Shown in pieces: positions 1 through 64,000 of a stretch of 64,000 nucleotides of DNA; within the stretch, counting starts at the first letter, position 1; each line of letters opens with the position of its first letter. This DNA is from Candidatus Woesearchaeota archaeon (GTDB lineage: Archaea > Nanobdellota > Nanobdellia > SCGC-AAA011-G17 > JACPNG01). Both the position numbers and the translations under genes were made by a program. The notes beneath the pieces are model-generated. The model saw nothing but the letters and a program-made list of their open reading frames with translations, was not told where the DNA came from and did not search any database. The DNA lies in assembly GCA_016185615.1 (NCBI GenBank), contig JACPNE010000008.1, positions 39,632-103,631 on the forward strand, given 5' to 3'.

Positions 1-348
1 TGTTGCCATCAGTGTCTCATGTCCCGGGGCATCTATGAAACTTATTTTTCTTATCAGTTCAGCTTTTGCATCTTTTGGAAGATTATTTCTAGTCCTGTAT
101 GGGAAATCTTTCTCATTTATTTTATAAATTTCAGTATCAGCATATCCAAGCCTTATTGTTATCCCCCTTTTCAATTCTTCAGAATGAGTATCAGTAAACT
201 TTCCGGTTATCCTGCTTACTAAAGTAGTTTTTCCGTGATCTACATGTCCTATCAAACCAATGCTCAATTCAGGTTGTTTAGGTGTTGATTTCTTTTCCTT
301 CTTATCTTCTTGTTTTGGTTCTTGTACTTCCTTCTTCTTTCTCGGCAT
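1..348 (-). CDS. eif2g: Translation initiation factor aIF2 gamma subunit, 5' part (runs off window start)
   Basis: Manual translation from ATG at 348: [47 protein letters not shown]...[15 protein letters not shown], the G1/G2/G3 motifs of aIF2-gamma. Not in the ORF track. Confidence 0.95.
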
Positions 349-400
349 GACTAATCTAGAATAAGTTGTTTTTTAAATCTTTTTGTCTCATTAAGTTGTA

Positions 401-847
401 TTAAACAACGGTTTCTTGTAATACAAATTTTTCCAAATAGTTTTTATTATTCATTCTTACTAATCTCACAGCAAAATCAATGTCTCCAAAAGAACACCAT
501 CCCCTAACACAATATATTCCATTTACTTTTATCTCAGGTGATTTCTGACACCAATAATTTATTCCGTCATCATCTTTTTCCAATAAATCAAAATCTGGAT
601 CACATTCTAAAATCAAAGGAATTCCTCCATGGAATTTAGCAAGTTCTCTGGCGAATCTGGCACTAGTTTTTCTCTTTAATAAAATATTAAAACCTTCAAC
701 CAAATCTATTACAATTGGATTTTTTATTAGATAAATTCTATTAGGTTTATCAATACCTAAAATTTTACTCTTATCAAAGACTCTTGTATTGGGATTGTAT
801 CCTTTATCAAATGACGTTGAATTTATCCCAGTAAAATATCTTACCAT
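401..847 (-). CDS. Hypothetical protein, weak ADP-ribosyltransferase-like pattern
   Basis: 148-aa ORF; YFTG...IYL...ARFA...GGIPLILE spacing loosely resembles ART/KptA-like folds. Confidence 0.5.
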   Translation of the reverse strand: MVRYFTGINSTSFDKGYNPNTRVFDKSKILGIDKPNRIYLIKNPIVIDLVEGFNILLKRKTSARFARELAKFHGGIPLILECDPDFDLLEKDDDGINYWCQKSPEIKVNGIYCVRGWCSFGDIDFAVRLVRMNNKNYLEKFVLQETVV

Positions 848-894
848 TTTAGATAAATAAACTCAATAAAAACCATTTAAAAGCCTTACTAAAG

Positions 895-1287
895 TTATTT
901 ATCTTTGAATTTTAATGATATAGAATTAATGCAATATCTTTTCCCAGTTGGTTTTGGGCCATCATCAAATATGTGTCCCAGATGTCCTCCGCATTTCTTG
1001 CATGTTACTTCAATCCTATGCATTCCATGACTATTATCATCATTGAGATTAACAGCTTCTTTCTTCGTATCATGAAAACTTGGCCAGCCACAATGCGAAT
1101 CAAATTTTGTATTAGAATCAAAAAGTTCATTGCCACAACCAGCACATACATATTTTCCTTTCTTATTGAAACTAACATACTTTCCAGTAAATGGTGCTTC
1201 AGTTCCTTTTTCTCTTAGTATATGAAACTCTTCTGGAGATAATTTTTTCTTCCATTCTTCTTCTGATTTACTTATTTTGGATTTCAT
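895..1287 (-). CDS. msrB: Peptide-methionine (R)-S-oxide reductase
   Basis: [49 protein letters not shown] motifs. Confidence 0.97.
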
Positions 1288-1586
1288 TTATAAAAAAATT
1301 TTGATAGCCACGATAAAAATGAATTTTTTACTTTGACTTTTATATACTCATACTGTGGAATTCCATTCCTAGCTTTCAAAATATCCTCAGGAACATTTTC
1401 TCTTTCTTGTGAATATGCAAAACCTTCTTTGCATAAATTATCAAGGCAGATTGCTATTTTTATCTGATTTAAACATATTAAACTTTTTTCTAAACCCCTA
1501 GTCAACTCTTTATCAATCTCATTTACAGTCTTCCATTTATAAAAATCTAATTTATCATATACGAACCGTTCAGTTATCTCATCCAT
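1284..1586 (-). CDS. Hypothetical protein
   Basis: 100-aa ORF, 4-nt overlap with msrB start. Confidence 0.55.
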
Positions 1587-1620
1587 ATAATTAGCTATAC
1601 AATAAAATTAATAAAATTTA

Positions 1621-1938
1621 CTAGAATCTAGACATTTGTTTTCCATTGAGGAATAACTGGTTTCTTCTTTTAGTTACCTCAACATACTGCAAATCATTCA
1701 CTACCAAATCATTTCCAGCCAATAGATAATTTATAGCACACCTGTCAATATTAACTTTATCTATTTTTTTGAATTCAAGAATCTGTTTTGGCGGCTCTGC
1801 TTTTAAATGTGGATCATTAAAATCATATAAAGCAATAAAGCAAGGCCTAAACATGTCATCCTTCTCTTTATCTTTTTCGTCCCTTTTCATCCTTCCGACA
1901 ACTATGCTCCTAGCTTTGTACTTCATTTTTATCATCAC
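1621..1938 (-). CDS. Hypothetical protein downstream of rps6e
   Basis: 105-aa ORF overlapping the S6e 3' end, typical composition. Confidence 0.6.
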   Translation of the reverse strand: MMIKMKYKARSIVVGRMKRDEKDKEKDDMFRPCFIALYDFNDPHLKAEPPKQILEFKKIDKVNIDRCAINYLLAGNDLVVNDLQYVEVTKRRNQLFLNGKQMSRF

Positions 1939-2311
1939 TCTTTACATTGAATATCTCTTCAATCTTTTTTGTTCCTTCCTTTACTATTTTAAGATTAACT
2001 TGTGCTATACTTGAAGTTATTATTGCTCCCCTTATTGTCTTTCTTTTCCTTATTCCTTTTTTCTTGATGTTTACCCCGGGGCCCTTTGATAATAAAATTC
2101 TTTTTCTAACACTAGTATTAAGATCATATCTCATAGGAAATCCAGCCTTATCAGAACCTCCAGTTATCTCAAGTTCATAACCATCCAATCCTATTGGATT
2201 TCCCTGTATCTTCTCTCCTATTTTCTTACTATCAAGTACATCAGCATTAATCATTTTAGAATAGCTTTTCCCTGTTTTAGGATTATTTATAACTAGCTTA
2301 AATTCTGCCAT
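1910..2311 (-). CDS. rps6e: 30S ribosomal protein S6e
   Basis: MAEFKLVINNPKTGKS...GYELEITGGSDKAGFPMR...RKRKTIRG; ATG at 2311 overlaps the aIF5B stop. Confidence 0.96.
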   Translation of the reverse strand: MAEFKLVINNPKTGKSYSKMINADVLDSKKIGEKIQGNPIGLDGYELEITGGSDKAGFPMRYDLNTSVRKRILLSKGPGVNIKKKGIRKRKTIRGAIITSSIAQVNLKIVKEGTKKIEEIFNVKSDDKNEVQS

Positions 2312-4026
2312 CAGACCCCCCATAACTGATTATCTTTTCTCTTTATTTTTACTATCTCCTTTAATAACTCCACCTCATCCCTATTTAAATATTTTGTTAA
2401 TTTTTTTAACTGGATAAAATCTCTTTCAGGGATATCAGAATACAATATGTCCCCCTCATTAATTTGTCTACCAACAATTACATTTGGTATGGACACAGCA
2501 ACTTGTTTTCCTGAATTAACCTCATTTATATTTTCTTTTTCATACTGTATGCTTTTAACAACAGCAACTTGTTTTCCGTTCTTCATTAATTGAGTGTTTG
2601 TCTTTAATGTTCCAATTAAAATATCAGCCCCCACAATAGCCGGATTGCTTTGCCTGAATACATAACCCTTCATAATCTCAATCTTGCAAGGCCTTACAAG
2701 ATTTTCAAGCTCTTTTGCTTCCAATGATTTCTTTGTGTTATCGATCCATGATTGGAACTCATCTATGATCTTATAGATTATATTGCTGCTGATTATTTTT
2801 ATCTCCGATTTTATCTCTGATTTTACATTGAATGCAAGTATTACTTTGTTTAATGGATTCTTTTCAGCAGACGCATCAGATATATCCTTTTTTGTGATGC
2901 TTCCGATAGATGCCTTTTTTATTTTTACATCTCTGGCTTTCAACAATGAGATTAAAGCCTCTAATGATCCAAGAGAATCTGCCTTTAGAACTATTCCTTG
3001 CTTATCTGTCTCCATAATTACTTCCTGTATCTCTTTTTGTATCTCTTTTTTTAGTTTCTCGATATTATCATTTGAGACAACCCTTATTGGCATTCCAGCT
3101 ACAGCATCATTTAAACCAGGAGCATATATTTTTACAGCAGATGCTGCACTTATCTCTTTTATCTGTTTTAATTTGCCTTTCTCAGGAATAAACAATGACC
3201 TTACTTTTGTAATTATTGAATCATCTATTCCGCCTATGATTATTTGATCATTTACTTTTAACAATCCATCATAGATTATAACATCAACCGTTGTTCCCAA
3301 TCCCTTTTCATCCTTCACTTCCAATATTGTTCCCTTTGCATCCCCCTTGACTTCTATCTTCAAAGAATCTTCCATATATCTTTGTGCCAATCCGGTTATG
3401 ACCATCAAAAGTTCTGGGAACCCTTCTGTTGTTTTTGCAGAACATGGAATCATAGCTATCTGTTTTGTATAATCCTCTATTCTATCAAATCTTTCTGTTT
3501 TTATATTAAGATTGTAAAGCTGTCCTAATATTTCATACAATTTATTGTCTAATCTTTGCTTTACAGAATCAGGCTGTGAATTTATGTTATTTATCAAAAA
3601 AGTCTTTTGAGATTTCCATCCAGGAATTAAATCAATTTTGTTTAATGCAATTACAAATGGGGTTTTATACTGTTTTAATATCTCTATTGCTTCTACTGTC
3701 TGAGGCTTTAATCCCTCGTTTATATCAATAACAAGTATTGCTATATCTGCTAAGTTTCCCCCCCTTTTTCTTAAATTAGTAAATGCCTCATGACCGGGGG
3801 TATCTATCATTAATAATCCAGGGATTGATAACTTTATTTTTAATTGATCTAATAAACTGCCACATATCTTTCTTATGTTTTCAAATGGAACATCAATTGC
3901 AAATATTTTTTGTGTGATAAATCCTGCTTCATGTTTTGTAATAGAGATTTCCCTAATCTTTTCCAGGATGCTGGATTTTCCATGATCAACATGTCCTACC
4001 AAAACAACAATTGGCTGCCTTATCAT
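2311..4026 (-). CDS. infB: Translation initiation factor aIF5B (IF-2)
   Basis: RQPIVVLVGHVDHGKS, DTPGHEAFTNLRKRGG, NKID, KADSLGSLEAL, VFRQSNPAIVG. Confidence 0.97.
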   Translation of the reverse strand: MIRQPIVVLVGHVDHGKSSILEKIREISITKHEAGFITQKIFAIDVPFENIRKICGSLLDQLKIKLSIPGLLMIDTPGHEAFTNLRKRGGNLADIAILVIDINEGLKPQTVEAIEILKQYKTPFVIALNKIDLIPGWKSQKTFLINNINSQPDSVKQRLDNKLYEILGQLYNLNIKTERFDRIEDYTKQIAMIPCSAKTTEGFPELLMVITGLAQRYMEDSLKIEVKGDAKGTILEVKDEKGLGTTVDVIIYDGLLKVNDQIIIGGIDDSIITKVRSLFIPEKGKLKQIKEISAASAVKIYAPGLNDAVAGMPIRVVSNDNIEKLKKEIQKEIQEVIMETDKQGIVLKADSLGSLEALISLLKARDVKIKKASIGSITKKDISDASAEKNPLNKVILAFNVKSEIKSEIKIISSNIIYKIIDEFQSWIDNTKKSLEAKELENLVRPCKIEIMKGYVFRQSNPAIVGADILIGTLKTNTQLMKNGKQVAVVKSIQYEKENINEVNSGKQVAVSIPNVIVGRQINEGDILYSDIPERDFIQLKKLTKYLNRDEVELLKEIVKIKRKDNQLWGV

Positions 4027-4105
4027 TTTTTTATAGACTATAATTTGGTTTAAAAAGCATTCGCTTTGCGATAGTTTTTTAAATAGTAAAATAAGGGTTT
4101 GGGGA

Positions 4106-4435
4106 ATGACATTAATGTATAGAATATTTGGTATACCCGGAGATTTAGATGAATTTATTGATAGAGTAACAAAAAAAGAACCTGGAAGATTGGTAAGTAT
4201 ATTAACTAATGTTTATCCAACTAACCCAAGTGAAGATGTTCCTGGATGGAGGGGAAATATCATATTGTCCTGTGGTAAATGCTCTTATATTGCTTATGAT
4301 AAGACCCAAATACTTTCTGAAACAGAGTCATACGATTTAGTTTATGGGCTAGCTAAGGATATAGAGGGAAGACTTAAACAAAAAGGTCTAATAGTAAAAT
4401 TACCTTCCGAATTAATATTACAAGAAAAAAAATAA
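4106..4435 (+). CDS. Hypothetical protein
   Basis: 109-aa ORF divergent from infB with upstream TATA-like element. Confidence 0.6.
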   Translation: MTLMYRIFGIPGDLDEFIDRVTKKEPGRLVSILTNVYPTNPSEDVPGWRGNIILSCGKCSYIAYDKTQILSETESYDLVYGLAKDIEGRLKQKGLIVKLPSELILQEKK

Positions 4436-4453
4436 AAAAATAAAAAAATAAAT

Positions 4454-4642
4454 TTATTCTTTTGTTACATAGTATATCATGTATAGTCCAGATAATCCGA
4501 CTAAGTAGTATACTATATTTGCTAATAGGCCTGATCCAAGGACCAATTCAACTACATTAAATCCTAATGCAGCCAATCCCCAGTTAATACTTCCTACAAT
4601 TACTAGAACTAAAGCGACCCAATCTAATGTGTTTCTTGCCAT
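4454..4642 (-). CDS. DUF378-family small membrane protein
   Basis: LDWVALVLVIVGSINWGL...FNVV...IVYYLVGLSGLY; GGAGG upstream. Confidence 0.88.
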   Translation of the reverse strand: MARNTLDWVALVLVIVGSINWGLAALGFNVVELVLGSGLLANIVYYLVGLSGLYMIYYVTKE

Positions 4643-4806
4643 TAATATACCTCCCTTTTTAATAAATTATTGTTATTATATCTTAGTAAATATTATATAT
4701 AAACATTTCTATAGAATAAACAAATTTTTATTTAATCTTATTCGGTTTTATTTTAGAAACAATGTTGTAAACTAAGTATTATATTTAAAAAATTTTTGAG
4801 AAAAGA

Positions 4807-4825
4807 TGGGAGCGTAAAGCTCCCA
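4807..4825 (-). terminator. Hairpin with T-rich tail downstream of the small basic ORF
   Basis: TGGGAGC-5nt-GCTCCCA perfect 7-bp stem, followed on the minus strand by TCTTTTCTC. Confidence 0.6.
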
Positions 4826-4842
4826 AAGAATTGCTAAAAAAA

Positions 4843-4923
4843 TTATCTTCTCTTAGCTTTTCTCTTAACGCTCTTTTTCTTTGTTGCTTTCTTAGCAACT
4901 TTTCTAGCATTTTTTCTTGCCAT
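4843..4923 (-). CDS. 26-aa Lys/Arg/Ala-rich basic peptide (histone H1-tail/protamine-like)
   Basis: MARKNARKVAKKATKKKSVKRKAKRR*; GGAGG 4 nt before the ATG; below the ORF-track cutoff. Confidence 0.75.
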   Translation of the reverse strand: MARKNARKVAKKATKKKSVKRKAKRR

Positions 4924-5248
4924 TTTTCCTCCATGATATAGAGCTGACTCTAGAGATTATAGCTTCCTACAAACCCTAGAATTAGTCTATTGATAATTTC
5001 AACTGGGAAATAAACATAAAGTCTATTTTTGTTGAAACTATTAAGCAATGTTTCTCAACATTACTTTTTAAATACTATCAAAATATGATGTATTTAACTG
5101 TTATTTAAGCTGTTTTTTTCATATTTAAATCTTTCGTTTTTTAGAAATAATACTAAATTGATTAAATTTTAAAATGAAATGTTAATAAGAAAAATTTAAA
5201 AAGGGTTTTTCCAGATACAAATAATTAACCAATGATACGAGGTAAAAA

Positions 5249-5587
5249 ATGGATATTTCAAAAGAATTACAGGACAGAGTTTTCGAGGTTATCGAGATAG
5301 CCAAGACAACTGGAAAAATAAAGAAAGGAACTAATGAGGCTACTAAATCTATAGAAAGGGGAATAGCAAAATTAGTTGTTGTAGCAAAAGATGTTAATCC
5401 TCCAGAGGTAACGATGCATCTTGAGCCATTATGCAAGGAAAAAGAAATCCCTTGTGTTAATGTTGATAAGAGAGACGAATTAGGAACAGCAGCAGGGTTA
5501 CAAAGGCCTGCATCATGCATCGCAGTAATAAGTGAAGGAGAAGCAAAAGATCAGCTAAAAGAAGTTCTTAGTAAAATAAACAAATAA
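5249..5587 (+). CDS. rpl7ae: 50S ribosomal protein L7Ae
   Basis: [33 protein letters not shown]...ELGTAAGL. Confidence 0.97.
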
Positions 5588-5588
5588 A

Positions 5589-5879
5589 ATGCCACAAAAA
5601 TTTAATAAAAGAAAACAAGAAGAGTCTAAAGGAGAAACAAAGACTGATGAAGTAAAGACTATATTCACTAATGCTGTTCCAGCAATAGTTGAAGAGATAA
5701 TAACAAGAACAGGAGCAAGGGGAGAAGCAACCCAAGTGAGATGCAAGATTTTAGATGGCAGGGATAAGAATAAAATCCTTAGAAGAAATGTCAAAGGCCC
5801 TGTAAAATTAAAAGATATTCTTATGTTAAGGGAAACAGAAATAGAAGCTAGGAAATTAGCTCAGACAAGGAGAGGATAA
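5589..5879 (+). CDS. rps28e: 30S ribosomal protein S28e with N-terminal extension
   Basis: [49 protein letters not shown]. Confidence 0.96.
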
Positions 5880-6055
5880 TGCCCAAATGCAGTTTTTGCG
5901 GAGATGATCTCGAAAAAGGAACAGGATTACTTTTTGTATTTAAGAGTGGAAAGACAGCTCATTTCTGTTCCAAGAAATGTGAAAAGAATATGCTGAAGCT
6001 TGGAAGAAAAGCTAGAAATGTCAAATGGACACAGCATTTTGTAAAAGGAAAATAG
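5879..6055 (+). CDS. rpl24e: 50S ribosomal protein L24e
   Basis: Manual translation [51 protein letters not shown]; TAATG overlap with rps28e; not in the ORF track. Confidence 0.96.
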   Translation: MPKCSFCGDDLEKGTGLLFVFKSGKTAHFCSKKCEKNMLKLGRKARNVKWTQHFVKGK

Positions 6056-6059
6056 TTCT

Positions 6060-6383
6060 ATGGTCGGGGAATACAAAAACCCAAAAGAAGCTAAGCTAAG
6101 GGTATTAACACAGATGCGACTAGACATCTCTTTAGAAAAAAATAAAGATATTGGATATGGTTGCTGGTTTGGATTTTATGGATTAGAATGTAGGATTTCT
6201 GAATTAGATTGTCCACATTTAATGAAAGATAAAAAGACTTGCGGATATGACAGACATCAACGAAGGGAGATTAGATCTTGTTATGGGGAAATTGAAAGAT
6301 GGGTTACAAAAGAGAATATAAAAAATGGGGCTGAAAATAAGCCTAAAAGAAGTTTAGTAAGATTTATAAGTAATATATTTTAA
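6060..6383 (+). CDS. Cys-containing hypothetical protein between rpl24e and ndk
   Basis: 107 aa, five Cys, 4-nt and 9-nt gaps to neighbours. Confidence 0.6.
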   Translation: MVGEYKNPKEAKLRVLTQMRLDISLEKNKDIGYGCWFGFYGLECRISELDCPHLMKDKKTCGYDRHQRREIRSCYGEIERWVTKENIKNGAENKPKRSLVRFISNIF

Positions 6384-6392
6384 TAGAATAAA

Positions 6393-6959
6393 ATGACAGA
6401 AAGAACATTGGTTTTAGTGAAGCCGGATGGAGTCAAAAGGGGATTAATTGGAAAGATAATTTCTAGATTTGAAGATATTGGGTTGAAGATTGTTGGAATG
6501 AAACTAATATGGGCTGATGAAAAATTTGCTGAAAAGCATTATGAATTAGATGATGAATGGGCTAAGAATGTTTTCAACAAGACTAAAACTGCAGCAGAAA
6601 AAGAAGGGAAAAAATTTGAATATGATGATCATCTTAAATTTGGAAAACAAATACAAAAGTGGAATATGAATTTCTTGCGTGAAGGTCCTGTAATTGCAAT
6701 GGTTTTAGAGGGCGCACATTCTGTTGAGATAGTAAGGAAAATTGTCGGTCATACAGAGCCTAGACAAGCCATTCCTGGAACAATAAGGGCAGATTTTGCT
6801 TCCTTAGAGTCTTATAATGTTGCAAACAGCAAAGAAAGGGTTGTAAGGAATTTGATTCATGCTTCCGACAGTGTTGAAAATGCAGAAAGAGAAATTTCTT
6901 TATGGTTCAAGAAAAATGAATTATTTGATTATAAAACAGTTCATCAAGATCACTTTTAA
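6393..6959 (+). CDS. ndk: Nucleoside diphosphate kinase (long, insertion-bearing form)
   Basis: ERTLVLVKPDGVKRGLIG, PGTIRADF, RNLIHASDS. Confidence 0.97.
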   Translation: MTERTLVLVKPDGVKRGLIGKIISRFEDIGLKIVGMKLIWADEKFAEKHYELDDEWAKNVFNKTKTAAEKEGKKFEYDDHLKFGKQIQKWNMNFLREGPVIAMVLEGAHSVEIVRKIVGHTEPRQAIPGTIRADFASLESYNVANSKERVVRNLIHASDSVENAEREISLWFKKNELFDYKTVHQDHF

Positions 6960-6964
6960 TAAAA

Positions 6965-7234
6965 ATGGAATTAGAAGCTACAATAACAATAACTCCGAGA
7001 AAAACAGTATTGCATCCTGAAAGCCAGACTATTTCTGAAATTGTTAAAAAAGAATCAGATGGTCATTTGGAAAAATTAATTATAGGAAGATTCATCTCCA
7101 TACAATATAATAGACAAGATAAAGAAGAAGTGCAGCAATCTGTCAAAAAGCTTATGGAAATGTATTTGTACAGCACATATAGCCCATTATTATATGATTT
7201 TGATATTAAAATAGAAGAGAAATCTAAAGATTAA
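6965..7234 (+). CDS. Divergent PurS-like protein
   Basis: VLHPES / IGRFISI / PLLYDFDIKIEE align by eye with PurS VLDPQG / IGKYMEL / NTVIEDYRYEVEE; length matches. Confidence 0.5.
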   Translation: MELEATITITPRKTVLHPESQTISEIVKKESDGHLEKLIIGRFISIQYNRQDKEEVQQSVKKLMEMYLYSTYSPLLYDFDIKIEEKSKD

Positions 7235-7655
7235 AACAATCATTTCCATTCAATCTTTCTTTTGCGTTATTGATATTTTTAGCAGTGCTTCTTAAGTTTT
7301 CTATTGTCCTATTAATTTCATCTTGTAATTGGTCTAATAATAAATCAAAATTATCTGTCCTTAACAAGTATCCTTCCTTATTTGCTACAACTAATCCAGA
7401 ATCCATTAATTTATTTATATGATGTATAACAGTAGCTCTGCTTAGATTGGATTTTTCTGCTATATCATCGCTGCTTAAAATAATATCCTCATTTGAGGCT
7501 TTTATTAATTCAAAAAATATTCTAAAGCATGACTTTTCTTTATCTCTTTCGTTAAATAATCCTAGACTATCAGAAAAGAAATGGAATTCCTCATTTAAGT
7601 CCATATCTTTTGGTCTTCTATATCTAGTAACCCTAATGCTAAATTCCTTTATCAT
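7224..7655 (-). CDS. ArsR-like winged-helix regulator, probable heat-shock regulator
   Basis: LSSDDIAEKSNLSRATVIHHINKLMDSGLV...YLLR; divergent from grpE-dnaK. Confidence 0.85.
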   Translation of the reverse strand: MIKEFSIRVTRYRRPKDMDLNEEFHFFSDSLGLFNERDKEKSCFRIFFELIKASNEDIILSSDDIAEKSNLSRATVIHHINKLMDSGLVVANKEGYLLRTDNFDLLLDQLQDEINRTIENLRSTAKNINNAKERLNGNDCFNL

Positions 7656-7721
7656 ATTTCAGTAAAAATATTGGTTTATTTATAAAAATTTTGGTTTATT
7701 ATCTACTGAAGTATAGAAAAG

Positions 7722-7772
7722 TATATAAATTAGTAGCTTTAAAACTAAATTTTGTTGATTTTAAATCAACAA
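7722..7772 (+). promoter_or_regulatory. grpE-dnaK TATA box and perfect palindromic operator
   Basis: TATATAAA at 7722-7729; TTGTTGATTT-T-AAATCAACAA at 7752-7772 over the expected start site. Confidence 0.7.
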
Positions 7773-7835
7773 TGCTTTTTACAAGAATGAGTAGTGGGTT
7801 TCGCCTCTTTTACCCCATTACTCCTTGTGATAAAA

Positions 7836-8321
7836 ATGACAAAGAACAATACAGAAACTGAAAAAACAGTAGAAACAATAGGGAAAAATGATGAGATAGA
7901 AGAATTGACAGAAAGATTACAGAGATTACAAGCTGAATTTGATAATTATAAAAAATATGTTGAGAAAGAAAAACAAGAATTTGTAAAGTATTCTAATTAT
8001 AAATTAATTATTAAATTATTGGATACAATTGACAGCTTTGAATTAGCATTAAAAAACAAGGATAGTGGAGATGATTTTGTAAAGGGTGTTGAATTAATCT
8101 ATTCTCAACTATATTCATTATTAGAGAAAGAAGGAATAAGAAAAATAAAAGCATTAGGAGAAAAATTTAATCCTAATATTCATGAAGCATTGTTGACAGA
8201 AAAAGGGAATGAAGATAATCTAATTTTGGAAGAATTACAGACTGGTTATATGATTAATGATAAAGTATTAAGATATTCAAAAGTAAAAGTAAGCAAGAAT
8301 GTAGGGGGAGAAAATGAGTAA
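7836..8321 (+). CDS. grpE: Nucleotide exchange factor GrpE
   Basis: LQRLQAEFDNYKK, GEKFNPNIHEAL, LQTGYMINDKVLRYSKVKV; ATG at 7836 preferred over GTG at 7794. Confidence 0.96.
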   Translation: MTKNNTETEKTVETIGKNDEIEELTERLQRLQAEFDNYKKYVEKEKQEFVKYSNYKLIIKLLDTIDSFELALKNKDSGDDFVKGVELIYSQLYSLLEKEGIRKIKALGEKFNPNIHEALLTEKGNEDNLILEELQTGYMINDKVLRYSKVKVSKNVGGENE

Positions 8322-9240
8322 GATATTAAATAAAGAAATAATCTCCAAAATGAGTGAACTTAGAAGCAAAAATCATGATCTTAGAACTATAAAAAAAAAG
8401 ATTGGAGAGGAAAGATTAAAAGAGTTTTTTAATTCAATCTATCCCAAATTTACTATTACCGAAATAGAAAATATTACTGGAATCCCTGATTCTACTTTAG
8501 GATATTGGTTTAATAAATTAAATATACCATTTATAAGGCATCATATAATAACAAAAGCATATGCTGGAAATAGAGACTATGAAATTGTAGTTACTAAAGA
8601 TGGAATAATTTACAACTCTGCAACAATTAATATTACTCCTAAATTGGCTTATGTAATTGGATTTGCTTTGGGAGATGGTTCAGTTCAACAATATATGGTT
8701 GAAGTTTTTAATAAAGATAAAAAATTAAAAGAAGTTTTATTTGATTATTTAAAGTCATACGGCACAATAACAGAAGATACAAGAGAAAATGGTTTATGGA
8801 GATTAAGATTATCAAATGGAAGAATTGCAAATTTAATCAAAGATAAAAATGGGTTAAGAAAAGATACAATAGAATTTATTTTTAGTAATGATGAATTAGC
8901 AAAGAATTTTATTGCTGCATTTTGGGATGCTGAAGGTACTGTAAGAAAACAATACAATTTCATTCATATTTATTTATATAATTCAGACGACTATTTAATT
9001 AATAAAGTTTGTAAGTTTTTAGAATTTAAAGATATAACTTTTTCAATTTTAAAGAACAAAACTAGAAATAGAAAATATATTTTAAATGGAAGACAAGTTA
9101 TCTCAAGAAAGATATTAAAGAGAATTAGCATACCAAAATCTTCTCGTTTAAAATGGATTAAAGAGATAGGAATTAATCTTAACCATACAACAAAAAAAGA
9201 AGCAATAGAAGATATTTTAAAATTTAGTGGAGGTAATTAA
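8314..9240 (+). mobile_element. Free-standing two-motif LAGLIDADG endonuclease with N-terminal HTH
   Basis: LAYVIGFALGDGS and NFIAAFWDAEGTV motifs; TITEIENITGIPDSTLGYWF HTH; no intein splicing blocks seen. Confidence 0.85.
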
Positions 9241-9241
9241 A

Positions 9242-11077
9242 ATGGTCAAAATTCTGGGCGTGGATCTAGGGACGACAAACTCTGCGGCTTCAATAATACA
9301 AGCAGGACGTCCAACAATAGTTCCCAGTGCAGAGGGAGCATCATTATATGGAAAGGCATTCCCAAGCGTAGTAGCATTCCAGAAAGATGGGGCTGTTTTA
9401 GTAGGAGAGCCAGCTAAAAGACAGGCTGTTTCTAATCCTGAACAAACAATAATAGCTGCAAAGAGAAAGATGGGTTCTAAATTTAAATATAAAATAAACT
9501 CAAAAGAGTATACTCCCCAACAAATCTCAGCTTTCATATTACAAAAAATAAAAAGGGATGCAGAAGAATTTTTAGGAGAAAAAATCCAGAAAGCTGTAAT
9601 TACAGTTCCTGCTTATTTTGACGATGACCAAAGGCAAGCAACAAAGGATGCTGGCCAGATAGCTGGATTGGATGTAGTAAGAATAGTAAATGAGCCAACT
9701 GCAGCAGCATTAGCCTATGGATTAGATAAAAAAGACGGAGAACATAAGATTTTAGTATTTGATTTTGGAGGAGGAACTTTAGATGTCACAATAATGGAGT
9801 TTGGAGATTCTGTTTTTGAAGTCAAGTCCACATCAGGAGACACCCAATTAGGTGGGACAGATATGGATGAAACCATAATGAAATATATTATAAACAATTT
9901 TGAGAAAGAAACTGGAATTGATCTGAATGAAGATCCAACTGCATTGCAAAGGATAAGGGAAGCAGCAGAAAAAGCAAAGATTGAATTGTCAACAACTTTA
10001 GAGTCTGACATTAATCTTCCATTTATATCTGCAACCCAAAAAGGGCCAAAGCATCTTAATATAAAATTGACAAGAGCAGAACTAGAAAGATTAGTTGATC
10101 CGATTGTAAACAGATGCAAAAAGCCGGTTGAGCAAGCATTAAGGGATGCAAAATTAAAGCCAAATGAAGTAGATAGAATAATTTTGGTTGGTGGTCCTAC
10201 AAGAATGCCAATCGTAAGAAAACTTATAGAGGGATATATTGGAAAGCAAGCTGAGCGTGGAGTAGATCCTATGGAATGTGTCGCTATGGGTGCAGCAATC
10301 CAAGGGGGAGTATTAGCTGGAGAGGTAAAAGATATTTTATTATTGGATGTAACCCCATTAACATTGGGAATTGAAACTTTAGGTGGAATAAGAACCCAAT
10401 TAATACAAAGAAACACAACAATTCCAACAAAGAAATCCCAAACATTTTCAACAGCAACAGATAACCAGCCAGCTGTTACAATAAATGTACTACAAGGGGA
10501 GAGAGAAATGGCTTCAGACAATAAAAGCCTTGGAAGATTTGAGCTGACAGGAATACCTCCAGCACCAAGAGGGATTCCTCAGATAGAAGTCACATTTGAT
10601 ATTGATGCAAATGGAATCATAAATGTAAATGCTAAAGATTTGGGAACTGGAAAAGAACAGGCAATAAAAATAACAGCCACGCAAAAATTAAGTGAGGAAG
10701 AGGTAGAAAGAATGAGAAAAGAGGCAGAAGAACATGCTGAAGAGGACAAGAAAAGAAAAGAAATTATTGAAGTAAAAAATAATGCGGATGCTATTATTTA
10801 TACAACAGAAAAATTATTAGAAGAATATAAAGATAAAATTGATAATGAGACAAAAGATAAGATACAAAAAGAAGTTGATGGATTGAAAAAAGCAGTGGAA
10901 GAAGACAATATAGAAAAGATTAAAAAGAAACTGGAAGATGTCAACAAAGTTGCCCAAGAAATTGGTACAAAGATGTATCAAGAGGCTATGAAACAACAAA
11001 ACAATAAAGAAGAGAAGAAAGATGATAAAGACGATGCAGTAGATGCAGAAGTTGTTGATGATGAAGATAAAAAATAA
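9242..11077 (+). CDS. dnaK: Molecular chaperone DnaK
   Basis: [50 protein letters not shown]; GGAGGT upstream of the ATG at 9242. Confidence 0.98.
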
Positions 11078-11127
11078 TTCTATGTTTTAGCATAGTAATT
11101 ATGTAAGGTAGAAATGAGGAAGAAATA

Positions 11128-11721
11128 ATGGGTCTTGAAAGAAAAATAAATTGTAAAGGAATCTCGCCAAAACAAGTTTTAGCAATAAGACAGAAAAAGT
11201 ATCTGATGGAAATAGCTATTAATGAAGGATTACATTGGGGCATAGTTCAAGATTATAAAACTGGAATATTCAGGGCAGAATTATCTAAGATATATTTTCC
11301 GGGAGAAGGTGTAAAAATTGCTAAAGGTGTAATAAGTGAGATATTAAGATTAGTGATACCAAAAGAAGAAAGAAAAGAACTTGTAAGATCTCATCGTAAG
11401 AAGTATGGAAATCTTATGGTTAAAGATGAGATTGGAGTATATAATAAAGATAAAATGAGCGAGTATATAAAAAGTCAAGGAAAAATATCTTGGTATGAAA
11501 AAAATGGGTCAAAGTCAAGAGTAGAAGTTGCTTATGAGCTATCTCAAAAACCAGAGTATATCACAAAAACTGGTAAGGTAAGATGGAGATTAATTGCTAA
11601 AAAATTAGAAGAAGATAAACACTGGGAAGATACAAAAGTAAAAATAAGTGCAGATATGACTCATAGGGCTGTTAATGATTATAAGAAAAGAATAAATAAT
11701 TTAGTTTATAAAAATAGTTAG
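11128..11721 (+). CDS. Hypothetical basic protein
   Basis: 197-aa Lys-rich ORF in the position dnaJ often occupies; no J-domain HPD motif. Confidence 0.6.
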   Translation: MGLERKINCKGISPKQVLAIRQKKYLMEIAINEGLHWGIVQDYKTGIFRAELSKIYFPGEGVKIAKGVISEILRLVIPKEERKELVRSHRKKYGNLMVKDEIGVYNKDKMSEYIKSQGKISWYEKNGSKSRVEVAYELSQKPEYITKTGKVRWRLIAKKLEEDKHWEDTKVKISADMTHRAVNDYKKRINNLVYKNS

Positions 11722-12071
11722 TGATGTGGAGTACTTCTAACATATCTTAATTTTTCAAATGCTTTATACTCTAAACTTCCATCTGCATACGAACTAGCTA
11801 ACTCAGGAATATCTTCTTCTCCTACTCTCTTCCATAAATTTCCGGTCTTTCTATAATAACCAAAGTATGGTTGCCTTAAATCGCCTTCTTTTATAAGAAC
11901 TAATAAAGTTGCCTCATCCATAGAATACTCACTTTTTACAAAAACTGTTGAATCAACAACACGTGCACTACTAAATGAATGTAACTCTATTTCAAGCCTT
12001 CCATTTTTTGTTTTAACAACCAAGTCAGAATCTTTTACCTCTACCATCTCAACCACCATAATAACCATCAA
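11718..12071 (-). CDS. Hypothetical protein
   Basis: 117-aa ORF, start uncertain. Confidence 0.55.
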   Translation of the reverse strand: MMVIMVVEMVEVKDSDLVVKTKNGRLEIELHSFSSARVVDSTVFVKSEYSMDEATLLVLIKEGDLRQPYFGYYRKTGNLWKRVGEEDIPELASSYADGSLEYKAFEKLRYVRSTPHH

Positions 12072-12111
12072 AATTATCTATTTATAAAATTTTTCACCAA
12101 AAATAAATATT

Positions 12112-12260
12112 TCCCCGTTGCCGGATTCGAACCAGCAACCTCACGGGATCGGCTGACTTATTTTCATCCGGAGATAAGTTCTCAGTCGATAAGTGAACGC
12201 ATCTTTGGCCTGAATATTAGATTCATACAGCCGTGCGCTCTACCGTTGAGCTAAACGGGG
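12112..12260 (-). tRNA. tRNA-Tyr(GTA) with 77 nt of intervening sequence
   Basis: Acceptor CCCCGTT/AACGGGG, D arm GCTC/GAGC, anticodon stem CACGG/CCGTG, T arm GCTGG-TTCGAAT-CCGGC, discriminator A. Confidence 0.92.
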
Positions 12261-12307
12261 TTATAGAAAATTTAATAATCTTATATTAAAAATCTTTTGT
12301 TTTATAG

Positions 12308-13720
12308 TTATTTCTCTTTTGAGCTAAAATAAGTCAATTTATTAGAATTAACCTCAACCATCTTTCCTTTTCTCTTGTATCTTACCTTAGCCCTTGGCAA
12401 CACTAATTTTCCAAGTATATGTAACTGTGATTCAATCTCATATGAGATAACCCTTTCCTCTCCTTCCAGTAACTCTGGAAGGTGCCATAACATTCTTATC
12501 CCTCTTGAGCCCCTCTGCATCTTTGCTGGCTGTAATGTTCCAAACTCATGCTTTGGCTTTATGAAATTAGGAACAACATCAACAACCTCAACATCGTTTA
12601 AATTAGTTAATCTATTTTTGATATGTAATAATACTTTTATCTCTGATATTCCACCCTTATCGTCCTTGACTTTAAAGACAGCTTTTCTTATCGTAACCCT
12701 TCTTCCATACAAATACCACATTACTCCCAAGAATATTCCAAATGCTATCAATAATACAAACAATGCCCTATAATCTGTTGTTGCATTTACAGAATAAGAT
12801 TCTCCTGGAACTAATTCAAATTCCCAGACAACATTATTATCTTGAATCCTTGTAGGGGCTATGTTATAACTTGTAAACATCCTCTTAAATCCATTAATCT
12901 CTAAAATAAATGCCTCATTAACAACAAGGTTTCCGTTGTTTGACTTCATAAGATTAACAGTAGTTGTCAAGAATCCAGAATCTTTCTCAGTTCTCTCATT
13001 TATGTTTGGATTTTTTATTATTTCAAAATCTTTTAGATATGCCCCTTGTAATTTATTTGCCTTTGTTGCTGTTATTATTAATGTGTATGTTCCGGGGAGT
13101 GTAGCCGGAGGTATCTCAAACTCAAATGTTTTTGTTGAATCTTGATATGGGAATAATTTTATCGTTGATTTTTCACTGAATAATTCGCTATCGACAGAAA
13201 TGTCTATATTATCAATTATCAGATTAACCTTGTTTCTCAAATCTACATTAATACTCAATATTCTTCCAGGAACTACTTCATCTGGAATATTTGATTTAAT
13301 TTCTATAATCTCATCAGGAGGAACTACACTTATTGTTAAGTCATGGTCTATCTTAAGATTAGGATTTGATAATGATCTTACCCTTACAAAAGTCCCGTAT
13401 GTTCTTCCGGGCTTTAAATCTTCCTTTAATCTTATTCTTACTATTGTAGTTCCGACAGAATTTGCGCTTATCTTTAAATTTCCATCATCAATTTCTATAT
13501 TTTCGACTATATCTGAGAAGGGTGCTATGGAAAATTCATCTGGAGTTATTGAAAAAGTATCCTCAACATTTTGGTTATTTCTTAAATTCAACTGGAAGAC
13601 CGCTGTCCCTCCGGGAGTAACCTTTTCTGTCAAAATATCATGTGTAACAAAAAGCCTTTGTGCACTAATGCTTGGTATCAGAAGCAAAATCAATAAAACT
13701 AATATCAATCCTCTTTTCAT
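12308..13720 (-). CDS. Secreted/membrane protein with Ig-like (CARDB/COG1470-type) domains
   Basis: Signal peptide, VTPGGTAVFQLNLRN, PGTYTLIITA beta-sandwich patterns, internal TM helix, C-terminal domain. Confidence 0.75.
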   Translation of the reverse strand: MKRGLILVLLILLLIPSISAQRLFVTHDILTEKVTPGGTAVFQLNLRNNQNVEDTFSITPDEFSIAPFSDIVENIEIDDGNLKISANSVGTTIVRIRLKEDLKPGRTYGTFVRVRSLSNPNLKIDHDLTISVVPPDEIIEIKSNIPDEVVPGRILSINVDLRNKVNLIIDNIDISVDSELFSEKSTIKLFPYQDSTKTFEFEIPPATLPGTYTLIITATKANKLQGAYLKDFEIIKNPNINERTEKDSGFLTTTVNLMKSNNGNLVVNEAFILEINGFKRMFTSYNIAPTRIQDNNVVWEFELVPGESYSVNATTDYRALFVLLIAFGIFLGVMWYLYGRRVTIRKAVFKVKDDKGGISEIKVLLHIKNRLTNLNDVEVVDVVPNFIKPKHEFGTLQPAKMQRGSRGIRMLWHLPELLEGEERVISYEIESQLHILGKLVLPRAKVRYKRKGKMVEVNSNKLTYFSSKEK

Positions 13721-13814
13721 TTTATTGAAATATATTTTAACATATTTAAACTTTTTGTTAATTCAAATTATAATCCGAATTTAATGATGATTGTTACTAA
13801 GCCTTGTTTAGAGT

Positions 13815-14366
13815 CTAAACCCTTATAATCCTGGCTATCTTATTTGTCAAGTCTATGATTATTGATGGGTTCTCCTCAAGTTCTCCGGCATCTATTGCAA
13901 TATCAACTGATTTTTGAATTGTTCTAGGAACTTTTTTTATCTTTGTTATTGGCTCCTTTCCTGTTTTGTTTACAGATGTTGATATGAATGGGACTCCTGC
14001 TTTCTGTATTAGCTGTATAAAAGGGTGATTTGGAATTCTTACCCCTAATGTATCCAATCCAAGATTTACATCATAAGGAACAATTCTCTTTTTTTGTTTC
14101 AGAATAAATGTGAATGGCCCAGGCAATTTCTGGACATATTGCTTTTTTACATCAAAGTTTTTGTATATCCAATATTTATCATGAGCTATTATTGAGAAGG
14201 GTTTCTCGCTTCCTTTTATTTCCCTTATTTTTTTAACAGAATCCTCATTTAATGCATTACAGCCCAATCCATAAATTGTGTCAGTGGGATAGATAAATAT
14301 AGAGCCCATTCTTATATGATTGATAATCTCCCTCTCTTTTATTTTGTTAAATTCAATTATCTTCAT
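13815..14366 (-). CDS. L-threonylcarbamoyladenylate synthase, single-domain TsaC/YrdC type
   Basis: IYPTDTIYGLGCNA, LPGPFTFIL, LGVRIPNH, STSVNKTG. Confidence 0.92.
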   Translation of the reverse strand: MKIIEFNKIKEREIINHIRMGSIFIYPTDTIYGLGCNALNEDSVKKIREIKGSEKPFSIIAHDKYWIYKNFDVKKQYVQKLPGPFTFILKQKKRIVPYDVNLGLDTLGVRIPNHPFIQLIQKAGVPFISTSVNKTGKEPITKIKKVPRTIQKSVDIAIDAGELEENPSIIIDLTNKIARIIRV

Positions 14367-16417
14367 ATTATTGTTGTTATATGGTTCTCTTTTTTAAACC
14401 TTATCACATTATCAACGAAAGTTTCTATTTTAGGCTCATGGCTTACAATCAATATCTGCTTAAGCTTAAGTTCTCTTAAAACATGTCTTATTCTGTCTAT
14501 CTGCTCATCCGAAAATCCGTCTGTTGGCTCATCTAATATTATAAGATCATTTGTTTTTATGGCTGACATTAAATTATTTATTACTTGATTAAGAGCTAAT
14601 CTATATGCAAGTGCAGCTGCTGTTTTTTCTCCCCCGCTCAGATAAGTATAATCAATATCGTGGTTATTCTGCTGTATTAATGGGCTGAAATCCTGATTCA
14701 ATCTTATTGTGATATCTTCATTATCAACTAATGTGTCAAACCATTTCTGGAATAATGAATTAAAATCAGAATGAAGCTTGAGCATGATATTATTCTCAAT
14801 CATCTCCAGAGAGACTATAAAATAATTGTCCAGCCATTCATTTATTTCTGTAAGCTTCTCCATATATCTTCTTTTTTCTTCTTTCTTTTCTATTTCTGAT
14901 GTCAGCTTTTCTATATTTTTCTCGATGTTTCTTTTTTCTGTTTCAAGACTCGCTTTATTAATCTCAATATCCCTATATTGTCTTTGCAGATTTTCAATCT
15001 CATTGCTTTTCTTGTTATATCTGTCCTCTATATCCTTGAACTCTTCCAATTCTTTATATAATGGCCCATTTCTTACGTTTATCTCACCAATCTCTGATTT
15101 TAATCTCTTGCTTAATTCCTTTAATGATTCAATGTCTGTTAATCTGCTTGAGATGTTATTTAATTTAATCTTGTTTATCTCATATTCTTTTTCCTTGGAA
15201 TTAGATTTCTCGATTTCTTTCTTTGATTCCTGTATATTGAAGCTAATCTCTTTCTCTTGTCTTTCTAAATTTGATAATTCTGATTTCATATGGGAGATAA
15301 TATCATTCTCTTTTATTATCATGTCATTCTTGTAGTTCTTGTTTACTTCTTGTCTGCATACAGGGCAGATATTCAAGTCATGTATATCATCTATTATTTT
15401 TGATGAATTGCTCATCCTTATTCTGGCTTCATTCATCTTATTCCTTATAAAATATAATTCCTCTTCTTTTTTCTCAACAGCTATTTTTGTATTTTGGATA
15501 TTCTGTTTTATATGGGTTATATCAATGTCTATCTTGACTTCCTTATTTATTTCTTCTATTTCTATTTCTGTTTTTTTTATTCTCTCATTATTTTCTTTTA
15601 TTCTCTCAAGATTAGAATTTAATTTGTGCTCATTTATCTCTATCTGCAGCTTTATCTCATTTATGCTTTTTATTCTTGATTCTATATCTTTTAATTCTTG
15701 TCTTCCATTCTTGATTTCATTATCTAAATTGTTCATTACAGGAATTAATTTCAGTATTTCTTCGCCAAGAATAAATTTTCTTCTCTTCAATATTTCAGAT
15801 TCATTTATCTTTGAATTCAAATCTGAAATGTATCCGGAAAATTCTCTGCTCTTTTCCCTTATTGCGGCTATTAGTATTTTTGTATTGTCCTTTATTAGTT
15901 TGTATTTGTCTATTCCGAAGACTTTCCTCAATGTTTCTAATCTTACGTCATTATCAGACAATAATATTTGCTTCATCTCATCTTGAGGGGTATAAACTGT
16001 GTATCTAAACACCAAATCCTTTGATCTTGTAACCATATCCTTGGGATAATTCAGAACATCAAGGATAAATTGCTTAAGTTCAACTGGGGCTAACTCTTTT
16101 TTCTCTCCATTTAAGATAATATATCCGGAATCCTGGGCTATTGCGCTTCCTCTTTTTAATGTTCTTTTTATTACTATATTTTTATCATCAACGCTGAAAT
16201 GGAATTCAACTGATCCTTTATTTGTTCCATTTCTCAATAAAGATGCTCCAGATAAATTTCCTTTCCTTAATCCAAACAATGCAAAGTCTATTGCCAATAA
16301 TACAGAAGTTTTTCCAGATCCTATATTTCCTGCCAACAAAGTAGAGCCTTCTGGAAATATTATTTCTTGATTAGTATAACTTCTTATGTTTTCTAATCTT
16401 ATTTTTTTAAGCAGCAT
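14363..16417 (-). CDS. rad50: DNA double-strand break repair ATPase Rad50
   Basis: GNIGSGKTS Walker A, CPVC zinc hook, LSGGE signature, IILDEPTDG, IVSH. Confidence 0.95.
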   Translation of the reverse strand: MLLKKIRLENIRSYTNQEIIFPEGSTLLAGNIGSGKTSVLLAIDFALFGLRKGNLSGASLLRNGTNKGSVEFHFSVDDKNIVIKRTLKRGSAIAQDSGYIILNGEKKELAPVELKQFILDVLNYPKDMVTRSKDLVFRYTVYTPQDEMKQILLSDNDVRLETLRKVFGIDKYKLIKDNTKILIAAIREKSREFSGYISDLNSKINESEILKRRKFILGEEILKLIPVMNNLDNEIKNGRQELKDIESRIKSINEIKLQIEINEHKLNSNLERIKENNERIKKTEIEIEEINKEVKIDIDITHIKQNIQNTKIAVEKKEEELYFIRNKMNEARIRMSNSSKIIDDIHDLNICPVCRQEVNKNYKNDMIIKENDIISHMKSELSNLERQEKEISFNIQESKKEIEKSNSKEKEYEINKIKLNNISSRLTDIESLKELSKRLKSEIGEINVRNGPLYKELEEFKDIEDRYNKKSNEIENLQRQYRDIEINKASLETEKRNIEKNIEKLTSEIEKKEEKRRYMEKLTEINEWLDNYFIVSLEMIENNIMLKLHSDFNSLFQKWFDTLVDNEDITIRLNQDFSPLIQQNNHDIDYTYLSGGEKTAAALAYRLALNQVINNLMSAIKTNDLIILDEPTDGFSDEQIDRIRHVLRELKLKQILIVSHEPKIETFVDNVIRFKKENHITTII

Positions 16418-17594
16418 TCTCCCACATCTTTTCCAATCTTAATGTTCTTATTGTATCTTTTATTATCCTTGATTCAAAATCCGTCTTTGTTTCTCCGTCT
16501 TCTTTCTCCCTTGATAAAAGATTCATTAGCTCATTGCTTATGTTTATATTTAGATTAGAATTTTCCAAATTCTCTTTTAGTATTTTAGTTTCTATCTCTT
16601 CAACTGTGCCCTCTATTTTCACAGTCTCAAACTCTTTGGATTCTAACTTATTTGTATTCCTTATTATTGAATATGCATTCATCCTTGAGAATATATCCCT
16701 GAAGTTTATATCAGAAGTCTTTCCGGAATTTAGAATTCCCTCTATCCTTATTGTAACTATTTTATTCTCAACATCTTTTAATCTCTCAATTAATTCTTTT
16801 TCTATCTCAAAGGGGGTCTTTTGGTTAGCATCTATCAGTATTGAATGAACTTCTTTTATTTTTATGATGATATGTTTTGATGTATTGTTTGTTACATCAA
16901 TTATGAAGAATCCCCCCTGCTTCAATTCCTCTAATTCCTTAAAGTTATTTGGAAATAATGGTCCTGGATATGCGATTGTCCCATATCCTTCATGCTTTTC
17001 TGAATAAATGAAATGGGGATGTCCCCCGGCATAATAATTAAAGTTCTTTGGCAATAAATATAAGGAATATGCCTCTATATTTTCCATATCCCTTGGCTTT
17101 AGCTCATCCAATAATGCATGGAACATGAATATCTTATATCCTTGCTCTTTTTCCAATGATTCTTTATTCAGCATTAAGTAATCTTGTTTTTCTAATCCTC
17201 GTCTTCTTCCATACAATCCTGTTATCTTCACATTTGTCTTGTCAATTGTAAACTCCAGATTGTTATCTTTTAGCTTCATTACATTCTCAATCAATCCGGC
17301 TTTTTCCAATACATCCAGCATGGTTTTTCCAGAAACAGAATAATCATGGCTTCCGGGAATCATATACACAGAAATATCTTTGTCATGGGCTTTCCTTAAT
17401 GTGTCAGCAACCTCTTTTATCAGTTCTATATCTGGCAATGAGGTATTAAACAAGTCTCCTGCTATTAATATGAAACCTACATTCTCCCTTATGCACTGGT
17501 CAATTGCCTCTTTGAAATGCAGAATGCTTAACTGCTTTAACTCTGGCTCCCTCCAGCCACCAACATGACAGTCTGCTAAGTGGGCGAATTTCAT
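16407..17594 (-). CDS. mre11: DNA double-strand break repair nuclease Mre11
   Basis: HLADCHVG, IAGDLF, PGSHD, YYAGGHPH, AYPG; overlaps rad50. Confidence 0.93.
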   Translation of the reverse strand: MKFAHLADCHVGGWREPELKQLSILHFKEAIDQCIRENVGFILIAGDLFNTSLPDIELIKEVADTLRKAHDKDISVYMIPGSHDYSVSGKTMLDVLEKAGLIENVMKLKDNNLEFTIDKTNVKITGLYGRRRGLEKQDYLMLNKESLEKEQGYKIFMFHALLDELKPRDMENIEAYSLYLLPKNFNYYAGGHPHFIYSEKHEGYGTIAYPGPLFPNNFKELEELKQGGFFIIDVTNNTSKHIIIKIKEVHSILIDANQKTPFEIEKELIERLKDVENKIVTIRIEGILNSGKTSDINFRDIFSRMNAYSIIRNTNKLESKEFETVKIEGTVEEIETKILKENLENSNLNINISNELMNLLSREKEDGETKTDFESRIIKDTIRTLRLEKMWENAA

Positions 17595-17749
17595 ATTTTA
17601 GGAATAATTAGAATTATTTATAACTATTAATGTAGTTTAATATTATAATTCAGAAAAGAAAAGTATAAAAATCATTAATTATAGCTAATTCTATTAAAAA
17701 GAGAGTTTTATTTATAGTTTAAGTTATTAACTATTAAAAGAGTGATATA

Positions 17750-19759
17750 ATGTCTATTCATATTCCAACAAGAAAAGTCGCTTTAGTGGTGGGTGATGAA
17801 GATTTATGTAAAACCATTAGTGATCTAAGGCCCCCTATCAGTCATGAGAGATTTAAGACTATTAAAACAGATATTGAAAGGGCATATGAGATTTATTTAG
17901 GAATAAGGCCAGATGTTGTAGTGATTAAACTTGATGATGATTCTAATTCTGAATCAGTTAAACTTCTAAACAGATTACATAATATAGGTTTAACATCTAT
18001 AGTGACTACTGGAAAAATTCATATAGATTCCCCGGATTTCAAGGAGATTATTGGAAAACCGGTTGCACATTTGAAAAATCCCGGAAATAAGACATTCGAA
18101 GAGAGAGAAACTCTAGAAAAAATATTAATTAAAGCAGAAGCTAAGACTATTGAATCAAGGAAAGATGTGTTAGGAAGAGTTTTGTCCCTTAGTCACGATC
18201 GTAGCTGTAGATATGAAGGTAAAAAGCCTGTTTCATTAGACCCATATTATGGTGAGGCATTAAAGAAGATATCTTTATCTATGCCATTCCTTGGAGACTC
18301 ATTCAGAAAAGAGTCTAGGTTTGGTGTTCTGGTTATAGATCCATTTGATATTGGGCATTCAGGATTAAAGGATGATACAAAATCTGGAGATCATCTTGTA
18401 TTCAAGATGTATAAGAATGCGGAAGGACATAATAAAGTATTGCAGAAATGGGGGGCAGCAGATTCAGTTAAAATTAATCATCCTAACTGTACCCATTATT
18501 ATGTTGAGAAGCCAGAAACCTATGGATTAGATATTGAAAAAGAGGTATATAATGATCCACGCCCCAGAGGTAGAGTATATGCTATAAATACATTCATGTT
18601 TGGCCCAACCTGTGAATATATCTTATCAGTTCTCAACAAGAATAAAAAAGATATAGCTAAAAGAGCAAAAAAAGTTCTAATGGAGGTAATGCTTGATAAA
18701 AATGTAGAATGGTATATTAGCATGTCTTCACAATGGGTAAATGAGGTAAAAGAGCAGCATGGTCTTCATGAATCACTCATAAAAAGAATAGACGATATAA
18801 AAACAAATTATAACAATTCACTGCTAAATTCTCTAAGGACAACAAGTGAGATAAGCACATCAAAATTCGGGGAGGAAGAAATAAGAGATTTTATAGACGC
18901 ATTAGATATAAACTCAGCAGTGGAGCCATTTAGTGATCTTGATTTAAATATAATTTTTAATATAGGACTAATTGATTTTAAACCACCGAATATCTCATTT
19001 AAATTAGACAAATATGAGGGACTTGGAGTAGTAAAGCCCAATCCAAAGAAATTAATTGATAAGTTAGAAGAATTAGAAAAAGAGGAAGGTGGATTAAGAA
19101 AAGTTTTCACAGATGCATATAGCTGGAATGATTGCTCAGAAAGAGATGGTCCTATGCAGGAAGACCTAGCACATATGCTTGAAAATCCTGAAACTGGATT
19201 AAATAGAGAAGAGATAATAAGATATTTTAGTCATTCTATGCACGGGCTCTTTAATCAAGTATTAAATGGAAAAGATTCAGGAAGATTATGGTCTCCATAT
19301 TCAAAGATAGGAATATGGATGGCGTTCAGAAAATTTCATTTGTATTCTAAAGAGTTTATGCCAACTAATGAAGACAATTTAATATCAGAAGCAATTTCAA
19401 AAGAGGATTTTGAGAAACAACAAAGAGCGGCAGTTGAGAAATTACATTATTGGGCAAGATCACAAAAAGAACTTGCTGCTATGAATCATTTGGCAGTCTC
19501 AATAATGGATGAAGACGATGCCAGTTTTATTAATATAGAAAGGGCGCTTCGTGAGAATTTCGTTAATCCAGAGAAATCAAGAGGATATAGTAACAATCTA
19601 CTGTCAAAGGGGCTTCCAAAAAATCCAACAACATTAGTTGAGAAATCATTATATGTCCATAATTGGCTCCATAAGTTTGTACATCTTCCAAGCAGTTATA
19701 ATCTATTCTATCAAGGCTATTTGTCTAATCCTGTTTCTGCTTCTGTAGTAAATTTATAA
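17750..19759 (+). CDS. Pseudo-receiver domain fused to APH/choline-kinase-like phosphotransferase
   Basis: N-terminal REC-like KVALVVGDED...RPDVVVIKLD...SIVTTG; kinase-like LVFKMY, IDFKPPNISF, WNDCSERDGPMQEDLAHML. Confidence 0.6.
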   Translation: MSIHIPTRKVALVVGDEDLCKTISDLRPPISHERFKTIKTDIERAYEIYLGIRPDVVVIKLDDDSNSESVKLLNRLHNIGLTSIVTTGKIHIDSPDFKEIIGKPVAHLKNPGNKTFEERETLEKILIKAEAKTIESRKDVLGRVLSLSHDRSCRYEGKKPVSLDPYYGEALKKISLSMPFLGDSFRKESRFGVLVIDPFDIGHSGLKDDTKSGDHLVFKMYKNAEGHNKVLQKWGAADSVKINHPNCTHYYVEKPETYGLDIEKEVYNDPRPRGRVYAINTFMFGPTCEYILSVLNKNKKDIAKRAKKVLMEVMLDKNVEWYISMSSQWVNEVKEQHGLHESLIKRIDDIKTNYNNSLLNSLRTTSEISTSKFGEEEIRDFIDALDINSAVEPFSDLDLNIIFNIGLIDFKPPNISFKLDKYEGLGVVKPNPKKLIDKLEELEKEEGGLRKVFTDAYSWNDCSERDGPMQEDLAHMLENPETGLNREEIIRYFSHSMHGLFNQVLNGKDSGRLWSPYSKIGIWMAFRKFHLYSKEFMPTNEDNLISEAISKEDFEKQQRAAVEKLHYWARSQKELAAMNHLAVSIMDEDDASFINIERALRENFVNPEKSRGYSNNLLSKGLPKNPTTLVEKSLYVHNWLHKFVHLPSSYNLFYQGYLSNPVSASVVNL

Positions 19760-19781
19760 ATTTCAAATTCTTTTTATTTTT

Positions 19782-20327
19782 ATGAGAAGGAATTTTAGGG
19801 GATACAAAAGAATATTTGGAAATTCAATCCCGGAGATATTATCTAACTTTAAGATTAAGCTTGGGGACTGGAGATTAACAGTAGTGATGCCTGTATTAAT
19901 TGCAATAATCTTCATTTATACATTAATAGCAATATTGAATGTAAAATTGGATTTGTTTGATGAATATACAATTTTAGAAAGAATAAAATCTATTTTTATA
20001 ACTCCCATAGTGGAAGAGATAATATTCAGGGGAGTATTTCTTGGAGTCTTCTTTGTATCTATTCCTAGAATAATATCGAATCTATTGAACATCAAGATGA
20101 AGAGTAATACTTATTATTTCTTTATCTTTTCAGGATTATTTATTCAAGCTGTATGGTTCACATTGCAGCATTATAATCCCAATGCAAGCTCTTTCTACAT
20201 AAGATTGTTTGACGGATTGATATATGGGCTGCTTTATATTTTATTCAGGAGAAATCTGCTTCCTGCAATAATGGCGCACATGACAAATAACGCAGCCATA
20301 CATTATCTCATGATATATTTTAATTAA
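19782..20327 (+). CDS. CPBP/Abi (CAAX) intramembrane glutamic protease
   Basis: PIVEEIIFRG, FTLQH, AIMAHMTNN, several TM helices. Confidence 0.9.
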   Translation: MRRNFRGYKRIFGNSIPEILSNFKIKLGDWRLTVVMPVLIAIIFIYTLIAILNVKLDLFDEYTILERIKSIFITPIVEEIIFRGVFLGVFFVSIPRIISNLLNIKMKSNTYYFFIFSGLFIQAVWFTLQHYNPNASSFYIRLFDGLIYGLLYILFRRNLLPAIMAHMTNNAAIHYLMIYFN

Positions 20328-20363
20328 AAAACATTTATAAAAAGAAATTTATTTCATAATTAT

Positions 20364-20717
20364 ATGAGAAACAGATTGTTATATATCACATTAACTCTTG
20401 TAATTTTAGTCATAGTTTTGATAGTTGCAATCTCATTTTATCCTAGGAATAATATAAATAATTTTAGTTCTTGTGCTGAAGCTGGTTATCCTGTAATGGA
20501 GTCCTATCCAAGGCAATGCAATTATAATGGAAGGACTTTTGTTGAGGAGATTTCCTGGGAGAACGATGGAGTTACACTAAAGAAGATTCCTAATGGAGAT
20601 TATGCATGCTTTGGCTGTGGAAGAACAATGTGTATAGATCCTATATCTGGATTAGAAGATGTTGAAGAGACTGAAAGTTTACATTGTGATGAAGATTTTA
20701 ACATTGTAGAGAAATAA
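20364..20717 (+). CDS. Small membrane-anchored Cys-rich exported protein
   Basis: N-terminal TM, INNFSSCAEAGYPVMESYPRQC...GRTFVE module, six Cys. Confidence 0.75.
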   Translation: MRNRLLYITLTLVILVIVLIVAISFYPRNNINNFSSCAEAGYPVMESYPRQCNYNGRTFVEEISWENDGVTLKKIPNGDYACFGCGRTMCIDPISGLEDVEETESLHCDEDFNIVEK

Positions 20718-20786
20718 GGAGTATACTCAATAATATATTTTTATGTTTATAATTCTTTAAATATCCTTAATTAAGTTAATTTAATA

Positions 20787-21215
20787 ATGGGAAGAAAAAG
20801 CAACAAAGAAAAACCAGAGAAACGTGAATATTACAGAATAGAAGGCCATTATGAGAATTCTGGTAAAAAATTAAGATTAACTGGAAGCTTAATAATAGAC
20901 AATGCTGGGAATGTAAAAGGGACAGTCCTAGATCATGGTTCAGAAGTTAAAGAGCAAAAATTAGAAGGGAAAGTTTGGGTAGTAAGTGAAGAAACAAAAT
21001 TAGTATTTGTAAAATATTATCCAGAGAATAATCTTGCTAATTCGTTATATCAATTAAGAAAAGAAAATAATAATGTATATTCGGGGTTATATAAAGGAAA
21101 ATGGAATAGATTGCCACGTCCAATTGATTTAGAAGCTATATCAAGTGCCCAGTTAATGAAGATTCCAGAGTATAATATTGGGGAAAATATCCAGCTAATG
21201 ATAGCAAAACATTAA
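20787..21215 (+). CDS. Hypothetical beta-rich protein
   Basis: 142-aa ORF with upstream TATA. Confidence 0.6.
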   Translation: MGRKSNKEKPEKREYYRIEGHYENSGKKLRLTGSLIIDNAGNVKGTVLDHGSEVKEQKLEGKVWVVSEETKLVFVKYYPENNLANSLYQLRKENNNVYSGLYKGKWNRLPRPIDLEAISSAQLMKIPEYNIGENIQLMIAKH

Positions 21216-21350
21216 TTCTTATTAAAGTTGAAAACTAAAACATTATCTTTATTCCAAACATCGGAATAGGAAGAAAATAAAGTGTCTTCTTGTTTTTATC
21301 ATAGTAAAATCCAATCCAGAAATCATACTAAGCAAATAAAAGTTTAACTT

Positions 21351-22001
21351 TCATACTTTCTCACACCATTCGCAAGTTTTTTTGGGACAATCCCCATTTA
21401 ATAGTTTTAAAGCCTTATTGAATAAATTTTCAGCATTTTTTACATTTGTATTTCTCTTAACTAATTCTGTATCAAATATAACCTCTCCTGTTTCTGTAAC
21501 TTCTTTTGGAATATAGAATAAAATAAAAGCAAAATCTTCAGTTTCATAGTTGTTTTTTCTAAGTAAAAAATTATACAAATCCAGTTGATTTTGGTATCTG
21601 TCAGCTGTATCTTCCTTTAATGCAAATCCCCTTGTCTTATAATCTAATACAATTAATTTATTGCCTTTGACTAAGAGATTGTCTACTGCTCCAAATAGTA
21701 TATTTCCTTCTTTGTCTTCATATCTTATTCCTTTTAGGTTATTTCTCCATTGCTTTAATAGTTCTATGTTGTTGAATAATTTCATATCTTTGCTATTGGA
21801 ATTTTCTTTTAATTCTGGAGGCAGTTGTTCTTTATTCATGAACTTGTCAAAATGCGTTTTAAGAATTTTATCCATTCCATTAGGAAGAGAAGACATTGGT
21901 CCTTGGGGTCTTTTCCATACTTTATGCTTATCTAAATAGAAACATCTAGGGCATTCGTTCATTAAATTTATTGAGCTTGGGGATAGTTTAAAGGTTGGCA
22001 T
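21351..22001 (-). CDS. PD-(D/E)XK nuclease, Cas4/RecB-like
   Basis: LSPSSINLMNECPRCFY, GAVDNL, VLDYKT, QLDLYNFLL, C-terminal CEWC. Confidence 0.9.
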   Translation of the reverse strand: MPTFKLSPSSINLMNECPRCFYLDKHKVWKRPQGPMSSLPNGMDKILKTHFDKFMNKEQLPPELKENSNSKDMKLFNNIELLKQWRNNLKGIRYEDKEGNILFGAVDNLLVKGNKLIVLDYKTRGFALKEDTADRYQNQLDLYNFLLRKNNYETEDFAFILFYIPKEVTETGEVIFDTELVKRNTNVKNAENLFNKALKLLNGDCPKKTCEWCEKV

Positions 22002-22133
22002 TTTAAAACGAAAATTTTATATAACATAAATATACCTATATATTATTACATATAAATCCATCTCGAACGGAGTCCATGAGGTGCCTGCCTGCTTATGTGG
22101 ACAGGATAGACTAGTAGGATGGTTTTGTAATAT

Positions 22134-22343
22134 CTACTCTCCATATATTGCTCTTAATAAAAGGTTATCCATCTCTCTTTCATAATTATCATAAACTTCT
22201 TCAAGTAAATCATTTAATCTTTCTCTTGATTCTGGATTAAATTTCTCTAACTCTTCTTTAATTTGTCTATAATAAATGTGTGGATTTCTTTGATAAGGAA
22301 GAGCTTTTATTCTTTCTTCGAAATCTACTTTTTCATTAAGCAC
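22134..22343 (-). CDS. Small hypothetical protein
   Basis: 69-aa helical acidic ORF, GTG start. Confidence 0.5.
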   Translation of the reverse strand: MLNEKVDFEERIKALPYQRNPHIYYRQIKEELEKFNPESRERLNDLLEEVYDNYEREMDNLLLRAIYGE

Positions 22344-22393
22344 TTTGTATATAAGTAAGATAATTTTATATAGTTTCTGAATTCAGAAATTAA

Positions 22394-22948
22394 ATGGATT
22401 ATAAAGAATTATTAAAAATCATAATAGACTTAAAAATTGGAGAGAATAAAAATATATATCGAATTGATAATACTGATTTATGGATTCATAGACCGGAAAA
22501 ACTTGGACGTTCTCTAAAAAGTAAAGAAAAGTATGAGATTAAAACTAATTTTCAAATATTTATGAGAGGACAAAACGGTAAAGCATTTAAACCAAATCAT
22601 TTAAGAATATTGATAGATTTACATTTAAAATTAATTAGTAATCCAAATTCAGCTAAAAAATTATTTGATATTTTAGAAGATATTTACAACGGTAAAGATC
22701 CATTAGAATTCAAGAATGATTTAAGCAAAATGAATTTTAAAATGCAATTAGATTCTGCTCTAATAAATGTTTGTTGTGCTCAATTATTTATGGCTGAGCA
22801 AGATATTAATTATACAAAAGGAAAAATTCAACCACCAAGATCTTTCTTAATGGGATATATAAGATTTATAAAAGCTGGACAAGAAAATATAGATAAAATA
22901 TTATGGAGTTCTATTAGACATCCACCGAGAAAAGAATTTAGGGAATGA
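22394..22948 (+). CDS. Hypothetical protein, candidate restriction endonuclease
   Basis: 184 aa, convergent with and overlapping the methyltransferase; no clear catalytic motif recognised. Confidence 0.5.
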   Translation: MDYKELLKIIIDLKIGENKNIYRIDNTDLWIHRPEKLGRSLKSKEKYEIKTNFQIFMRGQNGKAFKPNHLRILIDLHLKLISNPNSAKKLFDILEDIYNGKDPLEFKNDLSKMNFKMQLDSALINVCCAQLFMAEQDINYTKGKIQPPRSFLMGYIRFIKAGQENIDKILWSSIRHPPRKEFRE

Positions 22949-23738
22949 ACTCAACTTCATAATCCTCATTTATCTTTCTTTGTGTAGGTTTTAATCTTTT
23001 ATTTATTATTCTTTTATATTTCTTATTTAGTTCTATACCGATAGAATTTCTATTAAAATTCTTTGCCACAACTGAAGTAGTTCCAGAACCTAAGAATGGA
23101 TCTAACACAGTATCTCCTTCTTCAGTACAACTTAAAATAATCCTTCTAAGAAGTTCTTCTGGTTTTTGTGTCGGATGTACTCCAGCTAATTTCTCTTTCT
23201 TTGGTGTTAATGGTATTACCCAGACATTTCTAGTTTGTTTACCTTTAGGGTTAATATGATCTTCAATTCCATCTTTCGTCCATTGGTAATTAAATTTCCA
23301 TTTTTTCTTATTTCCATTCTTAGAAGCCCATATTAAATGCTCTGTACTCTCAGTAAAAAATCTACATGTTATATTTGGTTGAGCATTAGGTTTAAACCAT
23401 ACAATACTATTATTTATTTTAACATCATTATAATGCTGAAGAATAAATCCTACTTGATAGATATTATGAAAAGATCCAGATATCCATAAACTTCCTCCAT
23501 GTTTTAATACTCTTAATGCTTCTTTAATCCATTGTTGATTAAATTGAAAATAACCATCTTTAGAAAACATATCCCATTGTTCTTGCATTGTTATGTGTTT
23601 ACTATATTTCCAACCTAAACCCTTCTTTTTAGACATATTATATGGTGGATCTGCAAATATCAAATCTACAGATTCATCTGGAAGTTCTTTTAATCTTTCT
23701 AAAGCATTCCCAAGATAAATTGTATGTTTAGTTTTCAT
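22938..23738 (-). CDS. Site-specific amino-DNA methyltransferase, beta class (N6_N4_Mtase)
   Basis: LIFADPPYN precedes HPTQKPEELL and VLDPFLGSGTT. Confidence 0.95.
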   Translation of the reverse strand: MKTKHTIYLGNALERLKELPDESVDLIFADPPYNMSKKKGLGWKYSKHITMQEQWDMFSKDGYFQFNQQWIKEALRVLKHGGSLWISGSFHNIYQVGFILQHYNDVKINNSIVWFKPNAQPNITCRFFTESTEHLIWASKNGNKKKWKFNYQWTKDGIEDHINPKGKQTRNVWVIPLTPKKEKLAGVHPTQKPEELLRRIILSCTEEGDTVLDPFLGSGTTSVVAKNFNRNSIGIELNKKYKRIINKRLKPTQRKINEDYEVEFIP

Positions 23739-23872
23739 TTTTTCTTTAAATCCTCTTCAATAAAAAGTCTAATTTTATCCCATATTTGAATTTTTTGTTC
23801 TCTTAATTTTAGAACCCATTTATCCCAAATTTCTTTGTCTCCCCTAAAAGAAATAATCTCTTTCTCAGTCAT
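23735..23872 (-). CDS. 45-aa ribbon-helix-helix-like protein, putative controller
   Basis: MTEKEIISFRGDKEIWDKWVLKLREQKIQIWDKIRLFIEEDLKKK*; ATGA overlap with the methyltransferase start; not in the ORF track. Confidence 0.7.
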   Translation of the reverse strand: MTEKEIISFRGDKEIWDKWVLKLREQKIQIWDKIRLFIEEDLKKK

Positions 23873-23886
23873 ACTGTATGACAGTA
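23872..23886. promoter_or_regulatory. Inverted repeat at the RHH start codon, putative operator
   Basis: TACTGT-ATG-ACAGTA, with a minus-strand TTTATATA box near 23895-23903. Confidence 0.55.
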
Positions 23887-23939
23887 GTACTATTATATAT
23901 AAAGATTATTGCGATGAAATATTGGAATTATTCTTTATC

Positions 23940-24131
23940 TTATTCTTTCTTTTTCATTTTCTTCCATAAGTCGCTCAATTCCTTTAATCTTTTCTTTTTA
24001 TTCTCTTCATTTAATTCTTTTTTTTCTTCAACCCCTACTTTTTCTATTTTTCTCCATCTTCTATGTCTAGCCCGCATAGCACTATAATTTCTTTTTCCTC
24101 CACCCATATATACCTTCATTAACCCAATCAA
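23940..24131 (-). CDS. Small highly charged hypothetical protein
   Basis: 63-aa Lys/Arg/Glu-rich ORF; start uncertain. Confidence 0.4.
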   Translation of the reverse strand: MIGLMKVYMGGGKRNYSAMRARHRRWRKIEKVGVEEKKELNEENKKKRLKELSDLWKKMKKKE

Positions 24132-24256
24132 TTTAATAATATTCTAAATCTCATAACTATTAATATAAGTATCTGCTCTATAAATAAACATAATAAATTT
24201 AAATAAATTATCATTGTCTAAATCAGATGATGACCTAAAAAGATGAATAATTTAAA

Positions 24257-24391
24257 ATGGATGGAATGATAATAAGAATACAAAAAAGAAAGATCTTGAG
24301 ATATAAAGAAATCGTAAAAAAATTAATTAATAACGAAGATTTATCAAAAGAACAAAAGGAATTTCTCAAAAAAGAGAAAATTTTAGAATGA
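24257..24391 (+). CDS. Putative antitoxin, 44 aa
   Basis: MDGMIIRIQKRKILRYKEIVKKLINNEDLSKEQKEFLKKEKILE*; ATGA overlap with the PIN gene. Confidence 0.5.
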   Translation: MDGMIIRIQKRKILRYKEIVKKLINNEDLSKEQKEFLKKEKILE

Positions 24392-24795
24392 AAATTTACT
24401 GTGATACTAATATTTACTTAGATTTTTTCTTAGGAAGAAAAGATTACTTAAGGCCCCTAGATGAATTTGCCTATCAAATCTTTAAAAGGGTAGAAAATGG
24501 AGAGTTTACTTTAATAATTTCAGATCACTTACTTTATGAATTAAGAAATTATATAGAAGAAAAGAAAATTACTGAATTATTACAACCATTAAACCAAAAA
24601 GGAAGAATAATTAGAATATTCAAAACAAGAGAAGACATTCTAAAAGCAAAAGAAATCTCTAAGGAAAATTGGAAAGATGCCTTACATGCAATATTAGCAA
24701 ATAAAGCAAAAGCAGTTTATTTATTAACAAGGAATATTCAAGATTATGCTGGCTGTGAGCATTTAGTTGAGATCAAGTTCCCTGAAAACATTTGA
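24388..24795 (+). CDS. PIN-domain (VapC-like) toxin
   Basis: KIYCDTNIYLD, LLYEL, DALHAILA, LLTRNIQDY. Confidence 0.92.
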   Translation: MKIYCDTNIYLDFFLGRKDYLRPLDEFAYQIFKRVENGEFTLIISDHLLYELRNYIEEKKITELLQPLNQKGRIIRIFKTREDILKAKEISKENWKDALHAILANKAKAVYLLTRNIQDYAGCEHLVEIKFPENI

Positions 24796-25896
24796 AGTTT
24801 CTTTATTTTCATAATTTTCAAATAATTTATTCTTTTCATCTTCAGTCAAAACTTTTGGTTTAACAGAGCCTTTTAATTTGAAAATCCAAGACTTTTCATC
24901 TATTTGTTTTGAAGCTAACGAGCTATTTAACTCTTCCAAATATTCTTTGCATACGACAATTAAAGTTTCTTTTCTAGGATTAAAATACTTTTTCAGTGTA
25001 ATATAGTCATATCCATAATTTCCATTAACTAAATCATTAAATAAATTATATGTTGCCATTAATTCCCATAATGAAATGAAACAATCATTTATTGTAAGCT
25101 GTAAGTCATTTAACTCTTTTTCATTCTTTTCAATAAATAATTGATGTACTATTGAAACATAAGCATTAAGGATACTAATAATATCTTTATTATCTTCCTT
25201 TCTAGGGAAATTCATAGCAAATGAATTTAATAGTTTAGAAATCAATGGTTTAGTCTCTTGATTTAATTCATAGCAAAGAATTTGTTGAAGTTTTAATTTT
25301 GCTAAATAAAGAGTTTTATGTTTTCTTTGATATTGCTCAGAAAGTATTGCTCTTGTATTTCCTATATATTTTGAATAGATATTTATCGCATCATCAATTG
25401 CTTGATCTAAATTAGGTATCTTTTCTTTAAAATCATAAATATATTCTTGTTCAGGATTATATTCTAATACGCAAACTTGCCCAAATAAATACCATCCCCT
25501 TGGAATTTCAATTGGTAGTTTAGTGCTATCTGCTATCTCTGCAATAACTTTTTGCATTTGTGTTTTATTAGGAAGTACTTTTGTTTTTTCTGTCCATCTT
25601 TTTCTTACTCTCATAAATAAATAATTACAGAAGTTTTCTGTTTCTTTACTTATAGGAACCCCAAGCAATGTATCATCTCTTCTAGTTACATCAACTTCCT
25701 TAACCTTCTTGAATACCTTTTTGTTCTCTTCTTCAACTTCAACCACAACATCAACGCTTTTTAGCAAATCTAAAGCCTTACTCACAGTATCCCAATTTGA
25801 ATTAACCTCTACAGCTAATTCATTTATAGTCATCGGTTTGTTCTCTAGAAGGTGTAAGATGCGTTGAACTAATTGTTTCTTTGTTTTTCGCACCAT
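24763..25896 (-). CDS. Winged-helix protein with SocA/Panacea(DUF4065)-like domain
   Basis: PMTINELAVEVNSNWDTVSKALDLL wHTH; KTQMQKVI...GWYLFGQV resembles KLQKLLY...AWxYGPV. Confidence 0.55.
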   Translation of the reverse strand: MVRKTKKQLVQRILHLLENKPMTINELAVEVNSNWDTVSKALDLLKSVDVVVEVEEENKKVFKKVKEVDVTRRDDTLLGVPISKETENFCNYLFMRVRKRWTEKTKVLPNKTQMQKVIAEIADSTKLPIEIPRGWYLFGQVCVLEYNPEQEYIYDFKEKIPNLDQAIDDAINIYSKYIGNTRAILSEQYQRKHKTLYLAKLKLQQILCYELNQETKPLISKLLNSFAMNFPRKEDNKDIISILNAYVSIVHQLFIEKNEKELNDLQLTINDCFISLWELMATYNLFNDLVNGNYGYDYITLKKYFNPRKETLIVVCKEYLEELNSSLASKQIDEKSWIFKLKGSVKPKVLTEDEKNKLFENYENKETSNVFRELDLN

Positions 25897-25997
25897 ATTT
25901 TGTTATAATACATAATACTATATAAACTTTTCTGTCAAATAATATAGTCTGTCAAAAAACACAATATTTATATAATAGTTCTATCAATTAATAGGGT

Positions 25998-26528
25998 ATG
26001 TCAAAATTAAAAGACAAATTTGAAAGAATAAAAAAAGAACATCCAAGGATTAAATTAGAGCCTTATAACAAAGTTTATGAGACTTTAAAGAATATTGGTA
26101 ATCCTAAAAAGGGTGCTACAATAACGGTTCTTGCTGAAAAGACCAAATTCAAAAGAAGTAAAGTTGATAGAATAATAAGAATTCTAAAGGTATACCGTTA
26201 TGTTAAAATAGCTGAAGGAAGTAATGGAATCCCATATCTATGCATTATTGATAAAAAAGATGAAAGATATTGGAAATGGGGAAAAGAACAAATTGGTTCT
26301 AATCTTGATAAAAACTATGAATCTCTATTAGAGAATTTAGATAAAGCGAAAAAGTCAGATAACAAATTAAAAACAGAAATAAAGTCATATCAAAACAAAA
26401 AGAAAAATGGGAAGTTCTTTAAAATCTATAACACGCTTGTTGAAGATGTATGGTCTAATATGAAAGATTCAGATTTAAATAAATTAGAAATTGGCAGTAC
26501 GGCAGTGAAGTATTGTATAGGTGAATAA
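25998..26528 (+). CDS. Winged-helix domain protein
   Basis: ATITVLAEKTKFKRSKVDRIIRILKVYRYV. Confidence 0.65.
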   Translation: MSKLKDKFERIKKEHPRIKLEPYNKVYETLKNIGNPKKGATITVLAEKTKFKRSKVDRIIRILKVYRYVKIAEGSNGIPYLCIIDKKDERYWKWGKEQIGSNLDKNYESLLENLDKAKKSDNKLKTEIKSYQNKKKNGKFFKIYNTLVEDVWSNMKDSDLNKLEIGSTAVKYCIGE

Positions 26529-27434
26529 ATGAATTTTCAAAATGAGTTTAGTTGGTCGAAATCTAGGGATGAATTATTTAATGAATGTAAAAGGAAATAT
26601 TACTTTAAACATTATGGTTGTTGGGGCGGATGGGATCAAACTGCTACAGAAAGAATGAAAGAACTTTATATTCTAAAAAATTTATCAACAAGGCATATTT
26701 GGATTGGAGATGTTGTTCATCAAATAATAAAATATTTTTTAATACAACTAAAGGCAGGGAATCATGTAACATTAAGTAATTTGTTATTTAGATTAAAAAA
26801 GAAATTAAAAGAAGATTATGATGGTTCAGAAGCAGGAATATACAAAAAATTTCCTAAAAAATGTGGATTAGTTGAACATGAATACAAATATTTAATTCCG
26901 AAAGATGAATGGGATGGATTATTTAAAACAGCAGAAAATTGCATAACAAATTTTTATAATTCAGATACATTAAAAGAGATAAAAAACAAAGATATAAGTA
27001 AATGGTTATTTCTTGAAGATTTTTTATCTTTTGATTTTGAGAGAACAAAAGTTTACTTAAGTATCGATTTTGCGATTAAGAATGAAGATAACAAAATTAT
27101 TTTGTATGATTGGAAAACAGGTAAAGAAAGAGATGTAGAAATGGGTATACAATTAACCTGTTATGCACTTTATGTTATTCAAAAATGGAATTTAGAGCCA
27201 AATAGACTTATTATTAAAAAGTATAACGTTTTCATAGATAAAGAAGATGAGTTTGAAATTACAGATAAAAATATAGGAGACATTAAAGATTATATGAGAA
27301 AAAGCATAGAAGATATGAAGAATATTCTCATTGATAAAGAAAAAAATATTGCTAAAGAAGAAGATTTTCCGCAAACTTCAGATATTAGAAAATGTTTAAA
27401 GTGTAATTTTAGAAGAGTATGTAATCTTGTTTAA
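26529..27434 (+). CDS. PD-(D/E)XK nuclease with four-Cys staple, Cas4/AddB-like
   Basis: FSWSK...ECKRKYY, SIDFA, LYDWKTG, QLTCYALY, CLKCNFRRVC. Confidence 0.9.
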   Translation: MNFQNEFSWSKSRDELFNECKRKYYFKHYGCWGGWDQTATERMKELYILKNLSTRHIWIGDVVHQIIKYFLIQLKAGNHVTLSNLLFRLKKKLKEDYDGSEAGIYKKFPKKCGLVEHEYKYLIPKDEWDGLFKTAENCITNFYNSDTLKEIKNKDISKWLFLEDFLSFDFERTKVYLSIDFAIKNEDNKIILYDWKTGKERDVEMGIQLTCYALYVIQKWNLEPNRLIIKKYNVFIDKEDEFEITDKNIGDIKDYMRKSIEDMKNILIDKEKNIAKEEDFPQTSDIRKCLKCNFRRVCNLV

Positions 27435-28108
27435 AAATTTTTTACTTTCTCTTTGAAACTAAGATATTTACCATTCCCAATAATAATATGGTCCAATAAA
27501 GGGATATCTAGATTCTTTCCAGCTTGAATCATTTGTTTTGTTACTTTTATATCATCGTCACTAGGCTTTGGATTTCCACTAGGATGATTATGAACTAGTA
27601 TTATAGCATAAGCGCTCTCCTTAATAGCCTCTTTAAATACCTCTCTTGGATGTATCAAAGAAGAATTCAAGGTTCCAACAGATATTTCTTTTATAGAAAT
27701 AACTTTATTCTTAGTATCAAGCAAAACAGCTTTTAAAACTTCTTTTTTATAGTTTCTAAGCTCATCCTTAAACATATTATAGACATCCTCAGCTTTAGTA
27801 ATTATCTTATAATTATAACCTCCAGAAACAAGTTTATTATATCTCTTGGATAATTCAATCAAACTAGATAATTGAAGAGCCTTTACAATATCATTGCATT
27901 CTTCCTTAAGCTCATTAAAGCTTAGATCATCTAATTTATTAAGATTATAATCTTTTAATAATCTGTTAGATAATTCTAAAGCAGATTCGCCATTAGCTCC
28001 AATCCCAAAGATAATAGCTAATAACTCAGCATTATCCAAAGTTTTAACTCCGTTTCTTGTTAGCTTAAATCCTGGACGGTTAAACCAAGGTAAATCCTTA
28101 ATTTTCAA
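27431..28108 (-). CDS. radC: RadC/UPF0758 JAB-domain protein
   Basis: LDNAELLAII, GTLNSSLIHPREVFKEAI, VHNHPSGNPKPSDDD, LLDHIIIG; TTG start. Confidence 0.95.
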   Translation of the reverse strand: MKIKDLPWFNRPGFKLTRNGVKTLDNAELLAIIFGIGANGESALELSNRLLKDYNLNKLDDLSFNELKEECNDIVKALQLSSLIELSKRYNKLVSGGYNYKIITKAEDVYNMFKDELRNYKKEVLKAVLLDTKNKVISIKEISVGTLNSSLIHPREVFKEAIKESAYAIILVHNHPSGNPKPSDDDIKVTKQMIQAGKNLDIPLLDHIIIGNGKYLSFKEKVKNF

Positions 28109-28390
28109 TTAATCACCTTTTTTATAGATTTTATCATGATGGTCAAAATCATCAAAATAAACAAAGTCATTTTGTTTGTCATATTTAAACACCAAAACAA
28201 AACTATCCCCTATATGAACCCTTTTATACTCTTTTAAGGCATATCTTAAATTTTTATAATGCTCAATATCAGGATTAGACACAACCTCATTTATTTTCTT
28301 AAGAAGAATTTCATAAAGCCTTTTGTCTTTTTTTCTTAACTTGTCTAGGACTCTATCTAATTGTTTACTTATTTTATATTGCCGAGGCAT
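28109..28390 (-). CDS. RelE/ParE-family toxin
   Basis: KKINEVVSNP...YKNLRYALKEYKRVHIG...FVLVF...FDHHDKIY. Confidence 0.88.
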   Translation of the reverse strand: MPRQYKISKQLDRVLDKLRKKDKRLYEILLKKINEVVSNPDIEHYKNLRYALKEYKRVHIGDSFVLVFKYDKQNDFVYFDDFDHHDKIYKKGD

Positions 28391-28392
28391 TT

Positions 28393-28638
28393 TTATCTAG
28401 ACTCTATCTTCTTTCTTAATTCATTTATAGATCTAAAAGTCTCGCTATAACCCTCTTTTTCTATTCTCTTAAGTTTTTTTATATATTCTGGTCTTAACTC
28501 AAGATCTTCTTGATCTTCTATATATTTGGATACAACAAACTGTATAGCCTTCCCTTTATCTTTCAATCCATATTTGGCCTTAACTACATTTAACGTTCTG
28601 TTTGTATTCTCATCAATTTCAACTAATGCTTGTACCAT
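28393..28638 (-). CDS. DUF2683-like antitoxin
   Basis: MVQALVEIDENTNRTLNVVKAKYGLKDK...ELRPEYIKKL; AGGAGG upstream of 28638; 2 nt from the toxin start. Confidence 0.8.
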   Translation of the reverse strand: MVQALVEIDENTNRTLNVVKAKYGLKDKGKAIQFVVSKYIEDQEDLELRPEYIKKLKRIEKEGYSETFRSINELRKKIESR

Positions 28639-28825
28639 ATTATTCCTCCTTATTTCAACTAAGCCTAACTTATTTATAAATATTATTATTTTCATAAACC
28701 AAAAGCCTTATAAATCATCAAAAAAGCATAGTATGATAGCATTACAATTTACGAGAAGGCACTTGTAATTATACAACATTTCGCTTTTTCTATATAAGTG
28801 CTAAATACAAACAACAGGGAGAAAA

Positions 28826-30037
28826 ATGAAATTTGAAGATTTTAAATTAAGTAATGAATTATTAAGAAATATAAAAGAAATAGGTTATGAAGAGCCTACA
28901 GACATCCAATCAAGATCAATTCCATTAATAATAGAAGGAAAAGATGTCATAGGGGAATCAGCTACAGGCTCTGGAAAAACATTAGCATTCGGGGCTATAA
29001 TAGCAGAAAAAGTAATTCCAAATCAAGGGATACAAGCTTTAGTTATAACCCCAACAAGAGAATTAGCTAACCAAGTTAAAGATTCCTTAAAATTAATCTC
29101 AAAGCACAAAAATCTTAACATAACAGCAATTTATGGAGGAGTAGCAATAGAGCCTCAAATGAATATCTTAAGAAGAGCAGAAGTTGTTGTTTCCACTCCT
29201 GGAAGATTATGTGATCATTTACAAAGAAATACTGTTAATCTTTCAAAAGTTAATATTCTTGTATTAGATGAGGCTGACAGGATGTTTGAGATGGGTTTTA
29301 TAGAAGATATTGAAACCATAATAAAATCATGTCCGAGAGAAAGACAAAATCTATTCTTCTCAGCTACTATCTCAGATAACATAAGAAAATTAGCTAGAAA
29401 ATATATGAATGATCCTGTAAAAGTCTCAGCTAATAATATAGTAGATCCAGAAAAATTAAAACAAGTCTATTATAACATAACAAGGGGGATGAAATTATCA
29501 TTATTAGTTTATTTATTGGAGCATGAGAAAGCTGGATTAGTTATGGTATTCTGCAACACTAGAAGGAATGTTGATTTCATAGTTAAGAATTTACAGCATA
29601 ATAAAGTAAAGGCAATAGCAATCCACGGAGGATTGTCACAAAATAAGAGAAACAACACAATTGAATTGTTCAATGATGCTAAAGTCCAAGTTTTAGTATG
29701 CACAGATGTCGCTTCAAGGGGATTGCATATTGATAATGTTTCTCATGTCTACAATTATGACATTCCAAAGAATCCAAAAGACTATGTCCATAGGATTGGA
29801 AGAACTGCTAGAGCAGGAGAGGAAGGAAAAGTAATTAATATTCTATCTGAGGAAGATCATCCAAACATGTCTGCTATCTTAAAAGAATATACTTTCAAGA
29901 TTGAAAAGATGGAAAAAGTGATGATTGAAAGGGTAAACACAATAAGAATAGAGGAGCAAAGAAATTTTAGAAGGGTTCCATTCCATAACAAATTCAAGAG
30001 AGGATTCTCAAGACAAAGGCAATACTCCAGACATTAA
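28826..30037 (+). CDS. DEAD-box RNA helicase
   Basis: ATGSGKT, PTRELA, TPGRL, DEAD, SAT, YVHRIGRTARAG. Confidence 0.97.
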   Translation: MKFEDFKLSNELLRNIKEIGYEEPTDIQSRSIPLIIEGKDVIGESATGSGKTLAFGAIIAEKVIPNQGIQALVITPTRELANQVKDSLKLISKHKNLNITAIYGGVAIEPQMNILRRAEVVVSTPGRLCDHLQRNTVNLSKVNILVLDEADRMFEMGFIEDIETIIKSCPRERQNLFFSATISDNIRKLARKYMNDPVKVSANNIVDPEKLKQVYYNITRGMKLSLLVYLLEHEKAGLVMVFCNTRRNVDFIVKNLQHNKVKAIAIHGGLSQNKRNNTIELFNDAKVQVLVCTDVASRGLHIDNVSHVYNYDIPKNPKDYVHRIGRTARAGEEGKVINILSEEDHPNMSAILKEYTFKIEKMEKVMIERVNTIRIEEQRNFRRVPFHNKFKRGFSRQRQYSRH

Positions 30038-30087
30038 TTATATTCATACATAAAAATTTATTAAGTTATAAAATAAATAATAGATTA

Positions 30088-30354
30088 ATGTATGAATTGG
30101 AGATATCAACTTCTAAAATTGAAAAGAGGCTCAATAATTTCTTACAAAAATATCCAGCAATAAAAAGTAAACTAAAGAGATTACAACAAGATCCAAGAAG
30201 ATCAATAAACGCACACTCACTTCATGGAGAATTTGAAGGGTTATGGAGTTGTCATTTGAGCAGAAATCCAGATATAGTGATGGTTTATTTTATAGATGAT
30301 AAGAACAAAAAGATAGGTATATTAAGGGTTGGATCTCATACTGAAGTCTATTAA
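30088..30354 (+). CDS. RelE/YafQ-like mRNA interferase toxin
   Basis: AHSLHGEFEGLWSCHL...MVYFID...LRVGSHTEVY. Confidence 0.88.
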   Translation: MYELEISTSKIEKRLNNFLQKYPAIKSKLKRLQQDPRRSINAHSLHGEFEGLWSCHLSRNPDIVMVYFIDDKNKKIGILRVGSHTEVY

Positions 30355-30500
30355 ATAGAAAAAGATTTACCTTTGCCTTGTTTAAATGCTCTCAAACTCT
30401 CCTTTATCTCTTCAACAACTTGGGAATTTCTTAGCATTTTAAGCTCTTCTTCCATTGATTCTAATTTCTTTTTAGAGATATTTACCATTTCTTGCACCAT
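30351..30500 (-). CDS. 49-aa RelB/YefM C-terminus-like antitoxin, convergent with the toxin
   Basis: MVQEMVNISKKKLESMEEELKMLRNSQVVEEIKESLRAFKQGKGKSFSI*; own TATA-like box upstream; not in the ORF track. Confidence 0.7.
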   Translation of the reverse strand: MVQEMVNISKKKLESMEEELKMLRNSQVVEEIKESLRAFKQGKGKSFSI

Positions 30501-30562
30501 ATTAGATAAAGAGATTAATAGTTTATATAATTTACTATAAATATAATGTTACCCATAATTAA

Positions 30563-30763
30563 CTACATTCCAAGCAGTTTATAGACTAAAAATGCAGGCC
30601 ATACAATAGATTTTAGGATTGCAATTACTACTCCCCAAAATCCTGTTGATTGTTGTATATAATAAATTGCTGCTCCTACAGCACCCAAGCAATAAACCCC
30701 TCCTGAACTTTTATATACAACCTTAGTTCCTTTCCAGTCTTTCCACTTTTTTTTCATTTTCAT
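30563..30763 (-). CDS. Small membrane protein
   Basis: GGVYCLGAVGAAIYYIQ...GFWG...ILKSIVWPAFLVY. Confidence 0.75.
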   Translation of the reverse strand: MKMKKKWKDWKGTKVVYKSSGGVYCLGAVGAAIYYIQQSTGFWGVVIAILKSIVWPAFLVYKLLGM

Positions 30764-31140
30764 TTCTTCTTCAACAATGGATTATACTTGTCCCATTCTA
30801 TATAAGCTATAAATATATTTAATAAGGAAAATATCAAACCAGGAATAATTGACTTCAAATCATAAAAGATATGGAACAATAGAATATTAACAAGTATTGG
30901 AGCTAATAATATAGTGCCAAGTGCAACATACATTCCTGAAACAAACATCAATCCAACAACAATAAAAATTATTCCAATAACTGGATTTATGTACCCAGTA
31001 GAAGCTAATGATTCTAAGAATGATCTTGCTTCAGGAGAATAAAAATCTGGAATTGGCAAGTTCAAAAAGGACATTCCACCAAATACAATCAATCCCAATC
31101 CAAATAAGATCCTAACAGCAATTATTATTTTATTATTCAT
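30760..31140 (-). CDS. DoxX-like membrane protein
   Basis: RILFGLGLIVFG...LASTGYI...LAPILVNILLFH; four TM helices. Confidence 0.8.
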   Translation of the reverse strand: MNNKIIIAVRILFGLGLIVFGGMSFLNLPIPDFYSPEARSFLESLASTGYINPVIGIIFIVVGLMFVSGMYVALGTILLAPILVNILLFHIFYDLKSIIPGLIFSLLNIFIAYIEWDKYNPLLKKK

Positions 31141-31191
31141 TAAAAAGATATAAACTTAGAATTATTAAATATTTTGGGTTAAAAACAGAGT

Positions 31192-32514
31192 TTATACATT
31201 AACATTCTTTCCATCTTCCATTATCTTTACTTCTTTTTTTGAATAACCCATATCAAATGCTAAAGAAGCCAGATTATTTAATTTTTCCAAAGGACCATGC
31301 GCTGGAATTATGCACTTTGGCTTAACCATATTTATCAAATCTCTTAAGTCTTCCCTATAAGCATGTCCAGAGCTATGAACATCCTTGAATACTCGAACAT
31401 GCTTATTTTTCAATTCCCTTTCTAATTTATCCCTATTTCTGATGTTAATCTCAGCTGGAATTGTTCTATTGGAAAATATAACATGATCCTCTTTCATTAG
31501 TTCAAATGGCAATTGCCTTGAAGCTAATCTATCTAGGATAGATCCTGGCTCTCCTTGCCCCCCAGTGCATACAATTACATATTTATTTCTATTTTTATTA
31601 ATCTCTTTTAATTTTCTTTTAACCTTATCAGAATATCCAATAACATCTGCCTTCTTTGAGAAATTTACTAATTTCAAAGATTCAGCTGCATCAATATACT
31701 TCATCATTGACCTTCCAAGAAATACAACCTTTCGGTTTAATTTTTCTCCGAATTCGGCCATTGATTTTAATCTAGAAATATGAGAAGCGAATGTTGTAGC
31801 TATTATTGCATTTTCTGAACTTTCAACTCCAAGCATAACATCTTTTAGCATCTCCTTGGCTACTTTCTCAGAAGGGGTCTTTCCTTCCTGATGGGCATAT
31901 AAAGATTCTACAACAAGAGCAATTACATTCTCTTTTCCAAGCTGTTTCAATCTTTTGTAATTTGGTTTTTTCTGGATTACAGGAGAATTGTCAAACTTAA
32001 AATCATTAGCATATAAGATAGTTCCTTCTTTTGTATGCAAAGCAACTAAAGATGTTTGTAAAGTAGAATGAGTCATATGAATAAACTCAACATCAATATT
32101 ATCCAACTTATAAGTAGAATTAGGATTCACCCCAATTAATTTATTATTTAACTTGACCCTTTCATTGATTAACTCATGTTTCAATACTTCCATTGTATAC
32201 GGAGTTCCAAGTATGGGCGCATCATAATGGGGGGCTAAGAAAGAGGTAGCTCCAATATGATCCAAATGGCAATGCCCAAGAACAATGCCTTTTACTTTAT
32301 CTTTTAAAGGTTGTAATATCTTATCATTAGGAATTGCTCCTAATTTTATCAATCCCTCTGTTGTAAGATTTCTTCTCTCTCCCCCGCCCTCTTCAAAGTC
32401 TACTAAAGCCGGGAGAAACATTCCCATATCTAATATGATAATAGAATCATTTACTTTCACAGCTGACATATTCTTGCCAACCTCGCTATAGCCGCCAACA
32501 CTGAAAAATTCCAT
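31192..32514 (-). CDS. rnj: Ribonuclease J (beta-CASP)
   Basis: GGYSEVGKNM, HCHLDHIG, THS, TTFASHISR, TGGQGEP, VHSSGH, PAHG. Confidence 0.95.
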   Translation of the reverse strand: MEFFSVGGYSEVGKNMSAVKVNDSIIILDMGMFLPALVDFEEGGGERRNLTTEGLIKLGAIPNDKILQPLKDKVKGIVLGHCHLDHIGATSFLAPHYDAPILGTPYTMEVLKHELINERVKLNNKLIGVNPNSTYKLDNIDVEFIHMTHSTLQTSLVALHTKEGTILYANDFKFDNSPVIQKKPNYKRLKQLGKENVIALVVESLYAHQEGKTPSEKVAKEMLKDVMLGVESSENAIIATTFASHISRLKSMAEFGEKLNRKVVFLGRSMMKYIDAAESLKLVNFSKKADVIGYSDKVKRKLKEINKNRNKYVIVCTGGQGEPGSILDRLASRQLPFELMKEDHVIFSNRTIPAEINIRNRDKLERELKNKHVRVFKDVHSSGHAYREDLRDLINMVKPKCIIPAHGPLEKLNNLASLAFDMGYSKKEVKIMEDGKNVNV

Positions 32515-32594
32515 TTCTAAATGAAAAGAAAAAGGGTTTTTATATTTATTGGATTATAACAAAGCTTTATAATTATAATAAAATTAAAGTCTAA

Positions 32595-32945
32595 ATGGTT
32601 GAATTTTATGAGTCTAAGAATATTGAGATGAGATTTACCCCACACATTATATTCACAATAGTTGATAGGATATATGGATATTGTCGTGAAGAAACCTCTA
32701 AATTTGATATATCAGTATCCAATTTGCAAGATCACGGATTTACTTATGCAACGGGCTCAGGAAGAATAATTGAGATAAATGCAGAAATAAGGGATCAAGA
32801 AAATAGAAGTAAATATGCTACTTTAGCAACATTAACTTTAAGTGAGGACAACAGTGAATTAGTATTGAAGATAAATTCACATAAAGGACTTATGGCTGAT
32901 CCTGAAAAATTGGTAGAATCATTAAAACCTTACAAAAAGAGATGA
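32595..32945 (+). CDS. Hypothetical protein, paralogue A
   Basis: Shares S.NIE, YC.EET, EL.L.I and DP.KL with the next ORF. Confidence 0.7.
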   Translation: MVEFYESKNIEMRFTPHIIFTIVDRIYGYCREETSKFDISVSNLQDHGFTYATGSGRIIEINAEIRDQENRSKYATLATLTLSEDNSELVLKINSHKGLMADPEKLVESLKPYKKR

Positions 32946-33010
32946 TTTATTTTTTTTAAACGTTGAATTTTTATTAAGAATATTTTTATAATTGAAAATA
33001 ACATAATTTA

Positions 33011-33376
33011 GTGTCTGCCTATCATCAATCTGAAAATATAGAAATTAAGCTGGATCCAAGAAGAATACTTGGAATTATGGATTCAATAGATAAATATTGT
33101 CATGAAGAAACAAGGCAATATATGTTAAATAGATTAGAAGGAAAAGAATATGCTGTCACTGATTGGAATCTTAAGGGAAGGGTTGTAGTAGTTTATTCAC
33201 AAACAATAAATCCCAAAAAGAGCAATAAAAAAAATAATAAAAAAATTGTCCTAGCTGAACTCGAGTGGGGAGCAGATCTCAATGAACTAATATTAAGAAT
33301 ATATGCCAATAAAAGGGTCTTAGTCGATCCTAAAAAGTTAGAGAAGATTGTAAGAAAAGCAAATATGTATGATTAG
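33011..33376 (+). CDS. Hypothetical protein, paralogue B
   Basis: Tandem paralogue of 32595-32945; GTG start. Confidence 0.7.
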   Translation: MSAYHQSENIEIKLDPRRILGIMDSIDKYCHEETRQYMLNRLEGKEYAVTDWNLKGRVVVVYSQTINPKKSNKKNNKKIVLAELEWGADLNELILRIYANKRVLVDPKKLEKIVRKANMYD

Positions 33377-33386
33377 TTTATATCTT

Positions 33387-33659
33387 TTAATACCGGTTAT
33401 TTTTAACATAAACTGCTACATATCCATCACCAAGTGGTTCTCCATGAGAATTAAAAGCGAGTTTTACAAGTTTTACCATTCCAAATCCATACTTAAGTTC
33501 ATGCTCTAATAATATACTGTCTTCTGTTCGATAGACCCTTCTTTTCCCATTTCCGCCATCAGACACCATACAGTTTAACAAGAAATCCCAGCCTTGTTTT
33601 TCTAGTTCCTTTTCTAGATTACTTTTAACCCTTTGTCTCTGCCTGCTCTCTACTCTCAT
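33387..33659 (-). CDS. Hypothetical protein
   Basis: 90-aa ORF. Confidence 0.55.
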   Translation of the reverse strand: MRVESRQRQRVKSNLEKELEKQGWDFLLNCMVSDGGNGKRRVYRTEDSILLEHELKYGFGMVKLVKLAFNSHGEPLGDGYVAVYVKNNRY

Positions 33660-33701
33660 GTTAATGCATTATGAATGGAAAAAATCTGTTTATAAGGCTT
33701 A

Positions 33702-34049
33702 TCATAATTTAGTTGATTTGAGCTTTGAGGGGGTTGTGATATACCACCCATACTTTTCATCACCCTTATCTGAAATAATTCCATGACTTATAAGAAGTTC
33801 TGTATAAACCCCAGTACCAAATATTCTGATGTTATCTAATGTTTGATCATAAAATTTTCTGGCTGGTTTTTTGTCAAACTCCCCTTTAAAATCATAGACA
33901 CAAACACATACCCCATCAAATTCCATCTTATGTATGGAAGGATGGTTCAAAAGAATTTTTCCATATTCTAGAATTTCAGTCCTTAGATCGCCATTACTCA
34001 TATGACCATTATTTAAACTCTTAAAATGAGCAGCCATAACATCCAGCAA
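33702..34049 (-). CDS. Hypothetical protein
   Basis: 115-aa ORF, start uncertain. Confidence 0.5.
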   Translation of the reverse strand: MLDVMAAHFKSLNNGHMSNGDLRTEILEYGKILLNHPSIHKMEFDGVCVCVYDFKGEFDKKPARKFYDQTLDNIRIFGTGVYTELLISHGIISDKGDEKYGWYITTPSKLKSTKL

Positions 34050-34161
34050 GACATTCGAAAGTTCTTTGTTCCTTAGTAAGATTATACCCAGTCCTCATTC
34101 ATTGGCAAATTGCCTTTATCACGAGCATTAAATATCATATGATTCATATATAAACCTTACG

Positions 34162-34473
34162 TTAAAATTTTAATTTATCTCCCGGCTTAACTTTAATGGA
34201 ATGTGTAGACTCCAAAATATATTTTGCTTTTTTTCTCGGCATTACAAAGGGGGTAAATGGAAGGATATTATTTTTTATATCAACTACTTTTTTGTTTTTA
34301 TCAAGCCAGATAACATTTATCGGATAGAATACAAAGAACATGTCTATAGCTGAGTTTATCCTTGATTCTTCTCTTAATTCAAGTATAAGGATTTTGTTAT
34401 TTTTCCTTGAGAATCTCAATCCAATAAACCTAAGTATTGGGCTTCTATAAATTGTATAATTCTTCAGTTTCAT
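34162..34473 (-). CDS. DUF192/UPF0127 protein
   Basis: GLRFS, IDMFFVFYPINVIWLD, AKYILE, VKPGDKL. Confidence 0.9.
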   Translation of the reverse strand: MKLKNYTIYRSPILRFIGLRFSRKNNKILILELREESRINSAIDMFFVFYPINVIWLDKNKKVVDIKNNILPFTPFVMPRKKAKYILESTHSIKVKPGDKLKF

Positions 34474-34652
34474 TTATGCTTCAACAGATGCAACCTTTCC
34501 CTTGCTGCTGACAATAACATTAATACCAACCCAAATACTATTCCTAATGGATAAAGCCTTGGTACAAAGAAAGAAAAAATAATTAAGATAGCCCCTATAA
34601 AGAACATTGCCTCAAATGCCCTATGGCGATTCTTCATATAATTTTGATTCAT
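34470..34652 (-). CDS. Small two-TM membrane protein
   Basis: 60 aa, two hydrophobic segments, coupled to the DUF192 gene. Confidence 0.65.
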   Translation of the reverse strand: MNQNYMKNRHRAFEAMFFIGAILIIFSFFVPRLYPLGIVFGLVLMLLSAARERLHLLKHK

Positions 34653-34737
34653 TAATCATTTATTAACTCTTGTTTTACTTTTATAATAGTAAATTGAGTA
34701 AAGAAATAATTAAATATTAATTCATTAGAGTTAATGG

Positions 34738-36531
34738 ATGAAAAAGAGGAAAGTGACAAAAGAGAAGGATTTGGGAATAAAAAAGGAGCTGTCAATACTA
34801 GCTGTATTAACCTTATTTTTAATCATCTTCTTTTTGATAAAGCCGGATTATACCGGATATGTTATCTATCAGCCAAGCAATTATAGCTGGAGCCTGGATA
34901 ATCCTTCTGATTATGTTTATGATTCTAATTTGATAAACATAAGTAACGGAGAAGCATCTTTAATTCCAATAATAACAATTGAATCATGGACAACAACAAA
35001 TGAGATTGGATATAATGTACAGCAAGCATTAAGTAATGGGGAAGACAAGACAGAAAAAGTTAATGCATTAGGTGATAATAAAAAACATAAAATAAAACAG
35101 GACAAGATATTTGATGTAATATTCGACGGGGATTTGGCAAATGAGGACATAATCAATATCTACATAAATGATGGAGATGGTTCTGATGTTTATTTATGCG
35201 ATGCCTCTTTGTCATGCTCATCCCCTGGTTATGGATTAGTTCATTTCAATGAGGATCAAGAAGGGATGTATAGCATAACAATAGCAAATCTTCCATCACA
35301 ATCAAATTCATTCTCTATAAATGTACAAAATGAGGTAGAGGTTGATTATATAAATGCAACCCATTTTGAGATAATAAATCATGAATCGACAAATATTACC
35401 TATCCAAACTCAGCATCATTAGAGACAAATGATATGGGATTAACAACCCCCCATATATTATTCAGTTCAGAATATATGGGAGAGATAACCTATGAATATT
35501 CAATAGATTCTGGAAACAGTTGGATTAGTATTCCGGAGAATAATATTTCATTTGATAATCAAAGTAATATAAGATTCAAAGCCAATTTGATTAGCGACGG
35601 ATTATCAACCCCAGTATTAAACAGTTTCGGGATAGATTATAATTCAGAAATATGTGAAGAGTCATGGGCATGCACAGAATGGAATGAATGCTCCCAGGAT
35701 ACAAAAACCATGGCAAGAATATGTACTGATGCAAACGTTTGCGGAACATTAACAATTAAGCCAGCAGAAACAATTGACTGCTTCCCGGATTATTATGATA
35801 TAGACAATATGGATATATTATCGATAGAAGCAAACAAATTGACAAAGATAAACAAGACAGATGTTGTTATAGACTTATTGACAACAGAGAATATAACCGG
35901 ATCAAGACTAACTATAGAATTATATGAAGAGCATAATAGCACTAAGCCAAAGCCATCATTGAAATTTGTAGATATCGAGGGTAATCAGTCATTGATAGAA
36001 TCATTAAACTCAACAAGCGTAAAGATTTATTATACAGATGAGGAAATAAAAAATCTTAATTTGTATGAGGACTCATTAAAAATATATTATTACAATGAGA
36101 ATTTATCAAGCTGGGAAGCCCTTGAATCAACAGTAAATACAGAAGAGAATTATGTTGAGGTTAATCTAACCCATTTTAGTACTTATGGGCTATTTGGGGA
36201 GAATATAGAGCAAGATAATCCTCCCCAAACATCAAGCTCAAGTAGTGGAAAGAAAAAAGAATCTGTTATAACAAATAATGTTGAGCAGCAAGAGCAAGAA
36301 AATGTAATAGAGAAAGATGTTAAAGAACAAGAAGAATCAACAATTTTTGAGCCTGAAAAAAGCGCACAAATAGAAGAAATATCCGAACAGCCATCTGAAA
36401 TAACGGGACAAGCAGCAAGAGAAATAAACAATCAGGACATGAGATTAGTTGTTGCAGCAATAATAATTTTAGCCATAGCCTCTGTATTCATGTTAAAAGA
36501 ATTATATCCATTTTCTAAGCTTAAAAAATAA
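34738..36531 (+). CDS. Large acidic cell-surface glycoprotein (PGF-pre-PGF/S-layer-like)
   Basis: TM with TGYVI, CEESWACTEWNECS...CTDANVCGT module, LKIYYYNE...W...LTHFSTYGLFG, ITGQA plus C-terminal TM, many N-x-S/T sequons. Confidence 0.8.
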   Translation: MKKRKVTKEKDLGIKKELSILAVLTLFLIIFFLIKPDYTGYVIYQPSNYSWSLDNPSDYVYDSNLINISNGEASLIPIITIESWTTTNEIGYNVQQALSNGEDKTEKVNALGDNKKHKIKQDKIFDVIFDGDLANEDIINIYINDGDGSDVYLCDASLSCSSPGYGLVHFNEDQEGMYSITIANLPSQSNSFSINVQNEVEVDYINATHFEIINHESTNITYPNSASLETNDMGLTTPHILFSSEYMGEITYEYSIDSGNSWISIPENNISFDNQSNIRFKANLISDGLSTPVLNSFGIDYNSEICEESWACTEWNECSQDTKTMARICTDANVCGTLTIKPAETIDCFPDYYDIDNMDILSIEANKLTKINKTDVVIDLLTTENITGSRLTIELYEEHNSTKPKPSLKFVDIEGNQSLIESLNSTSVKIYYTDEEIKNLNLYEDSLKIYYYNENLSSWEALESTVNTEENYVEVNLTHFSTYGLFGENIEQDNPPQTSSSSSGKKKESVITNNVEQQEQENVIEKDVKEQEESTIFEPEKSAQIEEISEQPSEITGQAAREINNQDMRLVVAAIIILAIASVFMLKELYPFSKLKK

Positions 36532-37410
36532 AAGCATAATAGTAACAGAAAGTATCATAATCCCAAGAGAAATCCAAAATCCATAGTCACTCTGTGATAA
36601 GGGTAATACTCTAAAATTCATCCCATATATTCCTGTTATAAGCATAGGCATCAATAATAATGATGCTATTACAGTAAAACTTTTCATAACCTCATTAAGC
36701 TTGTTTGAGATAGAACTTAGATGGATTTCAAGCACACTTGTCAATCTATCCTTTATTAATTCCTCTGTATCAATAAGCTGTGATATCTCTATGAACATCA
36801 TATTAAACATATCTTTCTCTTTCAACAAAGGAACATTTCCTTTAACAATAATTTCTATAACCTCTCTGTTGCTTGTCAATGCTTTCCTTAGATAGATCAT
36901 GCTTTTCTTCAATACAAACATCTGTTCCATGTTACTATCCAATTTTATGGCCTTCTCCTCTACATGATCTAATTTAATATCAAGATCTTCAATTATTCTT
37001 GAGAAGTCTCTTATCAATCCTAATATTATCTCATATACAATATGATTTAGCTCATGATGGAGATGAGATTCTTGCTCTATTAATGATTTAAGGGATGGTA
37101 TCTCATCTTTATGTATAGTAATTATAAAATGCTTTGAAACTATTACCCCTATTGGAGAGATTGATGTGCCGTTCGTAGCCCTTAAGATGATTAAGCTGTA
37201 TTTATCCCTTATGTCTACTCTTGGTTTTTCCCTTGAGTCTAAGGTATATTTAAGGTCGTTCAAGCTTATCTTTATCTTCCTGTTTATCTTATTGATCTCA
37301 TCGCTATTTGGATTAATTACGTCAATCCAGTAAAAATTCTTTGATATGTTTACCCTATCAAAGTCTAGAAGTACTGACCCTTTTTTTGAAATGCTCAATG
37401 CATGAAGCAT
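36502..37410 (-). CDS. corA: CorA-family Mg2+ transporter
   Basis: WIDVINP, NKLNEVMK, ITGIYGMNF, two C-terminal TM helices. Confidence 0.95.
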   Translation of the reverse strand: MLHALSISKKGSVLLDFDRVNISKNFYWIDVINPNSDEINKINRKIKISLNDLKYTLDSREKPRVDIRDKYSLIILRATNGTSISPIGVIVSKHFIITIHKDEIPSLKSLIEQESHLHHELNHIVYEIILGLIRDFSRIIEDLDIKLDHVEEKAIKLDSNMEQMFVLKKSMIYLRKALTSNREVIEIIVKGNVPLLKEKDMFNMMFIEISQLIDTEELIKDRLTSVLEIHLSSISNKLNEVMKSFTVIASLLLMPMLITGIYGMNFRVLPLSQSDYGFWISLGIMILSVTIMLLFFKLRKWI

Positions 37411-37441
37411 AAAATGAATATAATTTTACCCATATAAATAT

Positions 37442-37765
37442 TTATTGATTAATCTCTCTCAGATGAATCAATCCTAATAAGAAAGTTAATGCTGCTATTG
37501 GGATTATCATAAGCTCTATTCCTATCAATAATGAATTAACAGGCAATGCATCAATGAAGTCATCAACAGCATTGAATATCCCGGCTGATAATAATGAATC
37601 AAAAGCAATTACAACTGCTATGAAGAACATTCCCATTAATATTAAGTTTATGACATCATTGGCCTTCTCATTCTCAAATCTCTTGGATCTTATTATCAAG
37701 AATATTGCAATTATGATTAATATTAATGATCCAAAGTTTAACCCAAACAATATTTCATCTATCAT
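37442..37765 (-). CDS. Three-TM membrane protein
   Basis: Hydrophobic 107 aa, ATGA-coupled to the upstream gene. Confidence 0.7.
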   Translation of the reverse strand: MIDEILFGLNFGSLILIIIAIFLIIRSKRFENEKANDVINLILMGMFFIAVVIAFDSLLSAGIFNAVDDFIDALPVNSLLIGIELMIIPIAALTFLLGLIHLREINQ

Positions 37766-39165
37766 ATTCCCAACTTTCTCCTTTGTGATCTTACTCTGTC
37801 TTTCTCTTGCTCAATTTTATCTTCTTGATCCTCTAATTCATCTAATCTGTCAAAATATTCTTTCTTTTTCTGCTTTAGTTTTTTCCATTCTTGCTCAATC
37901 TCTTTCTTTTCTTTGTTAATTTGATTCCTCATTGAGTTCAATCTGTCAATATTGCTCTCTATCCTGTTTTGTTTAACATCAAAGTCATTATAGATCTTCT
38001 TGTCTTTTTCAACTTTCTTTTTTAGTTCATCCAGCTTCTTTGCTTCCTGTTTAAGCTTGTCTTCTTGGCTCTTTAGTTTTTTAGCTGATTGGTCTAATTT
38101 ATATCTCTCATCTTCAACAAGGTCTTCCTTTGAATAAAGCTCATTTTCCTTCTTTATTATTGAATCTTCTCTCTCTTTCAATTTCATCCTTAGGCCATTA
38201 ATATATTCCTTGTCATCAACTATTGCTTCCTTGTCATCATACAATTTATCTTGTTCATCCCAAATTTTATCCCTTGTTTTTGTCAGCCTTTTTTCTTCCT
38301 TTTTGATGAACAATTTGTCATTCTCGACACTCTGTTTCAATGCCTCAATCCTCTTGGCTTCTGCATCCAGTTTTTGTTTTTGCTTTTCTATTCTCTTGTC
38401 TTCAGATTCTATCTTGAATTTTAAATCATCAATCTCCTCTTTCTTATCTTCTATCTCATCTTCTAAGTCCATAATCCTTTTCTCTCTCTCTTTTATTTTC
38501 TCAAGCCTTGGTCTTATACTCTTTTCTTCCTTCTCGAGCTTCTTTCTTTGATAGTTTATGTTTGATGCCTGCTCTTCCAATTGTTCTTTTTTATCCTCTA
38601 ACAAAAGCTTTTCTCTTTCAACCTCTCTTTCTCTTTTTCTTATGTTCTTCTTCTCTTCCTTTATCTTGTCAAACTTTTGATTCAACCCTTTCTCGCTGTC
38701 TTCTAACGCTTTCCTTTCTGCCCTTAATTTAACTTTTTGATTTTCTATAGCTTGTTTTTCTTTTTCTAGCCTTCTTATCTCAGGCATTAGAACTTTTCTG
38801 TCTATCTCATCCTTCAATGGATTTTCAACATTTGGATCCAATAATTGCTCAATCTGGAATCTTCTTTTTCTCTCATTTATCATTAACTCCTTACTAGAGT
38901 ATATAACAATGCCAAGAAGTATCAAAAATTGCAATCCAGACTGTATTGGCACCCTTATAAAATCCAAGCTAGGAAAGAATGATAATGCCCTTAACATGAA
39001 TACAACACCCAAAAGCAAGACAAATGTCAATAAATTTCTAACCCTAAATAAGCTGTCTTTTCCATTCCTCTTCAGATTAAACCATAAAAAAATAGCTATT
39101 AGGAATAATAATGCATAAATAAAACCCTGATAACTAGCTATATTATTTAAAGTTTCAAAGACCAT
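37762..39165 (-). CDS. Membrane-anchored long coiled-coil protein
   Basis: Three N-terminal TM helices, then about 340 aa of continuous K/E/D/R heptads. Confidence 0.8.
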   Translation of the reverse strand: MVFETLNNIASYQGFIYALLFLIAIFLWFNLKRNGKDSLFRVRNLLTFVLLLGVVFMLRALSFFPSLDFIRVPIQSGLQFLILLGIVIYSSKELMINERKRRFQIEQLLDPNVENPLKDEIDRKVLMPEIRRLEKEKQAIENQKVKLRAERKALEDSEKGLNQKFDKIKEEKKNIRKREREVEREKLLLEDKKEQLEEQASNINYQRKKLEKEEKSIRPRLEKIKEREKRIMDLEDEIEDKKEEIDDLKFKIESEDKRIEKQKQKLDAEAKRIEALKQSVENDKLFIKKEEKRLTKTRDKIWDEQDKLYDDKEAIVDDKEYINGLRMKLKEREDSIIKKENELYSKEDLVEDERYKLDQSAKKLKSQEDKLKQEAKKLDELKKKVEKDKKIYNDFDVKQNRIESNIDRLNSMRNQINKEKKEIEQEWKKLKQKKKEYFDRLDELEDQEDKIEQEKDRVRSQRRKLGI

Positions 39166-39377
39166 TTTATCACTCTTGTATAGTATACTATTGTTACTAT
39201 CTGCTATAAATAATATATAAAGATTATGTTGATTTATTAGTTATGATTTTTCTTTAATAATTTCTTGTCTAGGGCTTCCTTCATAAGATTTTTATAAATT
39301 TTATAAAATAGCTTATTATCTTTAACGTATTTTATCTTATAATCATCAACATCTTCAGCGGTTATATACTATATATT

Positions 39378-39911
39378 TTAATACAAATCCTTGTTTTCTA
39401 AATGAATTAATGCCATTTGAACAGCCTGTTTAGTATAATCTTTTCTACTCATTCTCCCTTTTGTTAACATACCAATCGCACCTTCAGAGGAACCAATTTT
39501 CCTATCAGCAGTTAATCCCAATCTATAAAATGCTTCATTTGCATCTATTCCTTCTTCATGAATCATTTGCGTAACTTTTTTTGGAAATTCGAAAGCACAT
39601 GACAATCCCAAGTGATAATCTTTACCATCATAAATAGCACAAACACAAAAATCCATACTTCCTGTTTTTGTCTGCGGAACAACCATTAGTCCACTCTCTA
39701 TCCCGAAACTATAAATGCAGCCATTAAAAACTGCTTTAGCTCTATTTATAGCACCTTGAACAGTTTCTTCTAATGATTTTGGCTGTTCGCTTACTCCAGA
39801 GTTAACTTCCATTTCTATAATTTCATAATTCGCTAAGTCTTGATAATTCCTTAAAACCTCTTTAACAGCTTCTACTTTAACGGGATTTTTAGAAGCAATA
39901 TTTATTCTCAT
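39378..39911 (-). CDS. yjjX: Inosine/xanthosine triphosphatase (YjjX/DUF84)
   Basis: ASKNPVKVEAV, SGVSEQP...ETVQGAINRA, GIESG, GAIGMLTKG. Confidence 0.93.
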   Translation of the reverse strand: MRINIASKNPVKVEAVKEVLRNYQDLANYEIIEMEVNSGVSEQPKSLEETVQGAINRAKAVFNGCIYSFGIESGLMVVPQTKTGSMDFCVCAIYDGKDYHLGLSCAFEFPKKVTQMIHEEGIDANEAFYRLGLTADRKIGSSEGAIGMLTKGRMSRKDYTKQAVQMALIHLENKDLY

Positions 39912-39991
39912 ATAATTTTAGTTATAGATTGTTATAAAAATATTGTTATACTGATTTTCCAATAATTGATAGGATATATAAAAACAATAAT

Positions 39992-40072
39992 GATAGTGTC
40001 AGAGCTTAGAAGAATTGTCAAAGACAATTCAAAGCCACATCAGAGATGTGGTGTCTAAGTGGCTCCACTATC
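39992..40072. ncRNA. Candidate structured non-coding RNA (three-way junction, possible K-turn)
   Basis: Nested stems GATAGTG/CACTATC, GAGC/GCTC, TTAGA/TCTAA, GAATTGTC/GACAATTC, CCACATC/GATGTGG. Confidence 0.6.
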
Positions 40073-40111
40073 GGTGCTATTATTAAACATTCATTTTAAA
40101 AATATTCTTAT

Positions 40112-41737
40112 TTAGTTATGGCTATACCAAAATATTAATTTATTTTTTTTCTTTGAGTCTAATCTTACAAATCCGAATCTCAAGAATTGCACAACCTCTC
40201 CAATCTTGATCTTTTTAGCATCTTTCTCAGCTAATCCCTTAACAATATTTTTATCAGGCATTAATATTTCGACTTCCACTAAATCTTTTGAGACAGGCAG
40301 CCAATGTATCAATTTAGCATCTAAATTTTGATCCAGTTCTTTTGAGACAAATTCATTATTCTTAAAATTAAAGATATGCATTAATCTATAATATTTATTT
40401 TTCTCAATATTGTCCATTACATAAAATTCATTTCCTACTTTGAATTTCCTTGAGCCTAATTTTTCATTGTCTGGATGGAATTGGACTTTTACTTCTTGAT
40501 TTGGAGCGTTCTTTATGTTTATTTTAATTGGATTTTTTATGAAGAAATATCTCTTAGCTTCCTTGTCCAATAATCTTTTGTTATGTATTATTAACTCTGA
40601 CCATTCTAATTCTGATTCGGCCTTTGACATTCCGGTAGATAATACAAAATTTTTTATTGCATCCGGAGTAAATCCTCTTCTTTTTAATGCAGCTATTGTT
40701 GTTAAGCTCGGATCATCCCATCCCATTAATTCCTTTTTCTGGATCATCTCCCTTATGATTCTTCCAGAGCTTGGAACCCCTTTTAGATTAAATCTCGCAA
40801 CCTCATATATTTTAGTCTCATTAAATCCCAGGGTTTTTTGTATAAATCTGTGCAATTCATTTCTCAATTCAAATTCCTTGCTCCTTATTCTATAAGTTAC
40901 TCCCTCTAATGAATCCATAACAGAATTCTCGAAATCATATGTAGGCCATACGATATGCTTTTTTATTCTTGGATGCTTCTCATTTATTATTCTAAAAATT
41001 ATAGGATCCCTCATTGTTGAATTTTGATGTTTCAAGTCAATTTTTAATCTTAGGACATATTTTTTTCCTTTAAACATTTCTTTCCATAATTTCATATTTT
41101 CATCTGGATTATTTTCCCTGTCATCGCATGGCTTTCCTTCAGCCCTATATTTTCTTATCAATTCCAAAGAGTGCTTGCATACATATGCTTTGTTTTCTTT
41201 GATTAATTTCTCAGCCAATGAATAAAATTTTTTCATATTATCAGAGGCATAAGTTATTCTATCCGGCTTTATCTCAAGCCATTTCAGATCATCAAGATAA
41301 ACTTTATAGAAATCTTTCTTGACTAAATTTGGATTTGTATCTTCAAATCTAAAGATAAACTTTCCTTTGTTTTGTTTAGCTAATTCATAATTAAGCATTA
41401 ATGATTTTATATGACCTATATGGGAATATTTGCTTGGCTCTGGGGGAAATGCTGTCACAACTTTTCCCTTGATATCAAAGCTGTCAAATAATCCCCTCTC
41501 TTCTATCTTTTTTTCCAATAATTCTGGAGCTAACTTCTCTAGTTGTTTTTTTTGCTCTTCAAAACTTAATTTGTTCACTTCATCAACTATTTTTTTGACT
41601 TCAATAGACAACTTTTTCTTGTCATCTACTTTAATCTCAGAGAAAACTTTTCCTATTACTGCTCCAATATTCGCTTTTCCGTTATAACGGACGGCGTTCT
41701 GTAATGCATATTTAAGTATTGAATCTTTCATAATCAT
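40112..41737 (-). CDS. gltX: Glutamyl-tRNA synthetase, archaeal type
   Basis: YALQNAVRYNGKA, FPPEPSKYSHIGH, RFEDTNP, WPTYDF, GWDDP, VQFLRFGFVRLD. Confidence 0.95.
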   Translation of the reverse strand: MIMKDSILKYALQNAVRYNGKANIGAVIGKVFSEIKVDDKKKLSIEVKKIVDEVNKLSFEEQKKQLEKLAPELLEKKIEERGLFDSFDIKGKVVTAFPPEPSKYSHIGHIKSLMLNYELAKQNKGKFIFRFEDTNPNLVKKDFYKVYLDDLKWLEIKPDRITYASDNMKKFYSLAEKLIKENKAYVCKHSLELIRKYRAEGKPCDDRENNPDENMKLWKEMFKGKKYVLRLKIDLKHQNSTMRDPIIFRIINEKHPRIKKHIVWPTYDFENSVMDSLEGVTYRIRSKEFELRNELHRFIQKTLGFNETKIYEVARFNLKGVPSSGRIIREMIQKKELMGWDDPSLTTIAALKRRGFTPDAIKNFVLSTGMSKAESELEWSELIIHNKRLLDKEAKRYFFIKNPIKINIKNAPNQEVKVQFHPDNEKLGSRKFKVGNEFYVMDNIEKNKYYRLMHIFNFKNNEFVSKELDQNLDAKLIHWLPVSKDLVEVEILMPDKNIVKGLAEKDAKKIKIGEVVQFLRFGFVRLDSKKKNKLIFWYSHN

Positions 41738-41775
41738 AGAAAAATAAAGAAAGATTATTTAAAAATGTTGTTTGA

Positions 41776-42654
41776 TTATGCATGCATCAATGTCTTCTCT
41801 AACGTAGAAGGAAGTATCTCACTAACATTGATAGGACCCTCAGAAATAGATACCAATTGATTTTCACCATTTTTAGTATCCCTCCCGTAAATTCTTTTAA
41901 ATGCTACTAATGTGTTTCGGAATTTATCATAAACTTTTCCTGGAGGTAATGGAATAAATGGTAAATTCTCATTAGGCTTGTATTCAACATGAATTGTCCT
42001 AACTAGTCCATCACCCCCATATTCTGCAATAACTCCCATACCCGCATTAGAATATGGTGTTGATTTTATCTGATAAGACTTAACAGGGTAGCCAGCCTGG
42101 CTGTAACCCACTGCAAGTCTTATTGCATTTCTTGTCTTTAATCCTATTCCCTCATCAGGATCGTCTGGATCAATCTCTTCTTTTGTTGATAAGAAGCCCT
42201 TTGGCAAATAATGACTAAATGAAATATCCTCTAATGATTTTATATTTGGATTAAATTCTCTTACCCTGGTAACTTTAAGATTCTTGCCATCAAAAACATA
42301 AGCACTTTCTCTTGCTTTTTTAGCCTGACCATTATGATTATTATCACCATTACGACTTTTGCCTATATATCTTAAAAGATCATGTTCATCATATATCTCA
42401 ACCATTGGGGGTATTACTTTGTCTAAAACTATCTTATCCTCTTTCAACCTCTTTGCTAAAACATCTCCATCCTCTAGAACTAAGAATCCATCAAGATGCT
42501 GATTTTCATTTCCCCCTTCCTCTATAAATTTGCCAAATCTTGAATCTAATCTTCCTCTAACTATTTTAGCATATTTTAACCATTCAGGAAGGTTATGTTC
42601 AAATTGATATAAACAAAGTGCCTTAAAAACGACACTTCTATCTATGTTTTCCAT
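41776..42654 (-). CDS. Hypothetical protein, possibly degenerate DisA_N/diadenylate-cyclase-like fold
   Basis: GFLVL, ESAYVFDG and GIGLKTRNAIRLA loosely follow the DGA and GxGTRHRAA spacing. Confidence 0.45.
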   Translation of the reverse strand: MENIDRSVVFKALCLYQFEHNLPEWLKYAKIVRGRLDSRFGKFIEEGGNENQHLDGFLVLEDGDVLAKRLKEDKIVLDKVIPPMVEIYDEHDLLRYIGKSRNGDNNHNGQAKKARESAYVFDGKNLKVTRVREFNPNIKSLEDISFSHYLPKGFLSTKEEIDPDDPDEGIGLKTRNAIRLAVGYSQAGYPVKSYQIKSTPYSNAGMGVIAEYGGDGLVRTIHVEYKPNENLPFIPLPPGKVYDKFRNTLVAFKRIYGRDTKNGENQLVSISEGPINVSEILPSTLEKTLMHA

Positions 42655-42760
42655 ATATCAGATAAGAAAGTTCTGTATATATAGGTGTTTGTGGCTATTT
42701 TTTATATTTATCCAAAAATATAGAAATATTTATTAATTTATAAAAAATATTATAAAATTA

Positions 42761-43744
42761 ATGATAAAAAGTGATTATAACCTTATCTACCTATGCTCAG
42801 AAAATGCAAGGATAAGCCTAAAGGAGCTCTCCCGTTATCTAAAAAAAAGCCCCCAAAGGCTCAGATATTCAATTTCTAGCTTGAAAAGGGATAATTTTAT
42901 AGGGGCTCCATTCTGTATCTTTGACTATTCTTATTTTGGGTTAATATTATTTAGGGTATACTTCAAAGCAGGGTATATTAGTGAACAAGATAAAACAAAG
43001 ATAATTAATGAGCTTTATAATAACCCATACATAGTCTCAATATATGATTTAATAGGGGAATATGATATTGTGATAGAATTTGCATGTCCTAATTCCTCAA
43101 GATTCAATAAAGAGCTGAAAAAGATAACAACATTGACTCCAGTACTTAATGAATATAAAGTAGTGTTGAACATAGTAACTCATATGTATCCGAGGAATTA
43201 TCTGCAAAATAACATAAATCAGTATAATATAAAATCAGAAAGGATAATCGGAGGAGACAGAGATATAGAAAAATTCAATGTAAAGGAAATGGCTGTGATG
43301 AAAAATTTGTTGATAAACCCAACAATGAGGTTTGTTGATCTTGCAAATGAATCCGGATTAAACATAAAGACAACAAGATCTATATTTAACATATTGACAA
43401 AAAGAAATATCATAAAAGGATTCAAGCACATAGTAAACACAAATAAGTTAGAAATAAACAAGAGCAGATTATTCCTAAAGTTGCATAATATAAGCATAAT
43501 AAGGGAAGATGAGCTTATGGATCATTTATTAAAAACAAAAGAGGTAGTTCAATCTAACAAGACTGTAGGGGATTGGGATATGGAAGTTGATATAGAAGCA
43601 TTAGACAAAAATGAGATAAGAAATATTATAATGCAGATGAGAGAGGAATTTAAGGATGTTATCGAGAGATACAATATTATAGAATTTTACAACTATTACA
43701 AGAGATCTTATCTCCCATTATATTTGTTTAAAGAGGAATCATAA
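42761..43744 (+). CDS. Tandem (double) Lrp/AsnC-family regulator
   Basis: ENARISLKELS...GEYDIVIE, and a second unit NPTMRFVDLA...VGDWDMEVD. Confidence 0.88.
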   Translation: MIKSDYNLIYLCSENARISLKELSRYLKKSPQRLRYSISSLKRDNFIGAPFCIFDYSYFGLILFRVYFKAGYISEQDKTKIINELYNNPYIVSIYDLIGEYDIVIEFACPNSSRFNKELKKITTLTPVLNEYKVVLNIVTHMYPRNYLQNNINQYNIKSERIIGGDRDIEKFNVKEMAVMKNLLINPTMRFVDLANESGLNIKTTRSIFNILTKRNIIKGFKHIVNTNKLEINKSRLFLKLHNISIIREDELMDHLLKTKEVVQSNKTVGDWDMEVDIEALDKNEIRNIIMQMREEFKDVIERYNIIEFYNYYKRSYLPLYLFKEES

Positions 43745-44196
43745 TGACTTCATTAAAAATATTGAATAATAAGGAAAAGAAAAAAATAATAGAATTAATG
43801 AAAAATTGTTATGGAATATCAGAAATAAAATTAGATTATGTTTTCATGAAGAATAAAGATGACAAAGTTTATTTATTAAGCAAAGACTTCAGCAAAATTG
43901 ATACAGATAATATAAGAATAAATTCTATTGGAATGTATTTTGCAAAATTATATCCAAACGGAATAAGGTTAAGCATAGAAGGATCTCAATTAATCGGGCC
44001 ACTTGCAAAGAAGAATGTATTGGAAGTTAATAATGATGAAGTAAAAAATTGGGTGAAGGGTTATGATATTTTAACAGATGAAAGATTCAATGGTTATGTC
44101 ATAATGAAAAATAATAATGATTATTTCGGCTCAGGATTTTACAGGGAAGGAAAAATAGAAAATATGATACCAAAAGACAGGAGAATCAAGAAGTAG
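43744..44196 (+). CDS. NIP7/PUA-like ribosome biogenesis protein
   Basis: RINSIGMYFAK...IRLSIEGSQLIG, WVKGYDI, NMIPKDRRI. Confidence 0.8.
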   Translation: MTSLKILNNKEKKKIIELMKNCYGISEIKLDYVFMKNKDDKVYLLSKDFSKIDTDNIRINSIGMYFAKLYPNGIRLSIEGSQLIGPLAKKNVLEVNNDEVKNWVKGYDILTDERFNGYVIMKNNNDYFGSGFYREGKIENMIPKDRRIKK

Positions 44197-44809
44197 ATTT
44201 TGAAAAATTACATCCTTTATTCAAGCAACAACTGCTGCATAATGGTTTTGTTTTGCATACGGTTTTTCCGTGCATAACAATCAATGCATGATATTCCTTA
44301 AATAAATCAGCATCTTTTTTCAAATTGTTCATAAATAGATTTTGTAATTCATCATAACTTTGTTCTTTAAATCCTAATCTATTAAATATTCTTTTTGTAT
44401 ATGTATCTATAACAAATATCGGTTGATTATAAGAATATAATAATATTGAGTCTGCTGTCTCTTTTCCGATTCCCCAGACATTAAGCAAATTTTCCCTGTT
44501 AATTTGTTTTTTTGAGTCAAGAAATTTGATAAACTCCTTTAGCTTCTTTGCTTTTTGGTTATGATAACCGGAACTTTTGATTATCATCGCTAATTTTTTA
44601 ACATTTATCTTTCTAATTTCTTCTTGAGATAACAAATTATGCTTTATCAGATTATCAAGAGCTTTCTCAACATTTATCCAGTTTGTATTTTGGGTCAGTA
44701 TAGCTCCCACTGAAATCTCAAATTTTTTTTTAGATGTTTTTGTAGGCCACCATTTTCTTGGACCATGCTCTTTTAATAGAATTCTGTATATCTCATCAAA
44801 TTCCAACAT
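44186..44809 (-). CDS. Endonuclease III-like HhH-GPD glycosylase with Fe-S cluster
   Basis: GAILTQNTNWINVEKAL, GIGKETADSILLY, FVIDTYTKRI, CKTKPLCSSCCLNKGC; start taken at MLEFDEIY. Confidence 0.92.
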   Translation of the reverse strand: MLEFDEIYRILLKEHGPRKWWPTKTSKKKFEISVGAILTQNTNWINVEKALDNLIKHNLLSQEEIRKINVKKLAMIIKSSGYHNQKAKKLKEFIKFLDSKKQINRENLLNVWGIGKETADSILLYSYNQPIFVIDTYTKRIFNRLGFKEQSYDELQNLFMNNLKKDADLFKEYHALIVMHGKTVCKTKPLCSSCCLNKGCNFSKSTS

Positions 44810-45272
44810 GGATACCATTTCCATATTTTTCGCTTGTATACTCATAAAATGTCTTTTTACCATGATAAGTATCACTATTATTAGTATCATATTCAGTAAC
44901 TCTAAGTTCAGCAATTACTAATCCTGATTGTCTTGGAATAGTTAGATGATAAACATCACGAGTTATAGATACTAAAGGAATTTCATTTTCTTTTGCAACG
45001 ATAACCTCACTCATCTCTTGGCCAAGCCAATTAACAGCAATAAGTTCTAATGCTCCGGATAATACTAAAAAATCTTCTGGATCTTTAGACAAATCTAATC
45101 CTTTATGAAAATGATCTGCTCCGCGACTACCATGTGAATATTTGCCCAAAAGTATATCTTTTAATGGTCTCTGTTTAAATTTATCGATCTTATGACATAA
45201 ATTAAATAAGGATTTTCCATTACCATTATAATTAGGGATTATTATCTTAGTCTCTACACCTTCAATAACCAT
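44796..45272 (-). CDS. Hypothetical protein
   Basis: 158-aa ORF overlapping the glycosylase start. Confidence 0.55.
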   Translation of the reverse strand: MVIEGVETKIIIPNYNGNGKSLFNLCHKIDKFKQRPLKDILLGKYSHGSRGADHFHKGLDLSKDPEDFLVLSGALELIAVNWLGQEMSEVIVAKENEIPLVSITRDVYHLTIPRQSGLVIAELRVTEYDTNNSDTYHGKKTFYEYTSEKYGNGIHVGI

Positions 45273-45309
45273 ACATAATTAGAAAATAGTTAATTTATAA
45301 AACTAATGT

Positions 45310-45717
45310 TTATATTTCATCTTTAATTAACAGATATAATAATATAATCCCGCCAATTGTTATAAAACTATCAGCTATATTAAATGCAGGCCAAAAGCCA
45401 AAATCAATAAAATCTCTTACATATCCAAAGAAAATTCTATCTATTAAGTTCCCAATTGTTCCGCTGAGAATAAAGCCAAGTCCATAAACAGCATAATTAT
45501 TTTTTATAACAAACAGATAATAAGAAATAATTACTAAGACAACAATTGAAATTAAGATTAATAACAAATTATATCCTTTTAATATACCAAATGCCGCTCC
45601 CGTATTCTCAACATAATTCAATCTGAAAAATCCAAAGCTAAAATCAAATAATTTAGAATAGAATTTAGTCAATTGGTCAATTATGACAATTATTATGATA
45701 ATTATCCAAGATCTCAT
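45310..45717 (-). CDS. lspA: Signal peptidase II (lipoprotein signal peptidase)
   Basis: IDQLTK, NTGAAFG, GNLIDRIFFGYVRDFID, FNIAD with both catalytic Asp residues. Confidence 0.93.
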   Translation of the reverse strand: MRSWIIIIIIVIIDQLTKFYSKLFDFSFGFFRLNYVENTGAAFGILKGYNLLLILISIVVLVIISYYLFVIKNNYAVYGLGFILSGTIGNLIDRIFFGYVRDFIDFGFWPAFNIADSFITIGGIILLYLLIKDEI

Positions 45718-45902
45718 ATAACTTTTTTTATTGATTCTTCAATCCTTTCAATTCTTGCATTCAAGTTCTCTAGCCTAGCGTTTATCAGATCAAGCTTACT
45801 TAAAACAATCTCAATGTCTCTTTCGTCATAACTGGATTTCCCATAGAACTTGTCCTCTATCTTTGGCTCTTCTTTTTTTCTGAATAGACTAAAAGGCCAC
45901 AT
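45714..45902 (-). CDS. Small coiled-coil protein
   Basis: DIEIVLSKLDLINARLENLNARIERIE; overlaps both neighbours. Confidence 0.75.
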   Translation of the reverse strand: MWPFSLFRKKEEPKIEDKFYGKSSYDERDIEIVLSKLDLINARLENLNARIERIEESIKKVI

Positions 45903-46396
45903 TATTTTGTACTCCTCAAATTTAAGAAAGCCTTCGCTTGGTTAAATACATCATATGTCTCTGCCCTTAATTCCGCAGAATATTTCTCTATCTTTGTACT
46001 TAGAATATAATGATCATATACTGCCCTCACAAATTTAAGGAAGAAATTCTTCTCCCACCTGTCTTCATAATCTTTTTCGAGAAAAGACTCAAATTTTATG
46101 CTACAAACCCCTCTGCAGGCTATACAATCTTTTAATTGTACATCCTCAACATCATTCAATTTTAGTCTTACTTCTATATGGAATTTTGTATAATCATCAA
46201 CTTTCCTTTCTGCTTCCCACTTTATAGAATCGCTTTTTTCTCCGCCTTCTTTCATACTATCGATATATTCTTTTTCATAGAAATCATAGTTATGCAGATC
46301 AAACCAAGATTTTAATAATTTATACAGATCAGCAAAATTGAAGATTGCTTTTTGCTCTATCCTCAATGCTGGAATTACATAATCTATCTCTGACAT
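45902..46396 (-). CDS. Uncharacterised protein, paralogue 3 of 3
   Basis: FNFADLYKLLKSWF...YDFYEKEY...RKVDDYTKFHIEV...DYEDRWEKN. Confidence 0.85.
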   Translation of the reverse strand: MSEIDYVIPALRIEQKAIFNFADLYKLLKSWFDLHNYDFYEKEYIDSMKEGGEKSDSIKWEAERKVDDYTKFHIEVRLKLNDVEDVQLKDCIACRGVCSIKFESFLEKDYEDRWEKNFFLKFVRAVYDHYILSTKIEKYSAELRAETYDVFNQAKAFLNLRSTK

Positions 46397-46432
46397 GATA
46401 TTGCAATGTTTGGTTTATTTTTAATTATTTCG

Positions 46433-46915
46433 CTATGTATAAACATTAAGAAACTCCTTTATCTCCTCTACTAAACCATAAAACTTATCATATAAATCAA
46501 CTTTATACTCCTCAATCCTCTTTTTTATGATAAATCTTTCATAAATTTCCATGAAATAGCTCTGTTTCCCTGTCCTCTCCAATGCCGCGCTCATCCTTAT
46601 ATCAAAATCTGCCCTCTGCAGCTTTATTTTTTTATCATCCTTTTGTATCTCGACATCTCTTAGTCCAACAAATATAAAAGTCATAGTTATCACATAGATA
46701 ACGTCTGTGCTTTTATTCTTCCTGCAGTCCCATGTAAACTCTATTTTCTTTGCTCCTCCCGGAAGTATTGTTTCTATATACTGCTTTTCATTAGTATCTC
46801 TCCAATAACCATTAAATTCAAGCCATCTTTTCACCCACCTATAGAATTCAGATGTATCTAAAATCCCAATATGCCTTATCCTAATTGATGGTGCTACAGT
46901 AATTCTCCTAATCAT
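46433..46915 (-). CDS. Uncharacterised protein, paralogue 2 of 3
   Basis: GILDTSEFYRWVKRWL...EKQY...IEFTWD...IYERFIIKKRIEEYKVDLY. Confidence 0.85.
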   Translation of the reverse strand: MIRRITVAPSIRIRHIGILDTSEFYRWVKRWLEFNGYWRDTNEKQYIETILPGGAKKIEFTWDCRKNKSTDVIYVITMTFIFVGLRDVEIQKDDKKIKLQRADFDIRMSAALERTGKQSYFMEIYERFIIKKRIEEYKVDLYDKFYGLVEEIKEFLNVYT

Positions 46916-46929
46916 AAACTAACCTCTCT

Positions 46930-47445
46930 TTATTGTCCATAATTATGAAGATAAAGTCCCATTATCTCTTTTACATTATTATGCAATCCTATCAAATCTA
47001 CATATAACTTGGCTTCATACTCTCCTTTTATTTTATCTTTAATGATGTAATTATTGTAAATTAAATTGAAGAATCTTGCCATAAAATTTCTGTTCCACCT
47101 GTTTTTATAGTCTAAATACAAATAAGCTTTAAAATTAATGTCTATAAATCCCTTATCAAGAGTTCTGTTCTTTATTTTTACCTTCTCCATCTCTATTATA
47201 AAAAGAAAAACATCAATATGAAATCTTACATAGCCATCAATATCCCTGTCAGACTTCATTCCAATCATAACTTCATAACCTTTATCCTTGGTTTTGCTCT
47301 GTGTTTCAGTTAATTGGAAGATATAATTTCTGTCTTCAACATATCTTTGTATTGACTTTATCAAATCTTTAAGATCGTATATTCCTCTTCTCTGTATCCT
47401 GATTCCACTGCTGGACATTATCCAATGCTGTCCCCTCTTTATCAT
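46930..47445 (-). CDS. Uncharacterised protein, paralogue 1 of 3
   Basis: GIYDLKDLIKSI...YIFQL...RDIDGYVRFHIDV...DYKNRW...IYNNYIIK...YEAKLY. Confidence 0.85.
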   Translation of the reverse strand: MIKRGQHWIMSSSGIRIQRRGIYDLKDLIKSIQRYVEDRNYIFQLTETQSKTKDKGYEVMIGMKSDRDIDGYVRFHIDVFLFIIEMEKVKIKNRTLDKGFIDINFKAYLYLDYKNRWNRNFMARFFNLIYNNYIIKDKIKGEYEAKLYVDLIGLHNNVKEIMGLYLHNYGQ

Positions 47446-47526
47446 AATAATAAAGTTATGTCCTAAATTAATAAATCTTTCTTAATTTAAAAAAACCTTT
47501 ATAAGATATAAAATTCTAATAATAAA

Positions 47527-49053
47527 ATGGCTAATAATCTATTTACAGAATTGTTTTCTCCAGCAGGAAAAAAAGTTGAGAAAGTAGAAGACATGTCCGT
47601 AGATGAGATAAAAAAAGAAGCTTATGATAGATCAGATCCAGTTGATTTTCTTAAAAAAGCTGTTGATAAGATAAAAGATATAAATAAGAAAAGGCAAGTG
47701 AGAGAAATCCTTATATCAGAGATAAAAAACAAAGGAAAGGGTGTAGAATATTTTCTTGGTTATGATTCAATCTCAGAAGGATTAGAGCCAGTATATTTTT
47801 GGATACTAGATTTCTTAAGAAACAGACCACCCGCAGGATTAGGATTTGAAGTCGACAAGACAAAAGAAGATTTTGAAGCTTCAGTTGGTTCAGCTTTCTA
47901 CGGAGACATCGGCTCAAGGGCAACAAGGATGCAGGAGCAAGCAATGAAGATGCTTGGAACAATCAATACTGTTGTGAGAAGCATGATAAATCTTATTTAT
48001 GATCTAAAAGAGTTCAAGATTAGATTAGAGACTTATGATGAATTAAAATCTCAAGATCCAGATAAGAAAAAAGCAGCCAAGCTTGGATTAAAACAAGTTT
48101 GGCTTGATAATGTAGACATAAAAAGAGGCAGGGGAGCAATACATTCATTGTCACAACAGCTTAACTTTGTCACAATAAGGGATGCTTTCTTATATGCAGA
48201 TAGTATAAAACAAGTTAATTCAATGGATTTGAATGACAGAGTCAAGAGAATATTAATTCCTAGATTAGAAGAATATCAAAAATGGGAAGAATATTCTGAA
48301 AGGGAATTAAGAAAAAGATTCAATATAGAAAGATCTTATCTAAAATCACAGGTAGCGTCATTAAAACTATATGCTGACTGGACAAAGCCATATTTGATAG
48401 CAGCCCAAAAACTTGGGATGAAGGATTTTAAAAGTCCACATATAATTTCTGTATTCAACAATATGGAAATTCATTTATCAATGTTCGGAAAGAAATTGAT
48501 AAACATACAAGATATGATAGACTCGAGAGAGCTTCCTGAAAGAGCAGAGTCAAATGCAAAGTATTATGCATGTGTTGAAGTGGAAATAATGTTCAGAAGT
48601 GTTCCTTATGGTGTAAGGCAATCCCAAACAGGGGTTCAGTACACCCAAGGTGGAAGATCTGAAGCAAAAATAAGGTCTTATGTTTTTAAGGAAGATGATT
48701 TAAAATATTTAAAGGAGCAGGAATTATTCGAGGGATTAGAATTAGTTGATGAGATAGCAGGAACTGCACTAAGGGAGATACATGATGATTTACAGGAATT
48801 TATAAGAGATGAGAAAAGAGAAGAAAAAAAAGAGAAAACTACCCCTATAGTAAAATCTATTTATCAAGCTACAAAGGATTTGACTGTCCCGATTAAGGAT
48901 ACCATTGATATATTCAGGGATTTATTAAAAATTGAACTGTCAGATGAATTTATAGAATCAGAAATGAAGAAAAAAGCTGCTGGAACAGCAGCTGGGAGTG
49001 CATTTACTCTGTATGATGTTTATAAAAAAGCTCATGGAATGTTAAGCTGGTGA
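47527..49053 (+). CDS. Uncharacterised 508-aa mostly helical protein
   Basis: Long ORF divergent from the paralogue triplet; LEPVYFWILDF, LKQVWLDNVD, YDVYKKAHGMLSW. Confidence 0.85.
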   Translation: MANNLFTELFSPAGKKVEKVEDMSVDEIKKEAYDRSDPVDFLKKAVDKIKDINKKRQVREILISEIKNKGKGVEYFLGYDSISEGLEPVYFWILDFLRNRPPAGLGFEVDKTKEDFEASVGSAFYGDIGSRATRMQEQAMKMLGTINTVVRSMINLIYDLKEFKIRLETYDELKSQDPDKKKAAKLGLKQVWLDNVDIKRGRGAIHSLSQQLNFVTIRDAFLYADSIKQVNSMDLNDRVKRILIPRLEEYQKWEEYSERELRKRFNIERSYLKSQVASLKLYADWTKPYLIAAQKLGMKDFKSPHIISVFNNMEIHLSMFGKKLINIQDMIDSRELPERAESNAKYYACVEVEIMFRSVPYGVRQSQTGVQYTQGGRSEAKIRSYVFKEDDLKYLKEQELFEGLELVDEIAGTALREIHDDLQEFIRDEKREEKKEKTTPIVKSIYQATKDLTVPIKDTIDIFRDLLKIELSDEFIESEMKKKAAGTAAGSAFTLYDVYKKAHGMLSW

Positions 49054-49737
49054 TTAACCTAAAAATATCCTTAAATTTTCATTCATAGGGGGCTTTCTTA
49101 ATTTTTTTATTGCTTTATTTTCCGTCTGTCTAACAGCTTCCCTACTAATATTTAAATAGTCTCCGACTTTATCCAAAGTCATAAGTTCTTTTTGGGATGT
49201 GATGTATCTACTTCTTATTTTATGTATTTCTCCAGTACCATCATCTATACCATATCTTAACCTAATAACCATTTGGAGATCAGACGGTAAATTGGATATT
49301 GACTTTTCAAGCGTGTCATTTAACTCATTCTTTTCGTTAAACTTTCCTTCATCTAGATTAACAGAAGGCAATAATTTTTTATCAATTCCTGTTAATGAAA
49401 TTAATTCAATCTTTGATATTTTTCTATCAACAACTCTTTTTGTTAATTTAACATCTCTCAACTCTACGGGGAATACTTCATCCTCACACATTGGAATTCC
49501 ATTAGCAGTATAAAAATCACAGATCATAAATCTATGTTTTTCAGTAGGGTATTCTCTCATACACTCATAAGCGTTATAAGCTACAGGATAAATTCCTATT
49601 TGTTTAGCTGCTTCTATTTGTTTTAATCCCAATTTCTCTCTAGCTTTAACTAAAGCAGCATTCTTCAATCTAGCTTCTACTCTAACCTCAAAATTCTCGC
49701 CTATTTCGCTATATTTATCCATAAAAAGATTAATCAA
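49054..49737 (-). CDS. XRE-type HTH fused to sigma70 region 4
   Basis: LVKAREKLGLKQIEAAKQIGI...YE; LPSDLQMVIRLRYGIDDG...MTLDKVGDYLNISREAVRQTENKAIKKLRKP. Confidence 0.85.
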   Translation of the reverse strand: MINLFMDKYSEIGENFEVRVEARLKNAALVKAREKLGLKQIEAAKQIGIYPVAYNAYECMREYPTEKHRFMICDFYTANGIPMCEDEVFPVELRDVKLTKRVVDRKISKIELISLTGIDKKLLPSVNLDEGKFNEKNELNDTLEKSISNLPSDLQMVIRLRYGIDDGTGEIHKIRSRYITSQKELMTLDKVGDYLNISREAVRQTENKAIKKLRKPPMNENLRIFLG

Positions 49738-49824
49738 AACTAGATTATAAATCTTACGATTCTTGATTATCTCTCAGTAGTAAAAATTAATATTATGTTT
49801 AATTTTAAATTTGTAAGTATGATT

Positions 49825-50325
49825 TTATGTTAACTTTTCAAGTTTTATCTCATTTTCATAAGTTAAATTTTCTACTTTAATTCCATCTTCAAATGCCTCG
49901 GGATGATTAATCAAATCCTTAAGGCCTTTAATTAATTCCTTAGTAAAATGAAATAATTTTTTATCATATCTAAAAAACGGTGTTATTATCCTATATGAAT
50001 CCCCATCTATAAATTTATAATTATAAGGAAAGACAACTTCTCTTTGATCTAAAGAGATATCTGGATTTAAAGTTATAGCATTATATATTATTAAAGTATA
50101 TTCATTTTTATCTGATACGAATAAAGCGGCATGTGCCAAATAAAGTTTAGATAGATCTAAAAATAATTTAGATTGTTCTAGTTTTTTAGATTCTACGACA
50201 GCTAAGTCTTTATTTTCAATTGCAGATGAAAGAATAAAATAATTAATCGCTATTTTAGCCTCTAAAGAGTGTATATACAAATCAGTAAGATTTTTTATTT
50301 TGTTGGTTGTGAACTCTATAGTCAT
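49825..50325 (-). CDS. Hypothetical protein
   Basis: 166-aa AT-rich ORF. Confidence 0.55.
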   Translation of the reverse strand: MTIEFTTNKIKNLTDLYIHSLEAKIAINYFILSSAIENKDLAVVESKKLEQSKLFLDLSKLYLAHAALFVSDKNEYTLIIYNAITLNPDISLDQREVVFPYNYKFIDGDSYRIITPFFRYDKKLFHFTKELIKGLKDLINHPEAFEDGIKVENLTYENEIKLEKLT

Positions 50326-50402
50326 ATAAAAATAGATTATGCAACAAGTTTATAACCCTAACTACTAACAATATTTATAAGTTATAAATTCTTTAATATT
50401 TA

Positions 50403-50801
50403 ATGTCAGAAGAAGAGAAAAATAACAAGAAGAAGCAAGAAAAAGAAGAAACAATAGATGATTTAGTTGAAACTGCAGAGGTTATCAATACAAGACCAAC
50501 AATATTAAGCGAGGAAGAAAATAAAACAGAACAAGTAGAACAGCAAAGATTCATCTCAAGAAATGATTCATTGGAAGATACTGCAGCAGAATCTCCTGCT
50601 CCAAGAAGGGAAACAATAGATTATGATCCAATAACTCCTCAACTAAGCCCTCTAAATACAAGGGATGAAGAAGATAAAGTCGACTTAAAATATCATCCTG
50701 AGAAACTTTATGAACCCAAATATTCTCATGACAAGATAGGAGAAAAGAAAGAAGAAAAAAAGGAAAAAATTTATACAACAAAGAGGGAGATAATCTCATA
50801 A
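50403..50801 (+). CDS. Acidic, probably disordered protein
   Basis: E/K/P/T-rich 132 aa, 1 nt before the TIM-barrel gene. Confidence 0.7.
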   Translation: MSEEEKNNKKKQEKEETIDDLVETAEVINTRPTILSEEENKTEQVEQQRFISRNDSLEDTAAESPAPRRETIDYDPITPQLSPLNTRDEEDKVDLKYHPEKLYEPKYSHDKIGEKKEEKKEKIYTTKREIIS

Positions 50802-50802
50802 G

Positions 50803-52689
50803 ATGGTAGATATGTTTTTTGATAAATATAAGGGAGCAATGGACTCTAAGTATTATATTCCAAGTGGATCATTTGCCTCTACAACAAATCCACAGACAGC
50901 AAATCAGATAGCTGAAGCTACCCAGAAATTAAATGCTGGAGTTATGGGAATAGATATTTCTCAAATTAGTCCAGATATATTCCAAAGTATTCCTAAAGAG
51001 CATTTTACTGAGATAGGAAGATTGACAAAATTAACTGGAGCTGAGGTTGATCTACATGCTCCTGTACAAGATATGGATCCAGCAGGATTCTCAAGGGAAG
51101 GATGGAGTGAACAAAAGAGATTAGAAGTCCAAAGACAATTTGAAGATGCCTTAGAGAAAGGACATTTATTGGATCCAAAAGGAAACATTCCAGTTAACTT
51201 TCATGCTTCTGGGGGTGTTCCTGGAAAAACATGGAGAGATATTAAAAAAGAAGACTTGAATAAATTTGTAGATAAAAAAGAAGCTGAGAGGGCCATCAAA
51301 AATAATATGAAGATTGAAGATACAATGGGAATAGTCAACCAAGAAACTGGACAACTACAACAATTAAGATATGATGTAAGAAAAGGTTTTGGTGGAAAAG
51401 ATGAGATATGGACTCCTGAGAGAAGGAGAAAGTCATTAAACTTAACAGAATGGGAGAGGGGAAATCTACAATTATTCACATTACAAAAAGAAAAAGCAGA
51501 GATACAAGAAAGATTGATTAATCAGCAAGCAGGCATTGGGCCAATAAGGGATAGAATAGAAAAAGGACTTCATTTGTCTGACCAACAAAAGGAAGAGTTT
51601 AGTATGATACAAAGCAGGATTAATTCATTACAATCGCATATAGATGAGATTGAAAGGAATATTGGGACTCAATTGATTGATATAAATGATAAAGTAAAAA
51701 AATATTCCCCAAGAGCATTAAATGATGAACAAAAATCAGCAAAAGAAATGTTTGATAGAGAGACTAATAATCTAAATCATATAAATAATGAATTAAGGAA
51801 GATGATAGATAGCGGAAGATATCCAAGAGAGGTAATTGCAAAGAAATGGAAAGAGGTTGATGAAGAGGAAAAAAGGATTTATGATAGGGTAGTATCGACA
51901 CTCTCAAGATTACCAATTCCAGAGGTCTGGAAATCAACAGATGATTTCTCTAAAGAAAAAACAGCGCAAACCGTAGCAGATGCAACATTTGAAGTCTACA
52001 AAAAATATGGAAGTAATTCTCCAACTACAGTTGTTGAGAATATCTTTCCAGAATGGACCATATCAAGAGCTGAAGATTTAAAGGAGACAATAGAAAAAAG
52101 CAGAAAAATATTTGCTGAAAAATTATCGAAAGAAAAACATATTTCAATGGATGAAGCTAAAAAAGTAGCTTCTAAACACATTGGGGTTACATGGGATGTT
52201 GGACATATTAATATGTTAAGAAAGCAAGGATTTACAGAACAAGAGATAATTCAGGAAGCAAAGAAAATTGCTCCATTAGTAAAACAAGTCCACCTTACAG
52301 ACAATTTTGGATTTAATGATGTGCATTTGCCAGCAGGAATGGGAAATGTCCCAATTGAAGGACAATTAAAAGAGCTACAAAAAAAAGGTTTCAAGATAGA
52401 AAAAGGAAGATTAGTTCATGAGGGCGGGGGCTGGTGGCAACACTTCAAGACAGATCCTGTTGTAGAAGCAATGGGTAATCTAGATACGCCATTATATCCA
52501 ATGGAATCAGAGCCAAGATGGGGGTATATGAGAGATACAGAAGGGGTCTATAAATATGGATTTGGGGATATTCTTCCAGAAATGCACTTCAAAGATTTGT
52601 ATGGTGGAGGATTCTCGACATTGCCAAAAGAACTTGGCGGACAAGTTGGTGGAGATAGATCCAGATTTACCGGAACACCAAACCAGTAA
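50803..52689 (+). CDS. Xylose-isomerase/AP-endonuclease-2-like TIM-barrel metalloprotein with large coiled-coil insertion
   Basis: LHAP, NFHAS, VVEN, TWDVGH, VHLTDNFGFNDVHLPAGMGNVP, VHE metal-ligand pattern. Confidence 0.85.
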   Translation: MVDMFFDKYKGAMDSKYYIPSGSFASTTNPQTANQIAEATQKLNAGVMGIDISQISPDIFQSIPKEHFTEIGRLTKLTGAEVDLHAPVQDMDPAGFSREGWSEQKRLEVQRQFEDALEKGHLLDPKGNIPVNFHASGGVPGKTWRDIKKEDLNKFVDKKEAERAIKNNMKIEDTMGIVNQETGQLQQLRYDVRKGFGGKDEIWTPERRRKSLNLTEWERGNLQLFTLQKEKAEIQERLINQQAGIGPIRDRIEKGLHLSDQQKEEFSMIQSRINSLQSHIDEIERNIGTQLIDINDKVKKYSPRALNDEQKSAKEMFDRETNNLNHINNELRKMIDSGRYPREVIAKKWKEVDEEEKRIYDRVVSTLSRLPIPEVWKSTDDFSKEKTAQTVADATFEVYKKYGSNSPTTVVENIFPEWTISRAEDLKETIEKSRKIFAEKLSKEKHISMDEAKKVASKHIGVTWDVGHINMLRKQGFTEQEIIQEAKKIAPLVKQVHLTDNFGFNDVHLPAGMGNVPIEGQLKELQKKGFKIEKGRLVHEGGGWWQHFKTDPVVEAMGNLDTPLYPMESEPRWGYMRDTEGVYKYGFGDILPEMHFKDLYGGGFSTLPKELGGQVGGDRSRFTGTPNQ

Positions 52690-52731
52690 GTAATATTTAT
52701 AAAACAGAGAATATTTTATTTAAAAGAAGGG

Positions 52732-53523
52732 GTGAGTATGGAACAAAAATATAACAAGCAAAGGATTGATATTTCTTATGACTTTGCTGTAAAAGCTTAT
52801 CAAAAATTTAACAAAGTAATAAAGTCAATAGTTCTTTTCGGCTCTTCAGCAAAACATTTAGCGGAGGAAAAATCTGATATTGATATTATTGTTATTGTCG
52901 ATGACTGCTCAATCCAATGGGATGAAGAATTAGTTGCTTGGTATAGACAAGAGATGGGCACTTTAGTTGCATCATTAAAATATCCTAAAAAACTTCATGT
53001 TAATACTGTAACATTATCAGCATTCTGGAATCAGATGATTACAGGAGAGCCTGTTGTAATAAATGTAATAAGATATGGGATTCCATTAATTGATTTCGGG
53101 GGCTTTTTTAATCCATTAAAAGTATTATTATCAAAAGGAAGGATAAGGCCAACTCCAGAAGCAATTTATAATGCATTAAACAGGGCTCCAATGCATTTAG
53201 CAAGAGCAAAATTTAGCATATTATCATCAATGGAATCAGTATACTGGGCAATGGTAGATTCTGCACATGCAGCTTTAATGTCAGCCAATGTTGCTCCTCC
53301 TTCTCCAGAGCATATTGATATTATGTTAAAGCAGCATTTTGTAAAGAAAGGAATGCTGAAACAGAAATATGTGGATTGGTATAAAGAAGTCTATGCTTTA
53401 GCCCATTATGTAAGCCATGGAGAGGTTGCTGATCTGGATGGAAAAGAAATCCAAGAATTCAGAGATAAAGCAGATAAGTTTGTTGGAGAGATGGCTGCTT
53501 TGGTTAAAAATTTAGAAGAATAA
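52732..53523 (+). CDS. Minimal nucleotidyltransferase fused to HEPN domain
   Basis: IVLFGSSA...SDIDIIVIVDD; YWAMVDSAHAALM...HFVKKG HEPN-like C-terminus. Confidence 0.85.
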   Translation: MSMEQKYNKQRIDISYDFAVKAYQKFNKVIKSIVLFGSSAKHLAEEKSDIDIIVIVDDCSIQWDEELVAWYRQEMGTLVASLKYPKKLHVNTVTLSAFWNQMITGEPVVINVIRYGIPLIDFGGFFNPLKVLLSKGRIRPTPEAIYNALNRAPMHLARAKFSILSSMESVYWAMVDSAHAALMSANVAPPSPEHIDIMLKQHFVKKGMLKQKYVDWYKEVYALAHYVSHGEVADLDGKEIQEFRDKADKFVGEMAALVKNLEE

Positions 53524-53528
53524 AAGAA

Positions 53529-54146
53529 TTATTTCTTCTCTTCTTTCTTAGGCAATAATGCCTCTTCAGTTGATTTCAATCCATCACTTGTAAAGTCATC
53601 ATCAATTCTTACTTTGACATGATCATACATTCTCTGTGTTAGATTTTGCATCGTTATTCCAGCTAAGACTATCTTCTTTTCTTCTTCTGTTGAATCTTTC
53701 TTCTTCTGTAGTTCATTTGCCTTTTTTATTAAGTCGCCATAAGTCATTTCCATATCTTTGACAACATCTGGAATATATCCTTTATATCCAGCCTTTCCAA
53801 CTGCTTCTACTATATCCTTAACTCTTGCTTTTGCATATAACTCAGATGAATTTTTGTAATACTGTTCTAATGCATTTTGTGCATAACCTGGAAGAATTCC
53901 TCCATTAGCAGCTATTTGTTGTCCTAATCCAGCCATCCAAGGCATAACTTCTTTTCTTATATCTTCAGAAAATCCCTTAATATAATTCTCTAAACCTTTA
54001 GAGGCGTATCTTGTACCTACAGCTTGATTTTTATGCTTTCTATCTTCTTCGTTCTCTCCATTAAACTCAACATACCCTACATGAAGATTTGCGTGTCTAA
54101 GAATATCTTCAATTGTTACTGGTTTTTCTTTTTTTTCTTCTGCCAT
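53529..54146 (-). CDS. Hypothetical protein
   Basis: 205-aa helical ORF. Confidence 0.7.
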   Translation of the reverse strand: MAEEKKEKPVTIEDILRHANLHVGYVEFNGENEEDRKHKNQAVGTRYASKGLENYIKGFSEDIRKEVMPWMAGLGQQIAANGGILPGYAQNALEQYYKNSSELYAKARVKDIVEAVGKAGYKGYIPDVVKDMEMTYGDLIKKANELQKKKDSTEEEKKIVLAGITMQNLTQRMYDHVKVRIDDDFTSDGLKSTEEALLPKKEEKK

Positions 54147-54269
54147 TTTTATCTCTTTACATCATTTATTACTTTATAGTAGTATAATTTATTTATAAAT
54201 CTTTCGTTTATTAAATAATTACTAAAAAAAGCCAAAAGTATATAAATATCTTTTACTCCCAAAAACCAA

Positions 54270-54467
54270 GCCCGGCATTGAGAATACTCAATGGAGTGCG
54301 GCAATAGCCAAGGCGATGAGCTTGGGAGTTAGTGAACCGGGCAATAATCATTAATCAAAGAACAAGGATATTAAAATAATCATTTTTCATTTTGAGGTCG
54401 ATATTACAAATATAATGGAAAGAAAGTAATAATATTATTTATACTTAAGTTTAGTATCTTGTTCTTT
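54270..54467 (+). ncRNA. Candidate structured leader or small RNA upstream of dnaG
   Basis: TATATAAA at 54239; GCCCGG/CCGGGC closing stem 54270-54342 with CATTGAG-AATA-CTCAATG hairpin; long stem 54357-54375/54450-54467. Confidence 0.55.
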
Positions 54468-54501
54468 AAGGATGTATAAAATATGATGGGAGTTGATTTA
54501 A

Positions 54502-55710
54502 ATGGCAAAAATAAGTCCTGTATCAGCAAAATATATAGTTCATACTCAAATCCAAATAGAGGGGGTTGTAGACCGTCCTGATGTCATAGGAGCAATATTT
54601 GGACAGACAGAAGGATTACTTGGATCAGATCTAGAGCTAAGAGAATTACAAAGATCAGGTAGAATCGGAAGAATTGAAGTAAAATCCGAGACAAGAGCTG
54701 GAAAAACATTCGGAACAATAATTATTCCTTCTTCTTTAGACAAGGCAGAGACTGCAATAATAGCAGCATCTCTGGAAACAATACAGAGAATAGGCCCATG
54801 TAATGCAAGAGTAAGAATAGAAAAGATAGAAGACGTAAGAGTATCAAAAAGAAACTTTGTTATCGAAAGAGCAAAGGAACTATTGAAAGTGTTGACAGAC
54901 TCTGTATTGCCAGATTCTCAAGAGATAACAGATGAAGTAGCCCAATCTGTAAGAATGATGGAGATAACAGAATATGGCAAGGATAGATTGCCGGCTGGTC
55001 CTGCAATAGATGAATCAGAAGATGTTATAGTTGTAGAGGGAAGGGCGGATGTCCTCAATCTATTAAAACATGGAATAAAGAATGTTATTGGATTAAATGG
55101 AACTTCTACAACAGACACAATAATTGAGCTTGGAAAGAGAAAAGTATTAACTGTATTTGTTGATGGGGACAGGGGCGGAGACTTAATTGTAAAAGGATTA
55201 GCAAATGTAACAGAAATTGATTATGTGTCTAAAGCCCCAGATGGAAAGGAAGTAGAAGAGATAACAAAGAAAGAAATCCATAAGGCATTAAGGGCAAGGA
55301 TTACTGTTGAACAGATTAATATCGAGTCACAGCAAATGCAAATGCCTCTTGAAAAACAAAATAATATTAAAGAGGTAAAAGTACAGCCACAGCAAAGAAT
55401 TATATCCAATGTTGTTTTATCAACACAACAAAAGCAGAATTTCAAGAGAATGTTGGATGATCTAATAGGAACAAGAGGGGCTTATATCCTAGATGAGGAA
55501 ATGAACATCCTTGGAAAGGTGCCAACTTCTGAGTTAATACCAACAATAAAATCACTAAATTCAGTATTTGCTGTAGTATTCGATGGAACTATCAATAGAG
55601 ATATAACAAATATAGCAGATAGAGCAAATGTAAAATATTTGGTTGGAATGGACTCAAGGGTCAGGCCAAATGACACAAGGGCAGACATCTTAGTGAGTAA
55701 TGACTTATAA
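54502..55710 (+). CDS. dnaG: Archaeal DnaG-type primase-like protein
   Basis: DVIGAIFGQTEGLLG, LRELQRSGRIGRIEV, TOPRIM VVEGRADVLNLL and FVDGDRGG. Confidence 0.96.
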   Translation: MAKISPVSAKYIVHTQIQIEGVVDRPDVIGAIFGQTEGLLGSDLELRELQRSGRIGRIEVKSETRAGKTFGTIIIPSSLDKAETAIIAASLETIQRIGPCNARVRIEKIEDVRVSKRNFVIERAKELLKVLTDSVLPDSQEITDEVAQSVRMMEITEYGKDRLPAGPAIDESEDVIVVEGRADVLNLLKHGIKNVIGLNGTSTTDTIIELGKRKVLTVFVDGDRGGDLIVKGLANVTEIDYVSKAPDGKEVEEITKKEIHKALRARITVEQINIESQQMQMPLEKQNNIKEVKVQPQQRIISNVVLSTQQKQNFKRMLDDLIGTRGAYILDEEMNILGKVPTSELIPTIKSLNSVFAVVFDGTINRDITNIADRANVKYLVGMDSRVRPNDTRADILVSNDL

Positions 55711-55749
55711 CAAAATATTAATATAGTTTAAATTTTTTTATTTTTAAAT

Positions 55750-56256
55750 ATGGAATTTGCAAAAAGGGGGATAAAAAATATCTCTGCGAAGAACGTAATT
55801 ATTGTATTATTAGTTGTAATAATTGCTGTATGGTTCTTATTTTTCTCGAATATAATAAAAAAGGAATGCTCAACAATAGAATGCTTTAATGAGCAGGCAG
55901 TTAACTGTGAACCTACAAAATTTACAGGCATAATAGACAATAATGTATTCAGATATACAATAAATGGCTACAAAGGAGATTCTTGTTTGATTGATATTGA
56001 ATTGAATAGAATGGGAATTGGAACTCCGATTGAATTAATTAATATGTTTGAGGGAAAATCTATGGAATGCAGAATTCCTAGTGAGAGATTGAATAATATA
56101 ACTATAAACCAAATGGGTGATGTTATAAATTATTGTTCTGGTCCATTAAAAGAGTCTATTTATGAGTTGATAATTAAGAAGCTTTATGGATTAGTTATAC
56201 AGAATATGGGTGAAATTCTGAATGATTTGGATAAGAATTTGTTTAAAGAAAAATAA
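55750..56256 (+). CDS. Membrane-anchored Cys-rich exported protein
   Basis: N-terminal TM, six Cys, CSGPLKE. Confidence 0.75.
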   Translation: MEFAKRGIKNISAKNVIIVLLVVIIAVWFLFFSNIIKKECSTIECFNEQAVNCEPTKFTGIIDNNVFRYTINGYKGDSCLIDIELNRMGIGTPIELINMFEGKSMECRIPSERLNNITINQMGDVINYCSGPLKESIYELIIKKLYGLVIQNMGEILNDLDKNLFKEK

Positions 56257-56257
56257 T

Positions 56258-56950
56258 TTAATATTTTGAGATATTTTCTGTATTATTAATTATTCCAAAG
56301 GCACTACCACTACCGCCACTGTCTACACTACCAATCCCCAGTCTATCACCAAGCCAACGACCAGATCCCAGGGCTGAAAAATTAATTATATGAGAATGAA
56401 CGCGCCTGAACGCAAATAACCATGGTAGATCTTTATATATCTCACCCAAAGTAGATATTTCAGCTAACTTGGCTGCACCTTCCCCTCCAGCCAATCCCAA
56501 TATAAAAGGATTCCTTTCTAATTCTGAAGGTGACATATATTCTGTATTATATCCATAAGGAACAAATCTAACACTAGGATCATTTTTCTCCAATTTTTTA
56601 ATTATATCATCTTCTTTCATATAAGGCATTTCATCCTTCATCTTAGGATTATCTTCAAAATAAACCCCCTTAGGAGCATAAAGTATTCCTGTAAATGCCC
56701 ATATGTATGTATTCTTCATTATATTTACAATATCTATAAACTCGGGTTCATAACTTAGAAAAGCTTGGAGAACCAAAGAAGAAGTTTCTGCCATTGTCGG
56801 AAGTTTCAATTTATTTCTCAAAATAAAATCCGTTGCGTGAGAATATGCTCCCTGACAACGTTTATCATAAACAAAAGTTATAATAGAATTATTATGAGGA
56901 ATATCTATTTCTGTTCTTCTTATTTTGTAATTCTGTGTTTGTGTTGCCAT
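56258..56950 (-). CDS. DGR-type variable protein (putative C-type-lectin fold)
   Basis: C-terminus SALGSGRWLGDRLGIGSVDSGGSGSAFGI resembles variable regions of DPANN DGR targets; NNY-rich codons. Confidence 0.6.
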   Translation of the reverse strand: MATQTQNYKIRRTEIDIPHNNSIITFVYDKRCQGAYSHATDFILRNKLKLPTMAETSSLVLQAFLSYEPEFIDIVNIMKNTYIWAFTGILYAPKGVYFEDNPKMKDEMPYMKEDDIIKKLEKNDPSVRFVPYGYNTEYMSPSELERNPFILGLAGGEGAAKLAEISTLGEIYKDLPWLFAFRRVHSHIINFSALGSGRWLGDRLGIGSVDSGGSGSAFGIINNTENISKY

Positions 56951-57030
56951 CTAAGTTTCACGACTTTTTAGAAATTAAGCTAAAAATAAGCTTATTTATT
57001 TATTTATAAATTTTTAGTATTATTTAAAAA

Positions 57031-57299
57031 GTAGGCACATCCAGAGATCGATATAAACTAAAACTATTAGCTACCTTGATCCTTTCTCAACCCCGCTACC
57101 CTATAAGCGCCGATATATTTGCTTAGTGCTGCTTTATTCCTAACCTGACACGGTTCACAAATACATCAACCAAATAGGACAGAGTCTCAACGTCCAGACC
57201 AAGACTAATAACCTTAGCAATACCTTTCCCTGGATTTCGGTCCCACCATGAAGCCGATTTGTGGTTACAAGTAACGGCTAACTACCCGACCTAGCCTAC
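57031..57299 (-). ncRNA. ffs: Archaeal SRP RNA (7S)
   Basis: Helix 8 GAACCGTGTCAGGTTAGGAATAAAGCAGCACTAAGC; Alu-like GGCTAGGTCGGGTAGTTAGCCGTTACTTGTAACC; terminal GTAGGC/GCCTAC helix; T tract after the 3' end. Confidence 0.92.
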
Positions 57300-57363
57300 A
57301 ATATTATCTCTAATCCAAGTTTTTTAATACTTTTGGTTATTAATCAATTACTTAGAAGATAGA

Positions 57364-59394
57364 TTATTCCATTAAAGAATTTTTAATTATATCATAAACT
57401 TTGGGGTATCTGTCTATATCTAACATTTTTACATGTAATGTCTCTAAACCTCGGCAATTTCCATCAATGAAAAAATTCTTAGCATTCTCTAATTCTGCAT
57501 TTTCTGATAAAACCACCCCATCTCCATCCTCTCCATCCATCAAGCATCCTGTTCCAATAATATTATATGTATCTATCTCTGGAGTTTCTCTTGTATTAAG
57601 CTTATTTATAAATAAGCTGTTTGAACTCATATCTCTGCATTCAAGCTCTCCGCCTATTAATGAGCAATAATCTGCAGCATCCCCAGTTATTCCTTTATTT
57701 GGAGAACCAATCATTATTAGTTTGTCAACATTATCAGAACCAAATAATTGTAGATATCTTCTTACAACTAATCCTCCCATGCTATGTGTTATAATATTGA
57801 CTTTTGGCTTTCCAGTTTTAATTTTTATATTATCTATTATCTCTCTTAATCTTATAGAGTAAGTCTCAATATTTTCACTCTTTACTTGGACTACAACATA
57901 ATTTTCCGGCTCCTTAAAAACATCAAGATAGTAACTTGCTTTAATGCTTACTGGGGCTCTTATTAAACCCCATGCTCCTGGCTTGGTGTCATCTATATTA
58001 TATAATGAAATTGAGCCAGCATTTATATAACCATCATTAGCTAATCTTTTTTGTATTTTGTTGAAAGCATCCAAGCTATAATCAGCAGCCAAATCTTGGT
58101 TAATTGCATGTCCATGAATAAATACAACAGGAAAATATAATTCATTATTTATACACTCTTCAGTAATACAGCAGCTTTCACAATTATTATAAGCACAGCA
58201 CAATGGTAAAGGCTCTTCTAATTTAGCATCAATTGTTTTATTAGATAAATCTACTAATATTTTGCTTAGGTTAAATTCCTCTACATTAATAAAGCTGGAA
58301 TTAAACTGATTATTAGTTTGATTCTCAAGCTCCTTATTAAATCTATTAAAAATTATTTGTGATTCTTCTGACAAATTGTTAACGATTGGGTTTATCTCTG
58401 TTATGCTTGTTTCATTATTGATTATTCTAGAGGCAATATTAAAATTATTTATAATATAATTCAAATCTGAAGCTTGTGTCTCATTTAATGATTGTAAATT
58501 GATATAATGATTTATATTATTTCTTACATCAACTAAATTCTCAATAATATTGTTATAAGAGATAACTACATCTGATAAGTATAAAAATATATTAAATGAT
58601 TCATCATCAGCTGCATTTGTATTGTTATTTATCTCATCAAATTCCTCTTTAGATATTTGATAATTGTTATCATTCATTACATTTTGTAAATTTATTATTT
58701 TAGACTCAGAATCTAAAATTAATTGTTTAATTTTAGTAATATTTTCTATATTCTCAATCAAAATCCTATTTTCTAATTCATCCCTCAAATTTTCCATATA
58801 TTCAACTCTTGAGACTATATCTTCTAATTTCGTTTTTGTAAGATTAAAATTTCCTAGAATATACTCTTCTATCTCTTTCTCATCTTGGCTTAAAGAGTAG
58901 TCTACAGTTACAAGAACGTCTCTTGAGGTTAATCCTTCCTCATCTGTATGGCAAAATATTGTATTTACACCCCTGCATTCAATGCTATAAAGATATAATT
59001 TCTGTCCCCTTCCAAATTTATCTATCTGTATCTCAAATTCCTCCAATAAAGGATTTGTTGGAGTTAATGTAAAATTATGATTACTTAGAATTAAACCACT
59101 GCTTATATCAATAAATTTTGATTCGCATAACGCGCTGCAAAAAGGATTTGTTGTTACACTAGATTCAAAGGTTATGTTTTCTTTTTGCCCTTTCTCCAGA
59201 AAAATATTTTCTTTGCTGGATTCAAGCTTTATTATTATATCATTTCCCAGGATAAAATTAACATATAAAAAGATCTTAGCCCCGAAAAGCATTAATAGTA
59301 TTACAACTACAGCTATTATTGAGATGAATAATGTTCTATTTTCTTTTATCCATAAAAAGAATCTTTCTTTCAATCCCTTAATCTTGGATGTCAT
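57364..59394 (-). CDS. Membrane-anchored extracellular alpha/beta-hydrolase (lipase-like) on a helical stalk
   Basis: N-terminal TM; PVVFIHGH, ITHSMGGLV, IGSPNKG, DGDGVV, LH catalytic pattern; Cys cluster. Confidence 0.85.
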   Translation of the reverse strand: MTSKIKGLKERFFLWIKENRTLFISIIAVVVILLMLFGAKIFLYVNFILGNDIIIKLESSKENIFLEKGQKENITFESSVTTNPFCSALCESKFIDISSGLILSNHNFTLTPTNPLLEEFEIQIDKFGRGQKLYLYSIECRGVNTIFCHTDEEGLTSRDVLVTVDYSLSQDEKEIEEYILGNFNLTKTKLEDIVSRVEYMENLRDELENRILIENIENITKIKQLILDSESKIINLQNVMNDNNYQISKEEFDEINNNTNAADDESFNIFLYLSDVVISYNNIIENLVDVRNNINHYINLQSLNETQASDLNYIINNFNIASRIINNETSITEINPIVNNLSEESQIIFNRFNKELENQTNNQFNSSFINVEEFNLSKILVDLSNKTIDAKLEEPLPLCCAYNNCESCCITEECINNELYFPVVFIHGHAINQDLAADYSLDAFNKIQKRLANDGYINAGSISLYNIDDTKPGAWGLIRAPVSIKASYYLDVFKEPENYVVVQVKSENIETYSIRLREIIDNIKIKTGKPKVNIITHSMGGLVVRRYLQLFGSDNVDKLIMIGSPNKGITGDAADYCSLIGGELECRDMSSNSLFINKLNTRETPEIDTYNIIGTGCLMDGEDGDGVVLSENAELENAKNFFIDGNCRGLETLHVKMLDIDRYPKVYDIIKNSLME

Positions 59395-59471
59395 AAATAT
59401 TTTTATAGCATTTTATATATTTAAAGTCTATCAAGAATTAAATTTATAAATAATGATTATAAAATAAAATT

Positions 59472-59873
59472 ATGAACGAGTATATTATAATAATATTATC
59501 ATTAATCGGATTTTCACTGTCTTTTTATATATGGTACAATAAAGTCAACAATAAAAAATTGTCATGTATAATAGGCCAGGACTGCAATAAAGTAGTGAGA
59601 AGTAAGTATTCAACTACATTTGGGATTGAAAATGAGATTATAGGAATGATTTATTATGCCTTATTGATAATAATCTCAATAATGATGTTAAGAAGCCCAT
59701 TCTTCTCAACATTAAATGTTGTAAATCATGGTATATTGATTATAGCTGGAATCTCAGCCTTTTCCTCAGTTTATTTAACCTTTGTACAAATATTCAAATT
59801 GAAGGAGTTTTGTGAATATTGTTTGGCCGCTAATCTGATAAACTGGATAATTTTTATTATAGTTTTGTTCTAA
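59472..59873 (+). CDS. Vitamin K epoxide reductase family (VKOR) protein
   Basis: C-IIGQD-CNKVVRSKYS, FGIENEIIG, FCEYCL. Confidence 0.93.
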   Translation: MNEYIIIILSLIGFSLSFYIWYNKVNNKKLSCIIGQDCNKVVRSKYSTTFGIENEIIGMIYYALLIIISIMMLRSPFFSTLNVVNHGILIIAGISAFSSVYLTFVQIFKLKEFCEYCLAANLINWIIFIIVLF

Positions 59874-59911
59874 GTAAGATTTAAAAGCCAAAAATAATGA
59901 ATTATTGATAT

Positions 59912-59995
59912 GTGGGAGTGCCGGAGTGGCCAAACGGGGTAGCCTCAAGAGCTACTGGCTTAGTGCCTACGCAGGTTCGAGTCCTGTCTCCCACA
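59912..59995 (+). tRNA. tRNA-Leu(CAA)
   Basis: GTGGGAG/CTCCCAC acceptor, GTAGC-CTCAAGA-GCTAC anticodon arm, long variable arm, GTTCGAGTC T loop; CCA not encoded. Confidence 0.96.
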
Positions 59996-60000
59996 CTAAA

Positions 60001-60519
60001 ATGTCAAAACTAGAAAGAATGATTGGTAATGTATTAATGGGATTTGGATTATTGTTTAATTCGCAGACTGCTCAAGCCATAGATAAAATTGAAACAAGGG
60101 GATTTATAGTTATAAAGGATCTAAGAACCGAAAAATCAGATTTATATTTTGATTATATAAAAGCAAGACTGAATCATCTAAGATTTCTAAAAGTAATTGA
60201 TAATAGCAAATTAGATAATGACAGTAAGATTAAGATTAAAAATACCATATTAAAAAGTTATGAAGACATTCTGGAGAAGGACCAAAAATCATCACATCTT
60301 TTGAGTGAAGTTGGGATAGTATTAATGGATTTTGATGATTATGAAAAAGCAGAAAGTTATTTAACAAATGCTTTAGAATTAAATTCCATGAATAGAGCAG
60401 CATATGAAAACTTAAAACAATTGTATCATATAACAAAACAGCCAGATAAGATAGAAGCATTAGAAGCAGGATATGGCTATAGATTTATTAAAGATGAAAA
60501 AAATATTAATAAGAAATGA
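60001..60519 (+). CDS. TPR-repeat protein
   Basis: VGIVLMDFDDYEKAESYLTNALELNSMNRAAYENLKQLY; ATG 5 nt after tRNA-Leu. Confidence 0.75.
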   Translation: MSKLERMIGNVLMGFGLLFNSQTAQAIDKIETRGFIVIKDLRTEKSDLYFDYIKARLNHLRFLKVIDNSKLDNDSKIKIKNTILKSYEDILEKDQKSSHLLSEVGIVLMDFDDYEKAESYLTNALELNSMNRAAYENLKQLYHITKQPDKIEALEAGYGYRFIKDEKNINKK

Positions 60520-61204
60520 TAAAAAGTATTACTGGAATGAGGGAGATCTTCATACAGAATCTGGAGTAATAAAAGAAGAAGATTTGAAGAAAGCAGTAAA
60601 AACAGTAAAAGCTCACTCTGGAAAGGAATTATTCGTTGCTCCAGCTCTGTTTATAGACAAGATTGAGAAGATAAAGAGAGACCCTCAAGCAATGATGGAA
60701 AAGGACATAGCAGTAATATTGACTTATACTTCAATAGATAAAGATTCTATTGTATTGGAAGCTGGAACTGGATCTGGAAAATTAACTTCTTTTTTGGCTA
60801 GAAATGTAAAAAAAGTTTATAGTTATGAGAAAAATAACGATAATATAAACTTAGCAAGGAAAAATTTAGAATTCCTAAATATAAACAATGTAGAAATAAA
60901 AAATAAGGATATATATGAAGGAATAGATGAAGAAGAACTTGATTTGATTGTTTTGGATTTGCCAATGCCTTGGAAAGCAGCAAAATATTGTTATGATTCA
61001 TTAAAACAAGGAGCATTTCTAGTTTCTTATCTTCCAAGCATTACCCAAGTAGTTGAATTTATGGATGAGATAAGGAGATATGATTTTTTAGTAATTAAAA
61101 CTGTTGAATTAATTGAAAGAGAATGGATTGTAGAGGGACAAAGAACAAGACCGAAATCTTCTTTACAGCATACTGCCTTTTTGACTTTTGTTAGAAAGCT
61201 TTAA
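60494..61204 (+). CDS. trmI: tRNA (adenine-N1)-methyltransferase, TrmI/Gcd14 family
   Basis: PQAMMEKDIAVI, VLEAGTGSGKLT, LDLPMPW, YLPSITQV, RTRP...HTAFLTF. Confidence 0.93.
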   Translation: MKKILIRNDKKYYWNEGDLHTESGVIKEEDLKKAVKTVKAHSGKELFVAPALFIDKIEKIKRDPQAMMEKDIAVILTYTSIDKDSIVLEAGTGSGKLTSFLARNVKKVYSYEKNNDNINLARKNLEFLNINNVEIKNKDIYEGIDEEELDLIVLDLPMPWKAAKYCYDSLKQGAFLVSYLPSITQVVEFMDEIRRYDFLVIKTVELIEREWIVEGQRTRPKSSLQHTAFLTFVRKL

Positions 61205-61303
61205 AAACTAGAATTTTCAATGTACCAGATAACAAGCTGTCTATTTCTATGTTATCCAGTACAATATAGATAAAGGAATGTAATTTAAAAAACTTTCGAA
61301 AAA

Positions 61304-63103
61304 ATGGAAGATTCATACGTAACTGACACAAGTGTAATAATAGAAAAAGCTGTTTCAAAGCTTATAAAAGAAAATGAGATAAATGGAAGAATAATAATTC
61401 CAAGAGCCGTAATAGCTGAATTGGAACATCAAGCCAATCTTGGAAAAGAGATTGGTTATTTGGGATTAGAGGAGATACAAGAATTACAAAAGCTAAAGAA
61501 AGAATCTAAGATTGAACTGGAATTCCTAGGACAAAGACCTACTCCAATACAGATAAAATACGCTAAATTGGGTGGAGAGGTTGATGCATTAATAAGGGAT
61601 ATAGCCTATAATGAAGGAGCCATGTTGATAACAGCAGATAGAATACAATCAGAAACAGCAAAAGCTCTTGGTTTAGAAGTAAAATTTATAGAATTAAAGA
61701 TTGACTATAAAAAAATTGGATTGGAAAAGTTCTTTGATAATGAAACAATGAGTGTACATCTAAAGGAAGATTGTATTCCAAAAGCAAAGAAAGGCAAGCC
61801 AGGAGACTGGTCTTTAGTAGAGGTAGGAGACAAAAAATTAACCCAGAAAGAGATATCAGATTTAGCAAAAGAAGCAGTAGAAAAATCAAATATAGATCCT
61901 AAATCCTTTGTTGAGATATCAAGAAAAGGCTCTACAATTGTCCAATATAAAAATCTAAGAATTGTAATTACAAAACCCCCAGTTTCAGACGGCTGGGAGA
62001 TAACAGTTGTAAAGCCCTTAAAACATCTTAACTTAGAGGATTATAATCTCCCTAAAGAAATTTATGAAAGGATAAAAACAAAAGCTCGAGGAATTATAAT
62101 AGCTGGAGAGACTGGCTCAGGAAAAAGTACAATATCTCAAGCAATCGCTGAATCATATGCCAAAGACGGAAAGATAACAAAAACAGTTGAGTCTCCAAGA
62201 GATTTACAATTAAGTGATGAGATAACGCAATATAGCAAAAACTTCACAACCCCAGAAGAGATTCATGACATATTATTTTTATCAAGGCCAGACAATTTGA
62301 TATTTGATGAGATAAGAGATACTCCTGATTTTAAATTGTATATTGATTTGAGATTAGCTGGAAGTAATTGTCTTGGGGTATTACATGGGGCTTCCCCAAT
62401 AGATGCAGTCCAGAGATTCATCTCAAGAATAGATACTGGGATGATTCCATCTGTGTTAGATACAGTAATGTTTATTGAGAAAGGTGCTGTTGCTAAAGTA
62501 TTGACATTAGCAATGGTAGTTAAAGTGCCTACTGGAATGCAGGAAGCAGATTTATCAAGACCAATAGTTGAGGTTAAAGACTTTTTAACAAACAAGTTAG
62601 AATATGAAATTTATAGTTATGGAGAACAAACAGTAGTGGTTCCGATAGGCCCATCAAAAGAGTCTCCTGTAAAAAAATTAGCAAAGAAAAAGATTGAAGA
62701 GGAATTCAGGAGATATTCAGATAATTTTAAAGTTGAGGTAGTCTCAGAACAGAGCGCTAATGTTTATGTTCCAGAACATGAAATAGCAAAAATAATCGGA
62801 AAGCAGGGACAGACAATAGATGCAATTGAATCAAAGATAGGAATACATCTAGATATTAAAGAGTTAGAAGAGGAGAAATCAAAAGAAGAATCTATGAGTT
62901 ATGATATAAAAGACACAGGAAAATACATTCTCTTTTTTATAAGTGAAGAAGATAAAGAAGTTGATGTTCTTATTAATAATCAATTCTTGATAAGTGCAAA
63001 ATCATCAAAAAAGGGAGAGATAAAGATCAAGAAAAAAAGTAAATTAGGGCAAGCTTTATTCAAGGCATTAAACTCAAAACAAAGAATAGAATTGAAAGGT
63101 TAA
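61304..63103 (+). CDS. PINA-type PIN/ATPase/KH protein
   Basis: YVTDTSVII PIN, AGETGSGKST, TVESPRDLQL, FDEIRD, IIGKQGQTI KH. Confidence 0.93.
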   Translation: MEDSYVTDTSVIIEKAVSKLIKENEINGRIIIPRAVIAELEHQANLGKEIGYLGLEEIQELQKLKKESKIELEFLGQRPTPIQIKYAKLGGEVDALIRDIAYNEGAMLITADRIQSETAKALGLEVKFIELKIDYKKIGLEKFFDNETMSVHLKEDCIPKAKKGKPGDWSLVEVGDKKLTQKEISDLAKEAVEKSNIDPKSFVEISRKGSTIVQYKNLRIVITKPPVSDGWEITVVKPLKHLNLEDYNLPKEIYERIKTKARGIIIAGETGSGKSTISQAIAESYAKDGKITKTVESPRDLQLSDEITQYSKNFTTPEEIHDILFLSRPDNLIFDEIRDTPDFKLYIDLRLAGSNCLGVLHGASPIDAVQRFISRIDTGMIPSVLDTVMFIEKGAVAKVLTLAMVVKVPTGMQEADLSRPIVEVKDFLTNKLEYEIYSYGEQTVVVPIGPSKESPVKKLAKKKIEEEFRRYSDNFKVEVVSEQSANVYVPEHEIAKIIGKQGQTIDAIESKIGIHLDIKELEEEKSKEESMSYDIKDTGKYILFFISEEDKEVDVLINNQFLISAKSSKKGEIKIKKKSKLGQALFKALNSKQRIELKG

Positions 63104-64000
63104 TACCTAGCAGCATCTGTCTTTGGATGTTCATGACCAATATCTTTTCTTTCTTTTAAGTGTCTCATTTGTTTCTTTTTCTCTTCAATGAATTTATTCA
63201 AATTTAGTCCATGTTTATCTATTATTGTTGAGATATACCTTCCACCAAGGAAGTGGGGCATTAATACATAAGTAGCCCCCTTATTATACAAAATATTAGC
63301 TTCATCTATATCATGTGAAACTACAATTATGATTGCTCTTTTATTCACTTTTCTTATCTTTGATATCAATAATAAGTTAGTTTCTGCATGTGGTATTGTA
63401 GAAACAGCCATTCTTATGCTACTCAAATTTAATTCATCCAAAAATTCTGAATCATCAGCATCACCATACTTACAATCAACTTTCATATTGATCAATTTTG
63501 AGATAGTATCTGGATTAAAATCAACAACTAAAAATCTCTTTTTCAATCTTTGAAAAGTCTTGACAAAATCATATCCTATCCTATTATACCCGAATAAAAT
63601 CATATCATATTTTTTGCCAATTTTCTTTTCTTTCTTTAGAGATTTTCTCTCAAATAATGATAAGTATCTAGATAAATAAGGATAAATCTTCTCAGAATAG
63701 ATTATAAGATAAGTAGAGCCAGCTATAGTCACTAATCCTACAATCGTAACTAATGTCAGTATTTCTGGACTTAAATGTCCGACTTTTACACCCAAGGCTA
63801 TTAATATAAGAGAAAATTCGCTTATCTGTGCTACAGTCAATCCAACTAAAAATCCAATTCTTTTGCTATAACCAAATAATCCCATTAAGATTATAACAAT
63901 CAATGGATTTCCTATAAGGATAAATAAAGAGAAGATTAAAGCAGGATAAATAAGATTGTTTATAGAGCCAAAGGCCATTTGAGAGCCTAAAAATATAAAG
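63100..64000 (-). CDS. Kef-type cation/H+ antiporter with TrkA-N domain, 3' part (runs off window end)
   Basis: AQISEFSLIL, TM helices, ILFGYNRIG, VVDFNP, YGDADD. Confidence 0.92.
   Translation of the reverse strand, partial: FIFLGSQMAFGSINNLIYPALIFSLFILIGNPLIVIILMGLFGYSKRIGFLVGLTVAQISEFSLILIALGVKVGHLSPEILTLVTIVGLVTIAGSTYLIIYSEKIYPYLSRYLSLFERKSLKKEKKIGKKYDMILFGYNRIGYDFVKTFQRLKKRFLVVDFNPDTISKLINMKVDCKYGDADDSEFLDELNLSSIRMAVSTIPHAETNLLLISKIRKVNKRAIIIVVSHDIDEANILYNKGATYVLMPHFLGGRYISTIIDKHGLNLNKFIEEKKKQMRHLKERKDIGHEHPKTDAARY

Follow-up and report, generated by a model that had tools for sequence, protein, structure and literature searches.

For multiple, nested introns in archaeal pre-tRNAs, the sources cited are Sugahara et al. 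2007 and Tocchini-Valentini et al. 2009. In such nested archaeal pre-tRNAs, according to excerpts of two papers, the last intron's bulge-helix-bulge (BHB) motif forms only once its fellow introns are processed (PMC3728597, PMC3978253). The strict form of the motif, hBHBh′, is defined in an extract of PMC4090602 by a 4-bp central helix with two 3-nt bulges on opposite strands, and its two cuts each follow the second bulge base. Archaeal tRNAs with as many as three introns are described in extracts of PMC3239211 and PMC4090602, together with relaxed BHB motifs that are cut by some types of splicing endonuclease. Two introns in close proximity are reported in an excerpt of PMC3239211 for the pre-tRNA-Pro(GGG) of ARMAN-2, where adjacent introns occupy positions 53/54 and 59/60 of the T-loop.

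The tRNA-Tyr(GUA) gene described here lies in a 64,000-nt stretch of DNA (the window) with a GC content of 30.5%, an archaeal SRP RNA and many ORFs without a Pfam family. As far as the excerpts of the above sources go, it resembles the nested pre-tRNAs of the Crenarchaeota (Thermoproteales) in having several BHB introns, a last BHB that has to wait and repeated cycles of cutting and ligation, which in this case are predicted. It differs from them in that its genome is DPANN-type, in that the extra intron lies inside the anticodon, 2 nt from the canonical intron, and in that the outer helix of the extra intron is partly made from the neighboring one. Within the same limits of the source, the ARMAN-2 pre-tRNA-Pro(GGG) offers the parallel of a DPANN archaeon with two BHB introns, there both strict, close together in one loop. 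Its introns, however, lie 6 nt apart in the T-loop and are not described as mutually dependent, whereas those of the window gene lie 2 nt apart in the anticodon loop and share central-helix bases. The principle is not new, as archaeal tRNA introns that are nested and ordered have been published before; possible novelties here are the lineage, the placement within the anticodon and an exon of 2 nt, for none of which was a description found in the literature searched, which is weak evidence. A literature search for 35/36 or 36/37 introns likewise returned nothing relevant, and is weak evidence because the slash notation is not searchable. We consider it probable (about 0.72) that the window carries a functional tRNA-Tyr(GUA) gene with two enzyme-spliced introns, 2 nt apart in the anticodon loop, that would be removed in a fixed order; the host would be an AT-rich archaeon of DPANN type, Woesearchaeota-like to judge from the closest tRNA relative. 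The features of the locus, in window coordinates and with ^ marking predicted cuts, are the following.

12281..12290, minus strand: TATA-like box UUUAAUAUAA, 21–30 nt upstream of position 1 (sequence), its spacing suggesting a promoter role
12112..12260, minus strand: tRNA-Tyr(GUA) gene, 149 nt, with 72 nt of exon and 77 nt of intron (Rfam, sequence)
12227..12260, minus strand: 5′ exon, tRNA positions 1–35, ending ...CUGU (predicted BHB1 cut after the second bulge base)
12205..12226, minus strand: putative intron 1, 22 nt, strict hBHBh′ at 35/36 (BHB1, alignment with relatives)
12203..12204, minus strand: predicted micro-exon AG (A36, G37), between the BHB1 3′ cut AA^A and the BHB2 5′ cut AG^A
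12148..12202, minus strand: putative intron 2, 55 nt, canonical 37/38 position, relaxed BHB (homology to the L063 intron, BHB in the spliced intermediate)
12195..12201, minus strand: UGCGUUC, 5′ segment of intron 2, pairing with exon GAGCGCA (12240–12234) as the BHB1 outer helix (fold, sequence)
12156..12194, minus strand: kink-turn-like module of intron 2 (pattern scan, covariation count)
12150..12153, minus strand: GCCG, 3′ strand of the BHB2 central helix, with C32–U35 (12230–12227) (fold, relatives)
12112..12147, minus strand: 3′ exon, C38 to A73, CCA not encoded (sequence)
12100..12108, minus strand: T-rich run UUUAUUUUU directly after A73 (sequence), a likely terminator

The Rfam tRNA model RF00005 matches exactly 12260–12112 on the minus strand, with 53.7 bits against a gathering threshold of 29, and leaves approximately 80 nt unaligned in the anticodon loop. 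The difference between the 149 nt of the gene and the 72 nt of its exons sets the extra sequence in the loop at 77 nt, in agreement with an earlier description based on the letters alone (the sequence-only reading), which had recognized a tRNA-Tyr enlarged by this amount. The gene at 12260–12112 was missed by ARAGORN, whose sole report in the window is the tRNA-Leu at 59912–59996. The archaeal tyrosine identity set, given in an excerpt of PMC9976931 as A73, C1-G72 and G34 U35 A36, is present in the sequence, with A36 being supplied by the micro-exon after splicing; the D-arm and T-arm are normal and the exons are intact. The gene occupies an intergenic gap with ORFs of the same strand on both sides, and the TATA-like box and T-rich run at its ends suggest that it is expressed.

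The comparison with related loci carries most of the weight for two introns. A collection of genomes was scanned with a pattern extending from the D-arm to the anticodon, which returned at least 120 stretches; the window's own genome is absent from the matches listed. Among these matches, 74 loci are archaeal-type (C1 C2) and 46 are bacterial or unclassified, and 67 archaeal-type genes could be parsed, the window included, 66 of them with an intron. In 64 of these 66 parsed intron-bearing genes among the matches listed, G37 directly follows GUA, and a G is found at the same place in 8 unparsed archaeal-type loci; the only two exceptions listed are the window gene, with U, and L097, with A, both of which feature an extra BHB hairpin and then the G. 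The central helix formed by C32–U35 is fully paired in 44 of the 66 genes listed and shows a single mismatch at U33 in 14, including the window. The closest relative among the matches listed is L063, whose label is Candidatus Woesearchaeota; it agrees with the window gene in the acceptor stem and the T-stem, and has exons identical to those of that gene at 65 of 72 positions and a single intron that agrees with 12202–12148 in 39 of 61 alignment columns, the 22-nt insert being the only large difference between the two genes. In a MAFFT alignment, the same 22 nt appear as an insertion with respect to 11 single-intron relatives, absent from 11 of the 12 aligned relatives. The window gene is hence an L063-type gene with 22 nt added just before A36-G37, and the comparison supports homology of its 3′ 55 nt to the canonical 37/38 intron of the relatives. 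Alignment with the listed archaeal-type tRNA-Tyr loci is thus favorable to the two introns advanced in the sequence-only reading.

These data also bear on the simplest alternative, a single 77-nt intron, which would be excised from a relaxed canonical BHB on the precursor (CUGU/GCCG, bulges AU^G and AU^C) to leave the loop CUGUAUC with U37. The precursor does offer the 3′ half-site that it needs, GCCG AUC with the anticodon stem behind it, and the 14 listed genes with a mismatched helix indicate that the endonuclease of this family evidently accepts it. It would, however, put a pyrimidine at the position that is G37 in nearly all parsed relatives listed, and the sequence-only reading had rightly called such a U37 atypical. 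Its conformer is, in addition, 10.6 kcal/mol less stable than the one with BHB1, and it leaves unexplained both the precise BHB1 and its preservation in L097 with another hairpin sequence. A single intron is therefore a most improbable reading of the gene.

Under the two-intron reading, BHB1 comprises a central helix of GGCU (12232–12229) with GGCC (12210–12207), the bulges GUA (12228–12226) and AAA (12206–12204), a 5-bp inner hairpin UGAAU/AUUCA (12225–12221 with 12215–12211) and a slightly irregular outer helix consisting of C29:G37, one bulged A and then 7 bp. Intron 1 thereby presents a 4-bp central helix, two opposite 3-nt bulges and both flanking helices, as in the strict hBHBh′ form. 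Each element proposed from the sequence alone, including the pairing of UGCGUUC in the intervening sequence with exon GAGCGCA as outer helix, was found in its place within the unconstrained minimum-energy fold of the gene (−50.8 kcal/mol, z −2.53; a fold this stable is reached by 2 of 200 shuffles). Cleavage after the second bulge bases would remove 12226–12205 and join ...CUGU to AG..., the register read from BHB1 being 35/36 (U35^A36), inside the anticodon. The excision of these 22 nt between positions 35 and 36, as first suggested, consequently gains in silico support from the strict BHB1 and from the relatives. Intron 1 begins with A and its 3′ cut is likewise followed by A, so that calling the insert 36/37 would not alter the product. 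Among dinucleotide shuffles of the insert, a strict BHB whose inner helix has 5 bp or more occurs anywhere in the gene in 2003 of 5000, one with its 5′ cut in the anticodon loop in 314 of 5000, and one that also restores GUA plus a purine in 52 of 5000 (approximately 1%); on its own, the BHB1 motif is suggestive rather than decisive, and it is the comparative data that carry the two-intron case.

Among the matches listed, the two-intron layout of the window recurs in one other genome, L097, on a 1814-nt contig labelled Micrarchaeota. Its BHB combines a central helix GGCU/GGCU and the bulges GUA and AAA with a 5-bp inner helix, AGAUA/UAUCU, that differs in sequence from that of the window, and its 29-nt intron 1 is followed by AG and by a second intron ending in GUCG AAA. 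L097 is not scored as a tRNA by the Rfam tRNA model, and the sequence parse, in which 7 of 7 acceptor pairs are formed and the D- and T-arms are intact, points to its identity as a tRNA-Tyr. The first introns of the window and L097 resemble each other more than expected by chance (4 of 5000 shuffles), with no detectable overall similarity between their second introns (2090 of 5000) and none supported between intron 1 and intron 2 of L097 itself (3109 of 5000). The helix matching the BHB1 outer helix is longer in L097 and measures 5 bp in L063. Given that L097 shares intron 1 even though its exons differ from those of the window more than the L063 exons do, this intron either disappeared from the line leading to L063 or was transferred from one lineage to another. 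A search with the pattern GGCTGTA..GGCYAAAG matched L097 and L035, and the L035 match was discarded upon hand inspection, as it falls in an inner hairpin and has no BHB. No further copies of intron 1 were found in the window at up to 3 mismatches, and an origin of intron 1 by duplication from the 3′ end of its neighbor is unsupported, with 1217 of 5000 shuffles scoring equally.

The L097 parallel weighs as well on the notion that the 22-nt insertion disabled an L063-type gene, leaving a pseudogene with a BHB-like shape produced by chance. Roughly one in a hundred shuffled inserts yields an equally good motif and the view of the genome is confined to the 64-kb window, both of which leave room for this notion. 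It sits poorly, however, with intact exons that retain all identity elements and normal T- and D-arms, with a TATA-like box and T-run in place, with the conservation in L097 of the splice geometry under different hairpin bases, and with the presence in the outer helix of a C27:G pair where L063 has U.U. On this balance, we regard a pseudogene as quite unlikely.

Removal of intron 1 in silico generates, at the canonical position, a second motif, BHB2, that excises exactly 55 nt (12202–12148), with a CUGU/GCCG central helix in which U33.C is unpaired, flanked by the bulges AG^A and AU^C; the part of the outer helix is played by the anticodon stem. Three of the four central-helix pairs are formed, short of the strict 4-pair form, and BHB2 is for this reason relaxed, in a pattern common to the 14 of 66 listed genes with the same mismatch; its contiguous inner helix spans only 2 bp. 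In the spliced intermediate, intron 2 lies one base 3′ of the anticodon and has C32–U35 in its central helix, as befits a canonical 37/38 intron, and it scores 56.9 bits with covariance model R1, of whose training set it is a member. The sequence-only reading had been unable to build a clean BHB for the second intron; the relaxed motif that forms in the spliced intermediate supplies the missing structure.

The predicted cuts, G37^A...U^C38, would produce a mature loop CUGUAGC, in which C38 rather than A38 follows from the BHB cutting rule. In the version put forward in the sequence-only reading, intron 2 falls instead at 38/39 (12201–12147), with a micro-exon AGA and the loop CUGUAGA. Its appeal stems from A38 being the commonest base, since the base before position 39 is A in 60 and C in 7 of the 67 parsed genes among the matches listed, and from the fact that 5 of the 7 listed C-ending genes have an intron starting with A, so that a one-base shift would also yield A38 in them. 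The cuts that it requires, GA^U and UC^C, however, are devoid of a helix, with the shifted UGUA/CCGA forming one of four pairs when assessed by hand, and the same shifted rule would give L016 and L092 a G38 or U38. Relatives with perfect central helices, such as L012, end in C (GCAG AAC), and C38 therefore does occur in the group. The 38/39 placement is for these reasons distinctly improbable, and the BHB register, together with the C38 relatives, moves the borders of intron 2 one base 5′, to 12202–12148, and replaces the restored loop CUGUAGA by CUGUAGC. Of the 2–3 nt micro-exon envisaged at first, the tiny exon endures and its length becomes 2 nt (AG, 12204–12203).

The pairings AUCG/CGAU, CUG/CAG and ACUUAU/AUAAGU, previously noted for the 55-nt segment, exist in the sequence but differ from the fold that relatives conserve. 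Intron 2 has two copies of ACUUAU (12194–12189 and 12179–12174), and either copy can pair with AUAAGU at 12161–12156. The conserved fold uses the first copy (12194–12189), and pairing of the second (12179–12174), adopted in the sequence-only reading, may represent an alternative conformer. Another strict BHB-like site inside intron 2 (central helix CUGA/UCAG, bulge GAA, 29 nt, 12179–12151) was ruled out, as it has no outer helix, yields a nonsense product, would take away a portion of BHB2 and relies on the second ACUUAU, which is not conserved.

The structures of the two motifs bear directly on the order of splicing. The central helix of BHB1 uses G30–U33 and that of BHB2 uses C32–U35, and because the overlap, C32–U33, is common to both, BHB1 and BHB2 cannot coexist. 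Furthermore, the 5′ bulge of BHB2, made up of A36, G37 and the first base of intron 2, is assembled in silico only by the first ligation, so that removal of intron 1 would have to come first. BHB1, in turn, draws its outer helix from exon positions 22–29, paired with G37 and the opening bases of intron 2. The gene hence displays in silico the hallmark of nested pre-tRNAs, with a last BHB that forms only once the other intron has been removed, and the overlapping central helices and the relatives lend in silico support to the original proposal of two interdependent introns spliced in order. Folding energies, which are naked-RNA estimates that ignore tertiary structure and proteins, place the BHB1 conformer of the precursor at −49.6 kcal/mol, versus −39.0 when the unspliced RNA adopts the cloverleaf and a canonical BHB; for the intermediate, nearest-neighbor folding favors a retained exon-intron helix (−44.9) over the cloverleaf with BHB2 (−33.7).

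In the pathway that we infer from these structures, the precursor would fold into BHB1, with its central helix at G30–U33 and its outer helix drawn from exon positions 22–29 and the start of intron 2. The splicing endonuclease would then cut at U35^A and AA^A36, and a ligase would join the ends, with release of the 22-nt intron. A36 and G37 would thereby come to adjoin C32–U35, allowing the relaxed BHB2 to form (CUGU/GCCG, with the anticodon stem outside), and cuts at G37^A and U^C38 would release the 55-nt intron to yield a 72-nt tRNA with the loop CUGUAGC. No match to the EndA family was detected at 1e-5 among 47 window ORFs, comprising those of at least 150 aa and one of 116 aa, nor when the 19 of them lacking any hit were rescanned at 0.05.

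Intron 2 contains, beyond its splice motif, a module that is shared with many other long tRNA-Tyr introns. The module pattern consists of a stem, S1, of varying sequence, with GA just inside its 5′ side and RRUGA just inside its 3′ side; in the window, S1 pairs 12194–12189 with 12161–12156 and encloses the inner GA (12187–12186), a hairpin, S2, and GAUGA (12168–12164). Rigid kink-turn templates, which matched no more than 4 of 66 and 5 of 71 introns, were replaced by this looser pattern and a covariation count. The pattern is found in 21 of the 32 introns of at least 45 nt among the matches listed, versus 685 of 9600 shuffles. Besides the window, it occurs in L012, L013, L015, L035, L038, L045, L054, L056, L057, L063, L072, L078, L080, L083, L084, L086, L087, L090, L101 and L119, loci with Woese-, Pace- and Nanoarchaeota, Thermofilales, Ignicoccus and Nitrososphaerota labels. 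In a 12-sequence alignment, 80.8% of the cells of S1 and S2 are paired, a value that none of 500 shuffles reach, both bases differ in 12 of the 13 module pairs, and sliding the register lowers the value to 29–44%. Beyond its training set, model R1 recovers only L087, L072 and, weakly, L016; at E up to 1 it recovers none of the loci of other phyla, whose membership in the module is suggested by the pattern scan. Neither the scan nor R1 detects the module in L097. Intron 2 resembles the canonical 37/38 introns found in the tRNA-Tyr genes of relatives from the Woese-, Pace- and Nanoarchaeota (L063, L054, L012 and L078 among others) in its position, its U33-mismatched helix and its S1/GA/GAUGA elements, and differs from them in that its 5′ splice-site bulge is interrupted by intron 1.

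The geometry of the module resembles a kink-turn, with the closing pair, the 3-nt loop and the GA in register and one extra base between GA and S1; the literature searched yielded no description of a kink-turn module in tRNA-Tyr introns. Box C/D guide RNAs feature terminal C and D boxes plus guide complementarity, with CUGA as the D box. A full box C/D RNA in intron 2 was considered and rejected, given that it has no 5′ C box, ends in CCGA and returns no Rfam C/D match at E up to 1. S1 does not suggest itself as a guide either, as its sequence changes from species to species and that of the exons stays constant. Intron-encoded C/D RNAs are described, in excerpts of the sources, only for archaeal tRNA-Trp and for the tRNA-Met of N. 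equitans (PMC4090602, PMC3491384, PMC7994747). As far as those excerpts show, intron 2 is akin to them as a long canonical intron with GA and UGA elements of the kink-turn type, and departs from them in lacking a terminal C box and in having CCGA, not CUGA, at its 3′ end. It is possible, though doubtful, that the long tRNA-Tyr intron of loci with DPANN, Thermofilales, Ignicoccus and Nitrososphaerota labels is an ancient L7Ae-type kink-turn RNP module rather than a passive spacer, which would help to fold or modify pre-tRNA-Tyr or survive as a stable excised RNA. In this tentative scheme, a possibly mobile BHB mini-intron would have been inserted here into the 5′ splice-site bulge, imposing an obligatory two-step pathway around a 2-nt exon.

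The arrangement has implications for gene annotation and for the study of tRNA splicing. Small DPANN genomes appear to hold undetected disrupted tRNA genes (PMC5829648), and with ARAGORN missing the window gene and Rfam not scoring L097, such genes would be counted as missing tRNA-Tyr in small DPANN genomes. The gene represents a compact natural substrate for ordered BHB splicing and for the minimum exon length of endonuclease and ligase, and it illustrates in silico how a neighboring intron can supply a helix of the splice motif of another. Among the matches listed, the occurrence of intron 1 in L097 and not in the closer relative L063 also bears on the gain, loss or transfer of introns at splice-site bulges.

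Other observations concern the wider set of tRNA-Tyr loci and the remainder of the window. Five DPANN-type tRNA-Tyr genes (L057, L038, L036, L112 and L005) show an apparent further intron in the T-loop besides the canonical one, and multi-intron tRNA-Tyr genes seem common in this group. In L080 (labelled Thermofilaceae), the insert after GUA presents two candidate 3′ splice sites and one shared 5′ site, with a BHB excising 60 nt followed by 21 nt more that end in UUAG AAA; the arrangement could be tandem or nested, or else a single intron of 81 nt. Woese/Nanoarchaeota-type tRNA-Tyr introns were also found in L084 (on a contig labelled Sedimentibacter sp.), L012, L038 and L087 (labelled Methanosarcinales), contigs that may be mis-binned or carry unreliable labels. 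In the window, genes for tRNA modification lie near both tRNA genes: an ORF of the Sua5/YrdC family (13815–14366, minus strand) approximately 1.5 kb upstream of the tRNA-Tyr, and a GCD14/TrmI-like methyltransferase (60473–61204, plus strand) just after the tRNA-Leu(CAA) (59912–59996, plus strand). A 308-aa ORF (8314–9240, plus strand) with a LAGLIDADG_3 match (E 5.4e-12) lies between grpE (7794–8321) and dnaK (9227–11077), overlapping both, and looks like a homing-endonuclease-like gene in a chaperone operon. Lastly, L003, L028 and L040 carry group I introns right after the D-arm-to-CTGTA pattern (RF00028, 58–107 bits, 3 of 3 tested), and some 20 more of the bacterial loci listed have, judging by insert length, group I introns of about 200–270 nt, the group I loci being found on records labelled Patescibacteria, Saccharibacteria and a cyanobacterium.

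Follow-up and report, generated by a model that had tools for sequence, protein, structure and literature searches.

Endonuclease IV (Nfo) of E. coli has the metal ligands H69, H109, E145, D179, H182, H216, D229, H231 and E261 (numbered from the nfo gene) and belongs to the xylose-isomerase-like TIM-barrel superfamily (Pfam AP_endonuc_2). The M. jannaschii protein MJ1311, a member of the same superfamily, is tabulated in PMC2770678 (Table 1) as that species' predicted EndoIV homologue, and the same paper reports that AP endonuclease activity was not observed for the Endo IV-like protein PF1383 of P. furiosus. Minimal Pol-beta nucleotidyltransferases (NTases) are known from the MNT-HEPN systems (type VII toxin-antitoxin MntA/HepT). 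KA1 domains occur in the MARK, SAD, Chk1 and AMPK kinases and in TUT1 and METTL16; PMC5467268 describes the KA-1 domain of TUT1 as the RNA-binding module of this Pol-beta NTase, and that of MARK-3 as binding phospholipids.

The window considered here comprises 64,000 nucleotides of contig JACPNE010000008.1 from Candidatus Woesearchaeota archaeon, a member of the archaeal class to which Woesearchaeota, Pacearchaeota and Nanoarchaeota belong; its genome (G000) is 86% complete. A sequence-only reading of positions 45310-53523 had suggested a lineage-specific core machine. All of the ORFs on which it drew, and the 81-nt divergent spacer at 47446-47526, are present at the same coordinates in the ORF list, but the region is not a single machine and divides into two modules inherited vertically, plus an insertion of recent date: the two opposite-strand genes within it are newly arrived, and lspA is linked within this order of archaea only. 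Both modules are ancient, and here they lie back to back. Module 1, on the plus strand, is an operon that runs from p508 through an acidic coiled coil and an Endonuclease IV-like enzyme to an MNT-HEPN-like nucleotidyltransferase. Module 2, on the minus strand, is a set of tandem paralogues of KA1/TBP-like topology, with an A/B-type copy first and the C-type last, and in this order a coiled coil of 62 aa and then LspA come after it; the minus-strand genes overlap or are spaced by 14-36 nt.

The Endonuclease IV-like enzyme, tim628 (628 aa; 50803-52689, plus strand), is indeed the insert-bearing TIM barrel that had been recognized from the sequence. Its AP_endonuc_2 match is confined to residues 453-530 (E 5.2e-10), the remaining barrel being separated from this part by a coiled coil of ~270 aa at about residues 140-405. 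This insert, which separates the metal site's second His from its Glu, and a conserved C-terminal tail of ~85 aa distinguish tim628 from Nfo. Across 17 sequences of the family, H85, H134, E412, D465, H468, H497, D506, H508 and E540 are invariant and match all nine Nfo ligand positions in the pattern H/H/E/D/H/H/D/H/E, five of them by direct alignment to Nfo D179, H182, H216, D229 and H231. The best relative in the PDB is MJ1311 (3WQO; E 7.6e-14, both barrel halves), whereas the NCBIfam nfo models gave no match at E<=0.1 and the single Nfo sequence gave an hhalign probability of just 0.8%. From these features, tim628 can be assigned, as a predicted three-metal phosphoesterase, to the Endonuclease IV-like branch within an established superfamily. 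The long form is widespread, a match within a frame of at least 511 aa being found in 60 of 61 class genomes. Because about two-thirds of 61 genomes carry beside it a canonical full-length AP_endonuc_2 protein of ~240-330 aa (E 1e-23 to 1e-37), the long form is a separate, retained paralogue.

Downstream lies mnt263 (263 aa; 52732-53523, plus strand), which had been described as an MNT-HEPN fusion. The fusion of an NTase with a helical domain is there, but no Pfam HEPN match was obtained. Like the MNT-HEPN systems, it has an N-terminal minimal Pol-beta NTase domain (residues 21-67; Pfam Polbeta and NTP_transf_2), in which G37, S38, D49 and D51 are invariant across the family and the GS...DxD motif is kept, and then a helical, HEPN-like C-terminal domain. 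Its relatives carry the JGI name 'nucleotidyltransferase/UPF0332 family', where we take UPF0332 to mean HEPN. The best sequence matches in the PDB are MNT-type NTases (9xbd_E, 6.9e-4; MntA, 5yep), with kanamycin nucleotidyltransferase (KNTase) at 0.017, and PADLOC returned generic NTase matches only. Judged by motif and family match, mnt263 is a member of a known NTase superfamily. It differs from MntA/HepT in that both parts reside in one chain, in that the family alignment has no conserved Rx4-6H RNase motif, and in being single-copy, highly conserved and class-wide, neither patchy nor mobile. No other gene in the cluster is conserved as strongly (92% identity to the orthologue in the nearest relative, G012), and a homologue search gave 5114 proteins at E<=1e-3.

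The other two genes of module 1 are p508 (508 aa; 47527-49053) and dis132 (132 aa; 50403-50801), both on the plus strand. The reported lack of a nameable function stands for p508 and for the paralogues of module 2, none of which matched a Pfam, NCBIfam, PHROG or PADLOC family, but not for the TIM barrel and the NTase, which fall into known superfamilies. The predicted structure of p508 (pLDDT 77.9) has a KA1-like β-sheet core split by a helical hairpin of ~170 aa. A Foldseek search with it gave no match at E<=1e-3, and apart from SAD-B KA1 at Z 8.5, VIA-align gave generic coiled coils only. In the 81-nt divergent region a TATA-like tttataag, which we read as a putative p508 promoter element, stands ~25 nt ahead of the p508 ATG. 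The acidic, low-complexity dis132 (pI 4.8), for which no family was found, represents the charged coiled-coil genes that we term X200: of the 34 loci with both p508 and the enzyme, 27 have a same-strand ORF of 112-257 aa filling the space that separates them, and many copies share a motif of the L..P.ER(I/L)K.LKE type at the N terminus.

The three paralogues of ~165 aa in module 2 are parA (171 aa; 46930-47445), parB (160 aa; 46433-46915) and parC (164 aa; 45902-46396), all on the minus strand, the first two of A/B type and the last of C type. The paralogy that had been proposed for them is real: BLASTP gave E 9e-26 (164 versus 171 aa), 4e-15 (164 versus 160 aa) and 8e-8 (160 versus 171 aa), at 24-30% mutual identity. 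The C-type clade (98/97, class-wide tree), the A clade (100/99) and, within the order, the B clade (100/99) are recovered in the phylogeny. Most genomes have three matches to the family, and the small f48 genomes keep a single copy. The parC model (pLDDT 85.2) has the topology β-α-β-β-β-β-α-α, and KA1 domains share the β-α-β-β-β-β-α arrangement. In VIA-align, parC matched KA1 domains at Z 8.0-8.8 (SAD-B 8.8, with rmsd 2.6 over 91 aa; Chk1 8.7; AMPK 8.4), and among RNA-associated KA-1 structures the METTL16 VCR reached 8.3 and TUT1 6.9, values within the range that VIA-align calls common for unrelated models. Unlike KA1 domains, the trio are stand-alone proteins with far longer strands and a long C-terminal helix, and there is no sequence similarity between the two. 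SRPBCC/START/Bet v 1 proteins likewise have a long C-terminal helix that grips an antiparallel sheet (Foldseek best E 1.7e-3; VIA-align Z 7-8), but here the TM-scores are just 0.2-0.3 and the trio has fewer strands. Homology between p508 and the trio was not significant (pairwise hhalign E 0.0025 and 0.0071, probability 5-12%). A hetero-oligomer of parA, parB and parC is plausible.

Beyond module 2, in this order, lie cc62 (45714-45902) and lspA (135 aa; 45310-45717), both on the minus strand, their ORFs overlapping by 4 nt. The identification of LspA was upheld over its full length (Peptidase_A8, E 6.9e-34; TIGR00077, 74.5 bits against a cut-off of 73.95), and the translation contains GNLIDR and FNIADS, which we take to be the motifs with the two catalytic Asp residues. 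By family match it is a bacterial-type signal peptidase II; unlike bacterial LspA it sits in an archaeon, no Lgt (PF01790) was detected in G000, and the LspA Pfam model matched none of four archaeal control genomes. The 62-aa coiled coil gave just a weak FlaC_arch match (E 0.08). Its homologues adjoin lspA in L013, L014, L015, L018 and L031 by tblastn (L007 is a shorter stretch of the L018 locus); the match in L021 is weaker (E 2.3e-4), and L025 was added by ORF blastp.

The suggestion that relatives of these proteins recur in Woesearchaeota and Pacearchaeota was borne out, as was the idea of lineage-specific core genes with co-occurrence and synteny. The p508 family was found in 39 of 41 relatives and in 297 of 301 class genomes (295 of 299 without G270 and G271, which are flagged as unpublished), and the trio family in 109 of 111. 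The sequence p508, coiled-coil protein, TIM barrel holds in 16 of 20 loci of the order and 18 of 20 loci of other orders, with mnt263 downstream of the enzyme in 13 of 20 in each set. In all 34 fetched loci with both p508 and the enzyme the two share a strand, with a gap of <=1.3 kb in 33. Within this gap in G000 lie sig227 (49054-49737), an HTH_3 and sigma-70 region-4 regulator, and the orphan ORF p166 (49825-50325), for which Pfam, NCBIfam and further family searches gave no match, both on the minus strand. Among all fetched loci, sig227 has homologues only in G000 and G012, and p166 occurs in G000 only; the pair is a recent insertion outside the conserved modules. In other orders, a CRS1/YhbY protein (12/20) and an NFACT-R protein (11/20) stand ahead of p508 on the same strand. 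They are not obligate partners, since neither PF01985 (CRS1_YhbY) nor PF05670 (NFACT-R_1) was found in the 86% complete G000. GluRS, a PUA protein, TruD and an Obg-like GTPase also recur in the neighbourhood. Beside the trio, other orders have a CBS protein (8/20) and a protein of ~620 aa (9/20), the core of which matches the mnt263 profile (mnt263 against that profile, E 4.8e-42). The KA1-like and NTase families are linked twice, p508 with mnt263 and the trio with the ~620-aa protein.

Our preferred reading, to which we tentatively give a probability of about 0.3, is a scaffolded phosphoesterase and nucleotidyltransferase pair that acts on nucleic-acid ends, probably of RNA, with the KA1-like proteins as binding adaptors. 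In module 1 the NTase would add a nucleotide and the Endo IV-like enzyme would hydrolyse a phosphoester, most likely on structured RNA, in a process of end healing and tailing or in a writer/eraser cycle. The scaffold would be built from coiled coils, those of p508, the small acidic protein and the tim628 insert, and the trio and the split p508 core, as KA1-like modules, may bind or localize the substrate; LspA would perform ordinary lipoprotein signal-peptide cleavage as a neighbour, not a subunit. Class-wide conservation, operon order, the Nfo-type ligands, the NTase motif, the KA1-NTase link and the RNA-gene neighbours argue for this reading. Against it, the fold matches of the trio are middling and common to lipid-binding folds (KA1 at Z 8-9, START/Bet v 1), and the conserved charged columns of the trio alignment do not stand out as basic, and parC (pI 5.4) is acidic beside parA (9.5) and parB (9.2). 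The Nfo-type site argues equally for DNA and RNA, and 400 nt past lspA there is a gene for an Nth-like glycosylase.

That glycosylase (HhH-GPD; 44186-44914), which recurs near the cluster in five loci of the order, would suit base-excision repair, with tim628 as the lineage's AP endonuclease/3'-diesterase and p508 and the coiled-coil protein as lineage-specific accessory factors. The conserved nine-ligand signature agrees with this, as does the finding that in G000 (86% complete) tim628 is the sole AP_endonuc_2 protein and no Xth-type (Exo_endo_phos) gene was found. We nevertheless consider it quite improbable, given the canonical short protein in so many genomes, the failure to match the nfo models, the report on PF1383 (PMC2770678) and recurrent neighbours that serve RNA and translation functions and not repair. 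The sequence-only reading had proposed, as an example, an envelope, division or host-interaction complex, and nothing found points specifically to any of these. A membrane or envelope machine tied to lipoprotein maturation, in which the trio and p508 bind to the acidic lipids of the membrane, p508 by way of a conserved C-terminal amphipathic helix, and act with LspA on lipid-anchored surface proteins, seems to us doubtful. The nearly invariant YDVYKKAHGMLxW at the p508 C terminus (consensus), the START/Bet v 1 matches, the phospholipid binding of MARK-3 KA1 (PMC5467268), the tight trio-cc62-lspA operon and ~4 convincing lipobox-type signal peptide candidates among 760 crude G000 genes are in keeping with it. 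In the order, lspA lies divergent from p508 and within 8 kb of it in 17 of 20 loci, but in other orders lspA and the trio each adjoin p508 in 1 of 20, and none of the 19 other-order trio maps that were drawn (L068 was not), each reaching 5 kb from the trio, contained an lspA by HMM scan; lspA is tied to module 2 in this order only. LspA was detected in 100 of 111 genomes and the other 11, the small f48 genomes among them, all keep a trio-family match; by eye, neither p508 nor the trio shows a signal peptide or a transmembrane segment, and the two enzymes would be left unexplained. It is unlikely, finally, that the genes have no common function and are unrelated lineage-specific housekeeping genes in ancestral order in small, slowly rearranging genomes. 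Synteny may in part be inherited order without a functional link, because the neighbours are housekeeping genes and such flanks are themselves syntenic (GluRS 10/20, PUA protein 10/20, PEP synthase/PPDK 9/20), and the gap after p508 tolerates both the sig227/p166 insertion and, in L024, a 5-kb insertion instead of an X200 ORF. Yet the adjacency of p508, coiled coil and enzyme persists across orders while all other neighbours change, the KA1-like/NTase association occurs at two separate loci, and the dis132 stop (50801) and tim628 start (50803) abut.

The two modules pair two unrecognized protein families with an enzyme of a DNA- or RNA-cutting type and a nucleotide-adding enzyme, and both have been retained by nearly all members of a large group of tiny symbiotic archaea.

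The genes of interest lie on the two strands to either side of an AT-rich divergent spacer of 81 nt (47446-47526). On the minus strand, a trio of related genes, parA (46930-47445, 171 aa), parB (46433-46915, 160 aa) and parC (45902-46396, 164 aa), is followed by a coiled-coil ORF of 62 aa, cc62 (45714-45902), and by lspA (45310-45717, 135 aa), and in the ORF listing these genes overlap or are 14-36 nt apart. On the plus strand, p508 (47527-49053, 508 aa) is followed, beyond two genes of opposite strand, by dis132 (50403-50801), an acidic coiled-coil protein of 132 aa (pI 4.8), by the Endonuclease IV-like tim628 (50803-52689, 628 aa), which starts two bases past dis132, and by the nucleotidyltransferase (NTase) mnt263 (52732-53523, 263 aa). 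The map drawn in the sequence-only reading, spacer included, agrees exactly with the ORF list. Its three ~165-aa proteins are true paralogues (BLASTP E 9e-26, 4e-15 and 8e-8; 24-30% identity), and the LspA that it described as intact matches Peptidase_A8 over profile positions 1-141 of 142 (E 6.9e-34) and TIGR00077 at 74.5 bits (cut-off 73.95). In Pfam, NCBIfam, PHROGs and PADLOC, p508, the trio, cc62, dis132 and p166 (one of the two opposite-strand genes) match no family, and no recurrent Pfam family appeared in any of the 56 p508 and 32 trio relatives scanned. A role in anti-phage defence or a phage origin was considered and rejected: PADLOC returned only generic NTase and sigma region-4 matches, and PHROGs nothing relevant.

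The two opposite-strand genes are p166 (49825-50325 (-), 166 aa) and sig227 (49054-49737 (-), 227 aa). Among the fetched loci sig227 was found only in the genome that holds the window and in its nearest relative, and p166 only in the former, so the pair entered the operon recently, as an insertion that separates p508 from the gene after it. Pfam recognizes sigma-70 region 4 (E 3.2e-11) and an N-terminal HTH_3 domain in sig227, with region 2 absent; with region 4 alone present, it is a regulator and not a sigma factor. Several other ORFs of the window deserve mention. Within 44186-45272 (-), an HhH-GPD glycosylase ORF (44186-44914) has a TTG start that creates a 119-nt overlap with the upstream WbuC-like cupin ORF, and its true start probably lies further in, because alignments with relatives begin only at residue ~35. 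In a 676-aa protein (57364-59394 (-)) a lipase/alpha-beta-hydrolase domain is confined to the last ~170 residues, the first 400 being unrecognized; a 597-aa ORF (34738-36531 (+)) has no Pfam family at E<=0.01, and ORFs of 467 aa (37762-39165 (-)) and 292 aa (41776-42654 (-)) have none at E<=0.001. The genome itself measures 0.67 Mb and is 86% complete. Sixteen sequencing runs contain DNA of the window, all of them groundwater or soil metagenomes, and no RNA run is listed among them.

The plus-strand genes p508, dis132, tim628 and mnt263 make up module 1 and the minus-strand trio module 2, and the genes of both modules are core genes of the class that comprises Woesearchaeota, Pacearchaeota and Nanoarchaeota, and are vertically inherited. 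Relatives carry the source labels Woesearchaeota, Nanoarchaeota or Nanoarchaeia. With a single-protein search p508 was found in 39 of 41 relatives and in all 22 high-quality genomes (22/22), and with a profile search in 297/301 genomes at least 80% complete, spread evenly over the phylum and all in one class (295/299 without the two genomes flagged as unpublished, G270 and G271); the four that miss it are 93-97% complete. The trio family is present in 109/111 genomes at least 90% complete, usually with three matches per genome and with one in the smallest genomes. By our count from the listing, 60 of the 61 genomes at least 95% complete have an AP_endonuc_2 match within a frame of at least 511 aa, the sole miss being G044. 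The sequence-only reading had proposed lineage-specific core genes, and this class-wide presence bears it out. The trio profile matches 2052 of 1.84 billion representative clusters; the best 150 representatives are stand-alone proteins of 137-211 aa, and the finding of no fused, longer forms is weak evidence. The mnt263 NTase profile matches 5114 proteins at E<=1e-3, of 7999 scored.

Gene order is retained across the class as well. Loci around p508 were compared in 20 genomes of the same taxonomic order (~8 kb per side) and 20 of other orders (~9 kb per side), interruptions by contig ends being scored as misses. The enzyme lies downstream of p508 on the same strand in 16/20 and 18/20 loci, respectively, and the NTase lies downstream in 13/20 of each. 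In all 34 loci that have both, p508 and the enzyme share a strand (34/34), with a gap of at most 1.3 kb in 33/34, and 27 of the 34 gaps are occupied by a single charged coiled-coil ORF of 112-257 aa, many copies of which share an N-terminal motif of the L..P.ER(I/L)K.LKE type. At one locus, L024, a 5-kb insertion separates p508 from the enzyme; an ORF in it (L024:5822-6880 (-)) is, by eye, a candidate C5 cytosine DNA methyltransferase-like protein. Just upstream of p508, and on its strand, other orders have a CRS1/YhbY (CRM) protein (12/20 loci; e.g. L051:10637-10897 (-)) and an NFACT-R protein (11/20; e.g. L051:10920-11774 (-)); neither was found in the 86%-complete genome studied here.

Members of the trio lie near p508 in 11/20 loci of the same order (all three in 9) and in 1/20 of other orders. 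The trio also has neighbors of its own. In 20 trio loci from other orders the paralogues are tandem, and in 9/20 a protein of ~620 aa adjoins them or lies within a few genes (L054:9171-11039 (-), L055:3625-5493 (+) and 7 further loci). The core of this protein is an mnt263-like NTase with a helical part (mnt263 against its profile, E 4.8e-42, positions 177-424), and its N- and C-terminal extensions are unrecognized; the form is absent from the genome that holds the window. A CBS-domain protein is found near the trio in 8/20 of these loci, and further neighbors are an Obg-like GTPase, TruD and adenylate kinase. With this NTase beside the trio and mnt263 beside p508, KA1-like and NTase families are therefore neighbors at two different loci.

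The term KA1-like derives from structural models. That of parC (pLDDT 85.2, pTM 0.76) has the topology b-a-b-b-b-b-a-a, with strands of 11-19 residues. Foldseek found nothing in the PDB at E<=1e-3 for the parC or p508 models, and its best matches for parC were START/Bet v 1 proteins with a TM of 0.2-0.3. In VIA-align, KA1 domains stand near the top (SAD-B Z 8.8, Chk1 8.7, AMPK 8.4, MARK3 8.0) together with the KA1-like RNA-binding modules of METTL16 (8.3 and 7.8) and TUT1 (6.9), and Bet v 1-like and TBP-like proteins follow at Z 6.6-8.2; a best Z of 7-8 is typical of models without true relatives. Because such values are common, the KA1 fold class is likely and membership of the family only possible. 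The three proteins differ in charge, with a pI of 5.4 for parC, 9.2 for parB and 9.5 for parA.

The model of p508 (pLDDT 77.9) repeats the element order of parC, with b71-81, a87-98, b108-118, b313-324, b346-366, b369-388 and a389-426; a helical hairpin (126-295) splits the second from the third strand, and helices are added at both termini. Its last residues, YDVYKKAHGMLxW, are nearly invariant. VIA-align places the SAD-B KA1 domain at Z 8.5 and otherwise returns generic coiled coils and three-helix bundles (syntaxin Habc, SMC, Snf7) at Z<=10.8, under the level that it calls meaningful for helical models, and the ESM Atlas gave no usable match. Full-length profile-profile comparison of p508 with the trio gave a probability of 1.3%. 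The C-terminal part (p508 305-430 against trio 46-161) aligned at E 0.0025 and 11.8%, or E 0.0071 and 5.4% with larger alignments, neither significant; residues 60-125 gave E 0.29 (0.24 with larger alignments) and the helical middle, 126-299, gave E 0.16. The C-terminal alignment runs collinear to the topology that the two share; as it is not significant, it is from structure that we infer p508 to be a possible fourth member, in split form, of the trio family.

In a maximum-likelihood tree, 79 trio proteins fall on either side of a deep split (98/97) between a C-type clade, which unites parC with the last genes of the arrays of other orders, and an A/B-type clade, which unites parA and parB with the first. 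At least two paralogue types and their gene order are thus older than the radiation of the class. Such ancient types are as would be expected for a hetero-oligomer. Prediction of a parA, parB and parC complex, run without controls, gave scores of 0.32, 0.30 and 0.28 against a mark of 0.32 and is neutral on binding.

The two enzymes belong to known superfamilies, of which they are undescribed forms: one is Endonuclease IV-like with a large insert, and the other a fused MNT-HEPN-like protein with no RNase motif and with housekeeping conservation. Pfam recognizes AP_endonuc_2 only at residues 453-530 of tim628 (E 5.2e-10; 39.9 bits, cut-off 31.1). The family profile matches MJ1311 (3wqo), its best solved relative by sequence, in two stretches covering both barrel halves (E 7.6e-14), and the protein is a member of the xylose-isomerase-like TIM-barrel superfamily. 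MJ1311 is a predicted EndoIV homologue of M. jannaschii (PMC2770678, Table 1). No curated NCBIfam family, the nfo models included, matches tim628 at E<=0.1. Across 17 relatives H85, H134, E412, D465, H468, H497, D500, N501, D506, H508 and E540 are invariant. The E. coli nfo gene, fetched for comparison, carries H69, H109, E145, D179, H182, H216, D229, H231 and E261, which we take to be the published catalytic residues of EndoIV, ligating three metals; in the available sections of that publication (PMC2770678), nine residues are described as important for catalysis, and E261 is named. By hhalign and hmmsearch, D465, H468, H497, D506 and H508 of tim628 align to D179, H182, H216, D229 and H231 of Nfo, with poor statistical support from hhalign against the single Nfo sequence (probability 0.8%), and H85, H134, E412 and E540 were matched by order and local motif only (NFH..G versus NFHPG; V(V/I)EN). 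All nine ligand positions of the trinuclear metal site of Nfo are accordingly found in tim628, and all nine are invariant in the 17 sequences. Whereas Nfo is a compact barrel of ~285 aa, tim628 has 628 aa, with a variable coiled-coil insert of ~270 residues between H134 and E412. The ESM Atlas returned only its own kind and an Aenigmatarchaeota cluster at 0.91, and our literature search found no paper on Woesearchaeota together with endonuclease IV and a single one that mentions MJ1311.

In its genome tim628 is the sole AP_endonuc_2 protein, and a search for Xth-type genes there, at 86% completeness, gave nothing. That it is the only AP endonuclease of the lineage is true of this genome but fails for the class, since by a count from the listing a canonical full-length member of 240-330 aa also occurs in about two thirds of 61 class genomes. 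Since it coexists with the short form, the long one is a separate paralogue that has been retained, and to call it the lineage's AP endonuclease would be too simple.

Of all genes in the cluster the NTase is conserved best, with 92% identity to its orthologue in the nearest relative against 73-74% for p508 and the enzyme. Residues 21-67 match Polbeta (E 7.6e-8) and NTP_transf_2 (E 1.3e-7) in Pfam, and G37, S38, D49 and D51 of the GS...DxD motif are invariant, so that mnt263 qualifies as a minimal Pol-beta NTase; matches in the PDB, to MNT-type NTases and kanamycin nucleotidyltransferase, cover the N-terminal part only. The C-terminal half is helical, with invariant YW..D..H.AL (Y171, W172, D176, H179, A181, L182) and PP.P.H (P189, P190, P192, H194) motifs. 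The JGI name of its relatives, 'nucleotidyltransferase/UPF0332 family', is the sole pointer to HEPN: Pfam HEPN gave no match at E<=0.1, and an Rx4-6H RNase motif, read by eye, has no conserved copy in an alignment of 13 sequences. Unlike the type VII toxin-antitoxin pair MntA/HepT, a two-gene, patchy and mobile module, mnt263 is a single fused gene at a fixed operon position, and PADLOC gives it generic NTase matches only. The idea that it is the CCA-adding enzyme was rejected, as PF09249 (tRNA_NucTransf2) is present in 30/30 relatives. Neither the archaeal CCA model TIGR03671 nor PF09249 has a match in the genome that holds the window; given those 30 relatives, a gap in the assembly is the most likely cause. 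In this genome ARAGORN finds only 23 tRNA genes, several of odd length or unassigned anticodon. A second stand-alone Pol-beta-type NTase of 265 aa (L074:1620-2417 (-) = G000:C5), unmatched by the mnt263 profile, has an aldehyde dehydrogenase on one side and an aspartate/ornithine carbamoyltransferase on the other.

The presence of LspA is a matter of interest in its own right. It was found in 100/111 class genomes and, with the same Pfam model, in 0/4 archaeal control genomes. Lgt (PF01790), which LspA follows in the bacterial pathway, was not found in the 86%-complete genome studied here, and about 4 convincing lipobox signal peptides were seen among 760 crude genes. A 2025 paper (PMC12462473), in its accessible portions, reports that AliA/AliB are proposed for archaeal lipidation and that no Lsp homologue had been identified in archaea, whose lipoprotein signal peptidase awaits discovery. 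A bacterial-type LspA in 100/111 class genomes bears on this question.

What the modules might do together can be considered in terms of several readings. The one that we favor, tentatively and at a probability of about 0.3, is that module 1 would be a scaffolded phosphoesterase and NTase pair acting on nucleic-acid, and rather RNA, ends. The scaffold would be held by the coiled coils of p508, of the small acidic protein and of the tim628 insert, and the KA1-like proteins would serve as binding adaptors. RNA is favored because the recurrent neighbors are RNA and translation genes (CRS1/YhbY, NFACT-R, GluRS, a PUA protein, TruD and an Obg-like GTPase) and because, in the available text of PMC5467268, the Pol-beta NTase TUT1 has a KA-1 domain as its RNA-binding partner. 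That these genes are merely syntenic, without a common function, is unlikely. A membrane- or lipoprotein-linked machine, to which the company of lspA might point, is likewise unlikely, being weakened by the confinement of that linkage to one order (lspA near p508 in 17/20 loci, against 1/20 elsewhere). DNA base-excision repair, as the Endonuclease IV-like site of tim628 might suggest, seems improbable, for it is weakened by the canonical AP_endonuc_2 paralogue that exists beside the long form.

The boldest reading, which we put forward with considerable doubt, holds that p508 and the trio would be four diverged KA1-like members at the core of a class-specific essential machine. This would recruit dedicated NTase paralogues (mnt263 and, outside this order, the ~620-aa form) together with an 'eraser' derived from Endonuclease IV, and would run a cycle of nucleotidylation and de-nucleotidylation on RNA or protein. 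If true, such a cycle would be a housekeeping system of a kind described in no organism.

No paper on the p508 or trio families was found in our literature search, and both are undescribed families, which the supplement of Castelle et al. (2021, PMC8204110) may list. As far as its available text goes, that study describes 51 families common to Pace- and Woesearchaeota, specific as a set and mostly of unknown function, which probably include the families considered here. Despite extreme reduction (0.5-2 Mb), almost all genomes of a vast uncultivated archaeal radiation keep these genes, as they do few others, and for two of the four protein families there is neither a name nor a Pfam model nor a solved relative. 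Assigning them a function would cover common metagenomic dark matter, to judge from the 2052 trio clusters and 5114 NTase proteins, and to learn what a fused MNT-HEPN-like NTase and an Endonuclease IV-type site do jointly would close a gap in what is understood of DPANN core biology.
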